A stretch of 64,000 bases of DNA from contig NW_027266319.1 in assembly GCF_022045235.1 (NCBI RefSeq), positions 41,540,001-41,604,000 on the forward strand, given 5' to 3'. This document shows positions 1-64,000 of this stretch, one piece after another. A program made the translations under genes and the position numbers. The DNA is from Haliotis cracherodii (taxonomy: Eukaryota). The notes beneath the pieces are model-generated. The model did no database searches and had not been told where the DNA came from. It worked only from the letters and a program-made list of their open reading frames with translations. How positions within the stretch are numbered: position 1 is the stretch's first letter; each line of letters starts with the position of its first letter.

Positions 1-910
1 GTGATGTATTTGATACGGATATCATAACTGTGTTTTCGACCTTTGCAATGTTCCGGCGAGTGTTTTAAGCCAAGTAACGTTTTGAAAATATGTTTTTTGT
101 CAAATCCAATTTTCAAATGTATACTTGCTTTTGACAGGCAGTTTGGTACAGATTGAAGTTGGCTACATATAAGCAAAGACGTGCGGATCCTTCATCATTT
201 AGGAGTCCAAGCCACTTTAACTCTGTCTAAATGTTATGAGGTCCAATCTCATTAAAATGTATAAGGTCGAGAGTGAGGTCGTGAATAATATTTAAACCGT
301 TCAATGTTTCTATTGTTTCTCTCAACCAGACTATCTGTGAAGTAAAAACTGCTGACAAAGTGTATTCACTCAGTAGGTAGCAGTTCCCGCAACACGAAAT
401 AATGCCTGTCAGCTATTTCTTTCTTCAGGAAAAGGAAATCCTTATGCATGAGTTGATTGGTCACAGCCAATCAAATGTCTTCTGTGCAAACACGTTATGT
501 TATGAAGGTATTATTGGCTGGTCAGTCTCTAGGAATGTTACAGCAATTGTCCAGGATATAGGTTAGATCTCACAAACATAAAGTTTGCGTGGTGAGTGAT
601 ACCAGGATTTAAAAGAAAGTTACTATCATGTAGCAAGTCGCGATTTACCATCACAACTCCGAATTGTTTTGATATTTAAGCTGAAGTATGAGGGGGGAGA
701 AATTATGAAATGAATGTGACATATTTTCTAAAATGGCAGATCCTTCAGTTGTACACTTGGCCACAGCAACGCACAACAGATTAAATTAAAACTTATCTAG
801 ATATATCCTTGTTCATCTTAAGGGTTTTGACTGTCATACGTATGATCAGCTGAAATTTTGTTAAGAAACATGATAAAATTTACATGACTTTTCAAAGCCT
901 AAGCGGTATG

Positions 911-1166
911 GACCCGTGAAGACCCGGGGTAGCATAGGTCTTCAGCAACCCTTGTTTGCCGTAAAAGGCGACAATACTTGTCGTAAAAGGCGACTAACGG
1001 GAACGGGTGGTCAGACTCGCTGACTTGGTTGATGCATGTCATCGATCCCAATTGCGTGGATCGATGCTCATGATGTCAATCTCTGAATTGTCTGGTCTAG
1101 ACTCAATTATTTACTGACCGCCGTCATGCAGAGTGCGGCGTTAAACAACAAAAGAAACCAAACCAA
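911..1166 (+). mobile_element. SINE-like short retroposon (family A, 5' GACCCGTGAAGA...)
   Basis: The same sequence recurs at 2176-2349/17217-17270 (-), 47706-47945 and 49826-50700. It has an A/C-rich tail and a degenerate TSD (cctaagcggtatg / cctaagcagtagg). Confidence 0.8.
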
Positions 1167-2175
1167 AACCTAAGCAGTAGGCTTCTCGTGATGTATGGCA
1201 TCTCACGGCCTGGTGTACAGGAGACAACTGTGTGGACATATCTACCCGCATAGATAACTGTTTACCCGCTAGTTATTAAATTTAAAGTAACTCTATCTCA
1301 AGAAAGGTGTGTTTGGTTTTAAATATGAACCCGTAGATTTTTAAACATCAAAGAAAACAATATAGATAAATGATAAGTTGCTCAATTTCAAAGCAAGCTT
1401 TGTAAATATCTTGTCTAATATCAGACAAGGCGATTGTAAAAAATGTATATAATATTCTGCCTAGAACTTACCCACTGACATAACAGAGCAAAACAACAGT
1501 AGCACAGCGGACTGCATGTTGGCTAGAGAAACAGAGCACACTCAAATGCGGTATTCGTATTTCTTATATACCTGTATAACATAAGATGACGTAGTTGGTT
1601 TCCGTGTCATCAGATGTCAAGCGCCGCCCGATGCGGATATTGCTCTGACGCAAAGCCGACGAGTAATCTACTACAATCAACTTCATATCTCTTCGCCAGT
1701 TATTCCTTCACTTCAAATATTATAGACGCCCACTGAATATTCAGTCAATTCATATGTCGTTGAAACGAATCAGTGAATCATTTGTCGTAGGATATTTGGT
1801 GCGCCACAATTCGCTGTGCAGAGTGGCGTCCCTTAGATGAGCCAGAAACCTATGATTGGAGGGGCAAATTCAACATTATGTTTTATGGTTTGTCAATAAT
1901 AAACATGCGGCTCTCAACAAAGTAGTAAACGTCTAAGCAAACGTCTAAGAGATTCCCCCCCCCCCCCCCCCCCCCCCCCGCCCCCAGCTACGTTAGACCA
2001 TACTCACTCTCATTCTCTAGTTAATGTTGGTGGTATGAAACATTTCCACCAGGATCGTTTTGTGGCCTTGAACAGGACATAAATAAACATTCAAACTCGT
2101 CACCTTGATAACCGAAGTTTAATACCAAAACCAACATTATATAATTATGCTTCATGGTAAGGCATTCCAATACCC

Positions 2176-2349
2176 GTTTGGCGCCGCACCCAGCAATATT
2201 TCAGCTATATGGCGGCAGTCTGTAAATAATTGAGTCTGGACCAGACAATCCAGTGATTGACATCATGAGTATCGATCCGCGCAATTGGGATACGATGACA
2301 TGCATCAACCAAGTCAGCGAGCCTGACGACCCGATCCCGTCAGTCGCCC
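2176..2349 (-). mobile_element. Family A SINE, 3' part, interrupted by the Ginger element
   Basis: Reverse complement of the 911-1166 family. It continues at 17217-17270 on the other side of the transposon. Confidence 0.85.
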
Positions 2350-2586
2350 TGTTACGACGTAAATTGTAATAACGCGGTAAATTGTAATAAACTGCGGTAA
2401 AATGTAATAACACTGCGGTAAAATGTAATTCTGCGGTAAATTGTAATACATACTGCGGTAAATTGTAATAACTTCACTGCGGTAAATTGTAATAAAAACT
2501 GCGGCAAATTGTAATAACTTAAACTGCGGTAAATTGTAATAAAACTGCGGTAAATTGTAATAACCATTGCGGTAAATTGTAATAAC
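2350..2586 (+). repeat. Left TIR with 11 copies of the GCGG(T/C)AAATTGTAAT motif
   Basis: Reverse complement of 16975-17211 with 2 mismatches by eye. The motif recurs every ~19-24 bp. Confidence 0.92.
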
Positions 2587-4360
2587 ATCTCCTAATCCTT
2601 CCGATTTCAAACTGAATTCAAGTTCCAGTGTTTGTTGGACCTTAACATGATCAATTCCAACCTCCAGCATGTTTAAGAAAATATAAAAAAGCGATTTTGT
2701 TTCAATTTCTATCATTTCTATTGAAACACAGGTGCGGCAAATTGTAACAAACTGTGGCAAATTGTAATACCAAGTGCGGTAAATTGTAATAACATCTCCT
2801 AATCCTTCCGATTTCAAACTGAATTCAAGTTCCAGTGTTTGTTGGACCTTAACAAGATCAATTCCAACCTCCAGCATGTTTAAGAAAATTCAAAAAAGCG
2901 ATTTTGGTTCAATTTCTATCATTTCTATTGAAACACTGGTTCGGCAAATTGTAACAAACTGCGGCAAATTGTAATACCAAGTGCGGTAAATTGTAATAAC
3001 ATCTCCTAATCCTTCCGATTTCAAACTGAATTCAAGTTCCAGTGTTTGTTGGACCTTAACAGAGATCAATTCCAACCTCCAGCATGTTTAAGAAAATAAA
3101 AAAAAGCAATTTTGTTTCAATTTCTATCATTTCTATTGAAACACTGGTTCGGCAAATTGTAACAAACTGCGGCAAATTGTAATACCAAGTGCGGTAAATT
3201 GTAATAACATCTCCTAATCCTTCTGATTTCAAGCTGAATTCAAGTTCCAGTGTTTGTTGGACCTTCACATGATCAATTCCAACCTCCAGCATGTTTAAGA
3301 AAATAAAAAAATCCGATTTTGTTTCAATTTTTATCATTTCTATTGAAACACAGGTGCGGCAAATTGTAACAAACTGCGGCAAATTGTAATACCAAGTGCG
3401 GTAAATTGTAATAACATCTCCTAATCCTTCCGATTTCAAACTGAATTCAAGTTCCAGTGTTTGTTGGACCTTAACAGAGATCAATTCCAACCTCCAGCAT
3501 GTTTAAGAAAATAAAAAAATCCGATTTTGTTTCAATTTCTATCATTTCTATTGAAACAATGGTGCGGCAAATTGTAACAAACTGCGGCAAATTGTAATAC
3601 AAAGTGCGGTAAATTGTAATAACATCTCCTAATCCTTCCGATTTCAAACTGAATTCAAGTTCCAGTGTTTGTTGGACCTTAACAAGATCAATTCCAAGCT
3701 CCAGCATGTTTAAGAAAATTCAAAAAAGCCATTTTGTTTCAATTTCTTTCATTTCTATTGAAACACTGGTTCGGCAAATTGTAACAAACTGCGGCAAATT
3801 GTAATACCAAGTGCGGTAAATTGTAATAACATCTCCTAATCCTTCCGATTTCAAACTGAATTCAAGTTCCAGTGTTTCTTGGACCTTAACAAGATCAATT
3901 CCAACCTCCAGCATGTTTAAGAAAATAATAAAAGCGATTTTTTGTCTATTCTATCATTTCTATTGAAACACAGCTGTGGCAAATTGTAATACCAAGTGCG
4001 GTAAATTGTAATAACATCTCCTAATCCTTCCGATTTCAAACTGAATTCAAGTTCCAGTGTTTGTTGGACCTTAACAAGATCAATTCCAACCTCCAGCATG
4101 TTTAAGAAAATAAAAAAAGCGATTTTGTTTCAATTTCTATCATTTCTATTGAAACACAGGTGTGGCAAATTGTAACAAACTGCGGCAAATTGTAATACCA
4201 AGTGCGGTAAATTGTAATAACATCTCCTAATCCTTCCTATTTCAAACTGAATTCAAGTTCCAGTGTTTGTTGGAACTTAACAAGATCAATTCCAACCTCC
4301 AGCATGTTTAAGAAAATTAAAAAAAGCGATTTTGTTTCAATTTCTATCATTTCTATTGAA
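2575..4360 (-). repeat. Left subterminal satellite array, ~9 x ~207-bp units
   Basis: CCAGCATG recurs at ~2664, 2871, 3079, 3286, 3494, 3701, 3908, 4093 and 4299 (one unit is shortened). The array is inverted relative to the right array. Confidence 0.95.
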
Positions 4361-4484
4361 AGACTCAGTCTCGACGACATATTAAAACATTCCAGAATGT
4401 TTATAATGTTTTAATGTGTTTAATATTTTTTAAGCGTAGTCTGAAATGAAAGTCACCAGTTTGAACAAAACTCGAGTGAGAAAT

Positions 4485-4617
4485 GGCGATTTCTTGTTAT
4501 TGGTTTCATTGGTCGGTCAAAGTTGGCGAAAGGACCTTCTGACGACACCCGTAATGTGATGTCCTTAGATCTTTGATGAGCGTTACCGATAAATAAGATC
4601 TGATTTTTATGCGGTTA
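4485..4617 (+). mobile_element. Diverged terminal fragment of the MITE family seen at 50030-50628
   Basis: TGGTCGGTCAAAGTTGGCGAAAGGACCTTCTGACG...AGATCTGATTTTTATG aligns by eye to 50500-50628. Confidence 0.65.
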
Positions 4618-5844
4618 ATAATAAACTGTTACATTTTGTATCACTTTGCCATCGATTTTTAATATGCTCGTTGCAATTGTCAAAGTCAAAAACCCTAATG
4701 AGATCCTATCTACATGGTCACACCCGGACTGGTGATTGTTAAGAACACAAATCCTATTTACATTCTGACAACATGGCAGTCTACATTCATTTACAATACA
4801 ACCTTATTATTAGCGGTATCATCCTCTCATTAATTCTTCCAAAACAGATAACGTCTGTAATTTTCAATTAAAGTCAGAAAAATGACACCTGGAATGAAAT
4901 CAAACTTGGTTGTTTGCAACGTAATATTAGCGGGATCATTACGGTCGTTGTCATGTGATCGACGAAATAAACCAAAGTGCCAAAAAAAACAGATCATGAA
5001 ACACATGTCGTCTGACGGTTGTCGTGTCGGATAATTATTTATCCTTTGATCGTAATTACAATCAAAGAATCCGTCGGGGTGCGATCGTGCGCTTGGGGTA
5101 AATTTGCGTCTCATTCCTTTACCTTTGCCCAGTCCACCTGCATAATTACTTCACTAAATACACTTGGAAGGACAACCCTGAATAAACAATGATCAGTGAC
5201 ACTGATTAGTGACAATATCCCATAAATCTGTTGCTGATTGGATAGAGCAACATGTAAAACTCTTTGGGGCACCTTTCGCTACACCATTATTGTGTCAGCC
5301 GAAGATTTTACAATTCCCATAGCATACAACCCAGCAACCAGTCAGCCGAAAATTTGATCTCCAGTGATATCATTCTTCATCGGATGTGAGGATTTTCAGT
5401 AAGAGATTACCCGTTTGCAGAACAGTTCCTCATAAGGTGTGAGCAACTTTCAGAAAAGGATTACCAATTAGCAGAACAGTTCTTCATCGCACAACACCAC
5501 GCAGTAAGTCGGCCATCTTTCTGTATATGTAATGGAGTTTTAATATATATTATATTGCTATGTAACGAACTTTGCTTTTCAGTGTACTTTAAAACAAATA
5601 ATTCGGTATCTTGAGAAATATAGCTTTCTTAATGTTAATAGTAATGCTTTTCTAATATTAATGTGGAATCTGACTGCTAGTTTCTAATCTTTATAATATC
5701 TTTTTGTGAGCCACATAAAAATCTGTTTCGGAAAAATGGATGGAGATTGATTATAATCTGGCACTTTGAATGTTGATGATACTGTTTCAAACCTTTAATA
5801 ACAAAGTGGCCGATCTCCGCTCTAAATATAAGGCTTTTCAAATA

Positions 5845-6140
5845 TCCGCGGCAGCCTTCCTCTATAGAAAAAGTTTTCTAATATCTATGTTTAATGATAT
5901 TGATAGGTTGCAACCTTTCGCAAAGCGGCAGCCTTCCGCTATAGAAATAGTGATTTTTCTAATATCTGTGTTTAATCATATTGATAGTTTCTAACCTTTA
6001 GCAAAGCGGCAGCCTTCCGCTATAGAAATAGTGCTTTTTCTAATATCAGTGTTTAATCATATTGATAGTTTCTAACCTTTAACTAAGCGGCAGCCTTCCG
6101 CTATAGAAATAGTGCTTTTCTAATATCTGTGTTTAATGAT
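5845..6140 (+). repeat. ~81-bp tandem repeat (~4 copies) inside the transposon
   Basis: GCGGCAGCCTTCC recurs at ~5848, 5925, 6006 and 6087, with a further partial copy at ~6404. Confidence 0.85.
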
Positions 6141-6212
6141 GCTATAGAAGTCTTCAAATCACTGATGATATCAGGATAATATTCAGCTTTTAATCCTTTC
6201 TAACCTTTAGCG

Positions 6213-6388
6213 GGGGCACGGGTGGCCCAGTCGTCCAAGGCGCCGCGATTCGCTTTGCAGAGTTGCGTCCCTTGGGCACATCAGAAACCTATGATTGTGG
6301 GTTCGAATGTTTCCTCCCACATTGAGCTGAAACGCCGTGTTATAACTGTAATAATGTTGAAAGCGGCGTTATACCCAACTCACTCACT
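6213..6388 (+). mobile_element. tRNA-derived SINE (family B) inside the transposon
   Basis: A-box-like GTGGCCCAGTCG, B-box-like GGTTCGAAT, and the tail GCGGCGTTATACCCAACTCACTCACT. Related pieces occur at ~1797-1860, 33290-33490 (-), 35400-35610 (-) and 49370-49545 (-). Confidence 0.7.
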
Positions 6389-8962
6389 CTAACCTCAAGC
6401 ACAGCGGCAGCCTTTTGCTATATGAATGATGTGACGTTTGTTTTTCATATTGATGTTTTAATGAAACCGAACGTTGCAATCATTTCACATAACCATACAT
6501 CATAACAATTGGTCTTCTGATATTATCTGAGGGAATAATGTCACTGAAAAATAAAGTAGCTAATACAACACATCCGCTAGTTTAGTATAGTTCAAAGCTT
6601 ATTTTGCTTGAAACACAGGTTTTATTTAATTTATATCTTTTTCTGTAGCCTAATTCTGAGTATTTCTAACTAATTACAATTAGCTAGATGTATTTGGTCA
6701 AGACATTAAATGTTGATTTCTTATAGTATTTGTTATTAATTAAAATCGTGCAATTTTCGCGGCTTGTATTTTCATATGAAGGTTCAATAACAAAGGTTAT
6801 AAAAACAATGAGATGATTTACTTAATTTGTGATTAAAGTATGTGTCAATATTGCCACTTTTTAGAATCACCAAATCTTGTTCTGGATGTATGTTGGTGTA
6901 TGAGGTGATGTTGAAAGTGAACCTGTGCCTTCGTTCTCTGTGATAGAACAAAGTCAACTTTCCGCAAACATGCTATGATTGAAAATGTTTGATTAGTTAT
7001 TAGAAAAAAATATACCAGTATATAACACTATTGTGTCGGAGTAGAGAAGTTATTTTCATCAAACGAACGTCTTTCTTTGATATTATTTATACAGTCAGTC
7101 TATACAGACCCAACGCCACTTTTAACAATATTTCAGTTATATGACGGCGTTAAAGTCTATTAAGTCTCCTAGAACTTGTCCATTACCATAGCAAGTAAAA
7201 GTTTTGAAAGCAATTTCTACTCCACTGTTTAACAACTGGGGTATCTGACAACAAATGGGGTTTTGACCAATTGGAATATGCCAATGAACCGATGTATAAC
7301 GAAATATATACAGTACTCTGCATAGACGCCCGTCTGTATTTTGGAAAGTATATGCTTTTGTCTGACTCTGAAAACACTCAGTAAATATTTAGAATAGAAT
7401 CAGATCAATGCTGACATGTCTTCGTGTTTGTAACTTACTGAACTTTACTCAGTTGATAAATGTAAATTTCATTTATATCAATGTCTGTCCCATCCACTTT
7501 ACTGATCGGAAATTATCTAGAATTGTCCTATCGCAATATTTCCACGCTTGTCAGGCTGACACTTTCTTGAAATACAATCAAAAGTAGTCTGTGTATTATT
7601 GCCTATTGATCCCCTGTTTTATTAACTTATTCTTTACTTTAGTTCTTCAGTCACTATATATTCACTATGATGAATTGCAATTTTCATTGTGTGTATATTT
7701 ATACACTTGTTTCTCTTTCAACCTCTCTACAGAAGGAAATCAATGTAATAATTATTAGATGAATGAAGTTGGTAGTATATTAATCAAGTAATTCAGTTGA
7801 AATATATCCGACCAGATATAACCTGATTTAATCGTTAGGCTCCCAGCAGAGGGCAAGGCGTGAGGCACTAGTTGTTGATAGACATCCGATGGAACAAATG
7901 TGTTAGCAAATAGCTTGGTCACCAAATAATTGGTCACCAAACCTGCTTCACCAACCAATATAGAAAACAAGCATTTACTGCATTGTATTACAGAAGGTAA
8001 AGTTATTAACTTAGAAGTAGAAGTGGACAGCAAATATTGAATACAGGATGCAATGGTAGGCATTGACTGGATTGTCTGGGGTGAGCGAGTGTAGGCGAGA
8101 CATCACAGCAGGCAGAGAACACATGATGGAATCTGTAAACGTCATTACGACAATATTGCCTACATCTCTTCTATTATTAGTATAGTAACTTCTTGTACAT
8201 AGTTTCCATCTTGTTTTATATAATTCTACAAGGTTCTGATCCGAATTACAGCGTCTTGTTTTACTCAATTCTTATGTACTTAAACTTATATATCCGATTT
8301 TCTATCGAAATGCTTTTCAATAATTTACAATCTGCAAACATCCCCCCATCCATAAAACCTTAATGTACTTAAAGTTGCTGAGGTTACACATTGCATTTAA
8401 AGCAACGCATCTTACAATATATAGAGAGGTTCTGTCATTTTAGTGGCTACACATTCAGTTTCTTTTGCATTAATTTATCCACAAACACACAGACCACGCC
8501 TTCTAGCGGGGAGCTTTAGACGCGTGTGTCACATTGCCCTGAAACACTGATTTCGTATCGTTGTCTAAAGTGTTTTTGTGTTTACGATTAAATAAGCAGA
8601 TTGTGAAGTTATTTTTGTTACTTTTTAAATCAGAATCGACGATGATTTTTACACCCTGTTTTTTCATGTTATTTCCCCCATAAATTATATTCCCTACATA
8701 ATATCTAAATCACGCGCTGTCTTCTCCGTTTCAATAAATTGTTAAGTTGATGCTTTTTTATGTAAAATTTAGACATTAAATTAAATATTCGACGTTTACT
8801 TCTAATTTAACATGACTTTACTTTTACATACATTTGCGTCCATTTGAATTCACAAGTAAGTTGCTACTTTCTTCCAGTGTTGCCAAAGTTGCTCATTGGT
8901 GCGCGAAGGATGTCCAACTGACCCCGGTTTTGTTCAAAGGACGTTCACGTACATTTTCAACC

Positions 8963-11554
8963 ATGCATGCACTCGTTGTAGCAGTTCTGTGCTGTTTGAC
9001 TTTGATTAACTGTAACGCGGCAGAAACGAAACGCAAATATACGCATAGCTTTGATGAAGAAACATATGATACTATTGTGTTACTCGTGCAAGGTAATTTT
9101 GAAACACCGGTCGCCGAAAGGACAAGAGTGCAGCGAAATGCCATTGTTAGATACTGGAGAAGAAAACACGACTTCTCTACAGGACCCGAGCCAAGCAACA
9201 TATTGTACTTTAGAGGAAAACCAGTCTTAAAACGAAAGGAAGTTGCAAAGCTTGTCGAAAATGTATTTCACAACCAGAAATCAGCAGGCTACAGAAAGTT
9301 ATGGCATTTGGCAGCTGATTCTTTGTCAGGGCTTACAGAGACCGCAGTACGGAACGAACTACGCACGAAAGAGAAATATTCCATTCACTCTGCCAAGTTT
9401 ACAAATAAAGCTATCATCAGACCAGTGAGAGCAAAGTGTGTCCAATCACACCACCAAGTTGACCTCGTAGATTTTAGCAAAAGTGCTGTTCGGTGGAAAG
9501 GGAAAACATATAAATTCGTCCTGTCTCTTGTAGATGTGTTCAGTAGATATATATGGCTTGTGGCATTGCAAACAAAGAAAAGCAAATGTGTAGCCAGTGC
9601 TCTGCGGGTGATCTACGAAGAACATGGACCACCTAACAAGTTACAAATGGACCAGGGTGTCGAATTTAAAGGACATGTAAATGAACTTTGTAAAACCCTA
9701 AAAATCAAACCCATACGCAGTAGACCTTACCACCCTCAATCTCAAGGAAAGGTGGAGAGATCCCATAGACAATTGAAAAAGAAAATAATGTATGATTTTG
9801 TAACTATGGGCGCCAAGGGCGTCAACTGGGCGTCACATTTGCGAAGATATGCCTCAATACTGAATAACGAAAAGAAAGAATGTTTAGGATGGCAGAGTTC
9901 CTTTGAAGTGTATTTCGGAAGAAAATCTAACACGGCTTTAGACGTTGATTCAGATGATTTCAATGCTGATATGATGATTGAAAATATTCATGAGCCTAAC
10001 GCAAAGGACAGGTTGAAGCAGAGTAAGTATGTTACTCGGACTAGACATCGGGCTGAAGTTGCTACAAAGAAAACCGACAGACTCAGTATACAAAGACAAC
10101 GAAGACTGCATCCGCCCTCGGTGTACAATGTAGGCGATGATGTTTTATGCAAATATGGTTCCAAGAAGGGAAAACTCGCCCCTAAAAAACAGTACGTTGT
10201 AAAAGGAAGGATTCTTGCACGCAGGTTGAAATCGTCTATGTATAAGATTTCATTCACAAATCCTATTACAGGAAAAGAGGACACGCCTGAATGGATTTCA
10301 GTTGATAGGTTGTCAAGTACCACAATTGATGAAGAGGTAAAACGAAAACAGAGGGCTTCCTCGAGACTACAGCGCAGACATCATCGAGCAAAGTATCAAA
10401 TACCATTATTGGACACAGACAGGCCATTTGCATTACAAGGTGACATCGTGTATGACACTCCGGGAAACGGTAACTGTCAGTTTGCAGCCTTGTGCCATCT
10501 TTTATCTAAAATTGGTATATTCAGATCGCCCAGGACACTTCGAGAACAGGTTGTCAGTTACCTCCTTGAACATCCCTACACTTCAGATGGATCCCCCTTG
10601 GAACTTTTCGTGGGCGAAGACTGGGATACATACATATCCGGTATGTTAGAGGAAGGTACCTACGGAGATCACATAACACTGCAAGCAGTCTCAGATATGT
10701 TTAATGTTGATATTATCGTGCACTCATCGCTTGGCGGTGATGCTACTGTAAACATCGTTCCTGCATACAGTGTAGCAACCCAAACAATCAGTCTTGGCCA
10801 TTTTGCTGAAGAAGAAGGGGAACACTATGTTGCTCTACAACTACATGAAACCCAAAGTGAAGATCAGCCACGAGACGGGGAAGGAAACAGAAACTTGCCA
10901 AGACAAGTCTTTGACAGCGCAAATAGCGGCGACGAAGAACACAACTTATCTCGACAGCATCATTCGCAATGTGATGATGATGAGTTTTTAGACATGCAAG
11001 GGAACATAAATGAAGGCTTCAACAGAACCAACAGCAGCGATGAAGAACAAGGTCATTCTCCGAGTAAGGATCGAGAGCCATTGGACATGCAGGGGGACCT
11101 AAATGAAGGCTTTTACAGTACCAACAGCAGCGATGAAGAAGTATTCCTCTCATGTCGAAAAGACAAGATGCCACAATATGATACGCAGGTTGCATTCACT
11201 GATCTGCCAAACGAGGTGGTGCTTCTAATCATTGAAGTATCTTTACAGCTAGCCCAGCAGTCGTCTGACAGATTATTGTGCAAGACTGTTACATCTTTCC
11301 TGCAAGTGTCCCATCAGTTCCATCAACACACAAGATCATTTCTCCATCTGCGACCACGCATTTATTGCCCACACATTACTATTTCAAGAACCGTTAGTGT
11401 GCGTAGAATCATAATGCACTATGGAAAAAGTAGCGGTGTTGCAATAGAACTCAAAAGAATAATTAGCCATAGAAAGTGGATCAACGCATGGCTACTTCTA
11501 GAAGAGAATGCGTTCGAATGGTATGCAATAATAGACATATTTTGGAAAAAGTAG
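8963..11554 (+). CDS. Ginger-type transposase: DDE integrase + SH3-like + OTU cysteine protease + F-box-like motif
   Basis: The frame is open from 8834; the first ATG is at 8963. Integrase motifs: QVDLVD (D at 9461), LQMDQGVEF (D at 9650), PYHPQSQGKVERSH (E at 9755). OTU motifs: DTPGNGNCQFAAL (C at 10475), GTYGDHITLQA and EHYVAL (H at 10823). F-box-like FTDLPNEVVLLII at ~11195. The true start is uncertain. Confidence 0.9.
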   Translation: MHALVVAVLCCLTLINCNAAETKRKYTHSFDEETYDTIVLLVQGNFETPVAERTRVQRNAIVRYWRRKHDFSTGPEPSNILYFRGKPVLKRKEVAKLVENVFHNQKSAGYRKLWHLAADSLSGLTETAVRNELRTKEKYSIHSAKFTNKAIIRPVRAKCVQSHHQVDLVDFSKSAVRWKGKTYKFVLSLVDVFSRYIWLVALQTKKSKCVASALRVIYEEHGPPNKLQMDQGVEFKGHVNELCKTLKIKPIRSRPYHPQSQGKVERSHRQLKKKIMYDFVTMGAKGVNWASHLRRYASILNNEKKECLGWQSSFEVYFGRKSNTALDVDSDDFNADMMIENIHEPNAKDRLKQSKYVTRTRHRAEVATKKTDRLSIQRQRRLHPPSVYNVGDDVLCKYGSKKGKLAPKKQYVVKGRILARRLKSSMYKISFTNPITGKEDTPEWISVDRLSSTTIDEEVKRKQRASSRLQRRHHRAKYQIPLLDTDRPFALQGDIVYDTPGNGNCQFAALCHLLSKIGIFRSPRTLREQVVSYLLEHPYTSDGSPLELFVGEDWDTYISGMLEEGTYGDHITLQAVSDMFNVDIIVHSSLGGDATVNIVPAYSVATQTISLGHFAEEEGEHYVALQLHETQSEDQPRDGEGNRNLPRQVFDSANSGDEEHNLSRQHHSQCDDDEFLDMQGNINEGFNRTNSSDEEQGHSPSKDREPLDMQGDLNEGFYSTNSSDEEVFLSCRKDKMPQYDTQVAFTDLPNEVVLLIIEVSLQLAQQSSDRLLCKTVTSFLQVSHQFHQHTRSFLHLRPRIYCPHITISRTVSVRRIIMHYGKSSGVAIELKRIISHRKWINAWLLLEENAFEWYAIIDIFWKK

Positions 11555-12039
11555 TTTTAAAAAGACATTGCCATCATATATTGAGCGAGACTGACGATTT
11601 TGAAACACCAGGGTTCGTCGAATTGACATCTCTGGCATCGTTGTCACATGGTTGGTTCATCGTTCATTTTGTCCATCATTCTGTATCTCTCTCTTTTCCG
11701 TTATCGAATATTTGGATATCAACAATTTCATTGCCTCTTTTTGAACAGTTCATATGTGAGTTTAATGTCTGGACATGTGTCATTTTAGTCTTTTCAGGGA
11801 GGGCTGTTCAAAATTAAATTAAATGGGGACATTATAAATGTATGGGATATTTGAAGGATCGTGTTTCATGTCAAAACATGTAATCTTATATATTTTCGAT
11901 GGTGGTACCAGTGTGAAGTATAGGAATATCAGGGTTCGACTTCCATGTAGAATACTTGTACATTTTCAACGCACATATATTCCTTCCGTTCAATTCGCAG
12001 CAGTTTTTTGCAGTTTGTAAACTTTTGCCGCATCTGATT

Positions 12040-15000
12040 AGAATAATAGAAATTGAAGCAAAATCGCTTTGTCTTCTTTTTCTAAAACATGCTGGATGTT
12101 GTCATTGATCATGTTAAGGTCCAACAAACACTGGAACTTGAATTCAGTTTGAAAAAGGAAGGATTAGGAGATGTTATTACAATTTACCGCACTTGGTATT
12201 ACAATTTGCCGCAGTTTGTTACAATTTGCCGCACCTGTGTTTCTATAGAAATGATAGAAATTGAAACAAAATCGCTTTTTTTATATTTTCTTAAACATGC
12301 TGGAGGTTGGAATTGATCATGTTAAGGTCCAACAAACACTGGAACTTGAATTCAGTTTGAAATCGGAAGGATTAGGAGATGTTATTACAATTTACCGCAC
12401 TTGGTATTACAATTTGCCGCAGTTTGTTATTATTTGTCGCACCTGTGTTTCAATAGAAATGATAGAAATTGAAACAAAATGGCTTTTTTTTTATTTTCTT
12501 AAACATGCTGGAGGTTGGAATTGATCTTGTTAAGTTCCAACAAACACTTGAACTTGAATTCAGTTTGAAATCGGAAGGATTAGGAGATGTTATTACAATT
12601 TACCGCACTTGGTATTACAATTTGCCGCAGTTTGTTACAATTTGCCGAACCTGTGTTTCAATAAACATAATAGAAATTGAAACAAAATCGCTTTTTTTAT
12701 TTATTTAAACATGCTGGAGGTTGGAATTGATCTTGTTAAGTTCCAACAAACACTGGAACTTGAATTCAGTTTGAAATTGGAAGGATTAGGAGATGTTATT
12801 ACAATTTACCGCACTTGGTATTACAATTTGCCGCAGTTTGTTACAATTTGCCGAACCTGTGTTTCAATAAACATAATAGAAATTGAAACAAAATCGCTTT
12901 TTTTATTTATTTAAACATGCTGGAGGTTGGAATTGATCATGTTAAGGTCCAACAAACACTGGAACTTGAATTCAGTTTGAAAAAGGAAGGATTAGGAGAT
13001 GTTATTACAATTTACCGCACTTGGTATTACAATTTGCCGCAGTTTGTTACAATTTGACGCACCTGTGTTTCAATAAACATAATAGAAATTGAAACAAAAT
13101 CGCTTTTTTTATTTATTTAAACATGCTGGAGGTTGGAATTGATCTTGTTAAGTTCCAACAAACACTGGAACTTGAATTCAGTTTGAAATTGGAAGGATTA
13201 GGAGATGTTATTACAATTTACCGCACTTGGTATTACAATTTGCCGCAGTTTGTTACAATTTGCCGCACCTGTGTTTCAATAAACATAATAGAAATTGAAA
13301 CAAAATCGCTTTTTTTATTTATTTAAACATGCTGGAGGTTGGAATTGATCTTGTTAAGTTCCAACAAACACTGGAACTTGAATTCAGTTTGAAATCGGAA
13401 GGATTAGGAGATGTTATTACAATTTACCGCACTTGGTATTACAATTTGCCGCAGTTTGTTACAATTTGACGAACCTGTGTTTCAATAAACATAATAGAAA
13501 TTGAAACAAAATCGCTTTTTTTATTTATTTAAACATGCTGGAGGTTGGAATTGATCATGTTAAGGTCCAACAAACACTGGAACTTGAATTCAGTTTGAAA
13601 AAGGAAGGATTAGGAGATGTTATTACAATTTACCGCACTTGGTATTACAATTTGCCGCAGTTTGTTACAATTTGCCGAACCTGTGTTTCAATAAACATAA
13701 TAGAAATTGAAACAAAATCGCTTTTTTTATTTATTTAAACATGCTGGAGGTTGGAATTGATCATGTTAAGGTCCAACAAACACTGGAACTTGAATTCAGT
13801 TTGAAAAAGGAAGGATTAGGAGATGTTATTACAATTTACCGCACTTGGTATTACAATTTGCCGCAGTTTGTTACAATTTGCCGCACCTGTGTTTCTATAG
13901 AAATGATAGAAATTGAAACAAAATCGCTTTTTTTATATTTTCTTAAACATGCTGGAGGTTGGAATTGATCATGTTAAGGTCCAACAAACACTGGAACTTG
14001 AATTCAGTTTGAAATCAGAAGGATTAGGAGATGTTATTACAATTTACCGCACTTGGTATTACAATTTGCCGCAGTTTGTTATTATTTGTCGCACCTGTGT
14101 TTCAATAGAAATGATAGAAATTGAAACAAAATGGCTTTTTTTTATTTTCTTAAACATGCTGGAGGTTGGAATTGATCTTGTTAAGTTCCAACAAACACTT
14201 GAACTTGAATTCAGTTTGAAATCGGAAGGATTAGGAGATGTTATTACAATTTACCGCACTTGGTATTACAATTTGCCGCAGTTTGTTACAATTTGACGAA
14301 CCTGTGTTTCAATAAACATAATAGAAATTGAAACAAAATCGCTTTTTTTATTTATTTAAACATGCTGGAGGTTGGAATTGATCTTGTTAAGTTCCAACAA
14401 ACACTGGAACTTGAATTCAGTTTGAAATTGGAAGGATTAGGAGATGTTATTACAATTTACCGCACTTGGTATTACAATTTGCCGCAGTTTGTTACAATTT
14501 GCCGAACCTGTGTTTCAATAAACATAATAGAAATTGAAACAAAATCGCTTTTTTTATTTATTTAAACATGCTGGAGGTTGGAATTGATCATGTTAAGGTC
14601 CAACAAACACTGGAACTTGAATTCAGTTTGAAAAAGGAAGGATTAGGAGATGTTATTACAATTTACCGCACTTGGTATTACAATTTGCCGCAGTTTGTTA
14701 CAATTTGCCGAACCTGTGTTTCAATAAACATAATAGAAATTGAAACAAAATCGCTTTTTTTATTTATTTAAACATGCTGGAGGTTGGAATTGATCTTGTT
14801 AAGTTCCAACAAACACTGGAACTTGAATTCAGTTTGAAATTGGAAGGATTAGGAGATGTTATTACAATTTACCGCACTTGGTATTACAATTTGCCGCAGT
14901 TTGTTACAATTTGCCGCACCTGTGTTTCAATAAACATAATAGAAATTGAAACAAAATCGCTTTTTTTATTTATTTAAACATGCTGGAGGTTGGAATTGAT

Positions 15001-16670
15001 CTTGTTAAGTTCCAACAAACACTGGAACTTGAATTCAGTTTGAAATCGGAAGGATTAGGAGATGTTATTACAATTTACCGCACTTGGTATTACAATTTGC
15101 CGCAGTTTGTTACAATTTGACGAACCTGTGTTTCAATAAACATGATACAAATTGAAACAAAATCGCTTTTTTTTATTTATTTAAACATGCTGGAGGTTGG
15201 AATTGATCATGTTAAGGTCCAACAAACACTGGAACTTGAATTCACTTTAAAATAGGAAGGATTAGGAGATGTTATTACAATTTACCGCACTTGGTATTAC
15301 AATTTGCCGTGGTTTGTTATAATTTGCCGCACCTGTGCTCAATAGAAATGATAGAAATTGAAACAAAATCGCTTTTTTTTATTTTCTTAAACATGCTGGA
15401 GGTTGGAATTGATCCTGTTAAGTTCCAACAAACACTGGAACTTGAATTCAGTTTGAAATAGGAAGGATTAGGAGATGTTATTACAATTTACCGCACTTGG
15501 TATTACAATTTGCCGCAGTTTGTTACAATTTGCCGCACCTGTGTTTCAATAAACATAATAGAAATTGAAACAAAATCGCTTTTTTTATTTATTTAAACAT
15601 GCTGGAGGTTGGAATTGATCTTGTTAAGTTCCAACAAACACTGGAACTTGAATTCAGTTTGAAATCGGAAGGATTAGGAGATGTTATTACAATTTACCGC
15701 ACTTGGTATTACAATTTGCCGCAGTTTGTTACAATTTGACGAACCTGTGTTTCAATAAACATGATACAAATTGAAACAAAATCGCTTTTTTTAATTTATT
15801 TAAACATGCTGGAGGTTGGAATTGATCATGTTAAGGTCCAACAAACACTGGAACTTGAATTCAGTTTGAAAAAGAAAGGAATAGGAGATGTTATTACAAT
15901 TTACCGCACTTGGTATTACAATTTGCCGCAGTTTGTTACAATTTGCCGAACCTGTGTTTCAATAAACATAATAGAAATTGAAACAAAATCGCTTTTTTTT
16001 ATTTATTTAAACATGCTGGAGGTTGGAATTGATCATGTTAAGGTCCAACAAACACTGGAACTTGAATTCAGTTTGAAAAAGGAAGGATTAGGAGATGTTA
16101 TTACAATTTACCGCACTTGGTATTACAATTTGCCGCAGTTTGTTACAATTTGCCACACCTGTGTTTCAATAGAAATGATAGAAATTGAAACAAAATCGCT
16201 TTTTTTTATTTTCTTAAACATGCTGGAAATTGGAATTGATCTTGTTAAGGTCCAACAAACAGTGGAACTTGAATTCAGTTTGAAATAGGAAGGATTAGGA
16301 GATGTTATTACAATTTACCGCATTTGGTATTACAATTTGCCGCAGTTTGTTATAATTTGCCGCACCTGTGTTTCAATAGAAATGATAGAAATTGAAACAA
16401 AATCGCTTTTTTTATATTTTCTTAAACATGCTGGAGGTTGGAATTGATCTTGTTAAGTTCCAACAAACACTGGAACTTGAATTCAGTTTGAAATAGGAAG
16501 GATTAGGAGATGTTATTACAATTTACCGCACTTGGTATTACAATTTGCCGCAGTTTGTTACAATTTGACGAACCTGTGTTTCAATAAACATGATACAAAT
16601 TGAAACAAAATCGCTTTTTTTTAATTTCCTTCTTGAACATGCTGGAGGTTGGAATTGTTCATGGAATTTG
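12040..16670 (+). repeat. Right subterminal satellite array, ~22 x 206-208-bp units
   Basis: CATGCTGGAGGTTGG recurs every 206-208 bp from 12088 to 16426, with a partial copy at 16638. Each unit has three TTACAATTT(A/G)CCGCA motifs. Confidence 0.95.
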
Positions 16671-16765
16671 AATTTGGTTCATAGTAAACGCAAATATCCA
16701 GAATTTAATGTTCATTAGTGTTTATCAATCAATCATTTCAAAGTCAGGAATGTGATTTCCAAACA

Positions 16766-16834
16766 TTACTTACTTACTTACTTAATTTGGAGATTTAACG
16801 TGCGCTTTCCGACTGATGCGTATTTCGCGCACGG
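16766..16834 (-). mobile_element. ~70-bp retroposed element with (TAAG)n tail
   Basis: 12-bp TSD GATTTCCAAACA at 16754-16765 and 16835-16846. A second copy is at 28167-28236. Confidence 0.8.
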
Positions 16835-16907
16835 GATTTCCAAACAGCTTGGTCGCACATTTTATACTTCATGCAAGTTTCTTTGTATATTTGCAAATCA
16901 ATAATCT

Positions 16908-17211
16908 TTATTACAATTTACCGCAGTGGTTATTACAATTTGCCGCAGTTTTTATTACAATTTACCGCAGTGAAGTTATTACAATTTACCGCAGTGGTTA
17001 TTACAATTTACCGCAGTTTTATTACAATTTACCGCAGTTTAAGTTATTACAATTTGCCGCAGTTTTTATTACAATTTACCGCAGTGAAGTTATTACAATT
17101 TACCGCAGTATGTATTACAATTTACCTCAGAATTACATTTTACCGCAGTGTTATTACATTTTACCGCAGTTTATTACAATTTACCGCGTTATTACAATTT
17201 ACGTCGTAACA
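16908..17211 (-). repeat. Right TIR plus extra motif copies (14 motifs)
   Basis: 16975-17211 is the reverse complement of 2350-2586. Three additional motifs lie at 16908-16975. Confidence 0.92.
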
Positions 17212-17216
17212 CGCCC

Positions 17217-17270
17217 CTTACGACAAGCATTGGTTACTGAAGACTTATTCTAACCCGGATCTTCAGTGGT
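17217..17270 (-). mobile_element. Family A SINE, 5' part (continues 2176-2349)
   Basis: CTTACGACAAGCATTGGTTACTGAAGAC...CCGGATCTTCA is the reverse complement of the SINE head. Confidence 0.85.
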
Positions 17271-18599
17271 AAATGTCTAAAATATGCCTAGATTGTGACA
17301 TATTCGCTCGTGATATTTTAACACAAACTATTGACACACGAGACGCAACTGTGATACCATTCGGCACAAGTGTGTGAGTGCATGTAGATAAATGCCACAA
17401 TCAACAATAATCCTAGTATATAACGGTGGCCTGTAAATATCAAAACAGTGGTTAATATAATGAGCAACGTCCCACGCCGTCGGGGTACAAATGACAAGCT
17501 ATCAACCGGACCATCCGATCCATTCTCATCGCCTCGTATGATAGACATATAGTGCTAAGAGCCTTTTTCATCCTTGAAATAAAGAAGGGAACATTGTTAG
17601 TGAGAGAATGTGGATTTACCTCGCACAAACTTAGCCGGGCCACGGTTTCATATATTGTGGGAATTGATGCGGCCAACCCGTAGTTATATGGCGTATTGAC
17701 CTACTTGCCCATGCATGCACAACGCATGTCATCTTGGTGAACTATGTCATGTATGTGAGTATGCTATAAGTGATTATAAGTTAATTTGCAATATTCATGG
17801 AAAGATGGAGGAAACCTACGAAACATTGATAGACACATAATTATGAATATAGGGTATGTTTTCACAACTATGCCTATCGAATTCACATATTGTCAGTTGG
17901 AATCCTGTTTCTCGATTACAATATGTGTTTCACGACATACAAAACATCGCTAGGACTCCTTGTTGATGTTTCGTTTAACACCATATGCATTATTTTGTAT
18001 CCCCGAAATCAGAATTTTTGCAAGCTTCTTCGAAAACATGTTTTTTAAGTGTTCTCTTTGCATGTAAGCAGCTGAATCTCTGCAGAGTTAACATAAATAA
18101 CATTAACAGTAATTCAAAGTTAACATATTGTTTTTAGCTTAAACAAAACAAAAGCGACAATCCCTTTCCATACAATAGAATTCTCTGCTAAAAGCGGAGC
18201 CTATTGTAGCATTCCGACAATACCATGAGCATGTGTTTATGAATCACTATCAAATAGTGAATCACTGCCAAAATCAGTAAACGCGCTCTCGTGTCACCAG
18301 ATTGTCTGGACCAGACTCCATTGTGTACAGGCCTACAGAGTATTGAAGTATGGCTGGGCCCGGCGTTATGTAACACACCAACACCTATTTTTTTTATACG
18401 AATTGTGTGAATTCATGCACTATTGCATCGCAACCCCGATTACCAACAGGGGCACCTGTTTGTCAAACAGTTGCTCCTGTATTGGCACCTGTCCGCCACA
18501 ACCACTATGTGTTCTCACGATTTCACGAACATATAATGTTGTTTCAGGGACATCTGCAGGTTTCAGTCCAGAATATCCCACAAACTCAAATTGATTTCT

Positions 18600-19760
18600 T
18601 GCTAGTCGCCCACTTATTGTTCCCTTATGAGTTCCTATTCTGTGTATTCTGGTACATCTGAAGTATCAACATTTATAGCATTAACATCAACAACAGTGGC
18701 GTCAACAGTATCTGGCATAACCTCAACAGGAGTGTCAATATCAGGCACGATATCTGCAGCATGAACATCAGCAGATACAACAACAGTGGCGTCAACAACA
18801 TCTGGAATGAACAGGAGCTTCACCATCAGGTACGACATCGGTAGTGTGAACATCATCAGGCACATCAAGAGTGCCGTCAACAGCATCTGGCATACTATCA
18901 TCAGCAAAGGGTTCAAGAAGTCTTTATAGGTCTTCTTCGTTCGTGGCTTGAGATATGCGGTTGGGGAACTCGTCTGGTAAAGAAGACTTCAGCCTACTTG
19001 CTAAGAAGACATCTTAATGGTTTCATGATATGATGTATCCATTGAACGTTGGACGAAGCGTATGCCATATCTATGCCCTCAGCCTGAGTTTCAAGTCGCC
19101 GCTGCTCCTCTCCACAGATCCCTGGCCCCGAGGATGTCGGGGACGTCCATTCACCAACACATTCATCCAAGTTCGAGAATAATCTGAGCAGTAAACTCTC
19201 TTCCGTTGTCTCATTGCAGAATGTGGGGTGCTCCAATGTCCAGAAATATGAATAAAAGTTCACGAGCGACTTCAGCTACAGCCTTGGTTTTCAAAGGTCG
19301 AATAACATTGGTGAGGTATTCTTGGTAATGTAGAAGAATCGGTAAGCGCCATCATTGACGGTTATCATGTCAATTAAGTCGACTTGACCTCTCTAGTTCA
19401 AATCCCTGGCAGATAGAGGTTTACAACCACACCTGAAGCTGTCTCCTTCCTACTACATTTATCAACACACCGCCCACAGCGACTGATGTATGATGAAATC
19501 AAACTTCTGGAGATATTGGCATACTTGTCTAACAGTTTCTTGTGCGTCTTCTTCTCACCACCATGGAGAGTTTCTGTGTGTGCATGTCTGATAAACTCTA
19601 CTACTGTTTGCTTGGTGACCAAGTACTTGCCGTCCTTCCTCGTCACTTTGTCAACTCCATCCATGGAAACAAGGGGATACTTAGTCAAGAAGTGGTATTC
19701 CTCCCTTGGCATGGGTTGTCCAGTCTTCCCTCGCTTGGGGACGTCAATAACTTACTTTCC
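18600..19760 (-). pseudogene. Decayed KRBA2/SCAND3-like (Ginger2) integrase
   Basis: An HHCC finger (HAHTETLHGGEKKT...YANISR...CGRC) is followed, across frameshifts and stops, by RGQVDLIDM, RPLKTKAVAEVARELL, GAPHILQ*DNGREF and GRPRHPRGQGSVERS. An acidic low-complexity tail lies at 18635-18916. Confidence 0.85.
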
Positions 19761-22049
19761 ACAGGGCGAGCAATCAGATACGTTGTCATCTATAACAGAA
19801 TGTGGGAAATGACAATGTTTTGGCCAGAAGTTTCACTTAACTCATACTGTATACGTAAAACACCAAATAAACGCGCGCATTGAGATGAAAGGTGAACTTG
19901 TTTACGTTCTACATCGCAGAAGGTTCTTTCAGACATTCATTCCAAAAAGGCTTTGATTGTTCGTTGAAATGTGTTTTTTACAGGACTAAAGGACAGAAAT
20001 GTGTAAATTCACCGAGTACTACCAATTAAAATACAAAAATGCAACTTCCATTTAACCTGAGAACTTCTGCTGCATATTAACAACCGTAGAGGGAATTTCT
20101 ACCTATTAGAGGAATATACTGTGTCCCCACTACACTTTAAACCTACATTTATATCTTCGCAAATGCGAAAGAAACAGATTATTCAAATTTTGACTGATAT
20201 AAAGATGACTATGAGTTTAACTCTCTCACACAAACACACCAATCAGCAGCCTGAATCATCCCTTTACAAACCGTGACGGGTCACATCAATAAATGTTGGA
20301 TTTTATACATATAATACACTGTACCTGACCGGTGCTTTTTCTATCCATAATAATTAATCGCTACTTTGTTTGTCCATAATAATTGACCGTTACTTTGTCT
20401 GTCCATAATAATTGACATGCCTTCATCGGAATTATTATTGTATATCTAAAAAAGAAAATACTATCAATGTTTAAGCTTACACCTTCTTCGTGGGTATACT
20501 TTACGGGGTTTTTTAAACAGTGTCAGTCTCTCGATCTTCTTAACCAAAACATGTAGCCAATGTTACCTGTGAATTCCGTTGTTTTTATTATTAAAGTTAT
20601 AGTACCAGGGATATCTGAACAGTTCTAAGTCGAACACATTGACTGCGTTGATAGAGTTGGCTGTTAATTATTTATCAACATCATCCCTTGCGAGATTCAC
20701 ACACTTTAGCTAGCGATACTGGAGTGCACAAGTACCATGTATTTTATGAACATTTCAATTGAAGCAGTGGCAGTGGAAGGTCTTGATCTTGGGTCATCTT
20801 CGAGGCTCCGCCTTTCCCTCTTGAACTCCACTGTCCACCCCTCTTGACAGCGACAGAGAAAGGAGCACCACCCGCTACAGTGACACTACACCGTGATGTT
20901 GTCAACATGCATGGTTGTTGAAGTTAGAGCTTTCAGTTGGGGATACTTGATGACTATGGGGTAGCCAATTTTGTCCATTTTAATCAACAGATAATACCTA
21001 CTCACTTCACTGCCTGCAGAAATATGCTGCCTGGTTGTGTGTGGTTGTCTCAAAAGCAGCCTGTAAGTGTGGACAATATTACCCATCACGTGTGTAATAA
21101 CTTTCCAATATTGGCACATGTGCATTACAGCAATTCTCGGTGCTGATTTGACAACTGAAACCATATGACCCGACAATGCTCCATTGTTGAGATAAAATAC
21201 GTTTGATTACATTACTTCAGCGAACTTTCTCTAAAAAATGTCCATGAGTGATGTATAGAATAACCCACTCGAAACTCGGAATTACGAATTATTTGTCTTC
21301 GTGAATGAGTCCTGTAAGTCCTCGCCAAAGGCTTGGGATGAACACCATTCATTCCCATGGGACAGTTAGTCCGTATTTCGGTTATTCTAGATCTCTTAGT
21401 GATGTACGTCCTACATGCAGACTGCTGAGGGTGTTAACGTCCTTTACCACTGTGGTAAAACCACTGCGCACAGTACAGTACTGACAGATCAAGAATTATT
21501 TTTTTTTATTCTAAAAGTTATTTTGTCCCAATATATGGAGAGGGTTGATTGGTCAAGTTAACCATTCAAACTTTATTGCAATGTTCAATATGATTTAAAA
21601 AATGATTTATTCAATATGCACTGTTGTCATATTTTACTTTCCTTTATAAACAATCGCTATCACATCACAGCAGGAGAAACACGATGTGCTCTCCAGTAAT
21701 ATTATTAGTACGTAAAAAGAAACTATGTAAATGAAATTTAAAGATTGTAGCTACCCTATCTGTGTTAACTACTTTACTCAAAAAAGGTTGCGAGTTTTTA
21801 CCAGTTCCACTTGTTAGCATGAGTTGTTAGTGGTATGTGCAGCTCGCTGCTCTCATTATGCGGATGTGGGTCGATACATTTCACCAGATGCACGGATTAC
21901 CACTTATGACGAAACCACTATCCTGTTGATTGTCATGAAAGTGTTTGCTCATTTCCTTGCCAGCACATACTTGTAGATTTATGTGATAAAATGTAGATGA
22001 TGAACCGTGAGAAAATTTAGATTATGGATCTGTAAGACAGATTGTAATT

Positions 22050-24895
22050 TATTATGGTAAAATGGGAGACAAATTGTAAATAATGTTAGTGAACCGTTAG
22101 ACATTGTTGTTTATGATGGTGAACTATCCGCCAGATTGTAGGTTATGATGGTGAACCGTTAGACCGATTGTAGGTTATGATGTAGAACCGTCAGACAAAT
22201 GTGAAGATTACGTTCGTGAACCATGAGACAGATTGTAGGTTATGATGGTGCACTGTAAGACAAGTTGTAGGTTATGATGGTGAACTTTGAGACAGGTTGT
22301 AGGTTAGGATGGAACCGTGAGACAGGTTGGTGGTTATGATGTTGAACCTTGAGACAGGTTGTAGGTTATGATGGTGCACTGTAAGACAAGTTGTAGGTTA
22401 TGATGGTGAACTTTGAGACAGGTTGTAGGTTATGATGGAACCGTGAGACAGGTTGTAGGTTATGATGTTGAACTGTGAGACAGGTTGTAGGTTATGATAG
22501 TGAACTGTAAGACAAGTTGTAGGTTATGATAGTGAACTGTAAGACAAGTTGTAGGTTATGATGGTGAACTGTGAGACAGATTGTAGGTTATGATGGTGAA
22601 CTGGGAGACAGGTTGTAGGTTATGATGGTGAACTGTGAGACAGATTGTAGGTTATGATGGTGAACTGTGAGACAGGTTGTAGGTTATGATGGTGAACTGT
22701 GAGACAGATTGAAGGTTATGATGGTGAACTGTGAGACAGGTTGTAGGTTATGATGGAACCGTGAGACAGGTTGGTGGTTATGATGTTGAACCGTGAGACA
22801 GGTTGTAGGTTTTGATGGTGCACTGTAAGACAAGTTGTAGGTTATGATGGTGAACTTTGAGACAGGTTGTAGGTTATGATGGAACCGTGAGACAGGTTGT
22901 AGGTTATGATGTTGAACTGTGAGACAGGTTGTAGGTTATGATGGTGAACTGTGAGACAGGTTGTAGGTTATGATGGTGAACTGTGAGACAGATTGTAGGT
23001 TATGATGGTGAACTGTGAGACAGGTTGTAGGTTATGATGGTGAACTGTGAGACAGGTTGTAGGTTATGATGGTGAACTGTGAGACAGATTGTAGGTTATG
23101 ATGGAACTGTGAGACAGGTTGTACGTTATGATGGTGAACTGTGAGACAGGTTGTAGGTTATGATGGTGAACTGTGAGACAGGTTGTAGGTTATGATGGTG
23201 AACTGTGAGACAGATTGTAGGTTATGATGGTGAACTGTGAGACAGGTTGTAGGTTATGATGGTGAACTTTGAGACAGGATGTAGGTTATGATGGTGAACT
23301 GTGAGACAGGTTGTAGGTTATGATGGAACTGTGAGACAGGTTGTAGGTTATGATCGTGAACTGTGAGACAGGTTGTAGGTTAGGATGGTGAACAGTGAGA
23401 CAGGTTGTAGGTTATGATGGAACTGTGAGACAGGTTGTAGGTTTTGATAGTGAACTGTGAGACAGGTTGTAGGTTAGGATGGTGAACTGTGAGACAGGTT
23501 GTAGGTTATGATCGTGAACTGTGAGACAGGTTGGAGGTTATGGTGGTGAACCGTGAGACAGGTTGTAGTTGATGAAGGTGAACTGTGAGACAGGTTGTAG
23601 GTTATGATGGTGAACTGTGAGACAGGTTGTAAGTTATGATGGTGAACCGTGAGACAGGTTGTAGGTCATGATGGTGAACTGTGAGACAGGTTGGAGGTTA
23701 TGATAGTGAACAGTAAGACAGGTTGTAGGTTATGATGGTGAACTGTGAGACAGGTTGTAGGTTATGATAGTGAACTGTGAGACAGGCTGTAACTTATGAT
23801 GGTGAACTTTGAGACAGGTTGTAGGTTATGATGGAACCGTGAGACAGGTTGTACGTTATGACGGTGAACTGTGAGACAGGTTGTAGGTTATGATGGTGAA
23901 CTGTGAGACAGGTTGTACGTTATGATGGTGAACTGGGAGACAGGTTGTAGGTTATGATAGTGAACCGTGAGACAGGCTGTACGTTATGATGGTGAACTGT
24001 GAGACAGGTTGTAGGTTATGATGGTGAACTGTGAGATAGGTTGTAGGTTATGATGATGAACTGTGAGACAGGTTGTAGGTTATGATGGTGAACTGTGAGA
24101 CAGGCTGTAACTTATGATGGTGAACTGTGAGACAGGTTGTAGGTTATGATGGTGAACTGTGAGACAGGTTGTAGGTTATGATGGTGAACTGTGAGACAGG
24201 TTGTAGGTTATGATGTTGAACTGTGAGACAGGTTGTAGGTTATGATGGTGAACCGTGAGACAGGTTGTAGGTTATGATGGTGAACTGTGAGACAGGTTGG
24301 AGGTTATGATGTTGAACTGTGAGACAGGTTGTAGGTTATGATGGTGAACTTTGAGACAGGTTGTAGGTTATGATAGTGAACTGTGAGACAGGTTGTAGGT
24401 TATGATGGTGATGTGTGCGACAGGTTGTAGGTTATGATGGTGATGTGTGAGACAGGTTGTAGTTTATGATAGTGAACTGTGAGACAGGCTGTAGGTTATG
24501 ATGGTGATGTGTGAGACAGGTTGAAGTTTATGATAGTGAACTGTGAGACAGGCTGTAGGTTATGATGGTGAACTGTGAGACAGGTTGTAGGTTATGATGG
24601 TGAACTGGGAGACAGGTTGTAGGTTATGATGGTGAACCGTGAGACAGGCTGTAGGTTATGATAGTGAACTTTGAGACAGGTTGTAGGTTATGATGGTGAA
24701 CTGTGAGACAGGTTGTAGGTTATAATTGTGAATTGTGAGACAGGTTGTAGGTTATGATGGAACTGTGAGACAGGTTGTACGTTATGATGTTGAATTGTGA
24801 GACAAGTTGTAGGTTATGATGGTGAACCGTGAGACAGGTTGGTGGTTATGATGGTGAACTGTGAGGCAGATTGTAGAAATTTTTGGGTGAACCAT
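22050..24895. repeat. ~32-bp minisatellite (GTGAGACAGGTTGTAGGTTATGATGGTGAACT)n
   Basis: Direct tandem repeats over ~2.8 kb, degenerate at the left edge. Confidence 0.95.
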
Positions 24896-26050
24896 GAGAA
24901 CGAACGGGACCACAAAGGGAGTTCTCTATAGCCATAATTTCGTTACAAGCGTGTTCGTTATATCCATCAATTTTATATGATACACATCAAATGGTCGGGA
25001 CCAAAAGTTATAATCAAACTGTCAATCTTCTATAATAATTCTGAAGGCAACCAAGGAAAGCTTTATTAAATAGTGTTAGAGAATATATGAGACAAGTGGA
25101 GTTAACGACATGTGGATCTGGAAAACTGAATAAGATTTACTTGAACTCACACAATATCAGACAAGGAAAAACATTTTGAATTTTACCATTTTGATTTTTC
25201 CACCCTTTGTACAACTCTACCTCATGACACTCTCTAATCAATAAGGTTCTTTGCTTCCAAGAAAGGGTTTAAGAAATATAATGCTATAACATTTGATGGA
25301 TGTGATGAAAATAGATTTTCTCTGAAATATGCAGATACCCCAACACATGAGTTGCTGGTCTTCCTGCTTCACTTCATGGGAATTCCCTAATTATGACACG
25401 TCACTTGTCAACATGAAGCATGCTTCTACCCCATTATATGACCTTTTCAGGGACTAATTGGCACACACACATTTTCAGTGAACCATTCATAACATTTTCA
25501 TCATTCTGCCTTTTACGTCCTTTGGAATTTATTGAGGCAGATATTCTGACGTTTGGAATCCAGCAGCGTCGAGGAATGATGGGGTGTTTTTCAGCTACAG
25601 TGGCATTGCCTTTCGGGCGGAATACCACAACTCTATATCCTTTTGATACAATTAACAGATAGTAAACTTGATACTCACCAGTTGCATTTTATATAACAAA
25701 TATTTATATTATTCCTTTAAATAAGCAACAACATAGGGTTCTCTTATTTTGTTTATTGGCAGAGATTCACATGAAAGTGAGAGCAATATTTGTATTCTTT
25801 TATGAACAAGTGTGCCTCACTTACCCCTGAAAGCTGTGTACGTTAAGGACAGTATTATGCATGTACTTATATAACGATTTCGTACTTCATCATGATCAAC
25901 GACAGTAGTGTACACTAAAGACTGTATTGGGTTTTTTTCAAGAATAGAGATGTACCCCTGTGTCTATGACATAGTATTGAGCCTTGCTGAAAGCGTTTAA
26001 CTCTTATCTGGGTTATATCTCAAGAACACGGGTAAACCAAGAATGGCCAT

Positions 26051-26882
26051 GTACTTCAAGGGAAGTGATGTCCGCCAATACCATTGTTGTTGCTCAGTAA
26101 GAGTGTTGTACTTCAAGGGAAGTGATGTCCGCCAATACCATTGTTGTGGCTCAGTAAGAGTGTTGTACTTCAAGGGAAGTGATGTCCGCCAATACCATTG
26201 TTGTGGCTCAGTAAGAGTGTTGTACTTCAAGGGAAGTGATGTCCGCCAATACCATTGTTGTGGCTCAGTAAGAGTGTTGTACTTCAAGGGAAGTGATGTC
26301 CGCCAATACCATTGTTGTGGCTCCGTTAGAGTGTTGTACTTCAAGGGAAGTGATGTCCGCCAATACCATTGTTGTGGCTCCGTAAGAGTGTTGTACTTCA
26401 AGGGAAGTGGTGTCCGCCAATACCATTGTTGTGGCTCAGTAAGAGTGTTGTACTTCAAGGGAAGTGATGTCCGCCAATACCATTGTTGTGGCTCAGTAAG
26501 AGTGTTGTACTTCAAGGGAAGTGATGTCCGCCAATACCATTGTTGTGGCTCCGTTAGAGTGTTGTACTTCAAGGGAAGTGATGTCCGCCAATACCATTGT
26601 TGTGGCTCCGTAAGAGTGTTGTACTTCAAGGGAAGTGGTGTCCGCCAATACCATTGTTGTGGCTCAGTAAGAGTGTTGTACTTCAAGGGAAGTGATGTCC
26701 GCCAATACCATTGTTGTGGCTCAGTAAGAGTGTTGTACTTCAAGGGAAGTGATGTCCGCCAATACCATTGTTGTGGCTCCGTTAGAGTGTTGTACTTCAA
26801 GGGAAGTGATGTCCGCCAATACCATTGTTGTGGCTCCGTAAGAGTGTTGTACTTCAAGGGAAGTGGTGTCCGCCAATACCAA
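26051..26882. repeat. Near-perfect 57-bp minisatellite, ~14.5 copies
   Basis: Unit: GTACTTCAAGGGAAGTGATGTCCGCCAATACCATTGTTGTGGCTCAGTAAGAGTGTT. Confidence 0.95.
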
Positions 26883-28166
26883 TGCATTGTTGGACCTTAA
26901 GAAGAGATTTGTACTTCGAGAAGAGTGGATGTCAAGAATATTATTTTTTTGTGGGTTCGAATTCCGGTTCGCCACGACTATGTTTCTAGCTTTGTCAGCA
27001 CCATACCCGTGCTCGTGGGTTTCACCGAAGTGGTAAACGTCTGAGACCTGCATCACTTCGGGCTTTCCTTGCCACATGAAGCTGACACGCCGCGATATAA
27101 CTGGAACACTGTTCAAAGCGGCGTTAAACCCAACTTACTCACTATTTAAAACAGGGGCAGCGATGTGCCTAAAGAACAATACTAAGGTCTATGATGTTCC
27201 TTAGAAACACTGTACCCGTCGTCCTGTCACGGTGTTGCACCCAAAGAACACTATTTGACGTAAGAGTTGTGTTGCATCACAAGACTAGTTTTTGCATAAA
27301 ATTCAAAGAGTGTTCTTTCTTTTATGTAACCAAGTGTTAATTTCTGAACAATGTCTTCATTCTGTGTCTGGTAAACAATTATGGAATATTCCTTGGGTCG
27401 AATTCATGATTACGATCTGAAACAAACAAAACGACAAAACTGCCAATTTCGGACTAAGGTAAAGCGTATAAAACGTATAATTAAACCACACCACTAAATT
27501 TATGCGAAAGCACCCCATCCGTAGTGCTCTGCTCCCAGCAACTCATCTCTACCCTCACTGCTCCTGGCACCCCCTCCGCTATGCCACTGTTCTCTTCACT
27601 CTGACGTGGCACCCATACCATTCAACCCTATCACATTCTACTCCATCACCAAACAAGTCTCTATCGACCGAAAAATGTCCACATTGCCCATGCACCACCA
27701 CCACCCATTCACCCCGACATGTCTACAGGTACATGGTTGTGTTTTTTTATTGTATTGTGTCTGAAAAATGAGCCTTTACACGTTCTTTTAGTTCATAACC
27801 AGAAGAGAAAGAAAGTTTATTTAATAGCGTTGAATGTTGAATGTTGAATGACAGAACCCCGTCGCCCCGGTAACATCATTGTAACTCTGTCCGTCTAATA
27901 TCGACTTAAAGTCTAATGTAGATCAGTCCGAGAGATCAGCCTTAGTTGTGTGATTGAAAGGAAAGAACTCTGAATTCCTGATGATGCGCTTATGTTCACA
28001 TTTTGTATTTATAGTAATAGTAACAGTAGTCAATTTATATGGCGTTTCTCCCTGCTCAAAATCATGCTCAAAGCGCATTATTACCCCCGGTCAATGGATC
28101 AGTGTACACTTAACAATTTTTTCAGCTCCCCGGGGAGTATAAAAACCCAAGCTGCCTGTGAGGCGC

Positions 28167-28236
28167 ACCGTGTGCGAAATGCGCATCAGTCGGAAAGCGC
28201 ACGTAAAATCTCCAACTTAAGTAAGTAAGTAAGTAA
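28167..28236 (+). mobile_element. ~70-bp retroposed element with (TAAG)n tail
   Basis: 9-bp TSD GTGAGGCGC at 28158-28166 and 28237-28245. It matches 16766-16834 on the - strand. Confidence 0.8.
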
Positions 28237-29544
28237 GTGAGGCGCTAGAAGCTCAACAGCCACATTACCATCTCATCAGATGTGTTCTGAGTAATATATT
28301 TCAAGATATGATCAGCGTAGTGATTTAGTTTTCTTTGTTCCCTTGTTACTGATCAATCGATTTGTGTAATAATATATGTAGACAGGGTTGTTCTCTGCAG
28401 TAAAGAATGGCGCACCTATGATTGTTTTAAAAAAATTTAAACAAACGAGTAGCCATATTTATGATTTGATTTTAGTTTAACGTCACTTTCAACAGTGTTT
28501 TAAAATGTTTTCAGTGTGAGAGAAAAACTGTGACTCATTCGTGAGCAGTTATGACATTGGTGAAACCGGCGAGAGCGTGTATATTGTTGACAAACCAAGG
28601 GTTTGCATCATCATTACAGTAGCAGGGATATTAGGTATGTACCAAAACCTAAATGTGACACGGAAAAAGTGCAATTAGCTGGTATGAATCGACCACGATT
28701 TAAGAATTGGAGTTCATTGGAGTATGAACCGTTATAGAGTCAGGGCCAAACTGTATGAACATCGGAGCTTGCCTTTGCAAGTCGTGACCAGCCCTCCAAA
28801 CACGAAAACACTGTTTGTTGGGGATGCATTGGAGAAACCTCCAAAACCTATGCTAATGATACGGGTGTCGCAGCATCACAGCGTCACGACATGACATTAA
28901 TACACGCGTATGGAACTGCCATATTATCCTGTTACATAATAATCTATATCTGTATATATAATCACATTGTGCATTGATATAACTGAAATACTGTTCAAAT
29001 CTGAGTTAACCCAGAACTCACTCACCCACAGATGAAGAGGTGCTTAATGGTATGTATGTGGTAGACGACAGGCAGCCCTCACACTCATATGTCCCGTTTG
29101 TAGATATGGAAAATGTTTGCATTCGGGGTACTTCTGGGTTATCACAGATGTTGACAACGAACACATATACATACATACACTATTATCTCAAAGATTGATA
29201 CACAGTTAACAAGAAGGATTAACGGATATACTTAGCAATCAATGTCAAAACTATTATTAGTTAGTCCTGCTTCATTGTAAATACAGAAAGTGTTCAAACA
29301 CATGTCATCACACGTGGAGACATTATAGCAACAAAGCCCTCGCTCGTTTTGGGTATATTGGACAATTTAGAAAAGTGTTAATAACCATTCATCTAAACAC
29401 TTACCATGTTCAATAGATAATCCCAGTTACTGCGCAATAGAATACATAATGTGTCCGTATATGTGATGTGATTTAATGAAAGATGAAGTCGACTGAAACT
29501 CACGTACCGTCGATGCATGTCCCATGAAATCTGGCCGTTTGTAA

Positions 29545-29608
29545 TTACACGTGCACCTTGTTACTCTTTGGACTTTTAACCAGAGGTTTCTCTGGGGGTG
29601 CTTCCTGT
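29545..29608 (-). CDS. Small type I membrane protein, last coding exon (PQEAPPEKPLVKSPKSNKVHV*)
   Basis: Acceptor ttttcag. Phase 2 matches the preceding TM exon. TAA stop. Confidence 0.65.
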
Positions 29609-29696
29609 CTGAAAAGCGAAAACAAATCCACGATATATAATCAGTTCACCTCCCGTGATTTAACTTGATTATATATATTATCAGTACGCCATACTT

Positions 29697-30007
29697 TACT
29701 AAACTTGTATCCGCGATATATAACCATAGCGCCAGACTCGACTAAACTTGTATCCTCGATATATAACCATGGCGCAACACTTGACTAAACTTGTATCCAC
29801 CTTTATATAACCATAGCGCCACACTCGACTAAACTTGTATCCACGATATATAACCATAGCGCCACACTTGACTAAACTTGTATCCGCGATATATAACCAT
29901 AGCGCCACACTCGACTAAACTTGTATCCACGATATATAACCATAGCGCCACACTTGACTAAACTTGTATCCGCGATATACAACCATAGCGCCACACTTGA
30001 CTAAACT
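29697..30007. repeat. 43-bp minisatellite, ~7 copies (intronic)
   Basis: Unit: GACTAAACTTGTATCCACGATATATAACCATAGCGCCACACT(C/T). Confidence 0.9.
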
Positions 30008-30292
30008 CTGAACGCCATTCTAGAAAGTAGCAAAGTCTGGAGTAAAATTAAGGTTACACTGCAACTTGAACATGGATAGGGTATATTGAAATTAAACGTT
30101 ACATGTAAACTGTAACTTGTTTAGCCGATAACAAAATTATAACTCCCCACTTTAATATCATCTTCTACCGTCGTGAATACTTGATTCACGCTACACTTTG
30201 TTGAAATTTTGAAGAAATTGTTTTTGCGACATTATGTCTGTGATTGTATGTTATTTAGATGATAAAGACACATAAAAAATAATGAGACTCAC

Positions 30293-30404
30293 GGTTTTCT
30301 TAATCTGTGGATGAAGACAACAATAGCAACCACAATGATGAAACCGGCTGCACTCCCAGAGCCTATCATTAAGTAGAACAGCCAACCAACACCTTCACTT
30401 TCAC
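30293..30404 (-). CDS. Small type I membrane protein, transmembrane exon
   Basis: Splice sites cacgtag|...|gtgagt. It encodes GESEGVGWLFYLMIGSGSAAGFIIVVAIVVFIHRLRKP, a TM helix with basic stop-transfer residues. Phase 1-2. Confidence 0.75.
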
Positions 30405-31352
30405 CTACGTGAACAACGTTGAAACAAATATATAGGGTCATCAAATTAAATTGGTTTTCCCCAAACAAAAACATTTACAGATCTGTAACCCTGTACGTAT
30501 TAAACTTGTGAATGTATAATTGTTCTTATAAACAAACTTAGCAGGGATAAATCTGATAATCATTGATATATAACAGCATATATAATCTAACAGCACTTTC
30601 TAAATTAAGATAATTAGCACAACCCCTATGACAACGATAAGACTCCTCGACACAACAGTATATATGCAACTTGAAGTTAAGTTTGATTTGGCAAGTCTAG
30701 ATTGCCTCGGCTCCAGGCATTGTAGTGGGCACCATTTGAATTACATATATTTTGTATCTTGTGAATATATATATTTAGATGAGACAACTTTATTTCTGGG
30801 ACTAAATACTAGTATTACTCTAGTTGAAGATGTGTACTGATGTAAATTGGAGAGAGAGATCTGAACAAGACAGCGCCGGCCACTTGTGAGCACTTTGTTA
30901 TGTGGATTGAGTGAGTGTGGTGACTGGTGACAGTTCCCATACCTCTTATTCAACTGAAAAGCCCCGCTTGTCTGGGCAAGTTTCTCCGGAAACCTAACTC
31001 TCATGCCCGCCTTGCATCTGGGCCAGGCTAAGTACTCTGGGATACTTCATATTTGAATGTTGCAAAACTCGGTTATCAAGGCGAGTTGTGATTGTTTAAT
31101 TGAGGAATGTTTAAACTCACAGCCCAATGAACAGCAGGATACTGGAAATGATGCATGTCACTAAAATTAAACAGTGAGTGAGTATGGTTTAACGTCGCTT
31201 TAAACAGTATTCCATTTGCATGACAGGGTGTCAGATTGATGTGGGAGAAAAGTCGGAAGTGATGCAGGCCTCAGCCGTTTACCACTTAGGTGAAACCCAC
31301 GTGCGAGGATATGGTGCTGACAAACCTAGAAACAGGGCTTATCTGGGTACCA

Positions 31353-31930
31353 ACAACTCCTCATGGTATACATAATTAACTCCTCATAGTATACATAACT
31401 AACTCCTCATAGTATACATAAGTAACTCCTCATAGTGTACATAACTAACTCCTCATAGTGTACATAAGTAACTCCTCATAGTGTACATAACTAACTGTTC
31501 ATAGTGTACATAACTAACTCCTCATAGCGTACATAACTAACTCCTAATAGTGTACATTAGGAACTCCTCATGGTGTACATAACGAGCCTCTCATGGTGTA
31601 CATAACTAACTCCTCATAGTGTGCATAACTAACTCCTCATAGCGTACATAACTAACTCCTAATAGTGTACATTAGGAACTCCTCATGGTGTACATAACGA
31701 GCCTCTCATGGTGTACATAACTAACTCCTCATAGTGTACATAAACAACTCCTCTTGGTGTACATAAGGAACTCCTCATGGGGTAAATAAGGAACTCCTCA
31801 TTGTGTACATAAGGAACTCCTCATGGTGTGCATAAGGAGCTCCTCATAGTGTACACAAGGAACTCCTCATGGTGTACATAAGGAACTCCTCACGGTATAC
31901 ATAACTAATTTCTCATGGTGTACATAATTA
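31353..31930. repeat. 23-bp minisatellite (AACTCCTCATAGTGTACATAACT)n
   Basis: Direct tandem repeats. Confidence 0.9.
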
Positions 31931-32928
31931 CTCCTGGGGTAACTTGGTGCATTTACGTTAATTACGCGTTAATTGTTGCGCAACCCTTACAGTAGAAAGT
32001 TATTTGCGGAGGAACAAACGAATTCGTCAGTTTGTGCTCTGAGAGGCCTGAGGGTCATAGTACAGAGTGACGTAGTCTGAGAGTAAGTGGTGTCGCCTTG
32101 ATACCAGAGCGTGGTTAGTTTGCAGCGTAATTTGTAAGTAATACGGGATTTCCAATATCAGATACGATTGTAAAAGACTGGCATGGGTATATCCCTACCC
32201 TACCCCACCCCACCCCCTAAGACAAAGGTAGAGCATGGTCTGGTAATAGTTATTGTTGTATCTGTCGCTTAGAAAATAAGAAATGGTATTCGTCTTCGGT
32301 AAAGCAGCACGTACAGCAGTCCCACTGGTATAACTAACTATGTCAGGGTAGGAATCAACGACGATAGTTTAATGTCATCCTCCCGAGGCAAGAATGTCTC
32401 CAAGCCTATACCAAAGCTTGAAAACTAGGCTTTGGTATAGGCTACTGGACACCCTGGCCTAGGGAAGATGGTATATGTAGAGATGCCGAGTATCTGTACC
32501 TAAACATGACCGTGGTGAGACTTGTTGGATTCACTTGAACTCCTTCTCCTTCTCATCTTAGATATATCGGGATTTACTACTAGGCTTTGATACGGGGTAA
32601 TGTCCACGGCCTGGATCCTCTCGAAATCAAGAAGGCGCAATTATTGTCATACGTGACCTTGAGACTGTGTATAAGGAGGTTAGATAGGTCAAAAACCAGA
32701 TGTACGTCAGCAATTAAGATATAGCCAGGGGTTTTGATCAACTTGAATCAGCTTTGCCTGGACTGTCCGAGCCCTGTATCCATATAACGTGTTTGGTATA
32801 ACCTGGCCCAGGTGCACGAAGTGATCGTCACCAAGGAAAACTGGTACCTGGAGTTTAAGTACGATTATTTTGACAGAGATACAAATAGTAATATTCTTAA
32901 GGCTTTGGCGTTTTAATTCCTGTATTAC

Positions 32929-33015
32929 CTGGAGTTTCACTTTCTCCTGATCCGGAACCCTGAAGGTCATCCGGGCTATCCTCATCGTCTGCTGGCAGAG
33001 AACTGCTCCTCAGCC
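32929..33015 (-). CDS. Small type I membrane protein, exon 2 (acidic Ser-Gly segment)
   Basis: Splice sites gttgtag|...|gtaata. It encodes GLRSSSLPADDEDSPDDLQGSGSGESETP. Phase 1-1. Confidence 0.65.
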
Positions 33016-33996
33016 CTACAACAACACCCATCTGGTGAATGCACACTTGCCTTATCCATGACAATATGTCTCTGCATTGAAACACAAATGTTTGATGCAA
33101 GATTGGTTCCGAACAAACTGCATACGTTACATTTGCGAACGAAATAAAAAATCTGAACATAATTCAATGGTTAATGAAGACATGGTGTACTTGGGTAGCA
33201 TCATCTTTACTGTTTGTAACCACGTTTTGGGGATGCTTCGTGTCCCTTTATTCACCCGAAGCTTTGTCAGTATTCCAGTTATACCACAGCGTTTCAGCTT
33301 GGTCTGGGAGGAAAGCCCGAAGCGATGCAGGTCTCAGACGTTTACCACTTCGGTGAAACCCACGAGCACGGACATGATGCTGACAAAGCTAGAAACATAA
33401 TAGGGGCGGAGCGGGATTCAAACTCACAATCATAGGTTTTCGGCGTGCCCAAGGGATGCAACTCTGCATATCGAATTGCGGCGTGCCCCTACTCGTGATA
33501 AGTAACTACAACATTATTATAAACAACATACGAGACGAGTTCATACACTGAGTAGAAATACACAGCTGGTGCTTGGTGAGTTCGTGAGTCAGTCAGTGAG
33601 TCAATGTGTATGGTTTAACGCTCTTTTTTATTATTCCACCTACAATATAGCTTGAATAATAAAAAAAAGCTGGAATCATGAAAAAATAATGTCAAGACCG
33701 GAGAACACATAAAATGGGCTTCACGCGTTATACCAATATGAGAATGAAACCCAAGCCTTTGATGTGACGAACGGGCGATGTAACCACTCGGCTAAACCAC
33801 CTGTCCCAGTATGCCAGTGAGTGAGTACGCTGTTCATTAAAACTGAAACAATATGAGCAATAAGCAACGCGGAACTGTATGTCAAGGAGATATGTCTTAA
33901 ACCGACACTAATCATGAAACCAAGTCGACGCGCAACTGATGAGCATTGTAACTGTTTGTAAGTGTCCGTCTATCTGAACATACTGTATTAACTTAC

Positions 33997-34042
33997 CCAC
34001 GACCAAGACTGTGAGGATGAGAACGATATGGGACCACTTCAT
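33997..34042 (-). CDS. Small type I membrane protein, exon 1 (signal peptide MKWSHIVLILTVLVV)
   Basis: ATG followed by a hydrophobic stretch and a canonical phase-1 donor G|gtaagt. Confidence 0.7.
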
Positions 34043-36031
34043 TGTGTGAATACCAGGACCAGATATGACAGCATCAGTACAAGCAGACACGTGAAATCTT
34101 ACACCGGAAATACACCATCTATGGCTTTTGTTATCTCGCACCCGGAAGTGTAACACAATCGCGTCATTGAGGACGCATATGAAGGGCAAGTGAGCGGGGT
34201 TTTTTCATAATAGAGTAAAACTTTCATCTCACACACAAACTGTGATAATCGTTATCGCAAAAGGCTTTTATGTTTGATATGTTTCACGAATAAATAGCTT
34301 ATCTCACTGAAACAAGTACGGTTTCAAAATATCTATTTGAAATGTAATGGAATCCGCCCTCAAATATATATTTTATATCTCAACATCAACATCAACATAT
34401 GTAAGTTTTTGGCATGTTGTTGTTTGAAATATTTATTGCTAGTAATGAAGACATGTCTCTACCAGTTTCATAGGAAGTAGGCGCGGTGCTTGTCTCATCA
34501 TATTGAAGATAATCGCAGCTACAGAAATGTTACAATGAGAGAGCCAGGGATGTCAGACGCTGTTTATCCTGATGGAAGAACTGCATGTCATACACTTCAC
34601 AGGAATTCGCTGCCGGAGGAGCAAGACGTAGCTCTGAATCGTCGTGACGAAGAATGAGAGAAGTTATCAATAAAACAAGTGTCATATATACAAGATTAAA
34701 CGAGTCTCCGTTCCAAAATGTTATGAAAAGAAAAGGTAGTCGTATTAATAAGGGTACTTTGTTGGGCAAGACACACATGCTGAACAGTTAAGGGGTGGTT
34801 TGAGTATCGACGGGTGCAACCTTTGTTCATGTCAACAGAGGCCATGAGAACCCCATCTCTGTTACAGCTAAGTCAATCTTTATTTGGAACGACGTCACAG
34901 TCTTTTTCGATGGATGACGTCATCTTCAATTTGTTTTGACAATGCGCAGACATGAAGTCACAATCAGTACAAACTGGCGTCAACTAATCAATCAGCTCGA
35001 AGCAAATCCTATATTGTTTAGTGAGTGTAACCGAAATATATCTCACATAAGTATTATAATATGTTTGTTCGGAGGGTACAATTAATTCCCGATTATTTTT
35101 GTTACATAACATGGATAAACACTATTTGATGCTAAAATGAATAATTAGAATAAGAGTGACAAAGAGTGAGCTGGGTTTAACGCCGCTAACAGTTATATTA
35201 CGTCGTATCGCTTAAACATGTACCGTGGGTTTTGCGCTTGGAAACCATGGTTCATAATTAGGACTAATTTTGTATTGAATCCTGTTTCAGCTGATCCTTG
35301 CACTACTAAGGTGGGGGAGGGGGCAATTCTCCGCAAAATACAAATGTAGAGACGCACAAACTAAAATACAATATAATATTAAATTTTGAATGAGTGAGTG
35401 AGTATGATTTGATTAGCTGTATTTCAGTTGTACCACGATGTGTCAGCCGACGCGGGTCTAAAGGTTTGAAAAACCCACGAGTATGTGCATATAGTGCTGG
35501 AACTTAGAAACATATTCAGTTGCATCTGGCATCCTATGTTTCTGTCACGCCAAAGGGCCGCAACTCTGCAAGGCTAATTGCGACGCTTTAAACATTTGGG
35601 CCATGTGTGTTACTGCACTGAACGATGGATCATATCGTACCGAACCCTTCCCTTTAACAAACTACCAGTTAATATAAAATTAATACACACGCGGAAACAA
35701 TGGCGAAGTGTTAAATATAAGGCAGTTTAAGTTCGTCAACGAAACCGATACTTTTATGCGTAAAGCTAATAAAATTCATACGTGACGATCGACGTACGGA
35801 TCTGAAGCTGCCGACAGCTATGGGTATCAGTATAATTATGCAGTGGGCAATGGACGTTGTGAATCCTACAACTGATAGCAGGTGGTGCTGACATCTCCAC
35901 GCTCAGGCTCCACTTGCCCGCACAATCCCCTGTGTTCCGATGTGTCATCAGTCGAGCTTGTACTTACTTCCTTCCCCTGTCCCATCTACATCATACATTC
36001 AACAACACAACATTTCACGACCAGGCCTGAT

Positions 36032-36056
36032 ATGGGGTCGCTTGGGGTCATCAAGG
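36032..36056 (+). CDS. Orphan receptor, exon 1 (MGSLGVIKG)
   Basis: ATG and donor G|gtgagt. Phase 1 fits exon 2 and completes a signal peptide. This is the least certain exon. Confidence 0.5.
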
Positions 36057-36479
36057 GTGAGTTCATTACCTTGTATATAAGTCTTGCATGTTTCCGCACT
36101 TATATGTGTGTTACTTTAAAACATGTTATAGGCAATAACTATTTCAAACCTTTGGACTATGGGGTTTCTTGAAGGTCGTAATTTTAGTGTTATCTTCATT
36201 ATAGGTCTTTATATACAAACACCAACACGTAGCCGAAATTTAGTCAGTACCATACCAATGTAAACGTAATAAACGCCCCAGACCTGAATCACTTCGGAAT
36301 CCCCCTCACTTTCAGCTGATGTGCCGTTATATACGCCGAGATACTGAATGCAGTTACTCTCTCACTTGTAATGAACTGTGTTAATTATATTCGTATCGTA
36401 TCCTTTCGTCAGATGAATAGCTTGGGTTTGTATTGTTCTCTCTCAATGCTACATCAATTTAACAAGGGCCTATACGGAA

Positions 36480-39400
36480 ACGACCTAAGCACCAGACGTA
36501 TCAACCAGAACAACACATGCGAAAGACATTCCAGACTAACACATCAGACATGCAAATAAGACCAACACACCAGACCTATTCATCAGACCAACACATCAGA
36601 CCGACAATCTAGAAAAACACACAAAACCTACTCAACAGACCAACACTTCAGACCTACACATCAGACTTACACACCAGATCTACTCATTAGAGCAACACAC
36701 CGGATGAAAAAACCACACACAAGGCCTACCAACCAGCACTACAAACTAAATCTACACACCAGACCTACACACAAGACTCACAAGCTAGACCCACACACCA
36801 CACCAACATACCAGATCTACACACCAGACAAATACACCGGATCAACACACTAAACCCACTGGACACATCAGACCTACACACAAGACCTACTCAACAGACC
36901 TACACTCCGGACCTATTCATCAGACCTAAACTACAGACCTACTCATCAGACCTACACATCAGAACTACACACAAGACCTACTCATCAGACCTACACTCCA
37001 GACCTACTCATCAGACCTACACTTCAGACCTACGCACCTTAACATACACCAGATTCACAAGCTAAAATCCACACACCAGACCAACACACCGACCCAACAC
37101 ACCAGAACTATACTGAAGACCCACACACCAGACCCACACACCATACCAACACATCAGACCTACAGAACCAGACCTACACACCAGACAAACACACCAGACA
37201 AACACACCAGAAGAACACACCAGACCAACACTGGACCTACACACCAGACCTACTCAAAAGACCTACTCATCAGATCTACACTCCCGACCTACGCACCTTA
37301 CTACACACCAGATTAACTAGCTGTATGCACACACGGGACCAACATAACGACCCAACACATCAGACCTACACTGAAAACCCACACACCAGCCAAACACACC
37401 AGACATACTCACCAGACATAAGCGCCTCACCACACACCAGATTAACTAGCTGGATCCACACACCGGACCAACACACCGACCCAACAAACCAGACCTACAC
37501 TGAAGACCCACACACAAGACCCACACACAAGACCAACACACCAGACCTACACACCAGACCAACACACCAGACCTACAGAACCAGACCTACGTACCAGACC
37601 TACATACCAGACCCACATAAGACCAACACGCGCACCAGACATACGCACCTTACCACACACTAGATTAACAAGCTAGATCCACACACCGGACCAACACACC
37701 GACACAACACACTAGACCTACACTAAGGACTAACACACCAAACTTACATGCCAAACTAACACACCAGTCCAATACACGAGACCAATACACCAGATCAACA
37801 AACCAGACCTACTTACCGGACCCACACACCAGACCTACTCATCAGACATTCTCACCAGACCTACTCATCTGACCTACACACCAGGCCTTCTCACCAGACC
37901 TACTCACCAGACCTACTAATAAGACCTATACATCAGACCTACACATCAGACCTACTCATCAGACCTAAACTCCACACCTACACTCCACACCTACTCACCA
38001 GACCTACACTACACCCCTACCCATTTGACCTATACACAAAACCTACACATCAGACCTACACATCAGACCTACACATCAGACCTACACATAAAGCCTATTC
38101 ATCAGACCTAAACCCCAAACCTACTCATCAGACCTACACTCCACACCTACTCATCAGACCTACACTCCAGCCCTAGTCATTAGACCTATACACAAAACCT
38201 ACACATCAGACCTACACACAAAACCTACTCATCAGACCTACTCATCAGACCTACACTCGAGACCAACAAATCAGGCCTACTCATCAAACCAACACTCTAG
38301 ACCTACTCATTAGACCTACACACCAGACCTACTCATCAGACCTACACCCCAGACCTACTCATCAGACCTACACTACAGACCTACACATCAGACCTACACA
38401 TCAGACCTGCACATTAGACCTACCCACAAAACCTACTCATCAGACCTACACTCTAGAACTACTCATCAGACCTACACTCCAGACCTACGCACCTTAACAT
38501 ACACCAGATTCACAAGCTAAAATCCACACACCAGTCCAACACACCGACCAAACACACCAGAACTATACTGAAGACCCACACACCAGACCCACACATCAGA
38601 CCAACACATCAGACCTACAGAACCAGACCTACACACCAGACCTACTCAAAAGACCTTCTCATCAGACCTACACTCCAGACCTACGCACCTTAACATACAC
38701 CAGATTCACAAGCTAGATCCACACACCGGACCAACACACCGACCAAACACACCAGAACTATACTGAAGACCAACACACCAGACCCACACACCAGACAAAC
38801 ACATCAGACCTACAGAACCAGACCTACACACCAGAGCAACAAACCAGACCTACTCAAAAGACCTACTCATCAGATATACACTCCCGACCTACTCACCTTA
38901 CCACACACCAGATTAACTAGCTGGATGCACACACGGGACCAACACACCGACCCTTCACACCAGGCCTACACTGAAAACCCACACACCAGCCAAACACACC
39001 AGCCATACTCACCAAACATACGCACCTCACCACACACTAGATTCAGAACCGAGATCCACACACCGGACCAACATACCGACCCAACATACCAGACCTACAC
39101 TGAAGACCCACACACAAGACCAACACACCAGACCAACACACCAGACCTACACACCAGACCTACAGACCAAACCTACGTACCAGACCTACATACCAGACCT
39201 ACATAAGACCAACACGCGCACCAGACATACGAACTTTAACACACTAGATTAACAAGCTAGATCCACACACCGGACCAACACACCGACACAACACACTAGA
39301 CCTACACTAAGGACTAACACACCTAACCTACACGCCAGACTAACACACCAGTCCAATACACGAGACCAATACACCAGATCAACACACCAGACCTACAGAA

Positions 39401-42400
39401 CCAGACCTACGTACCAGACCTACATACCAGACCCACACAAGACCAACATACCAGACCTACAGAACAAGACCTACACACCAGACCTAAACACTAGATCCAC
39501 ATAAGACCAACACGCGCACCAGACATACGCACCTTACCACACACTAGATTCACAAGGTAGTTCCACACACCGGACCGACACACCGACACAACACACCAGA
39601 CCTACACTAAGGACTAACACACCTAACCTACATGCCAGACCAACACACCAGTCCAATACACTAGACCACTACACCAGATCAACACACCAGACCTACTTAC
39701 CAGACCCACACACCAGACCAACACACCAGATCAACACACCAGACATACTCACCAGACCTACTCATCTGACCTACACTCCAGACCAACTCACCAACCCTAC
39801 TCACCAGACCTACTCATCAGACATTCTCACCAGACCTACTCATCTGACCTACACTCCAGACCAACTCACCAGACCTACTCGCAAGACCAACACACCAGAC
39901 CAACACACCAGACCTACTTACCAGACCAACAAACCAGATGAACATATCAGGCCAACACACAAGGCCAACACACCATACCAACACACCTGACTTACACACC
40001 ACACTAATACTCCAGACCAACACACCAGATGAACATACCATACCTACACACATGACCAACAATCAAGACCAACACACAAGACCGTCACAAGAGATATACA
40101 CAACAGACTGACACAACAGACCGACACACCTGGCCTACACACCAGACCTACACACCAGACCAACACACCAGACCTACCCACATGACCAACAACCAAGACC
40201 AACACACAAGACTATCACAAGAGATATACACAACAGACTGACACAACAGACCTACACACCTGGCCTAAGTACCAGACCTACACACCAGACCAACACACCA
40301 GACCTACACACCAGACCTAAACACCAGACCAACACACCAGACCCACACACAGACCTAAACACCAGACCAACACACCAGACCTACTCTCCAGACCTACACA
40401 CCAGACCAACAAAAGAAGACCTACACACCAGACCAACAAGACCTACACACCAGACCAACAAGACCTACACATCAGAACCACGCAACAGGCCAATACAACA
40501 AACCAATACACCAGACCTACACACCAGACTTACACACCAGACTAACACACCAGATCAATACACCACACCACACCACACCATAACACAACACAACACAACA
40601 CAACAAACATAACACATCCATACATCACACCAACACACCACACCAATATATCCACCAACACATCACACGAACACCACACCAACAAATCACACCAGCAGAC
40701 CACGCCCATACACCACGCCCATACACCCGCCCATACATCACCCCAATACATCACACCAACACAACACACCCATACACCACACCAACACACCACACCAACA
40801 CAACACACCCATACACCACCCCAACACACCACACCCATACACCACAGCCATACACCACACCAACACATCACACCAACAAAACACACCCATACACCACCCC
40901 AACACAACACACCCATACACCACAGCCATACACGACACCAACACAACACACCCATACACCACCCCAACACAACACACCCATACACCACAGCCATACACCA
41001 CCCCAACACACCACACCCATACACCACCCCAACACATCACACCAGCACAACACATCCATACACCACACCAACACATCACACCAACACAACACACCCATAC
41101 ACCACACCCATACACCACACTAACACACCACACCAACACACCAGACCCATACACCACCCCAACACATCACACAAGCACAACACATCCATACACCACACCA
41201 ACACACCACACCCATACACCACACCAACACACCACACCAACACACCACCCCAACACCACACCCTTACACCACACCAACACAACACACCACACCCATACAC
41301 CACACACCACACCAACACACCACACCCATACACCCGCCCATACACCCGCCCATACATCACCCCAACACACAGACCTACACACCAGACAAACACACCAGAC
41401 CTACGCACCAGACCTACATATAAGACCCACATAAGACCAACACAACAGACATACAGAACCAGACCTACACACCAGACCTCAACACAAGACCAACACACCA
41501 GACCAACGCACCAGACCAACACACCGGATCAACATACCAGGCAAACACACAAGACCAACACACTATACCAACACACCTGACCTACACACCACACTAACAC
41601 TCCAGACCAACACACCAGATGAACATTCCAGGCCTACACACAAGACCAACAATCCAGTCCAACAAACAGGACCATCACAAGACAAATACACACCAGACTG
41701 ACACACCAGACCTACACACCTGGCCTTCACACCAGACCAACACACCAGATGAACATACCATACCTACACACATGACCAACAATCAAAACCAACACACAAG
41801 ACCATCACAAGAGATATACACAACAGACTGACACAACAGACCGACACACCTGGCCTACACACCACACCTACACACCAGACTGACACACTAGACCAACACC
41901 CCAGGCCAGCACATGTTTACCAGACCATAACTACAGACCCACACACCAGACCTACGCGCCTGATCAACACACCAGACCTACACTAAAGACTAACACACCT
42001 AACCTACACGCCAGACCAACACACCAGTCCAATACACCAGATCAACACACTTTACCAACACACCAGGTCAACACTCCAGACCTACACACCAGGTCCAAAC
42101 ATCAGACTTAAACACCAGCCCTACACACCAGACAAACAAACAAGAGCACCACTCCAGATCATCGCAAACAAACAACACACCACACCAACACAACACACCT
42201 ATACACCACAGCCATACACCACACCAACACATCACACCAACAAAACACACCCATACACCACCCCAACACAACACACCCATACACCACAGCCATACACGAC
42301 ACCAACACAACACACCCATACACCACCCCAACACAACACACCCATACACCACAGCCATACACCACCCCAACACACCACACCCATACACCACCCCAACACA

Positions 42401-43040
42401 TCACACCAGCACAACACATCCATACACCACACCAACACATCACACCAACACAACACACCCATACACCACACCCATACACCACACTAACACACCACACCAA
42501 CACACCAGACCCATACACCACCCCAACACATCACACAAGCACAACACATCCATACACCACTCCAACACACCACACCCATACACTACACCAACACACCACA
42601 CCAACACACCACACCAACACCACACCCTTACACCACAACAACACAACACACCACACCCATACACCACACACCACACCAACACACACCACCAATACACCCG
42701 CCCATACACCCGCCCATACATCACCCCAACACATCACACCAACACAACACACCCATACACCACACCAACACATCACACCAACACACCACACCCATACACC
42801 ACATCATCACACCACATCATCACACCACACCATCACACCACATCATCACACCACATCATCACACCACACCATCACACCACATCATCACACCACATCATCA
42901 CACCACATCATCACACCACACCATCACACCACATCATCACACCACATCATCACACCACATCATCACACCACACCATCACACCACATCATCACACCACATC
43001 ATCACACCACATCATCACACCACACCATCACACCACACCT
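36480..43040. repeat. C/A-rich low-complexity satellite field (CCAGACCTACACA, CACCACACC, CATCACACCA variants)
   Basis: About 6.5 kb of strand-skewed short repeats, with internal block duplications (e.g. ~40790-41350 vs ~42170-42730). Confidence 0.95.
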
Positions 43041-43659
43041 ACAACGCACCCGACTTCCTCACCACACCAACGCATGATCCATTGAGATTTATACTGAGCC
43101 AAAGGACATGTTGATATTTCTTTTTCATTCAACGCATGATGATGAATATTGTAATTAAACTTCCCTGACCAACACAACATACCTACATACCAAAATCATA
43201 AGCATGTGTTTGCAAATCACTATCAATAAGTGAAACCCGGTACATGATGCAGTTCGTATCCGGAATCTGAAACACGTTTAATAGGCATGTGTGACTCAGA
43301 GACTGGAAACGCGGAAACTGTACTGCATACAAAATGTAACAGGCAGTGAAATAAACTCACTGACATGTCCAAATGTCTTCTTATGTATACATAAATAGGG
43401 TATTAATATTGCCAAGTACAGAGCAATATGAAAAACCGCAACATGTTTCAAACAGCTGTATTTAAATATCACTGAATTCGTGTATATGTATATGTTGACT
43501 GGAAGTGCATTCCGTTATATGAACTGTGAATAGCTTTTAGCTAGATTACACCTTCAACTCTGGTGTTGAAGTAACCACAGGAATCTGATACCGGTAGATA
43601 CGTAACCAAGAACAAAACATCTATGTGCGTCCTGTCCATGTTGGCTACTTGTGTGGTCA

Positions 43660-45685
43660 TTCACTGACCACCCATAGAGGCCAGTGTGAGATATACGGTT
43701 CAATGTATGTATTGTAAGATAAATACTGACCACCCAGTCTGCTTCATACAGATCAGTGTGAGATATTTGGTTCAGTGTCTACATTGTGACATATATCATT
43801 CACTGACCACTCATTTAGCTTCGGAGAGGCCAGTCTGAGTTATACGGTTCAATGTATGTATTGTAAGATAAATACTGACCACCCAGTCTGCTTCAGACAG
43901 ATCAGTGTGAGATATGCGGTTCAATGTCCACATTGTGCGATATACCATTCATTCACTACAATAAATGTTATATGATGTATGGTTCACTGTCTACATTGTA
44001 AAATCTATACTCCACTGACAACATTGTAAGATATATGGTTCACTGTCTACTTTGTAAGATCTATACTCCACTGACAACATTGTAAGATATATGCTCCACT
44101 GCCAACAGTGTTAGATATATGACCCATTGCCAACAGTGTTAGATATATGACCCATTACCAACATTGTAAAATACATGGTGCCCTGACAACAGTGTAAGAT
44201 ATATGCTCCACTGACAACATTGTAAGATATATGCTCCACTGACAACAGTGTATGACCCATTGCCAACCCATATGTGTAAGACATATCGTCCACTCTCAAC
44301 AGTGTAAGATATATGGCCCACTCTCTACAGTGTAAGATATATGCTCCACTCTCTATAGTGTAAGATATATGCTCCTCTCTCTACAGTGTAAGATATATGC
44401 TCAACTCTCTACAGTGTAAGATATATGGCCCACTCTCTACAGTGTAAGATATATGCTCCACTCTCTATAGTGTAAGATATATGCTCCTCTCTCTACAGTG
44501 TAAGATATATGCTCAACTGTCTACAGTGTAAGATATATGGTCCGCTCTCTACAGTGTAAGATATGTGCCTCTCTCTACAGTGCAAGATATATGCCTCTCT
44601 CTACAGTGTAAGATATATGGTCCACTCTCTACAGTGTAAGATATATGCTCCACCCTCTACAGTGTAAGATATATGCTCGACCCTTTACAGTGTAAGATAT
44701 ATTGTCCACTCTCTACAGTGTAAGATATATGGTCCACTCTCTACAGTGTAAGATATATGCTCCACTCTCTACAATGTAAGATATATGCTCCACCCTCTAC
44801 AGTGTAATATATATGCTCCACCCTCTACAGCGTTAGATATGTGCCGCTCTCTACAGTGCAAGTTAATGCTCCACTCTCTACAGTGTAAGATATATGGTCC
44901 ACTCTCTACAGTGTAAGATATATGGTCCACTCTCTACAGTGTAAGATATATGCTCCACTCTCTACAGTGTAAGATATATGCTCCACCCTCTACAGTGTAA
45001 GATATATGCTCCACCCTCTACAGCGTTAGATATGGTCCTCTCTCTACAGTGCAAGTTAATGCTCCACTCTCTACAGTGTAAGATATATGCTCCACTCTCT
45101 ACAGTGTAAGATATATAGTCCACTCTCTACAGTGTAAGATATGTGCGTCTCTATACAGTGTAAGATATATGGTCCACTCTCTACAGTGTAAAATATATGG
45201 TCCACTCTCTACAATGTAAGATATATGGTCCACTCTCTTGAGTGTAAGATATATGGTCCACTCTCTACAGTGTAAGATAGATGTTCCACTCCCTGCAGTG
45301 TAAGATATATGCTCCACTCTCTACAGTGTAAGATATATGCTCCACTCTCTACAGTGTAAGATATATTGTCCACTCTCTACAGTGTAAGATGTATGGTCCA
45401 CTCTCTACAATGTTAGATAGATGCTCCACACTCTCTACAGTGTAAGATATATGGTCCACTCTCTACAGTGTAAGATATATGTAACACTCTCTACAGTGTA
45501 AGATATATGCTCCACTCTCTACAGTGTAAGATATATAGTCCACTCTCTTGAGTGTAAGATATATGGCCAGCTCTCTGCAGTGTAAGATAGATGATCCACT
45601 CTCTACAGTGTAAGATATATGCTCCACCCTCTACAGTGTAAGATATATGGCCCACTCTCTACAGTGTTATATATATAGTCCACTG
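43660..45685. repeat. ~28-bp minisatellite (CCACTCTCTACAGTGTAAGATATATGCT)n
   Basis: Tandem repeats, diverged at the left and homogeneous at the right. They end 14 bp before an exon. Confidence 0.92.
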
Positions 45686-45699
45686 CATTTGTTCCCTAG

Positions 45700-45769
45700 G
45701 TTGCTGCCTGTTCGTGTTTCTGTCTGGAGCATCCGGCGCAATGAAAGTCGGCACAGACATAGCGGAAAG
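45700..45769 (+). CDS. Orphan receptor, exon 2 (GCCLFVFLSGASGAMKVGTDIAER)
   Basis: Splice sites ttccctag|...|gtaata. Phase 1-2. It encodes the second half of the signal peptide. Confidence 0.65.
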
Positions 45770-45973
45770 GTAATAATTATTTTTTCACTTCTTTAAAGTC
45801 ATCGTAGCTATCTGAAAAACTACTAAACCCGTTCAATATATATATGTAAAAGTGCTGTCTCATACTACCCGCTGTTGACTGCCGTTTCTATGTTGCTTTG
45901 TATGTTCATGTGGTTGAATTTACATCCTTTTCCAAAACGTGAGCCATTTCACATGTATGTGTTTCCTCCCAAG

Positions 45974-46135
45974 GGCTGAGGAGATGTATGACGAGAAGCC
46001 GTCAAGAGGTCCGACTGGTGACCAAACCATGAGGTTTGTCAATGAACTGACAATGTGTCTGCGGGAGGTATTCACATCACCAGTGCCCCAGCTGCAGGTG
46101 ACTGCTCGACCACCGACCACTGACGTCCCAACCAC
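45974..46135 (+). CDS. Orphan receptor, exon 3
   Basis: Splice sites ctcccaag|...|gtaagt. Phase 2-2. It encodes AEEMYDEKP...TARPPTTDVPTT. Confidence 0.72.
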
Positions 46136-46794
46136 GTAAGTACATGCAAAATCTCCCTCATCCTCGACATTTCTCAAAAGTATGTGTATGAACATTGTTT
46201 ATTGTTTACGCCACAACCAGCAGTATTCCAGCTGTATCAAATAACCAATTAACTGACTGTATAACCAATACACACATGCACACACGCACGCACGCACGCA
46301 CGAACGCACGCACCCAGGCATACAAACGCCAACAACCACGCCGTCGAGGTTCGATGACACTCAATACACCAAAGTAAGTCACAGAGGCTGACCACCGGAT
46401 TCACTTAGTCGACTCTTGCGTCATCCACGGGTTACTGAGGGTCTATTTTAATCCAAAATACACACGGGTCTGTTCCTATACAGCCTGAAGACAACATCTA
46501 GCCCGTGGCATGATCCCCTTCCCAACCCCTTTATACCTTCAGGTATGATGGTGTTACTATCAAGTCACATGTATAATACATGCTTCTCTGAACACACTTT
46601 GTTCCCGATGTTACTCACATATACCCACATAAACAGAGAGATCGAGAGAGAGAAAAGGTGAGACACAGAGAGACAGATATAGAGAGAAAGAAAAAGAGAG
46701 GGTGCAACGTTTTACGTCGCAATAGTCTGCCACCATGGCACCATGTTAATAATCGAACTAGGTCAGGCAAACCGGCTATATAATTATCATCTCC

Positions 46795-47157
46795 ATGTAA
46801 CTAGGTAATTATCCCCACAGGACGAGCAGGATTGACATCATGTAACTAGGTAATCATCCCCGCGGGACGAGCAGGAATGACACGATGTAACTAGGTAATC
46901 CTACTCACAGGACGAGCAGGAATGACACCATGTAACTAGGTAATCATCCCCACGGGACGAGCAGGAGTGACACCATGTAACTTGGTAATCACCCCCAAAG
47001 GACGAGCAGGAATGACACCATGTAGCTAGGTAACCATCCCCAAAGGACGAGCAGGATTGACACCATGGAACTAGGTAATCGTCCCCACAGGACGAGCTGG
47101 ATTGACACCATGTAACTAGGTAATCGTCCCCAAAGGACGAGCAGGTTTGACACCATG
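46795..47157. repeat. 45-bp minisatellite, ~8 copies
   Basis: Unit: CATGTAACTAGGTAATCATCCCCACAGGACGAGCAGGATTGACAC. Confidence 0.9.
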
Positions 47158-47218
47158 ATACATGCATCAACTTGCCATTTGTTATATAGACCCCATCAAA
47201 GTTTATATATATGTTAGA

Positions 47219-47384
47219 NNNNNNNNNNNNNNNNNNNNNNNNNNNNNNNNNNNNNNNNNNNNNNNNNNNNNNNNNNNNNNNNNNNNNNNNNNNNNNNNNN
47301 NNNNNNNNNNNNNNNNNNNNNNNNNNNNNNNNNNNNNNNNNNNNNNNNNNNNNNNNNNNNNNNNNNNNNNNNNNNNNNNNNNNN
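47219..47384. other. Assembly gap (166 N)
   Basis: Run of N. Confidence 1.
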
Positions 47385-47705
47385 TCTCTTTCTCTCACTC
47401 TCGTGGTTATAGTTTTCTCACGACTGATAGCATGTGATTGTGCTGTATCATTGCAACAACAATAGCTCTACTATTGTGCTATGACTAGGTTGTGTGTCGT
47501 GTTCCTTCCGTACTTCCGACCTTGTGGGAAAGGTTGTTCTGGCCATCACAGCAGGTCGTATAGGCAGCTTCATCACGTCCACATCATTCACCAATGTACA
47601 CTGTATACATTAACACATCTGGTATCATAACTGTCTTTCATGTTGTGTCAGCAAGGAAGTGTGTGGCAGATTTTACAATACTTCTGTTACCTTGTCAGTG
47701 ACATG

Positions 47706-47945
47706 CACACGTGAAGATCCGGGGTAGAATTGGTCTTCAGCAACTCAAGCTTGCCACAAAAGGTGACTATGCTTGTCGTAAGAGGAGACTCACGGGATCG
47801 GGTGGTCTGGCTCGCAGACTTGATTGATGCATGTCATCGTATCCCAATTGCGTGGATCGATGAAGTTGATGTCAATCACTGGATTGTCTGGTTCAGACTC
47901 GATTATTTACAGACAGCCGTCATACTCCTGGAAAACTGCAGTGTA
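47706..47945 (+). mobile_element. Family A SINE
   Basis: Matches 911-1166. Confidence 0.8.
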
Positions 47946-48455
47946 ATCCCGCAGTTTTTTTTGTATAAGCCACGTAAACAGACCCACTTGTTCACATAGT
48001 GTCAGCAAGCCTCTGCGGTTCGAACTACACTCATTAAACAAACCGGTAAGAAACAAGAGTACAATTCCGAGGAATGATATCTTTTTAAGGTTCATCGTCA
48101 GCAAAAAACAGAAGATAAGCTATGCTCGTTAGGAAAGATTCATGCGTCACGGTAACATGATGATGTATGAGAAACTAGAAGTTATTGGCAATTATTCGTG
48201 GTTTAGTTTTCCAAAGCTAAAACCTGAAATCTGACCTTATTTAAGAAACGTTCAACGGTAGGAACGTTTGCAGTTAATCATTATGTATATTTGACTGCAT
48301 CAATGAACAAGAGTTTGGATATTGTATTGCATTGCCTCTTGTGCAGCATTTGAACATACAGTAAACTACGTTTATAATGAACACGCATATTACGAACTGA
48401 AATTGGAAATTAGCATCGTGTATTAAACAATGTCGTGTTTCTTCCACTAGAATAA

Positions 48456-48613
48456 TGGACGGTCGGGTAGCCTAGAGGTTAAAGCGTTCGCTCGTCACAC
48501 AGAAGACCCGGGTTCCATTCCCGACATGGGTACAATATGTGAAGCCCATTTGTGGTGTCCCCCGCCGTGATATTGCTGGAATATTGCTAAAAGTGGAGTA
48601 AAACCTCACTAAC
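48456..48613 (+). mobile_element. tRNA-derived SINE (family C)
   Basis: A-box-like TAGCCTAGAGG, B-box-like GGTTCCATTCC, and a 13-bp TSD TCCACTAGAATAA at 48443-48455 and 48614-48626. Confidence 0.85.
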
Positions 48614-48726
48614 TCCACTAGAATAAAATACACGTAGCATCTTCGAATGTAGTGATGACGTAGTTTAAGAACTTCTTACACGTAATATGTTCCTCACTTC
48701 ACCCAACATGTGTGTTCAATCCACAG

Positions 48727-48831
48727 AACCCCGGCACGATGTGTTTACGGCGACCGGAGTGGAAACGTTATCATTCAAACAGCGGCACAGCGACAACGAC
48801 GATCTCAACAGCTTAAGAAAGAAATTAAAAA
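48727..48831 (+). CDS. Orphan receptor, exon 4 (furin-type site RQRR)
   Basis: Splice sites ccacag|...|gtaggt. Phase 2-2. It encodes TPARCVYGDRSGNVIIQTAAQRQRRSQQLKKEIK. Confidence 0.68.
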
Positions 48832-49156
48832 GTAGGTTTCTACCTTACATGTTACATTAAAACGAAGTGAACGATTTGACAATTTCCGTGAATTGCATCG
48901 TTTTACAAAACATATTTTGTAGGTATTGTACCTGTCCGAATAGTAACTTCAGGCATCCAGTCAGGAGATTTCAGCGTGATATATATTTTAAGAACCAGTT
49001 TATTTTGGGAGAAATATTTTCATATTAGCATATTCTAGATCATCCACTGGATTAGAATTGAAAATAAAAATTATTAAAAAATATTTTATCATATAAAAAT
49101 TTAATACAATTTGTAATATTATTCATAGAAACATTATAAACCCCCTGCTATTTCAG

Positions 49157-49311
49157 ATTTCATAACTGTATCTGTCGTACTTCGCTTGTGGACCACCCTC
49201 ATCATTGCGACTTCAACATGCTAGAAACAGACTACAATCGGACTGTCCTAGAGAGTTGTCTTGGCAACAACAACATCTCAGAGAAGGCCACACTCACCTA
49301 CAGATCGAAAG
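49157..49311 (+). CDS. Orphan receptor, exon 5 (Cys-containing, N-glycosylation sequons)
   Basis: Splice sites tttcag|...|gtacac. Phase 2-1. It encodes FHNCICRTSLVDHPHHCDFNMLETDYNRTVLESCLGNNNISEKATLTYRSK. Confidence 0.72.
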
Positions 49312-49655
49312 GTACACTACTGTAGTCATACCAAATATATTCATACAACAGTGGACGGAGGAGTAGACTGGGTTAAGGTGATCGGGACACAAAGTGATGC
49401 ATGTCTTCGAAACCCACAACCACGAGTATGGTGCTTACAATCAGGGGAATCTGGGATTCGATCCCCCGATCATATGAAAGGCATAAGGGACGCAATTCTA
49501 CGCAGCGACTTGCGCGGCCTTTGACATCGCCACCCGTGCACCCGCACTGATTCTAGTACACTGTTTTATATTAAGTACAATAATCGTTTCTGAATCTATC
49601 AAACACCGACTGGTATAGTCGATGTTTCAACTGGATTATTGTTCATCTGTTTCAG

Positions 49656-49734
49656 AGTTTCACTGTCACTTGAGAAATAATTTCACTGTCAGATGCTATC
49701 CTAAACAGAGTTCGTTGGAAGCTAGAGACACCAA
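49656..49734 (+). CDS. Orphan receptor, exon 6
   Basis: Splice sites tttcag|...|gtacgt. Phase 1-2. It encodes EFHCHLRNNFTVRCYPKQSSLEARDTK. Confidence 0.7.
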
Positions 49735-49825
49735 GTACGTATGTGCAAACACTTTAATAATTATCTACATATCTATTGCTTTTATTACCAGTCCTACATC
49801 TTACTTGCTCCACTTTAATCACTGA

Positions 49826-50700
49826 GACCCGTGAAGATCCGGGGTAGAATAGGTCTTCAGCAACCCATACTTGCCGTAAATGGTAACTATGCTTGTCGTA
49901 AGAGGCGACTAACAGGATTGGTTGGTCAGGCTCGCTGACCTGATCGATGTATGTCATCGAAACCTAACTGCGTGGATCGATGCCCATGATGTCAATCACT
50001 GGATTGTCTGGTCCAGACTCGATTATTTACAATCTCATTAAAATCAGATCTTACTTCTCGTAATCGCTAAACAAAGGTCTGAGGACATCCCATTACGGGT
50101 CACGTCAGAACGACCTTTCATCCGACCAATCAAAGCGTCGCTTACCAGATCATGAAAGTGACAGTCGGAATGTGTTTTCCGAACATGCAACCTCGAAAGC
50201 GTTAACACGGGGTATCCCGAACGACAGTTACGGCCCGTACGACTGATTCCGTCAAGTGTCTCTCGCTTCCGTGGGATAAAAAGATTTGAACGGAGGAGGC
50301 GTTGCACAGGACGTGGGAAGCACTGCCATACAATCGTAACCATATATTAGACATTCTGGAATGTTCGTTTGTTCAGTTTTCAAAATTTTAATCGAGAACT
50401 GTGTCAACATATTTTTCAAGTGTAGCCTGAAATGGAAGTCGCCAGGTTGAAACGAGTGCCGTAAAGCTCGAGAAAGCTGCTTTCTCATTGGCTGATATCG
50501 GCTTCTTGTTATTCGTTTCAGTGGTCGGTCAAAATTCGCGAAAGGTCGTTCTGACGTGTCCCGTAAGGGGATCTCCTCAGATCTTTGTTTAGCGATAGCG
50601 AAACTAAGATCTGATTTTAATGAGATTGGATTATTTACAGACCGCCGTCATACTGTTCGAATATTGCTGAGTGCGGCGTTAAACAAACAAACAAACAACA
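49826..50700 (+). mobile_element. Family A SINE split by a MITE
   Basis: 49826-50029 and 50629-50700 join into a full copy with an (AAAC)n tail. Confidence 0.85.
50030..50628. mobile_element. Non-autonomous DNA transposon (Mutator-like MITE), 599 bp
   Basis: About 100-bp imperfect TIRs beginning CAATCTCATTAAAATCAGATCTTA. 9-bp TSD GATTATTTA at 50021-50029 and 50629-50637. Confidence 0.88.
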
Positions 50701-50734
50701 CACACTGACGTCCTAAACCAAACTATTATTTCAG

Positions 50735-50784
50735 ATTCCTGTCAATATTGGTGTGTTTATCAAGTGCTCTAAACAGTATTGAAT
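50735..50784 (+). CDS. Orphan receptor, exon 7
   Basis: Splice sites tttcag|...|gtaagt. Phase 2-1. It encodes FLSILVCLSSALNSIEC. Confidence 0.68.
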
Positions 50785-50993
50785 GTAAGTATATTAGTCG
50801 AAAAGTAATAGTCTGCTACCAATGCCCACATAAAATTAATATACCATATCTTGGGCCTGGTCTTCTTTATGCATCTAAAAAGCGACCGACGTTTATCTAT
50901 ATTCCTATTCAAGGGGTTATATTATAATTACGCGTTGTAAAAATACACATTTGGAGGATGTTAGTGTGTCCACATTGCTCTCCTCTCCTGCAG

Positions 50994-51168
50994 GTGACAT
51001 GTCAGGACGGACAACCAACAGACACAGCGTGACCACCAGCTACCCCGTGGGGATGTCTGATAAGTTCAGATTAGTGTTTCTTGTCATGGTTGTGGTGCTG
51101 GGTCTACTGCTCGGCATATTAGGGACTGTCTGTGGCGTCTTCTGCTGGAGAAGGAGACAGAAGAGAAG
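50994..51168 (+). CDS. Orphan receptor, exon 8 (transmembrane)
   Basis: Splice sites cctgcag|...|gtactg. It encodes LVFLVMVVVLGLLLGILGTVCGVFCW followed by RRRQKR. Phase 1-2. Confidence 0.82.
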
Positions 51169-51850
51169 GTACTGGTCAGATTCACCCCTTGATTACTTAT
51201 ATAATTAGAGCAGCTTCCTAATCCTCCTCCAGGTTTTATCCTACATACATATACTACAATAAGGCGGATTCTCCTTCAGCGTCATTGAATGTCTGCGTGC
51301 GTTCGTTCGTTCATGCGTGCGTAAACTCCATCACACACCCTTATTGTGTTCCTTACTTGGTCTGTCAGAACCATATACCGTCCTCACAGAGTTACCCAAA
51401 GGGTAAATGTTCAGGACCTGTGTCACTTTGGATGTTTCACATACAGCTGAACTAAGAGACTAAATGAACTAAGTCTCACCCATGTGGATGGCCCAAGTAA
51501 GCAGCCATTTTTGACCGTCTCTGCCACGGAACCCTGCAATCGAACAGCCAGCTGCGGGAGGGGGGAGGGGGTATGGGAATTTGCTGTAAGGACGGTTCTT
51601 TTGATATTAGATATGTCATATATCTAATCTGGATATAAAATCTCATCCCAGAATATTAAATTGTCACATCACAAAGGATGCAGGGCGAACCACGTTGATA
51701 CTTTGAAATTTTGATTCTGTTTTTATGAGGGCGCGATACATCATTGAGTTATTGAGTTATGCGTCTTGTATACATGTGTTACTGTATGTATCCCTGCATA
51801 TTTATTGAATTAATTCAATAACGAGTTGATGTCTTATTGTCTTATCACAG

Positions 51851-51956
51851 TGTTCCTACTACGTCGATAGTGAAGAGGACGGGCCCGCGTGTTACTCTGA
51901 ACACTTATGAACACAGACCCCAAGACATCGTCATATATGAAGAGCTGCCCGACACA
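51851..51956 (+). CDS. Orphan receptor, exon 9 (ITIM-like VIYEEL)
   Basis: Splice sites atcacag|...|gtgagc. Phase 2-0. Confidence 0.75.
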
Positions 51957-52289
51957 GTGAGCACATACATTCATTTACTGCACGGTTTTTGTGGGGTTTT
52001 TTTTGTTATAATAGGTGTCAGTCTAAAATGCTACTTTTACAAATAGCGTATACAGTATTTGTCAGAACGTTCCAACTTCTAGCAATAATCGAACAAGACA
52101 ACGGGAAACTCCAAGAACAAACTCACACCGTGCATAAATATCACCTTTCGATAACCGAACACCTTATGATTAACTACTGGGTTATCCAGTTCCTCCTTAA
52201 ACCTAGAGAAGACTATTTGAAGGCAAATATGTCAAATAGTATTTCATACTACAGTCAATGTGTAAAATCTGTAAAATGACTTTCCCTTA

Positions 52290-52574
52290 GGCAATTTACA
52301 AAACGCCGAAATATTTCAGTCATCTTACAATTATTTTTCCATTCTTTATATCATAATTATGAATTGCAAAAAATTGCTTCACTTTATTTCATCACCCAGT
52401 GACTAAAAATGATAGGATTAATAGAAAACGAAAGTCAATGTTTATTTTTTACATTTTTGCCTTTAATCCTAGCATAATTAGTATATTGTGGTGTTTTACT
52501 AATAACTTTTAGTAAATCTGAGGGGAAAATATTTGTAAAATATACTGATAAATTTTGGCGTTTTGTACATTGCC
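52290..52574. mobile_element. MITE with ~30-bp TIRs
   Basis: GGCAATTTACAAAACGCCGAAAT ... ATTTTGGCGTTTTGTACATTGCC, flanked by TA. Confidence 0.7.
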
Positions 52575-53075
52575 TAAGTGAAATTTCAGTCATAATACAT
52601 AATGTAGTACCTCATATAACTGTCTAAGATCTGCAAGCAACGTATATTATATCTTCGATATATATGAATATAAGTCATAATGTCTAATGTTGATGGCACA
52701 GTGATATACGCTGATTTTGAAAGAGAAAATATATCATAAATCATTACAACCAATCACAAGTCCTCAGAAGATCACATGATAATGTTAATGTAATTTGTGT
52801 CTATCGCGTCTTACCAAAAGACGTTAAAATGTAGTACTTTATAAAACAAGTCTGCTCGGAGTCAGTATATTGTGTCTGGGCTAGTAAGCCATGTTAAACT
52901 GTATCATTGTATCTCAGTGAACTAGCACAAAACAACAGACATCTGTCTGGACTAGTTCAAAGAGTCACATGCAGACGTGCATGCACGTCACTATATAAGT
53001 AAAACCATCTTGAACCGCATAGCACCTCACCTAGCGTCGCTAAAGGTTTGAATGTAAGTTCGCTCCACAAAGGCA

Positions 53076-53430
53076 TGAGTGAGTATGGTTTTACGCCGCT
53101 TTTAGATGAGGCGAGTTGCATTGGGGTTTAACGCCGCATTCAAGATTATTGCACTATATAGCAACGTGTATAGCGAGGGTAACAACAAGTACCATCTTTT
53201 AACGTCTTATGGTATGACGCGGCCGGGGCTTGAACCTCCGATCTTCCGCCCTCCGTGCGGATGCTCTACCACTAGGCCACGGAGGCGGTCCCGCTTTTAG
53301 CAATACTCCAGCAATATCACGGCGGGGGACACCAGAAATGGGCTCCACGCGTTGTACCCATGTAGATAATCGAACCCGGGCTTTTGGCTTGACAATCGAA
53401 CATTTTAACCACAAGGCGTCACAACCGCCT
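53076..53430 (-). mobile_element. Family C tRNA-SINE interrupted by a second SINE
   Basis: Reverse complement of the 48456-48613 family, split at CCGCTTTTAG. Confidence 0.8.
53106..53290 (-). mobile_element. tRNA-derived SINE nested in another SINE
   Basis: A box TGGCCTAGTGG, B box GGTTCAAGCC, and a perfect 10-bp TSD CCGCTTTTAG at 53096-53105 and 53291-53300. Confidence 0.85.
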
Positions 53431-53507
53431 CCGCAAAGGCAGGTTAGGAAACCAATCTCTATCCAATGATCGTGAGTATCTCAAATGGTATGCCGGTATT
53501 GTTTCAG

Positions 53508-54266
53508 GGCGTTCCCGACCTGTTGCAACAGGGACCCACATCCGTTGTCCACTCCAAGTTCGAAGGTGACCTGTCCGAGTCCGTGTTTGTCCACTCCAAC
53601 CTACGGAGCGTTACTTACAACTCCGGAGGTCAAGGTTATTACGAGGCTCTCGCACGGCGCACTGATGGTGGGGAACGTGCTCCATCAGGAGCAACCAAGC
53701 CAGTGCCCGCACCGAGAACAACTATTCAGTCTCCGAGGCGGCTGTCGTCGGGGAACAACGACTACCTTGATTTGGAGGAGGATTCCCAACAGACCGATGG
53801 AACACAACCCAGTGTTAGCAATCCATACTTCGTCCTTGAACCCAGCGCAGAGACAAGCCCCGTGTTACCAGAGGCATCAAGTGTTGGTGTAGATGGGGAA
53901 TATATGAAGTTAGATGACGAGAACGGTCAGAATAGTGCAACGACTGGGAAAAGAGATGTGGGGAATGATGGATGCTGTAGCAAAACACCCCCGCTGGGAG
54001 GCAATGAAGTTCATGATTACCAAAAACTCAACAAGCCCAGCCTGGGCCAGATGGACTCTGTGAGTCACCGTGGGGATGACTATGAGTTTCCCTTGTCACC
54101 AGACGCAGGGTTTGACTTGGCCACGACCTACAAACAGAGCGAGGAAGACAGGAGAAGTACTTGTTCACCAGACTATCAGAGATTAACAGGACCTGCTATT
54201 CAGCAGCATCAACCAGACACAGGGGAGCCTGAGATAAAAAATGACTACTTCGTGCTGGAGAAGTAG
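53508..54266 (+). CDS. Orphan receptor, last exon: tyrosine-motif-rich cytoplasmic tail
   Basis: Acceptor gtttcag, phase 0, and a 252-aa open frame. It contains YEAL, YLDL, YFVL, YMKL, YQKL, YQRL and YFVL. Confidence 0.82.
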   Translation, partial: GVPDLLQQGPTSVVHSKFEGDLSESVFVHSNLRSVTYNSGGQGYYEALARRTDGGERAPSGATKPVPAPRTTIQSPRRLSSGNNDYLDLEEDSQQTDGTQPSVSNPYFVLEPSAETSPVLPEASSVGVDGEYMKLDDENGQNSATTGKRDVGNDGCCSKTPPLGGNEVHDYQKLNKPSLGQMDSVSHRGDDYEFPLSPDAGFDLATTYKQSEEDRRSTCSPDYQRLTGPAIQQHQPDTGEPEIKNDYFVLEK

Positions 54267-54400
54267 GGCGTGTCATTGCAGCCTATCAGTTGCAGTGTGC
54301 ATACATGGAACCTGACATGATGATATGTGATATTCGAGGGGCATCTGTGCCCATCTGCCGCGGTTGCGTATGTACCCAGAGCCTCTAAATCTAACATATA

Positions 54401-54578
54401 CAGTTAAACCTCCTTAGTCCGGACACCTGTTAATCTGGAATCTCAACCTTCCAGACGATTACGACCAGGAACACTTACATGTATATAAAGTGATTTTAAT
54501 CCGATACCTTATCCGCAAATGTGTTAATCCGACCGACTTCAGTGGAATAGCTACGTACGGATTGATAGTGTTTCACTG
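54401..54578. mobile_element. Tc1/pogo(Tigger)-like MITE
   Basis: TA|CAGTTAAACC ... TGTTTCACTG|TA, with internal TCCG(G)A repeats. Confidence 0.6.
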
Positions 54579-55615
54579 TACATGGTCGTGAGGTTTTCAT
54601 CAGCTATTGTCTGTGGTTGTCGTCACTGGTTATCCTTATGCCATTGTTTCCATATCAATGTATTAGTCATAGTTAAACCATTGCTCCTTTGTCTTTGACC
54701 GTGGTCTGATTAAACACCACTTGGCTTTTCTCCTCATCATTTATCTTGATGATAGAACAATTTCATGAAAAACGTTTGTCGCCAGCGGAATTCGAACCCA
54801 CGAAGTTCGCACTGAAGGTTACCGCTCATAGTCTTTTGCCGCGGCGACTTGAAAGAAATTGTTTGAAATCAACAACAAAATATCTATTTTCATCAGGACT
54901 AATTGCTTGTCCATTTATGAACTGCGAAATATGTGTTATGCAATTTTATGCAATGTCTCGTGACTGAACACTGTCCTGTATCTTTATTGACTGAAGCCAC
55001 TCCTCGGTACATGTTGACATATGTTGTATATTTGTATATAGTGCGGTATATATTGATGTAACAATGATGTGCCTCTAATGCCGCCGACAGCGGCCTGAGT
55101 GCACGTATTCAAGCGCCGTTCAAACACATCTAAATATGGTATTTTGTGGAAGTAAGTAAGCTAATCTTTTTGTTTCTGGAACATATTGTATATTTATTTA
55201 TAAATCTCATCATTTGTCCATTATCAATGTTTGTGTATAAATTTAGTTCCCACCATCATATTGTGTGGTTGATGTAAATATACAGTCATTATTTTGTCTG
55301 TTATTATTGTGTCATATATTCCGCTGTTTGTGTGTCTGTGAGCGCGTGAGTGAATGTGTTGTTCATACTGTCCGCCGTCATCGTGTGGATATGAATTGAT
55401 TATGATACTGTCCGCGATGTGCGTGTGTATGTGTGTGTGCGTGCGTGCGTGCGTGCGTACGGGTGTGTGTGTGTGTGTGTGATTTCTCATCATATTGTCC
55501 CAAGAAATAATTAAATAAGTGGAGTAAGATTGAACACAGTTTTAATTGGCTAGCGCTTTCAAATCGTACCACGTACAAGTCTCATGAGGCCATAACTGAA
55601 TAACGGACATATGTA

Positions 55616-57130
55616 TACTGAACCGCAAAAGTAACATTGCATGGAAAGTTGTCATTTAAATATCTGGGTACTTTTTGACAAAGTTTCTAAAATTTAACAT
55701 TACCTTGTCCGGAAAAATGAAATTTGATGGTAAAAAACAAAGCAGACAATAATAAAACCGATCGTCCAAACGCATCACAGCAACGGCCATGGTAACCCGA
55801 TGCACGTGAGTTCCGTGCAAATTGAAATGCACATGCGTTCCCCCATTTCATGCCCTATAAAAATCCGACCAGATCGGATAACATTCATTCGTTATTGAAT
55901 TGCTACCATATACAAAGATTGACAAGAAATCAGCGACACCAAGCCCTTGGACGATTGCAAGCTGGACAAACCGCCCGGCAAGTAGCCAATGCATTTCAAG
56001 TCCACGTAAGTACCATATACAGGCTCCAGCAACGGTACCAGACCACCAAAACTACAGAAGACCGACCACTGTCACCGCCGGACGTCAGGATCGTCAGATT
56101 GTGCGACAGCATCTTCAAGATCGCTTTGTTACTGCTGCGGAAACTGCTCGACAGACCATGGGGACACACAGGCGACACATTAGTGTGGACATCGTGCGTC
56201 GACGATTGACGAACAGACACCTCCACTGTCACAGGCCACACCGAGGACCCATTCTGACACCATGTCATCGCCGGGACCATCAAAAGTGGGCAACACAGCA
56301 CCAGCATTGGCGCCACCAGCAGTGGAGAAGAGTCATCTTCTCAGTCAAGCCGTTACTGTATCTCAACAGCAGATGGCAGAGGGAGAGTCTGGCAACACCG
56401 TGGAGAACGTTATTCGGATGCTTGTGTTGTTGAGAGCGACTCGTGGAGTGGTCCGAGCATCATGGTGTGGGATGGCATTGGTGTTGCACAGAGGGTCGGC
56501 CCTATGGTCTTCCAGAACATCGGTCAAGGGAGAGGCAATGGTGTCACAGCAGCTCGGTACATTGATCAAGTATTGAGACCACACGCCATACCTCATTTGG
56601 CATGTCGACGCAACCATGGGTTTCAATATGATAACGCCGGTGCCCAAACTGCGAGAGCAACAAGAGACTTCCTCCAACAGAATGGCCTCAGAACAATGCA
56701 GGGCAGGAGTGGCCTGCCTTCAGTCCTGATTTAAATCCCATTGAGCACCCGTGGGACGAGATTCAAAGACGGCTGAATGACGTCCGACCAAGGCCGACAA
56801 CTGCAGCTGAACTGCGTCAAGCGTTCCTCAGAGTGTGGGCTCAAGTGCCTATGGCCTTCATCAACCGTCTCATCCATTCCATGTATCAACGTTGCACGGC
56901 AGTCATCAATGCACATGGCGGACTCACGAGATACTGACTTGTGATGCCATTTCCTCACAGACTTGTGTTGTGTTTCAATTTAAGAACAGTTGACACTTTA
57001 ATTTCAACCTTGATTATCACTTTTTCTAAGTTTCATCTTTTTTATATGTCTCAAAGTATGTTTAGAGTGTTTAGACAAATAAGGTTTCTCATATATCTAT
57101 CCAGGGTGATGTTTGTTTTGTGTTTAAGTA
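55616..57130 (+). mobile_element. Tc1-like DNA transposon, decayed
   Basis: TA-flanked degenerate TIRs (TACTGAACCGCAAAAGTAACA / TGTTTGTTTTGTGTTTAAGTA) surround a frameshifted transposase. Confidence 0.85.
55909..56937 (+). pseudogene. Tc1 transposase pseudogene
   Basis: A paired-like HTH (ALGRLQAGQTARQVANAFQVHVSTIYRL), WRRVIFS, MVWDGI, FQYDNA, WPAFSPDLNPIEHPW and GGLTRY* are spread over several frames. The start codon is lost. Confidence 0.9.
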
Positions 57131-58611
57131 TATATCATACTGCCCACAAATATCGTATAGATATCAAATTAATATATTTTTCATCATATTGTCCCTGTAT
57201 ATATATCATACTGCCCACAAATATCGTATAGATTAAATTACTACATTTCACATTCTACTGTCCGCCATTGTTGTGTGTGTATATCACTCATCACACTGTC
57301 AGGTCCACTAGACGTATTCCGCCACCAACATACATACCACTGCACATCGGGTAGCACCCGAGCAGTCATGTTGATCACGGGCTACTGTTATACTTGAACC
57401 AGAGAATAACCTTTGATTTGTAGAAAAGACAGATATAATCACTCTGAAGTTAGACTTTCGGAAATGTCCACATGATCTCTCGCCATATTCGGGCACTGTG
57501 TACACGCCTGCTGGAGATGCTGCCAATTTCAGAGCTATCAATAGATTCCAGTATCTGAAACCATCACTACTGTTAGCATACAGTGACATGACCGTCAAGA
57601 TATTCGGAATCAGCGTCAGTGCAATAAATGACAACGTATTTTTCATGTTATGCGTTGTCGGTAGTTTCAGCAGTTCCTGATTAGTGGAGGGAATGAAGGG
57701 ATATTGACAGACGGGACTTAAATTGTTTGATAGATCTATACGAAACGTCGCTATCACAGTATTATAGAGAAGTTGTTATCCAGAAATGGTTTGTCTACTT
57801 TATCAGACGTGACAAAGTGATTAACATTCTTCATTCTTACAAAAAGTATGTAAATATTGATGAACATCACATATTAAACACCATTGTATATCATATACTG
57901 GTAAACATTTGTAAATATGCATTGCTGCGTTTTATAGAAAATAAAGTTTGATCGACACATTGTTCAAAACAAATTACTATCGTGCATTTACCTTCATTAT
58001 CAACGCAAACAAAGGGGGTAGCAGTTTAGCAATAATTGAACTATTGACAGGTTGAGCAGTAACGTGACAGCGAGTGGGAACAGCTGAGTGACACTTGTCG
58101 AGAAATTTAAACAACACTCTAGTATGATAAACAAATAAAAGTTTTCTCGCGTTTTTTAATTTCGTAACTGTTTCCCAGTCTTCAATTTCTAACTGTTTCA
58201 AACATAACATTATGTATTATTTAGTAAGGGAAATACTTTCAGACAGGTTTATCAACACAGACCTCCCACGAGTGTGATACCTATCTGCGGTAAATTAATC
58301 AGCAGAAATCGAGCAGTTTGAGAAATAAATGAGTTAAAGGAACATTTGATTACGATGATTAAAGAAAAGCGTTGATCGTGAGTACTGGACTCGTGTGAGA
58401 ACGTAGATATCTGCAAGTGCTTAACCCCCTTTACATTCCCCAAGTTTGTCAATGGTAACAGATCCATGCATATTTCACTAACTTAACACGGCGAAAAGAT
58501 TTCTCCACAAAAATCAAGTTTTTTTGTTATAATACCCCAATGACACAATGTCACAACAACATACTTCACTATGACTTTATTCATTTCATGTGACGCTCAG
58601 AACTTATCAAC

Positions 58612-61600
58612 GCATCACCAACTGCATCACTACCACACCAGACAACTGCATCACTACGACACCAGACAATTACATCACTACCACACCAGACAACTGCATC
58701 ACTACCATACCAGACAATCGCATCACTCTCACGTCACACAACTGCATCACTACCACACCAGACAACTGCATCACTACAGCACCAGAGAACTGCATCGCTA
58801 CGACACCAGACAATTACATCACTACCACACCAGACAACTGCACCACTACCACAAAGGACAACTGCATCACTACCACACCAGACAACTGCACCACTACCAC
58901 AAAGGACAACTGCATCACTACCACACCAGACCACTGCATCACTCTCACGCCAGACAACTGCGTCGCTACCACACCAGACAACTGCATCACTACAACAAAC
59001 AACTGCATCACTACCACACCAGACAAATGCATCACTACCACAAAGGACAACTGCATCACTACCACAAAGGACAACTGCATCACTCTCACACTGGGCTACT
59101 GCATCACTCTCAAACGGACAATTGCATCACTACAACACCAGACAACTGCATCACTACCACACCAGACAAGTGCATCACTACCACAAACGACAACTGCATC
59201 ACTACCACATAGGACAACTGCATCACTACCACACCAGACAACTGCATCACTACCACACCAGACAACTGCATCACTCTAACACCAGGCTACTGCATCACTA
59301 TCACACAGGACAATTGCATCACTACCACACCAGACAACTGCATCACTACAACACCATACAACTGCATCACTACTACACCAGACAAGTGCATCACTACCAC
59401 AAAGGACAACTGCATCAATACCACACAGGACAACTGCATCGCTACCATACCAGACAACTGCATCACTACCACACAGGAAAACTGCATCACTCTCAAACCA
59501 GACAACTGCATCACTACCACACCACACAACTGCATCACTACCACACCAGACAAGTGCATCACTACCACAAACGACAACTGCATCACTACCACATAGGACA
59601 ACTGCATCACTACCATACCAGACAACTGCATCACTACCACAAAGGACAACTGCATCACTACCACAAAGGACAATTGCATCACTACCACACCAGACAACTG
59701 CATCGCTACCACACAGGACAACTGCATCACTACCACAAAGGACAACTGCATCACTACCACACCAGACAACTGCATCACTACCACAAAGGACAACTGCATC
59801 ACTATCACACAGGACAATTGCATCACTACCACACCAGACAACTGCATCACTACAACACCATACAACTGCATCACTACTACACCAGACAATTGCATCACTA
59901 CCACAAAGGACAACTGAATCAATACCACACAGGACAACTGCATCGCTACCACACCAGACAACTGCATCACTACAACACCAGACAAGGGCATCACTACCCC
60001 ACCAGACAATTGCATCACTACCACAAAGGACAACTGCATCGCTACCACACCAGACAACTGCATCACTACCACGCCAGACAACTGCATCTCTACTACACCA
60101 GACAACTGCATCACTATCACAAAGGACAACTGCATCACTACCACACCAGACAACTGCATCACTACTACACCAGACAACTGCATCACTACCACGCCAGACA
60201 ACTGCATCGCTACCACACCAGACAACTGCATCACTATCACACAGGACAACTGCATCGCTATCACACCAGACAACTGCATCACTACCACACCAGACAACTG
60301 CATCACTACCACACCAGACAAATGCATCACTACCACAAAGGACAACTGCATCACTATCACACAGGACAATTGCATCACTACCACACCAGACAACTGCATC
60401 ACTACAACACCATACAACTGCATCACTACTACACCAGACAATTGCATCACTACCACAAAGGACAACTGAATCAATACCACACAGGACAACTGCATCGCTA
60501 CCACACCAGACAACTGCATCACTACCACACCAGACAAGGGCATCACTACCACACCAGACAAGGGCATCACTACCACACCAGACAATTGCATCACTACCAC
60601 AAAGGACAACTGCATCGCTACCACACTAGACAACTGCATCACTACCACGCCAGACAACTGCATCTCTACTACACCAGACAACTGCATCACTATCACACAG
60701 GACAACTGCATCACTACCACACCAAACAACTGCATCACTACCACACCAGACAACTGCATCACTACCACGCCAGACAACTGCATCGCTACCACACCAGACA
60801 ACTGCATCACTATCACACAGGACAACTGCATCGCTATCACACCAGACAACTGCATCACTACCACAAAGGACAACTGCATCACTACCACACCAGACAAATG
60901 CATCACTACCACAAAGGACAACTGCATCACTACCACACCAGACAACTGCATCACTCTAACACCAGGCTACTGCATCGCTACCACACCAGACAACTGCATC
61001 ACTACCACACCAGACAACTGCATCACTACCACACCAGACAACTGCATCACTCTAACACCAGGCTACTGCATCGCTACCACACCAGACAACTGAATCACTA
61101 CCACACCAGACAACTGCATCACTACTTCACCAGACAATTGCATCACTACCACACCAGACAACTGCATCACTATCACACAGGACAATTGCATCAATACCAC
61201 ACCAGACAACTGCATCACTACTACACCAGACAATTGCATCACTACCACAAAGGACAATTGCATCACTACCACACCAGACAAGTGCATCACTACCACAAAG
61301 GACAACTGCATCACTACCACACCAGACAATTGCATCACTACCACACCAGACAACTGCATCGCTACCACACAGGACAACTGCATCACTACCACAAAGGACA
61401 ACTGCATCACTACCACAAAGGACAACTGCATCACTACCACAAAGGACAACTACATCACTACCACAAAGGACAACTGCATCACTACCACAAAGGACAACTG
61501 CACCACTTCCACACCAGACAAATCCATCACTACCACACCGGACAACTGCATCACTACCACACCGGGCAACTGCACCACTACCACACCAGACAACTGCACC

Positions 61601-61940
61601 ACTACCACACCAGACAACTGCATCACTACCACACCAGACAACTGCATCACTGCCACACCAGACGACTGAATCACTACCACACCGGGCAACTGCACTACTA
61701 CCACAAAGGACAACTGCATCGCTACCACGCCAGACAACTGCATCACTACCACACCAGACAACTGCATCCCTTGGCACTTGGACCATGTGTATCTTCAATT
61801 AGGGATAGCAAACACGATATATAAACCGTTATAAATTTTGCATCACTACCACACCAGACAACTGCATCACTACCACACCAGACAACTGCACCACTACCAC
61901 ACCAGACAACTGCATCACTACCACACCAGACAACTGCATC
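58612..61940. repeat. 24-bp minisatellite (ACTGCATCACTACCACACCAGACA)n
   Basis: About 3.3 kb of tandem units. The right boundary is duplicated (~61768-61840 vs ~61940-62010). Confidence 0.95.
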
Positions 61941-64000
61941 CCTTGACACTTGGACCATGTGTATCTTCAATTAGGGATTACAAACACGATATATAAACCG
62001 TTATAAATTTGACTTTAAGAACCAAATTTGTCATGGTAACACTTTGGGGTGTTAGGTGTGGTGGTCACCCCCTTGATCCGCCACTGGCTTTGAGGCAAAA
62101 CATTTAACATAAAACATACGAAATTGACTTGGCTTTGTCGGCCCTCAAATTTCATTACTCGTTTCTAATATAGTGTCAGTAACATTGATAGCCTTTTAAC
62201 AGCGATAAATAGCATTCTTCTTACACACTAGAAACGGTTCCACTTAAAATTATCGCTTTCCAGGTAAATCAGAGAATGGAACCACACATGATGCATTGCA
62301 ACGCAAATTTTCCCACGTACAGGTAAATGGTAATCAACAGAGTTACCTGCCCATGTCAGGTAAGATGTCGCGTAAACACATGGCCGCCAGTTGACTCAGG
62401 ATAGGTGACAAAGTGGCAATGGCGGTTTGTTGAGCGTTCATGTAACTACTGAACCCAAGTGACCGATGTGCCTCAGCGTCCCGTCCCATTTCCTTACGTG
62501 GTGGTCGTAGTGGCGGTAGATTTATACAGAACGGTGCAGGGGCGACTTTGTTCCCATACAGCGAAGGGCACAGGACAGTCAGAGACAACGGAAATAGGTT
62601 GAGACGAGGTGAGGTCGCCGGTCACACTGTCAACCCTATTCCTCTATCCGCCATTGAGTGCCACTGATCTTCTACTGTGTAGCGGATTACTGTAGTTATT
62701 TTCAACAGAGAAAACTTGGAACAGTAAAGTTACTTTGAGGTAAGTCTTTTAGTGGTATCATTTTAAAAAAATGCCATTGTCTTTCTCAATAATATAATCG
62801 TCATAAATCGTTGTTATGATATTTTTTTTTCGATAATATTGTCCCAGTATATTTTTCCTGTCTTTGTACCAAAATAATGTACAAACTATATATGTTATTG
62901 TCTCAATGATGCTAACAGTAACATGATGTTCAAATCTCATTCTGTTGGCTTTTTTTGTTGTGTGAATATATTTACATAGGCCAAGGTTGATAAAAATATG
63001 TACATTGTCTTGTGGGGCAATATACACACTTATGACTGATGTTGAGATTTGTAATATCAATCGCATCTTGATCAATGCCCCAACCTTGAATGAGCATACA
63101 TACCACTCTGTAGTCTGTGCTATGCAGCTGGGTCATGTTCACGATTCTCGCAACAGATGTTTATCAAAATGTTTTCATACGTATACAATGTTTCTCCGAC
63201 CTACATATGTTTATTGTATTAACCTGTACAGTCAGTAAAAAGTGGTATTGTGTTGAAAACCAATACACCTCGGGAATAGTCTATTGATGCACATATACAA
63301 TCGCGCAACTAGGAAATACCAGTCCACCCCCGCGTGTGTGAGTCACCCTCGGTGAATAAGGTTATCTAATCGAAGTCACCAGTCAGATAATCCCCTTTTA
63401 AGTGCTGAACAATGTTGCGATAGTTTATGCCACAATATGTGTTTTGCTTGTGTGCTTGGTCGGTCATGCAGACAAGAGGTCAGGTTACGTAATTGGTCAA
63501 TGTAACCACTGGACCATAACAGTGAGACCAGGTGTGGCGTTTTCCCAGAACCAGTACACACACTTCAGACAGTCATTCAGCAATATACTGTTCAGACATT
63601 TGAATTGCTAAGAAATAATTAATACTTGCGTCCTCGTGGCTATTATGTCCTCAGAGCTGGGACAATTTATTACCATAAATAGGGATGTTGTTTGAACAGA
63701 TGGCTGATTAGTAGTACTGCTTCAGGAAGATATGTTACCATGAATACCAAGGGATGTATCTATTTCATCTCACAATGTGATAGGGATAAACAGTTATGTT
63801 AAATATATTTAATTATAAACTTAGCATATTATGAGAATCAGTTTAGTGTATAGTGGAAGGGTAAAAATACCAAAAGAGGTGTGGTATGTATTCTACGGAC
63901 ATCATGGCGAATGGAACAAATAAACAAACCAAATGTTCTTATCAATATCATTATACATGTACAGCGTAAAGATTTATGCATTCTTTTGAAATGGTCTATG

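Follow-up and report, generated by a model that had tools for sequence, protein, structure and literature searches.

The locus studied here raises the question of whether one transposon protein can both remove ubiquitin and recruit a ubiquitin ligase, and of where in the cell such a protein would work. A sequence-only reading of a 64,000-nucleotide stretch of Haliotis cracherodii DNA (the window) had described a transposase fused to an OTU deubiquitinase and, behind an acidic linker, to an F-box-like segment and a Trp-rich tail. We have analyzed the reading frame, the element that carries it and its relatives.

A single frame within a recently active transposon

All the motifs quoted in that reading lie in a single + strand frame (8816-11554; 912 aa from stop to stop, to which residue numbers such as C554, L797 and W888 refer throughout): GNGNCQF (C554), EHYVAL (H670), the acidic linker, FTDLPNEVVLLII...FLQVSHQF and the Trp-rich tail, which confirms the proposed order of transposase, OTU domain, linker, F-box-like segment and tail. 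Pfam revealed the rve (E 7e-12) and OTU (E 6e-10) domains, both above cut-off. The proposed length of 906 aa had to be corrected to 863 aa, as the first ATG is at 8963 (context ACC ATG) and the stop ends at 11554. The next Met is frame residue 278, beyond the first catalytic Asp, and the first ATG is most likely the protein start. In sequencing runs presumed to be RNA we found short contigs across the ORF without canonical splice joints, by which neither expression nor splicing is shown; two of these contigs have an 11-base deletion immediately 5' of the ATG, at a depth below 5.

The ORF is surrounded by an element of 14,862 bp (2350-17211; 14.9 kb) with TGT...ACA termini, organized as follows:

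2345..2349, no strand: left 5-bp target site duplication, identical to the five bases beside the right end
2350..2586, + strand: left terminal inverted repeat, 237 bp, starting with TGTTA and made of ~22-bp tandem units, 99% to the right end
2525..4365, no strand: left subterminal array of ~207-bp units, inverted with respect to the right array
4366..8962, no strand: inner 5' region with no ORF of 150 aa or longer, likely promoter and UTR
near 6211-6390 and 7112-7150: short interspersed repeats in the inner 5' region, with very high contig depth at both
12043..16657, no strand: right subterminal array, made of a 206-bp unit present 22 times
16975..17211, - strand: right terminal inverted repeat, 237 bp at 99% to the left end, ending in ACA
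17212..17216, no strand: right 5-bp target site duplication

A 5-bp target duplication was present in all 11 copies with both ends located (that of the window and ten others), and these duplications are GC-rich (39 of 55 bases). There are at least 16 copies in genome G000 with a core identity of 96-100%, and 10 of these 16 are uninterrupted from the ATG to the last codon. No second long ORF was found in the element. That it is a transposon is practically certain; it is a recently active cut-and-paste DNA transposon and the ORF is its transposase gene. A viral origin was considered and rejected, as viral contigs yielded distant integrases only.

A Haliotis cracherodii gene model is identical to part of the protein, and the whole-protein search also revealed relatives labelled Oculina, Montipora, Lytechinus and Mytilus. 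Relatives on metagenome contigs are compact, with ~4.3-5.7 kb between inverted repeats, and some of them share the TGT ends. Our alignment comprised 90 proteins, namely the query and 89 of the 109 whole-protein matches, the self-derived gene model and 19 Gypsy Pol matches having been left out; the C-terminal module is present in 52 of the 90, and many of the other 38 look truncated. A second search gave 179 representatives and 132 aligned C-terminal segments. The family was recovered by these whole-protein and representative searches, and the C-terminal 126 aa, when used in a region search, retrieved nothing but the gene model of the same element. A quick tree of the core alone (104 rows, without short and duplicate rows, covering Gypsy, Polinton and unnamed relatives) clustered the OTU/F-box proteins at SH-aLRT 90, with a long Polinton branch drawn in; because of this branch, we set the tree aside for classification and for inferring in which order the leader was gained and lost.

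The integrase portion and the OTU domain

The protein has the following layout, all on the + strand:

8963..9019: likely signal peptide, with Met-His, a 13-residue hydrophobic core and, where cleavage is predicted, small residues
9029..9037: KRK, a basic cluster following the leader that may be a nuclear signal
9041..9400: integrase N-terminal region at the position of YPYY and H2C2, without zinc ligands
9401..9931: DDE integrase-type catalytic core, D216, D279 and E314 (PF00665, E 7e-12)
10103..10330: integrase C-terminal domain without a literal GPY/F, aligning with the Ty3 integrase tail
10433..10840: OTU cysteine-protease domain, C554 and H670 (PF02338, E 6e-10)
10841..11185: acidic linker, variable and internally duplicated, carrying all four N-x-S/T sequons of the protein
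11195..11344: F-box of three helices, predicted to bind Skp1
11348..11554: Trp-rich alpha/beta domain of 68 aa and stop, likely substrate-binding part

The catalytic residues of the integrase are kept almost without exception (D216 in 73 of 74 sequences, D279 in 87 of 88 and E314 in 90 of 90), and the core matches the PFV and Ty3 integrases. Y84 (43/44), P98 (36/48) and W114 (37/50) are conserved among the homologues at the position where YPYY would be expected. For the H2C2 zinc finger there was neither a Pfam match nor any set of conserved H-H-C-C columns in the alignment, and GPY or GPF was found in 0 of the 90 aligned proteins.

The OTU domain, which matches OTUD5, OTUD3 and OTUD1, had been described with its Cys and His intact, and this was borne out by the Pfam match and by the alignment: the Cys is present in 82 of 86 sequences, the His in 73 of 76 and both in 51 of the 52 module-bearing proteins. 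OTUD enzymes have an Asp or Asn two residues after the catalytic His. Here this position is V, L, I or Y in 72 of 72 sequences, and a conserved Glu, E665, is found five residues before the His (71/78). E665 might stand in for the Asp/Asn, and, given the replacement, the DUB activity may be weak or use this Glu. According to its conserved residues, the domain is likely active as a deubiquitinase.

The F-box and the Trp-rich domain

The F-box had been proposed from a pattern of residues that proved to be conserved in the family. In the 47 homologues with a full-length module, first found by the whole-protein search, L797, P798 and E800 of the LPxE motif are kept in 45, 41 and 37 sequences, respectively, I805 in 45, V831 in 40 and F835 in 42, and the pattern LPxE-I/L-I-hydrophobic...L..V...F likewise holds across the 132 segments. 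With Pfam, the window copy (C-terminal 126 aa) matched F-box-like only at E 1.9, with 8.7 bits against a cut-off of 24.3, whereas PF00646 was matched at E<=1 by 20 of 113 relatives, of which 5 reached E<=0.001, with a best value of 2.7e-7. The Pfam result therefore speaks for the relatives and falls short for the window copy itself, and we are confident that the F-box is real as a family trait.

The predicted model of the C-terminal module (pLDDT 94.8) has three F-box-like helices followed by an alpha/beta domain, in agreement with the proposed fold. Fold comparison of the F-box gave generic helical matches only (Z up to 5.4), and fold searches of the module in PDB and viral libraries gave no match at E<=0.001; the top rows of the Foldseek viral library were mostly F-box proteins, every one at E >0.5, and an Atlas search pointed to F-box clusters at 0.85-0.87, which we take as leads only. 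Profile matches to the MDA5 CARD and to ZAP were weak (E 0.2-0.5) and were rejected.

In co-folding, the F-box scored 0.76 with Skp1 and the best control 0.02, with at least 82% of contacts in agreement between runs and a partner pLDDT of at least 51. The interface involves aa 791-836, which dock on the C-terminal helices of Skp1. Skp1 of a snail stood in for that of the host (94% to the host exon region), and alignments were not used. Of the microbial pairs, 51 of 78 solved ones and 2 of 108 mismatched ones passed the mark applied; of the eukaryotic pairs, 71 of 105 solved ones and 2 of 126 unrelated ones did so. As F-box and Skp1 are a textbook pair, this pass may reflect likeness to solved complexes and not binding in the cell. 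With this in mind, the F-box is predicted to bind Skp1.

The last 68 residues were predicted at pLDDT 95. W888 (130/132), W892 (126/132) and S873 (128/132) are kept in this domain, which retains four Trp, a Gly-x-x-Ser-Gly turn and a basic end. An Atlas search with it was empty, and the best fold match (Z 3.6) was to ribosomal L22-type chains, so that no fold was assigned. Because the domain lies just behind the F-box, it is likely the substrate-binding part. All these data support, at the level of conserved residues and predicted models, a single chain that combines a ubiquitin eraser with a ligase recruiter.

A probable leader peptide and the loss of glycosylation sequons

The signal-peptide-like leader was not part of the sequence-only reading, and it alters the mechanistic picture. 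Using only a hydropathy rule of our own (a Met, then a hydrophobic core within ten residues), we found a leader in 23 of 33 non-redundant N-complete homologues, or in 22 of 33 at the stricter threshold of the null; of 391 open frames that start with ATG in non-coding host DNA, 22 passed this threshold (about 6%). In two further nulls, a leader was scored at 80 of 10,210 positions taken arbitrarily and at 4 of 408 sites resembling acceptors. Among metagenome loci, whose rows are redundant and often broken, 25 of 43 have the core and 10 of 43 the full Met plus core, with a purine at -3 in 8 of these 10. In most homologues the Met is 0-10 residues before the core, often as M-K/R, and the cores are Ala/Val-rich; the uncharged runs, including the polar end, are 12-25 residues long and mostly end in small residues. 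The sequences have no splice acceptor in common: a YAG is missing between core and domain in 5 of 18. These sequence features indicate that the signal peptide is very probably genuine. The other 10 of the 33 proteins have no leader, and a subgroup opens at the basic cluster yet keeps OTU and F-box, so the leader appears dispensable for the module. Basic runs are found at the KRK position in most homologues, leader-bearing or not.

A second line of evidence comes from the N-glycosylation sequons. The folded domains of 61 non-redundant proteins contain 78 N-x-S/T sequons when 161 are expected; the corresponding ratios are 0.74-1.38 for nine control patterns, 0.94 for the linker, 1.21 for Gypsy Pol and 1.57 for distant relatives. 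The ratio is 0.40 in the leader-bearing lineage and 0.85 in nine leaderless-side proteins; the leaderless group is also somewhat low (25 vs 29, z -2.0). In a column-wise test, N-x-S/T was the lowest of 178 patterns (z -5.8) and, at 50% redundancy, the second of 163 (z -3.45), with rows that are related to one another. A further 84 C-terminal fragments contain 28 sequons when 56 are expected, and in the window copy the sequons are confined to the linker. The depletion of N-x-T is no stronger than that of N-x-S, and N-P-S/T is likewise low (2 vs 5.9 expected). A working protein that is exposed to the ER lumen would be expected to avoid sequons in its folded domains, and we regard their loss as moderate support for such a passage. 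That the working pool crosses the ER lumen seems to us reasonably probable from these sequence patterns.

A proposed mechanism and its alternatives

Our preferred model, which we hold to be slightly more likely than not, is that of a Ginger-related transposase with a leader, a DDE core, a likely active OTU domain and a predicted Skp1-binding F-box that transits the ER before it reaches the cytosol and nucleus. The leader would direct the chain into the ER and then be cleaved off, baring the basic nuclear signal, and sequons would have been selected against so that the domains remain unglycosylated. The protein would then be retro-translocated to the cytosol, either in the cell that made it or, once secreted and taken up, in another one. 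The F-box is predicted to plug into the host SCF (Skp1-Cul1) and the Trp-rich domain to pick a host protein for ubiquitylation, and the OTU domain may strip the ubiquitin added upon ER return or by the protein's own SCF, allowing it to escape the proteasome. Removal of the host factor through SCF would be followed by transposition with a 5-bp stagger. The return of a large basic protein from the ER is demanding, which counts against this route.

It is doubtful that the transposase acts in another cell, and unlikely that it does so as a secreted protein, exported through the ER and taken up by other cells such as germ cells with a silenced element. In the recipient cell, OTU would protect the protein from degradation, the F-box would destroy a host restriction or silencing factor and the integrase would mobilize resident copies in trans. 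We found no secreted transposase in the literature searched.

The ER route has to be weighed against a plain nuclear DUB and SCF-adaptor transposase with a self-limiting leader, which would waste most of the protein into the ER and leave the fraction that misses import to transpose. DNA, ubiquitin and Skp1 are nucleocytoplasmic. This location of all its catalytic partners favors a nuclear protein, as does the retention of OTU and F-box in the leaderless relatives; however, a waste pool needs no sequon avoidance, yet sequons are halved, and in the folded domains only, and no downstream Met would yield an intact enzyme. We consider this arrangement rather unlikely.

Under either trafficking model the F-box could instead be a Skp1 decoy that sequesters or de-ubiquitylates SCF, with a Trp-rich domain that binds DNA or membrane. 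Ubiquitin added by SCF would be removed again by the OTU of the same protein, and the lack of a clear structural match leaves room for such a function of the Trp-rich domain. However, substrate receptors usually have a conserved folded domain directly after the F-box, and the two parts occur jointly across the 132 aligned segments; a decoy is rather unlikely.

The leader could also be an uncleaved membrane anchor with its N-terminus in the lumen, which would keep the transposase at the ER or nuclear envelope, facing the cytosol or nucleoplasm, where OTU and F-box would work on membrane-near substrates. Every domain would then be on the right side of the membrane, and a basic cluster after the hydrophobic stretch fits the positive-inside rule, but the uncharged runs are short and mostly have small-residue ends like those of cleavable peptides, and the sequon depletion would be unexplained; an anchor is improbable. 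Finally, it is very improbable that the leader is an artefact, namely the translated pyrimidine-rich end of an intron with the true start in an upstream exon, as intron-bearing relatives in G000 (L181) do have an acceptor near the leader position but the placement of the Met, the Ala/Val-rich cores, the low count at acceptor-like sites and the lack of a conserved AG all speak against it.

Comparison with known systems

The best reading of the sequence is a Ginger-related lineage, with no subgroup assigned. Ginger1 DNA transposons with OTU or Ulp1 tails have been described (Bao, Kapitonov and Jurka 2010; accessible text of PMC2836005), and relatives P0087, P0086 and P0089 carry OTU or Ulp1. The Ginger assignment made from the sequence holds as a likeness and not as strict Ginger1 membership. 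The element shares with Ginger1 a Gypsy-integrase-like DDE core, GC-rich targets and a C-terminal OTU, and its TGTTA ends and 237-bp outer TIR, with kilobase inverted arrays, compare with the TGTNR termini and 40-270 bp TIR of Ginger1. In contrast, Ginger1 has a 4-bp CCGG/CCGT duplication and the window element one of 5 bp in 11 of 11 copies; the latter lacks the H2C2 zinc finger and GPY/F (0/90) and adds the F-box, the Trp-rich domain and the leader. The terms F-box and signal peptide have 0 occurrences in the main text of PMC2836005.

With Ginger2/TDD (TDD-4, TDD-5) the element shares TGT ends, the absence of GPY/F and the 5-bp duplication of TDD-4/5, the duplication of this group being 4 or 5 bp according to the accessible text of PMC10045372. 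However, Ginger2/TDD has AT-rich targets and H2C2, whereas the window element has GC-rich targets (39/55), no H2C2, and OTU and F-box tails. IS3EU/GingerRoot differs in its TA...TA ends and 6-bp duplication (accessible text of PMC6839031 and PMC10045372), which are absent here. Polintons/Mavericks are similar in having an integrase without HHCC, but they differ in their ends and in the length of the duplication (6 bp). The protein-primed polymerase, ATPase and capsid genes of Polintons are absent from the window element, which has one long ORF, and likewise from its compact coral relatives, and the true Polintons of G000 (L183-L186) are separate from it and distant.

Zisupton elements carry an Ulp1 tail on an unrelated, KDZ-type transposase, whereas here F-box and OTU are on an integrase-type enzyme of a conserved cross-phylum lineage. 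An F-box is noted in one Zisupton isoform in the accessible text of PMC12062965, the only precedent of an F-box transposon protein in the literature searched, although the supplement table of that paper may list an integrase with an F-box. OTU is also found in Helitrons (accessible text of PMC6431247 and PMC11417382), and that of PMC3575427 mentions no OTU, F-box or signal. Our searches of the accessible literature revealed no transposase of the integrase type that carries an F-box or a signal peptide; the family may already be catalogued in Repbase.

A role of the ubiquitin pathway in transposition is an old guess (accessible text of PMC2836005) that becomes directly testable with an eraser and a writer-recruiter in one chain, and the 68-aa domain could reveal a host factor that acts against transposons. 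Even less expected is the leader: if true, a transposase routed through the secretory pathway would be a new step in the biology of DNA transposons and might be relevant to their spread from soma to germline, and a secreted one would offer a capsid-free route for DNA transposon action across cells. Viral F-box adaptors, such as the F-box proteins of giant viruses, resemble this protein as parasite-encoded F-boxes with a C-terminal domain, but here the F-box shares one chain with a transposase and a DUB, and the element is not viral. A 2025 screen reported in its Discussion no evidence of F-box domain capture by transposons (PMC12062965, accessible text); against this stands the active, duplication-flanked element described in this work, with an F-box that is conserved in coral-labelled relatives and in marine metagenome contigs.

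Repeats and sequenced copies of the element

The 5' region of the element holds nested short interspersed repeats of very high copy number (window 6211-6390 and 7112-7150), and a tRNA search of these two repeats called none. Sequence near-identical to window 8800-11600 is present in sequencing runs carrying several organism labels, and a single run covers this stretch at about 99%. In contigs from two runs of one organism, 93 bases are skipped (window 11534-11628); the ends of the skip are not those of a splice, and it deprives the Trp-rich domain of its final codons.

Elsewhere in the window, broken transposase frames lie at 55882-56734, presumably Tc1/mariner-like as judged by their motifs. 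An open frame rich in Tyr motifs (53448-54266) may be a host exon.

Related and other elements in the searched genome

The genome searched for relatives (G000) contained the following:

L181:4730-9830, L182, L054 and L055: multi-copy, intron-bearing relative family
L183-L186 (G000:C14:158100-187800 and C12:45466000-45475900): Polinton/Maverick-like elements

The integrase of the intron-bearing family is zinc-less, as in the window element, and an OTU exon is present; the leader is absent from the first matched exon. Broken copies of the C-terminal module of a further, second family, about 50% identical, form a tandem cluster (L022-L028, at G000:C15:8.37-8.54 Mb, and L030) that adjoins Tc1-like transposase frames. 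Polinton/Maverick-like elements of the L183-L186 kind were found in many copies; from their motifs, we take the frames at these loci to be integrase, polymerase-like, ATPase-like and capsid-like.

The F-box and Trp-rich module in other proteins

In the homologous protein P0153, the F-box plus Trp-rich module precedes a further stretch that, in our assumption, resembles the start of an Ulp1 domain, for which a Pfam search gave no match. In another homolog, P0156, the module follows an Integrase_H2C2 fragment (E 4e-7). This module may be common to the lineage of the window element and to true Ginger1 elements.

Follow-up and report, generated by a model that had tools for sequence, protein, structure and literature searches.

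In an intact, Ginger2-like transposon of the abalone Haliotis cracherodii, we find a real Foldback-type expansion of what are probably transposase sites. The element lies in the window, by which we mean the whole 64,000-nucleotide stretch of DNA that was analysed, and it displays what defines Foldback-type elements, namely long inverted ends within which tandem repeats occur in variable number (Table 1). The concept is known from the fruit-fly elements Galileo and Tetris, and in the literature searched we found no report of it for this superfamily.

The 5-bp target site duplication (TSD) is taken as genuine because the flanks of the element, searched separately, join up in other copies of a SINE-like repeat, and because public contigs continue from position 17212 into sequence like that of the left flank. 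The left and right terminal inverted repeats (TIRs) have 2 differences in 237 bp. With an intact open reading frame (ORF) and TIRs 99% identical, the element would thus have moved recently, with its arrays in place. The left array is inverted relative to the right array and has an abrupt inner edge, and the innermost motif of the left TIR doubles as motif 1 of the first array unit. At the other end, the spacer between array and TIR contains a 69-bp retroposon-like piece (16766-16834) with 12-bp direct repeats on both sides, which is 94% identical to positions 28168-28236 of the window. Contigs under both species labels represented in the public runs cross into this spacer.

Table 1. Features of the transposon, in positions of the window
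Feature	Position	Strand	Description
Transposon, whole	2350-17211		14.9 kb; cut-and-paste; TGTTA at both ends
Left TSD, CGCCC	2345-2349		supported by flanks and public contigs
Left TIR	2350-2586	-	237 bp; 11 motif copies
Left array	2587-4365	-	8 anchor-to-anchor units (one of 185 bp) plus partial units; about nine
Transposase ORF	8963-11554	+	uninterrupted; 863 aa; ATG at 8963
Decayed partial unit	11960-12086	+	three degenerate motifs; inner edge of right array; 77% identity to units
Right array	12087-16636	+	22 units of 206-211 bp
Recent duplication, copy 1	12104-13492	+	
Recent duplication, copy 2	13756-15143	+	5 differences in 1389 bp
Spacer, right array to right TIR	16664-16907	+	
Right motif cluster	16908-17211	+	14 motif copies; outer 237 bp (16975-17211) are the TIR
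Right TSD, CGCCC	17212-17216		

The 2010 definition of Ginger2/TDD specifies TGTNR ends, a 4- or 5-bp TSD, an H2C2 finger and the target RTATAY (PMC2836005, PMC10045372). The termini and TSD of the abalone element conform to it, its TIR falls within the range of about 45-300 bp, and its integrase-like DDE core comes without reverse transcriptase or DNA polymerase. The H2C2 finger before the core is missing, and for this reason we call the element Ginger2-like and do not file it as a member. Its one TSD (n=1) is GC-rich, as against the AT-rich RTATAY. Compared by eye with the mollusc entries Ginger2-1_CGi, -2_CGi, -3_CGi, -1_CySi and -2_TeGr (PMC2836005; supplement of PMC10045372), it shares the TGTNR ends, the 5-bp TSD, the presence of a TIR and the core motifs QxDL, DVFSRY and SRPYHPQSQG, but it differs from Ginger2 in lacking H2C2, in its GC-rich target, in its OTU protease and F-box-like C-terminus, in its kilobase-scale end arrays and in its size, Ginger2 elements measuring 2.7-6.7 kb in the 2010 table (PMC2836005). 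With Ginger1 it has in common the TGT..ACA ends and the domain behind the integrase (a C-terminal OTU or Ulp1 domain being a Ginger1 trait, here OTU at E 6e-10). Ginger1 was nevertheless rejected, since the TSD is 5 bp rather than the 4-bp CCGG/CCGT and the YPYY, H2C2 and GPY/F motifs are absent (definition in PMC2836005). Polinton/Maverick was rejected for its 6-bp TSD, AG..TC ends and DNA polymerase gene (PMC6839031), and IS3EU/GingerRoot for its 6-bp TSD and mostly TA..TA ends (PMC6839031, PMC10045372).

A domain search of the element returned only rve (the integrase core, E 7e-12), rve_3 and OTU, and no further non-repeat ORF longer than 125 aa was found in it. The transposase ORF reads, in order, as a hydrophobic leader, a zinc-free integrase-like N-terminal helix-turn-helix (HTH) module, the DDE core, the OTU protease, an acidic linker and an F-box-like conserved C-terminus. 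Residues D216, D279 and E314 of the DDE core are present (P0001 numbering), as are C554 and H670 of the protease, and across 18 aligned proteins there is no conserved His/Cys of an H2C2 zinc finger. The N-terminus is modelled as a zinc-free helical bundle (pLDDT 94) resembling the integrase N-termini of Ty3 (Z 8.1, rmsd 5.7, 117 aligned) and foamy virus (Z 7.5, rmsd 2.7, 83 aligned), with HTH DNA-binding domains at Z 6.7 or less. These fold scores are modest, a Z near 8 being in the range of common arrangements, and Foldseek gave no match for this model at E<=0.001. The C-terminal domain, also modelled confidently (pLDDT 93.7), has no clear structural match (best Z 5.4; none by Foldseek at E<=0.001), and its F-box-like character (Atlas 0.85-0.87) is a lead only. 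A protein piece from Haliotis rubra is 82% identical to the ORF product; viral contigs hold only distant integrases, at 25-32%.

The ORF begins in a good start context (ACCATG), with the next methionine at residue 278, and opens on a signal-peptide-like leader that is common to many transposases of the clade. A strongly hydrophobic stretch occurs in 16 of the 21 homologues with at least 25 upstream residues. In 12 of 18 DNA loci the leader read in frame is hydrophobic, compared with 13 of 36 other frames, and in nine it is both Met-initiated and open. It may instead be the T-rich end of an intron read in frame. We found no report of signal peptides in such transposases in the accessible literature, which included few subscription papers and no Repbase Reports.

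At up to 3 mismatches, the motif TTACAATTT(A/G)CCGCA has 11 copies in the left TIR and 14 at the right end, just as the preliminary description had it. In the element as a whole, 81 copies are exact, 104 have at most 1 mismatch and 111 at most 2, the last figure bearing out an earlier hand count of roughly 110, and no exact copy occurs in the 49 kb of the window outside the element. Tandem Repeats Finder (TRF) gives 22.3 copies of the unit in the right array, with 95% matches. Three motif copies had been ascribed to every unit. Among the 29 full units (two partial left units being left out of the counts, and the 185-bp unit L03 out of column statistics and tree), this is so for copy 1, exact in 29 of 29, and copy 2, exact in 27, whereas copy 3 is exact in only eight. 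The further description of the unit as an amplified cluster of the TIR motif captures part of it: a cluster is present in each unit, but because it spans 60 of 207 bp and the remaining ~147 bp are not TIR sequence, the unit is motif cluster plus other DNA. Within the units AA/TT/TA steps showed no ~10-bp periodicity above chance (32% of 2000 resamples were equally strong), and the putative nucleosome link of the 207-bp unit is drawn from its length alone.

Evidence on what the motif does comes from relatives. A metagenome scan gave 80 loci, 32 of which were taken as relatives by E-value and coverage; the 48 others, together with 12 viral loci, served as 60 controls. Clusters of at least three WATTACA cores, the core of the motif, number 14 in 53 flanks of the relatives (100.6 kb, 32 loci). 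All 14 face outward as in the window and none is reversed, where 0.005 would be expected (mean of 200 resamples), and none was found in the control loci or in the rest of the window. The clusters come from 12 loci, which make up four groups at the DNA level and are 34-47% identical to the window's protein, and outside the ORF only one of them, L002, aligns to the window, at the TIR only. At both ends of the window's element, and at six of ten relative ends, the distance from the terminus to the first core is 16 bp, the others having the core at 15, 25 and 26 bp or, in one case, in degenerate form. Of these ten termini, none with a full TSD, four were picked by eye (L009, L012, L013 and L024). 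Since both core and distance from the terminus are kept in distant relatives, the earlier proposal that the motif is a transposase-binding site gains comparative support; the motif remains a candidate site, with a likely, putative role in end recognition as judged from sequence. In the units, the cores carry 2 variant letters in 33 columns versus 54 in 174 elsewhere, a post hoc and marginal contrast given that 6 of 206 shifts are as low. As far as the literature was searched, this is the first candidate recognition motif found for these elements.

The same relatives suggest that the arrays are not part of the basic design. L002, a complete relative of 4339 bp, has plain TIR clusters of ~200 bp and no arrays, and no motif-bearing ~200-bp end arrays were found among the relatives. 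This absence is weak evidence, because short-read contigs may collapse arrays, yet the arrays look like a lineage-specific expansion and not a requirement. Two tandem repeats were rejected as parallels: one of 208 bp at L007, whose unit is without the core, and one of 200 bp at L014, which lies 2.3 kb upstream of the ORF match and has the core in the wrong orientation.

The right array records how such repeats change. Units R01-R07 differ from R09-R15 at 3, 2, 1, 0, 2, 0 and 3 positions at a lag of 1651-1652 bp, compared with a mean of 10 sites among units within the array. No seven-unit run as good as this arose in 5000 shuffles of unit order, a test that ignores local duplication history. 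The two copies in Table 1 are separated by 4 substitutions and 1 indel, and the match ends at 13492/15143: R08 and R16 differ at 15 sites, and lag-8 distances climb to 9-15 beyond R07/R15. The recurrence of variants 1652 bp apart had been called a higher-order repeat and an 8-unit duplication. The recurrence and the near-identical block stand, but the match covers 6.7 of 8 units, and because it stops there and R08 and R16 diverge, we read it as a single duplication in two copies; a regular multi-unit block along the array, as a higher-order repeat requires, was not seen. Lags of 3, 4, 5, 10 and 11 units likewise give exact runs, 278-332 bp long. The divergence of the two copies, 0.36%, falls within the allelic range, as it would if two haplotypes had been joined out of register in the assembly. 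Such an artefact, which would account for the duplication and not for the array, is very improbable, given that smaller duplications show the same process at many scales and that the match ends inside the array, short of a full period.

Fifteen right-hand units have in common a variant block that is found in no left unit, which means that turnover is separate in the two arrays, while the TIRs differ at 2 of 237 sites; support in the unit tree is low, and it leaves the order of the two arrays unsettled. This right-end-only subclass, the 1.4-kb near-identical block and the 3-unit repeats uphold the view that the arrays expand by unequal exchange (or slippage). The dynamics of the array are ordinary, and the 1652-bp block is one recent duplication among several.

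We propose a model, which we consider probable as a whole, in which a Ginger2-like transposase of the integrase type would recognise the element's ends by the ~22-bp motif with the WATTACA core, binding being deduced from the placement of the motif. At each end, members of the family would carry about 3-14 motif copies in a cluster, a pattern that is conserved among them. In this lineage a ~207-bp segment, made up of three copies and ~147 bp of neighbouring DNA, would have been duplicated in tandem, most likely beginning within the right end. The right array has decayed edges, with an inner partial unit at 77% identity and a divergent last unit, whereas the left array has a sharp edge and joins its TIR directly, one motif copy belonging to both, with no counterpart of the right-hand spacer; for these reasons we favour a right-end origin, the array then being copied to the left end in inverted orientation. 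That copy may have been made by recombination through the shared motif, as the junction suggests. Present turnover would proceed by unequal exchange or slippage at each end separately, with the 1652-bp block, as its pattern indicates, the latest event. The extra sites may be tolerated or mildly useful as secondary binding sites, as in Galileo, and array size would mostly be recombination-driven drift and not a needed device.

The reverse course of events, in which the unit was a host satellite captured by the transposon and the TIR motif derived from it, would fit the frequency of satellite arrays in mollusc mobile elements (PMC8268682) and the abundance of unit contigs. We regard it as scarcely credible. 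No copy of the 207-bp unit was found elsewhere in the 64-kb window, and in distant relatives from other hosts the ends carry the motif core in the same register, for which reason we take the core to be ancestral to the element. An exact 31-nt unit pattern had 0 matches in the metagenome contigs.

Public sequencing runs hint that the array end is common to several copies in a small family. Of 23 listed runs, 13, which bear two species labels, contain 0.88-0.92 of the words of the ORF region; no RNA run is recorded among those with the ORF, and they are not evidence about expression. Across 16426-17900, single contigs crossing from the last unit or the spacer are several to ~16 times deeper than flank contigs (114.2 versus 7.27, in run X1; 109.5 versus 10.2; and 194.7 versus 39.6), and joints going back ~200 bp, as in a tandem array, occur in three of four runs, under both species labels. 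These deep contigs and go-back joints are the grounds for inferring an array end shared by several copies, although contig depth gives no copy number. The ratio of unit to TIR depth runs from 4-13 (X5) to 25-89 (X6), again as summed contig depth and not copy number. The greater depth of unit contigs, with about 90 motif copies lying far from the cutting sites, is what one might expect if the arrays were a sink that titrates transposase or attracts silencing and so limits activity. This seems to us distinctly unlikely: fragmented contigs confound the depth ratio, which in X5 is no more than 4-13.

It is somewhat easier, though still unlikely, to picture the arrays as a selected device, with ~100 sites onto which many transposase molecules would be loaded and which would assist pairing between the two ends of a long element. 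Arrays are present at both ends in the correct orientation, motif 1 is invariant in all 29 units, the intact ORF and near-identical TIRs point to a recent move with the arrays in place, and a similar role has been proposed for Galileo and Tetris. The two ends are unequal, however, with 22 versus ~9 units; 71% of each unit is non-motif DNA; and the complete relative L002 manages without arrays. The preliminary suggestion that the arrays aid synapsis over 15 kb fares poorly for a further reason, in that about 6.4 of the 14.9 kb to be bridged is created by the arrays themselves, while the 4.3-kb L002 already has end clusters.

Precedents for such ends exist in other superfamilies. Tn7-like elements have TGT ends and a 5-bp TSD. 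Arrays of sites at both of their ends, bound by TnsB, are general (bioRxiv 2021.08.23.457393), and they share with the abalone element an integrase-type DDE enzyme and short inverted sites in unequal numbers at the two ends; being bacterial and multi-protein, with 3-4 sites per end, they offer an analogy of end design only. Tetris, a Drosophila virilis foldback element (TIR-220), has ~220-bp repeats inside its TIRs with 37 bp common to the outer domain; repeat number varies by duplication, the repeats have grown into long arrays, and extra binding sites and a satellite seed have been proposed (PMC4079207). Tandem repeats of the ~200-bp class inside both ends, with a stretch in common with the outer TIR, are thus found in both, but Tetris is non-autonomous, has 8-10-bp TSDs and probably belongs to Mutator, whereas here an intact integrase-type ORF accompanies a 5-bp TSD. 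Long free-standing arrays are known for Tetris, while the abalone arrays are known here only within the element.

In Galileo, of the P superfamily, tandem repeats in the TIRs contain secondary sites to which the transposase binds (PMC3688188). The abalone element resembles it in having long, internally repetitive ends with secondary end-motif copies in tandem repeats, binding being established for Galileo. The differences lie in the enzyme, which in Galileo is a P-type transposase with a THAP domain and here has a zinc-free integrase N-terminus, and in the ends, Galileo having TIRs of 0.5-1.2 kb and the abalone element arrays that measure 1.8 and 4.6 kb. Oyster mobile elements often contain satellite arrays, most of these being in Helitrons (PMC8268682), and further background is given in PMC6431247, bioRxiv 2021.09.26.461848, PMC12628747 and PMC10294476. 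We found no report of end arrays or binding motifs in Ginger elements, or of this abalone repeat, though Repbase and the supplements of PMC2836005 may describe them.

Our analysis extends Foldback-type ends to an integrase-type superfamily. Tetris and Galileo had suggested that extra transposase sites drive end repeats toward satellites, but Tetris is without a known transposase and that of Galileo could not be revived. Because the abalone element combines an intact ORF with TIRs that are nearly identical and a motif conserved in the family, it could allow one to measure how unit number affects transposition. It is tempting to go further, although we hold it to be a long shot, and to see here a distinct marine-invertebrate lineage of integrase-type transposons with an OTU/F-box-like tail, a conserved signal-peptide-like leader and Tn7-like ends, that is, TGT together with ~22-bp sites arrayed in fixed register and recognised by a zinc-free HTH module, in which, in this host, ~100 amplified sites would tune transposase loading and seed free satellite. 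If this were true, the element would provide a directly testable, autonomous model for the passage from binding-site arrays to satellite DNA.

The design of the element's ends is family-wide: related elements combine a TG(T) terminus with clusters of WATTACA-core motifs, which carry lineage-specific tails and begin mostly at position 16 of the end. Among the metagenome loci with this design, the L002 element looks complete, and the single base of its right flank is compatible with a 5-bp TSD. The ~200-bp tandems close to the related transposases of L014 and L007 were considered as counterparts of the window's arrays and rejected, as their orientation and build differ. In one public sequencing run, X12, a single contig links opposite strands inside the TIR (17042-17153), as might be expected either of a non-autonomous copy of short length or of two TIRs joined to each other.

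The C-terminal domain of the transposase has an F-box-like start followed by SVRR..G..SGL..W..AWL..WY. Its structure model is confident, and comparison of the modelled domain with other structures gave no clear match. At the opposite terminus, transposases of the clade carry a hydrophobic, signal-peptide-like leader that is often Met-initiated. It is present in 16 of 21 clade homologues, a set made up of those with long leaders, and is both Met-initiated and open in 9 of 18 DNA loci; the leader may alternatively be an intron end read in frame.

Features of the element, its surroundings and its relatives (window positions unless a locus is named)
Feature	Position	Remark
End design	L002 471-4809; L016, L019, L026, L001, L009, L012, L013, L024	
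Signal-peptide-like leader	8963-9022	start of transposase ORF
Leader, other members	P0004, P0018, P0141; L001, L003, L008, L013, L029, L034	protein homologues; DNA loci
Conserved C-terminal domain, 124 aa	11180-11551	found across the clade
~200-bp tandems	L014 1704-2419; L007 5911-6419	close to related transposases
81-bp tandem, 3.6 copies	5848-6137	inside element
Retroposon-like piece, 69 bp	16766-16834	within right spacer
Broken integrase-type element	18997-19751, minus	second such element; near right end of 14.9-kb element
SINE-like copies, high-copy	915-1140, 2209-2349 + 17212-17265, 47712-47924, 49832-50031	
Long minisatellite arrays	22030-24876, 26050-26881, 36559-43043, 43974-45685, 58619-61940	several; unrelated

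The retroposon-like piece is flanked by 12-bp direct repeats and has a 4-bp tandem tail; it is 94% alike to 28168-28236 and is crossed by contigs from both species labels. The 81-bp tandem is unrelated to the end motif. The 14.9-kb element is itself inserted in one SINE-like copy, the one split in two, and its broken neighbour, which carries an H2C2-like finger, is presumably classical Ginger2/KRBA2-like. Tandem repeats are generally abundant in this region.
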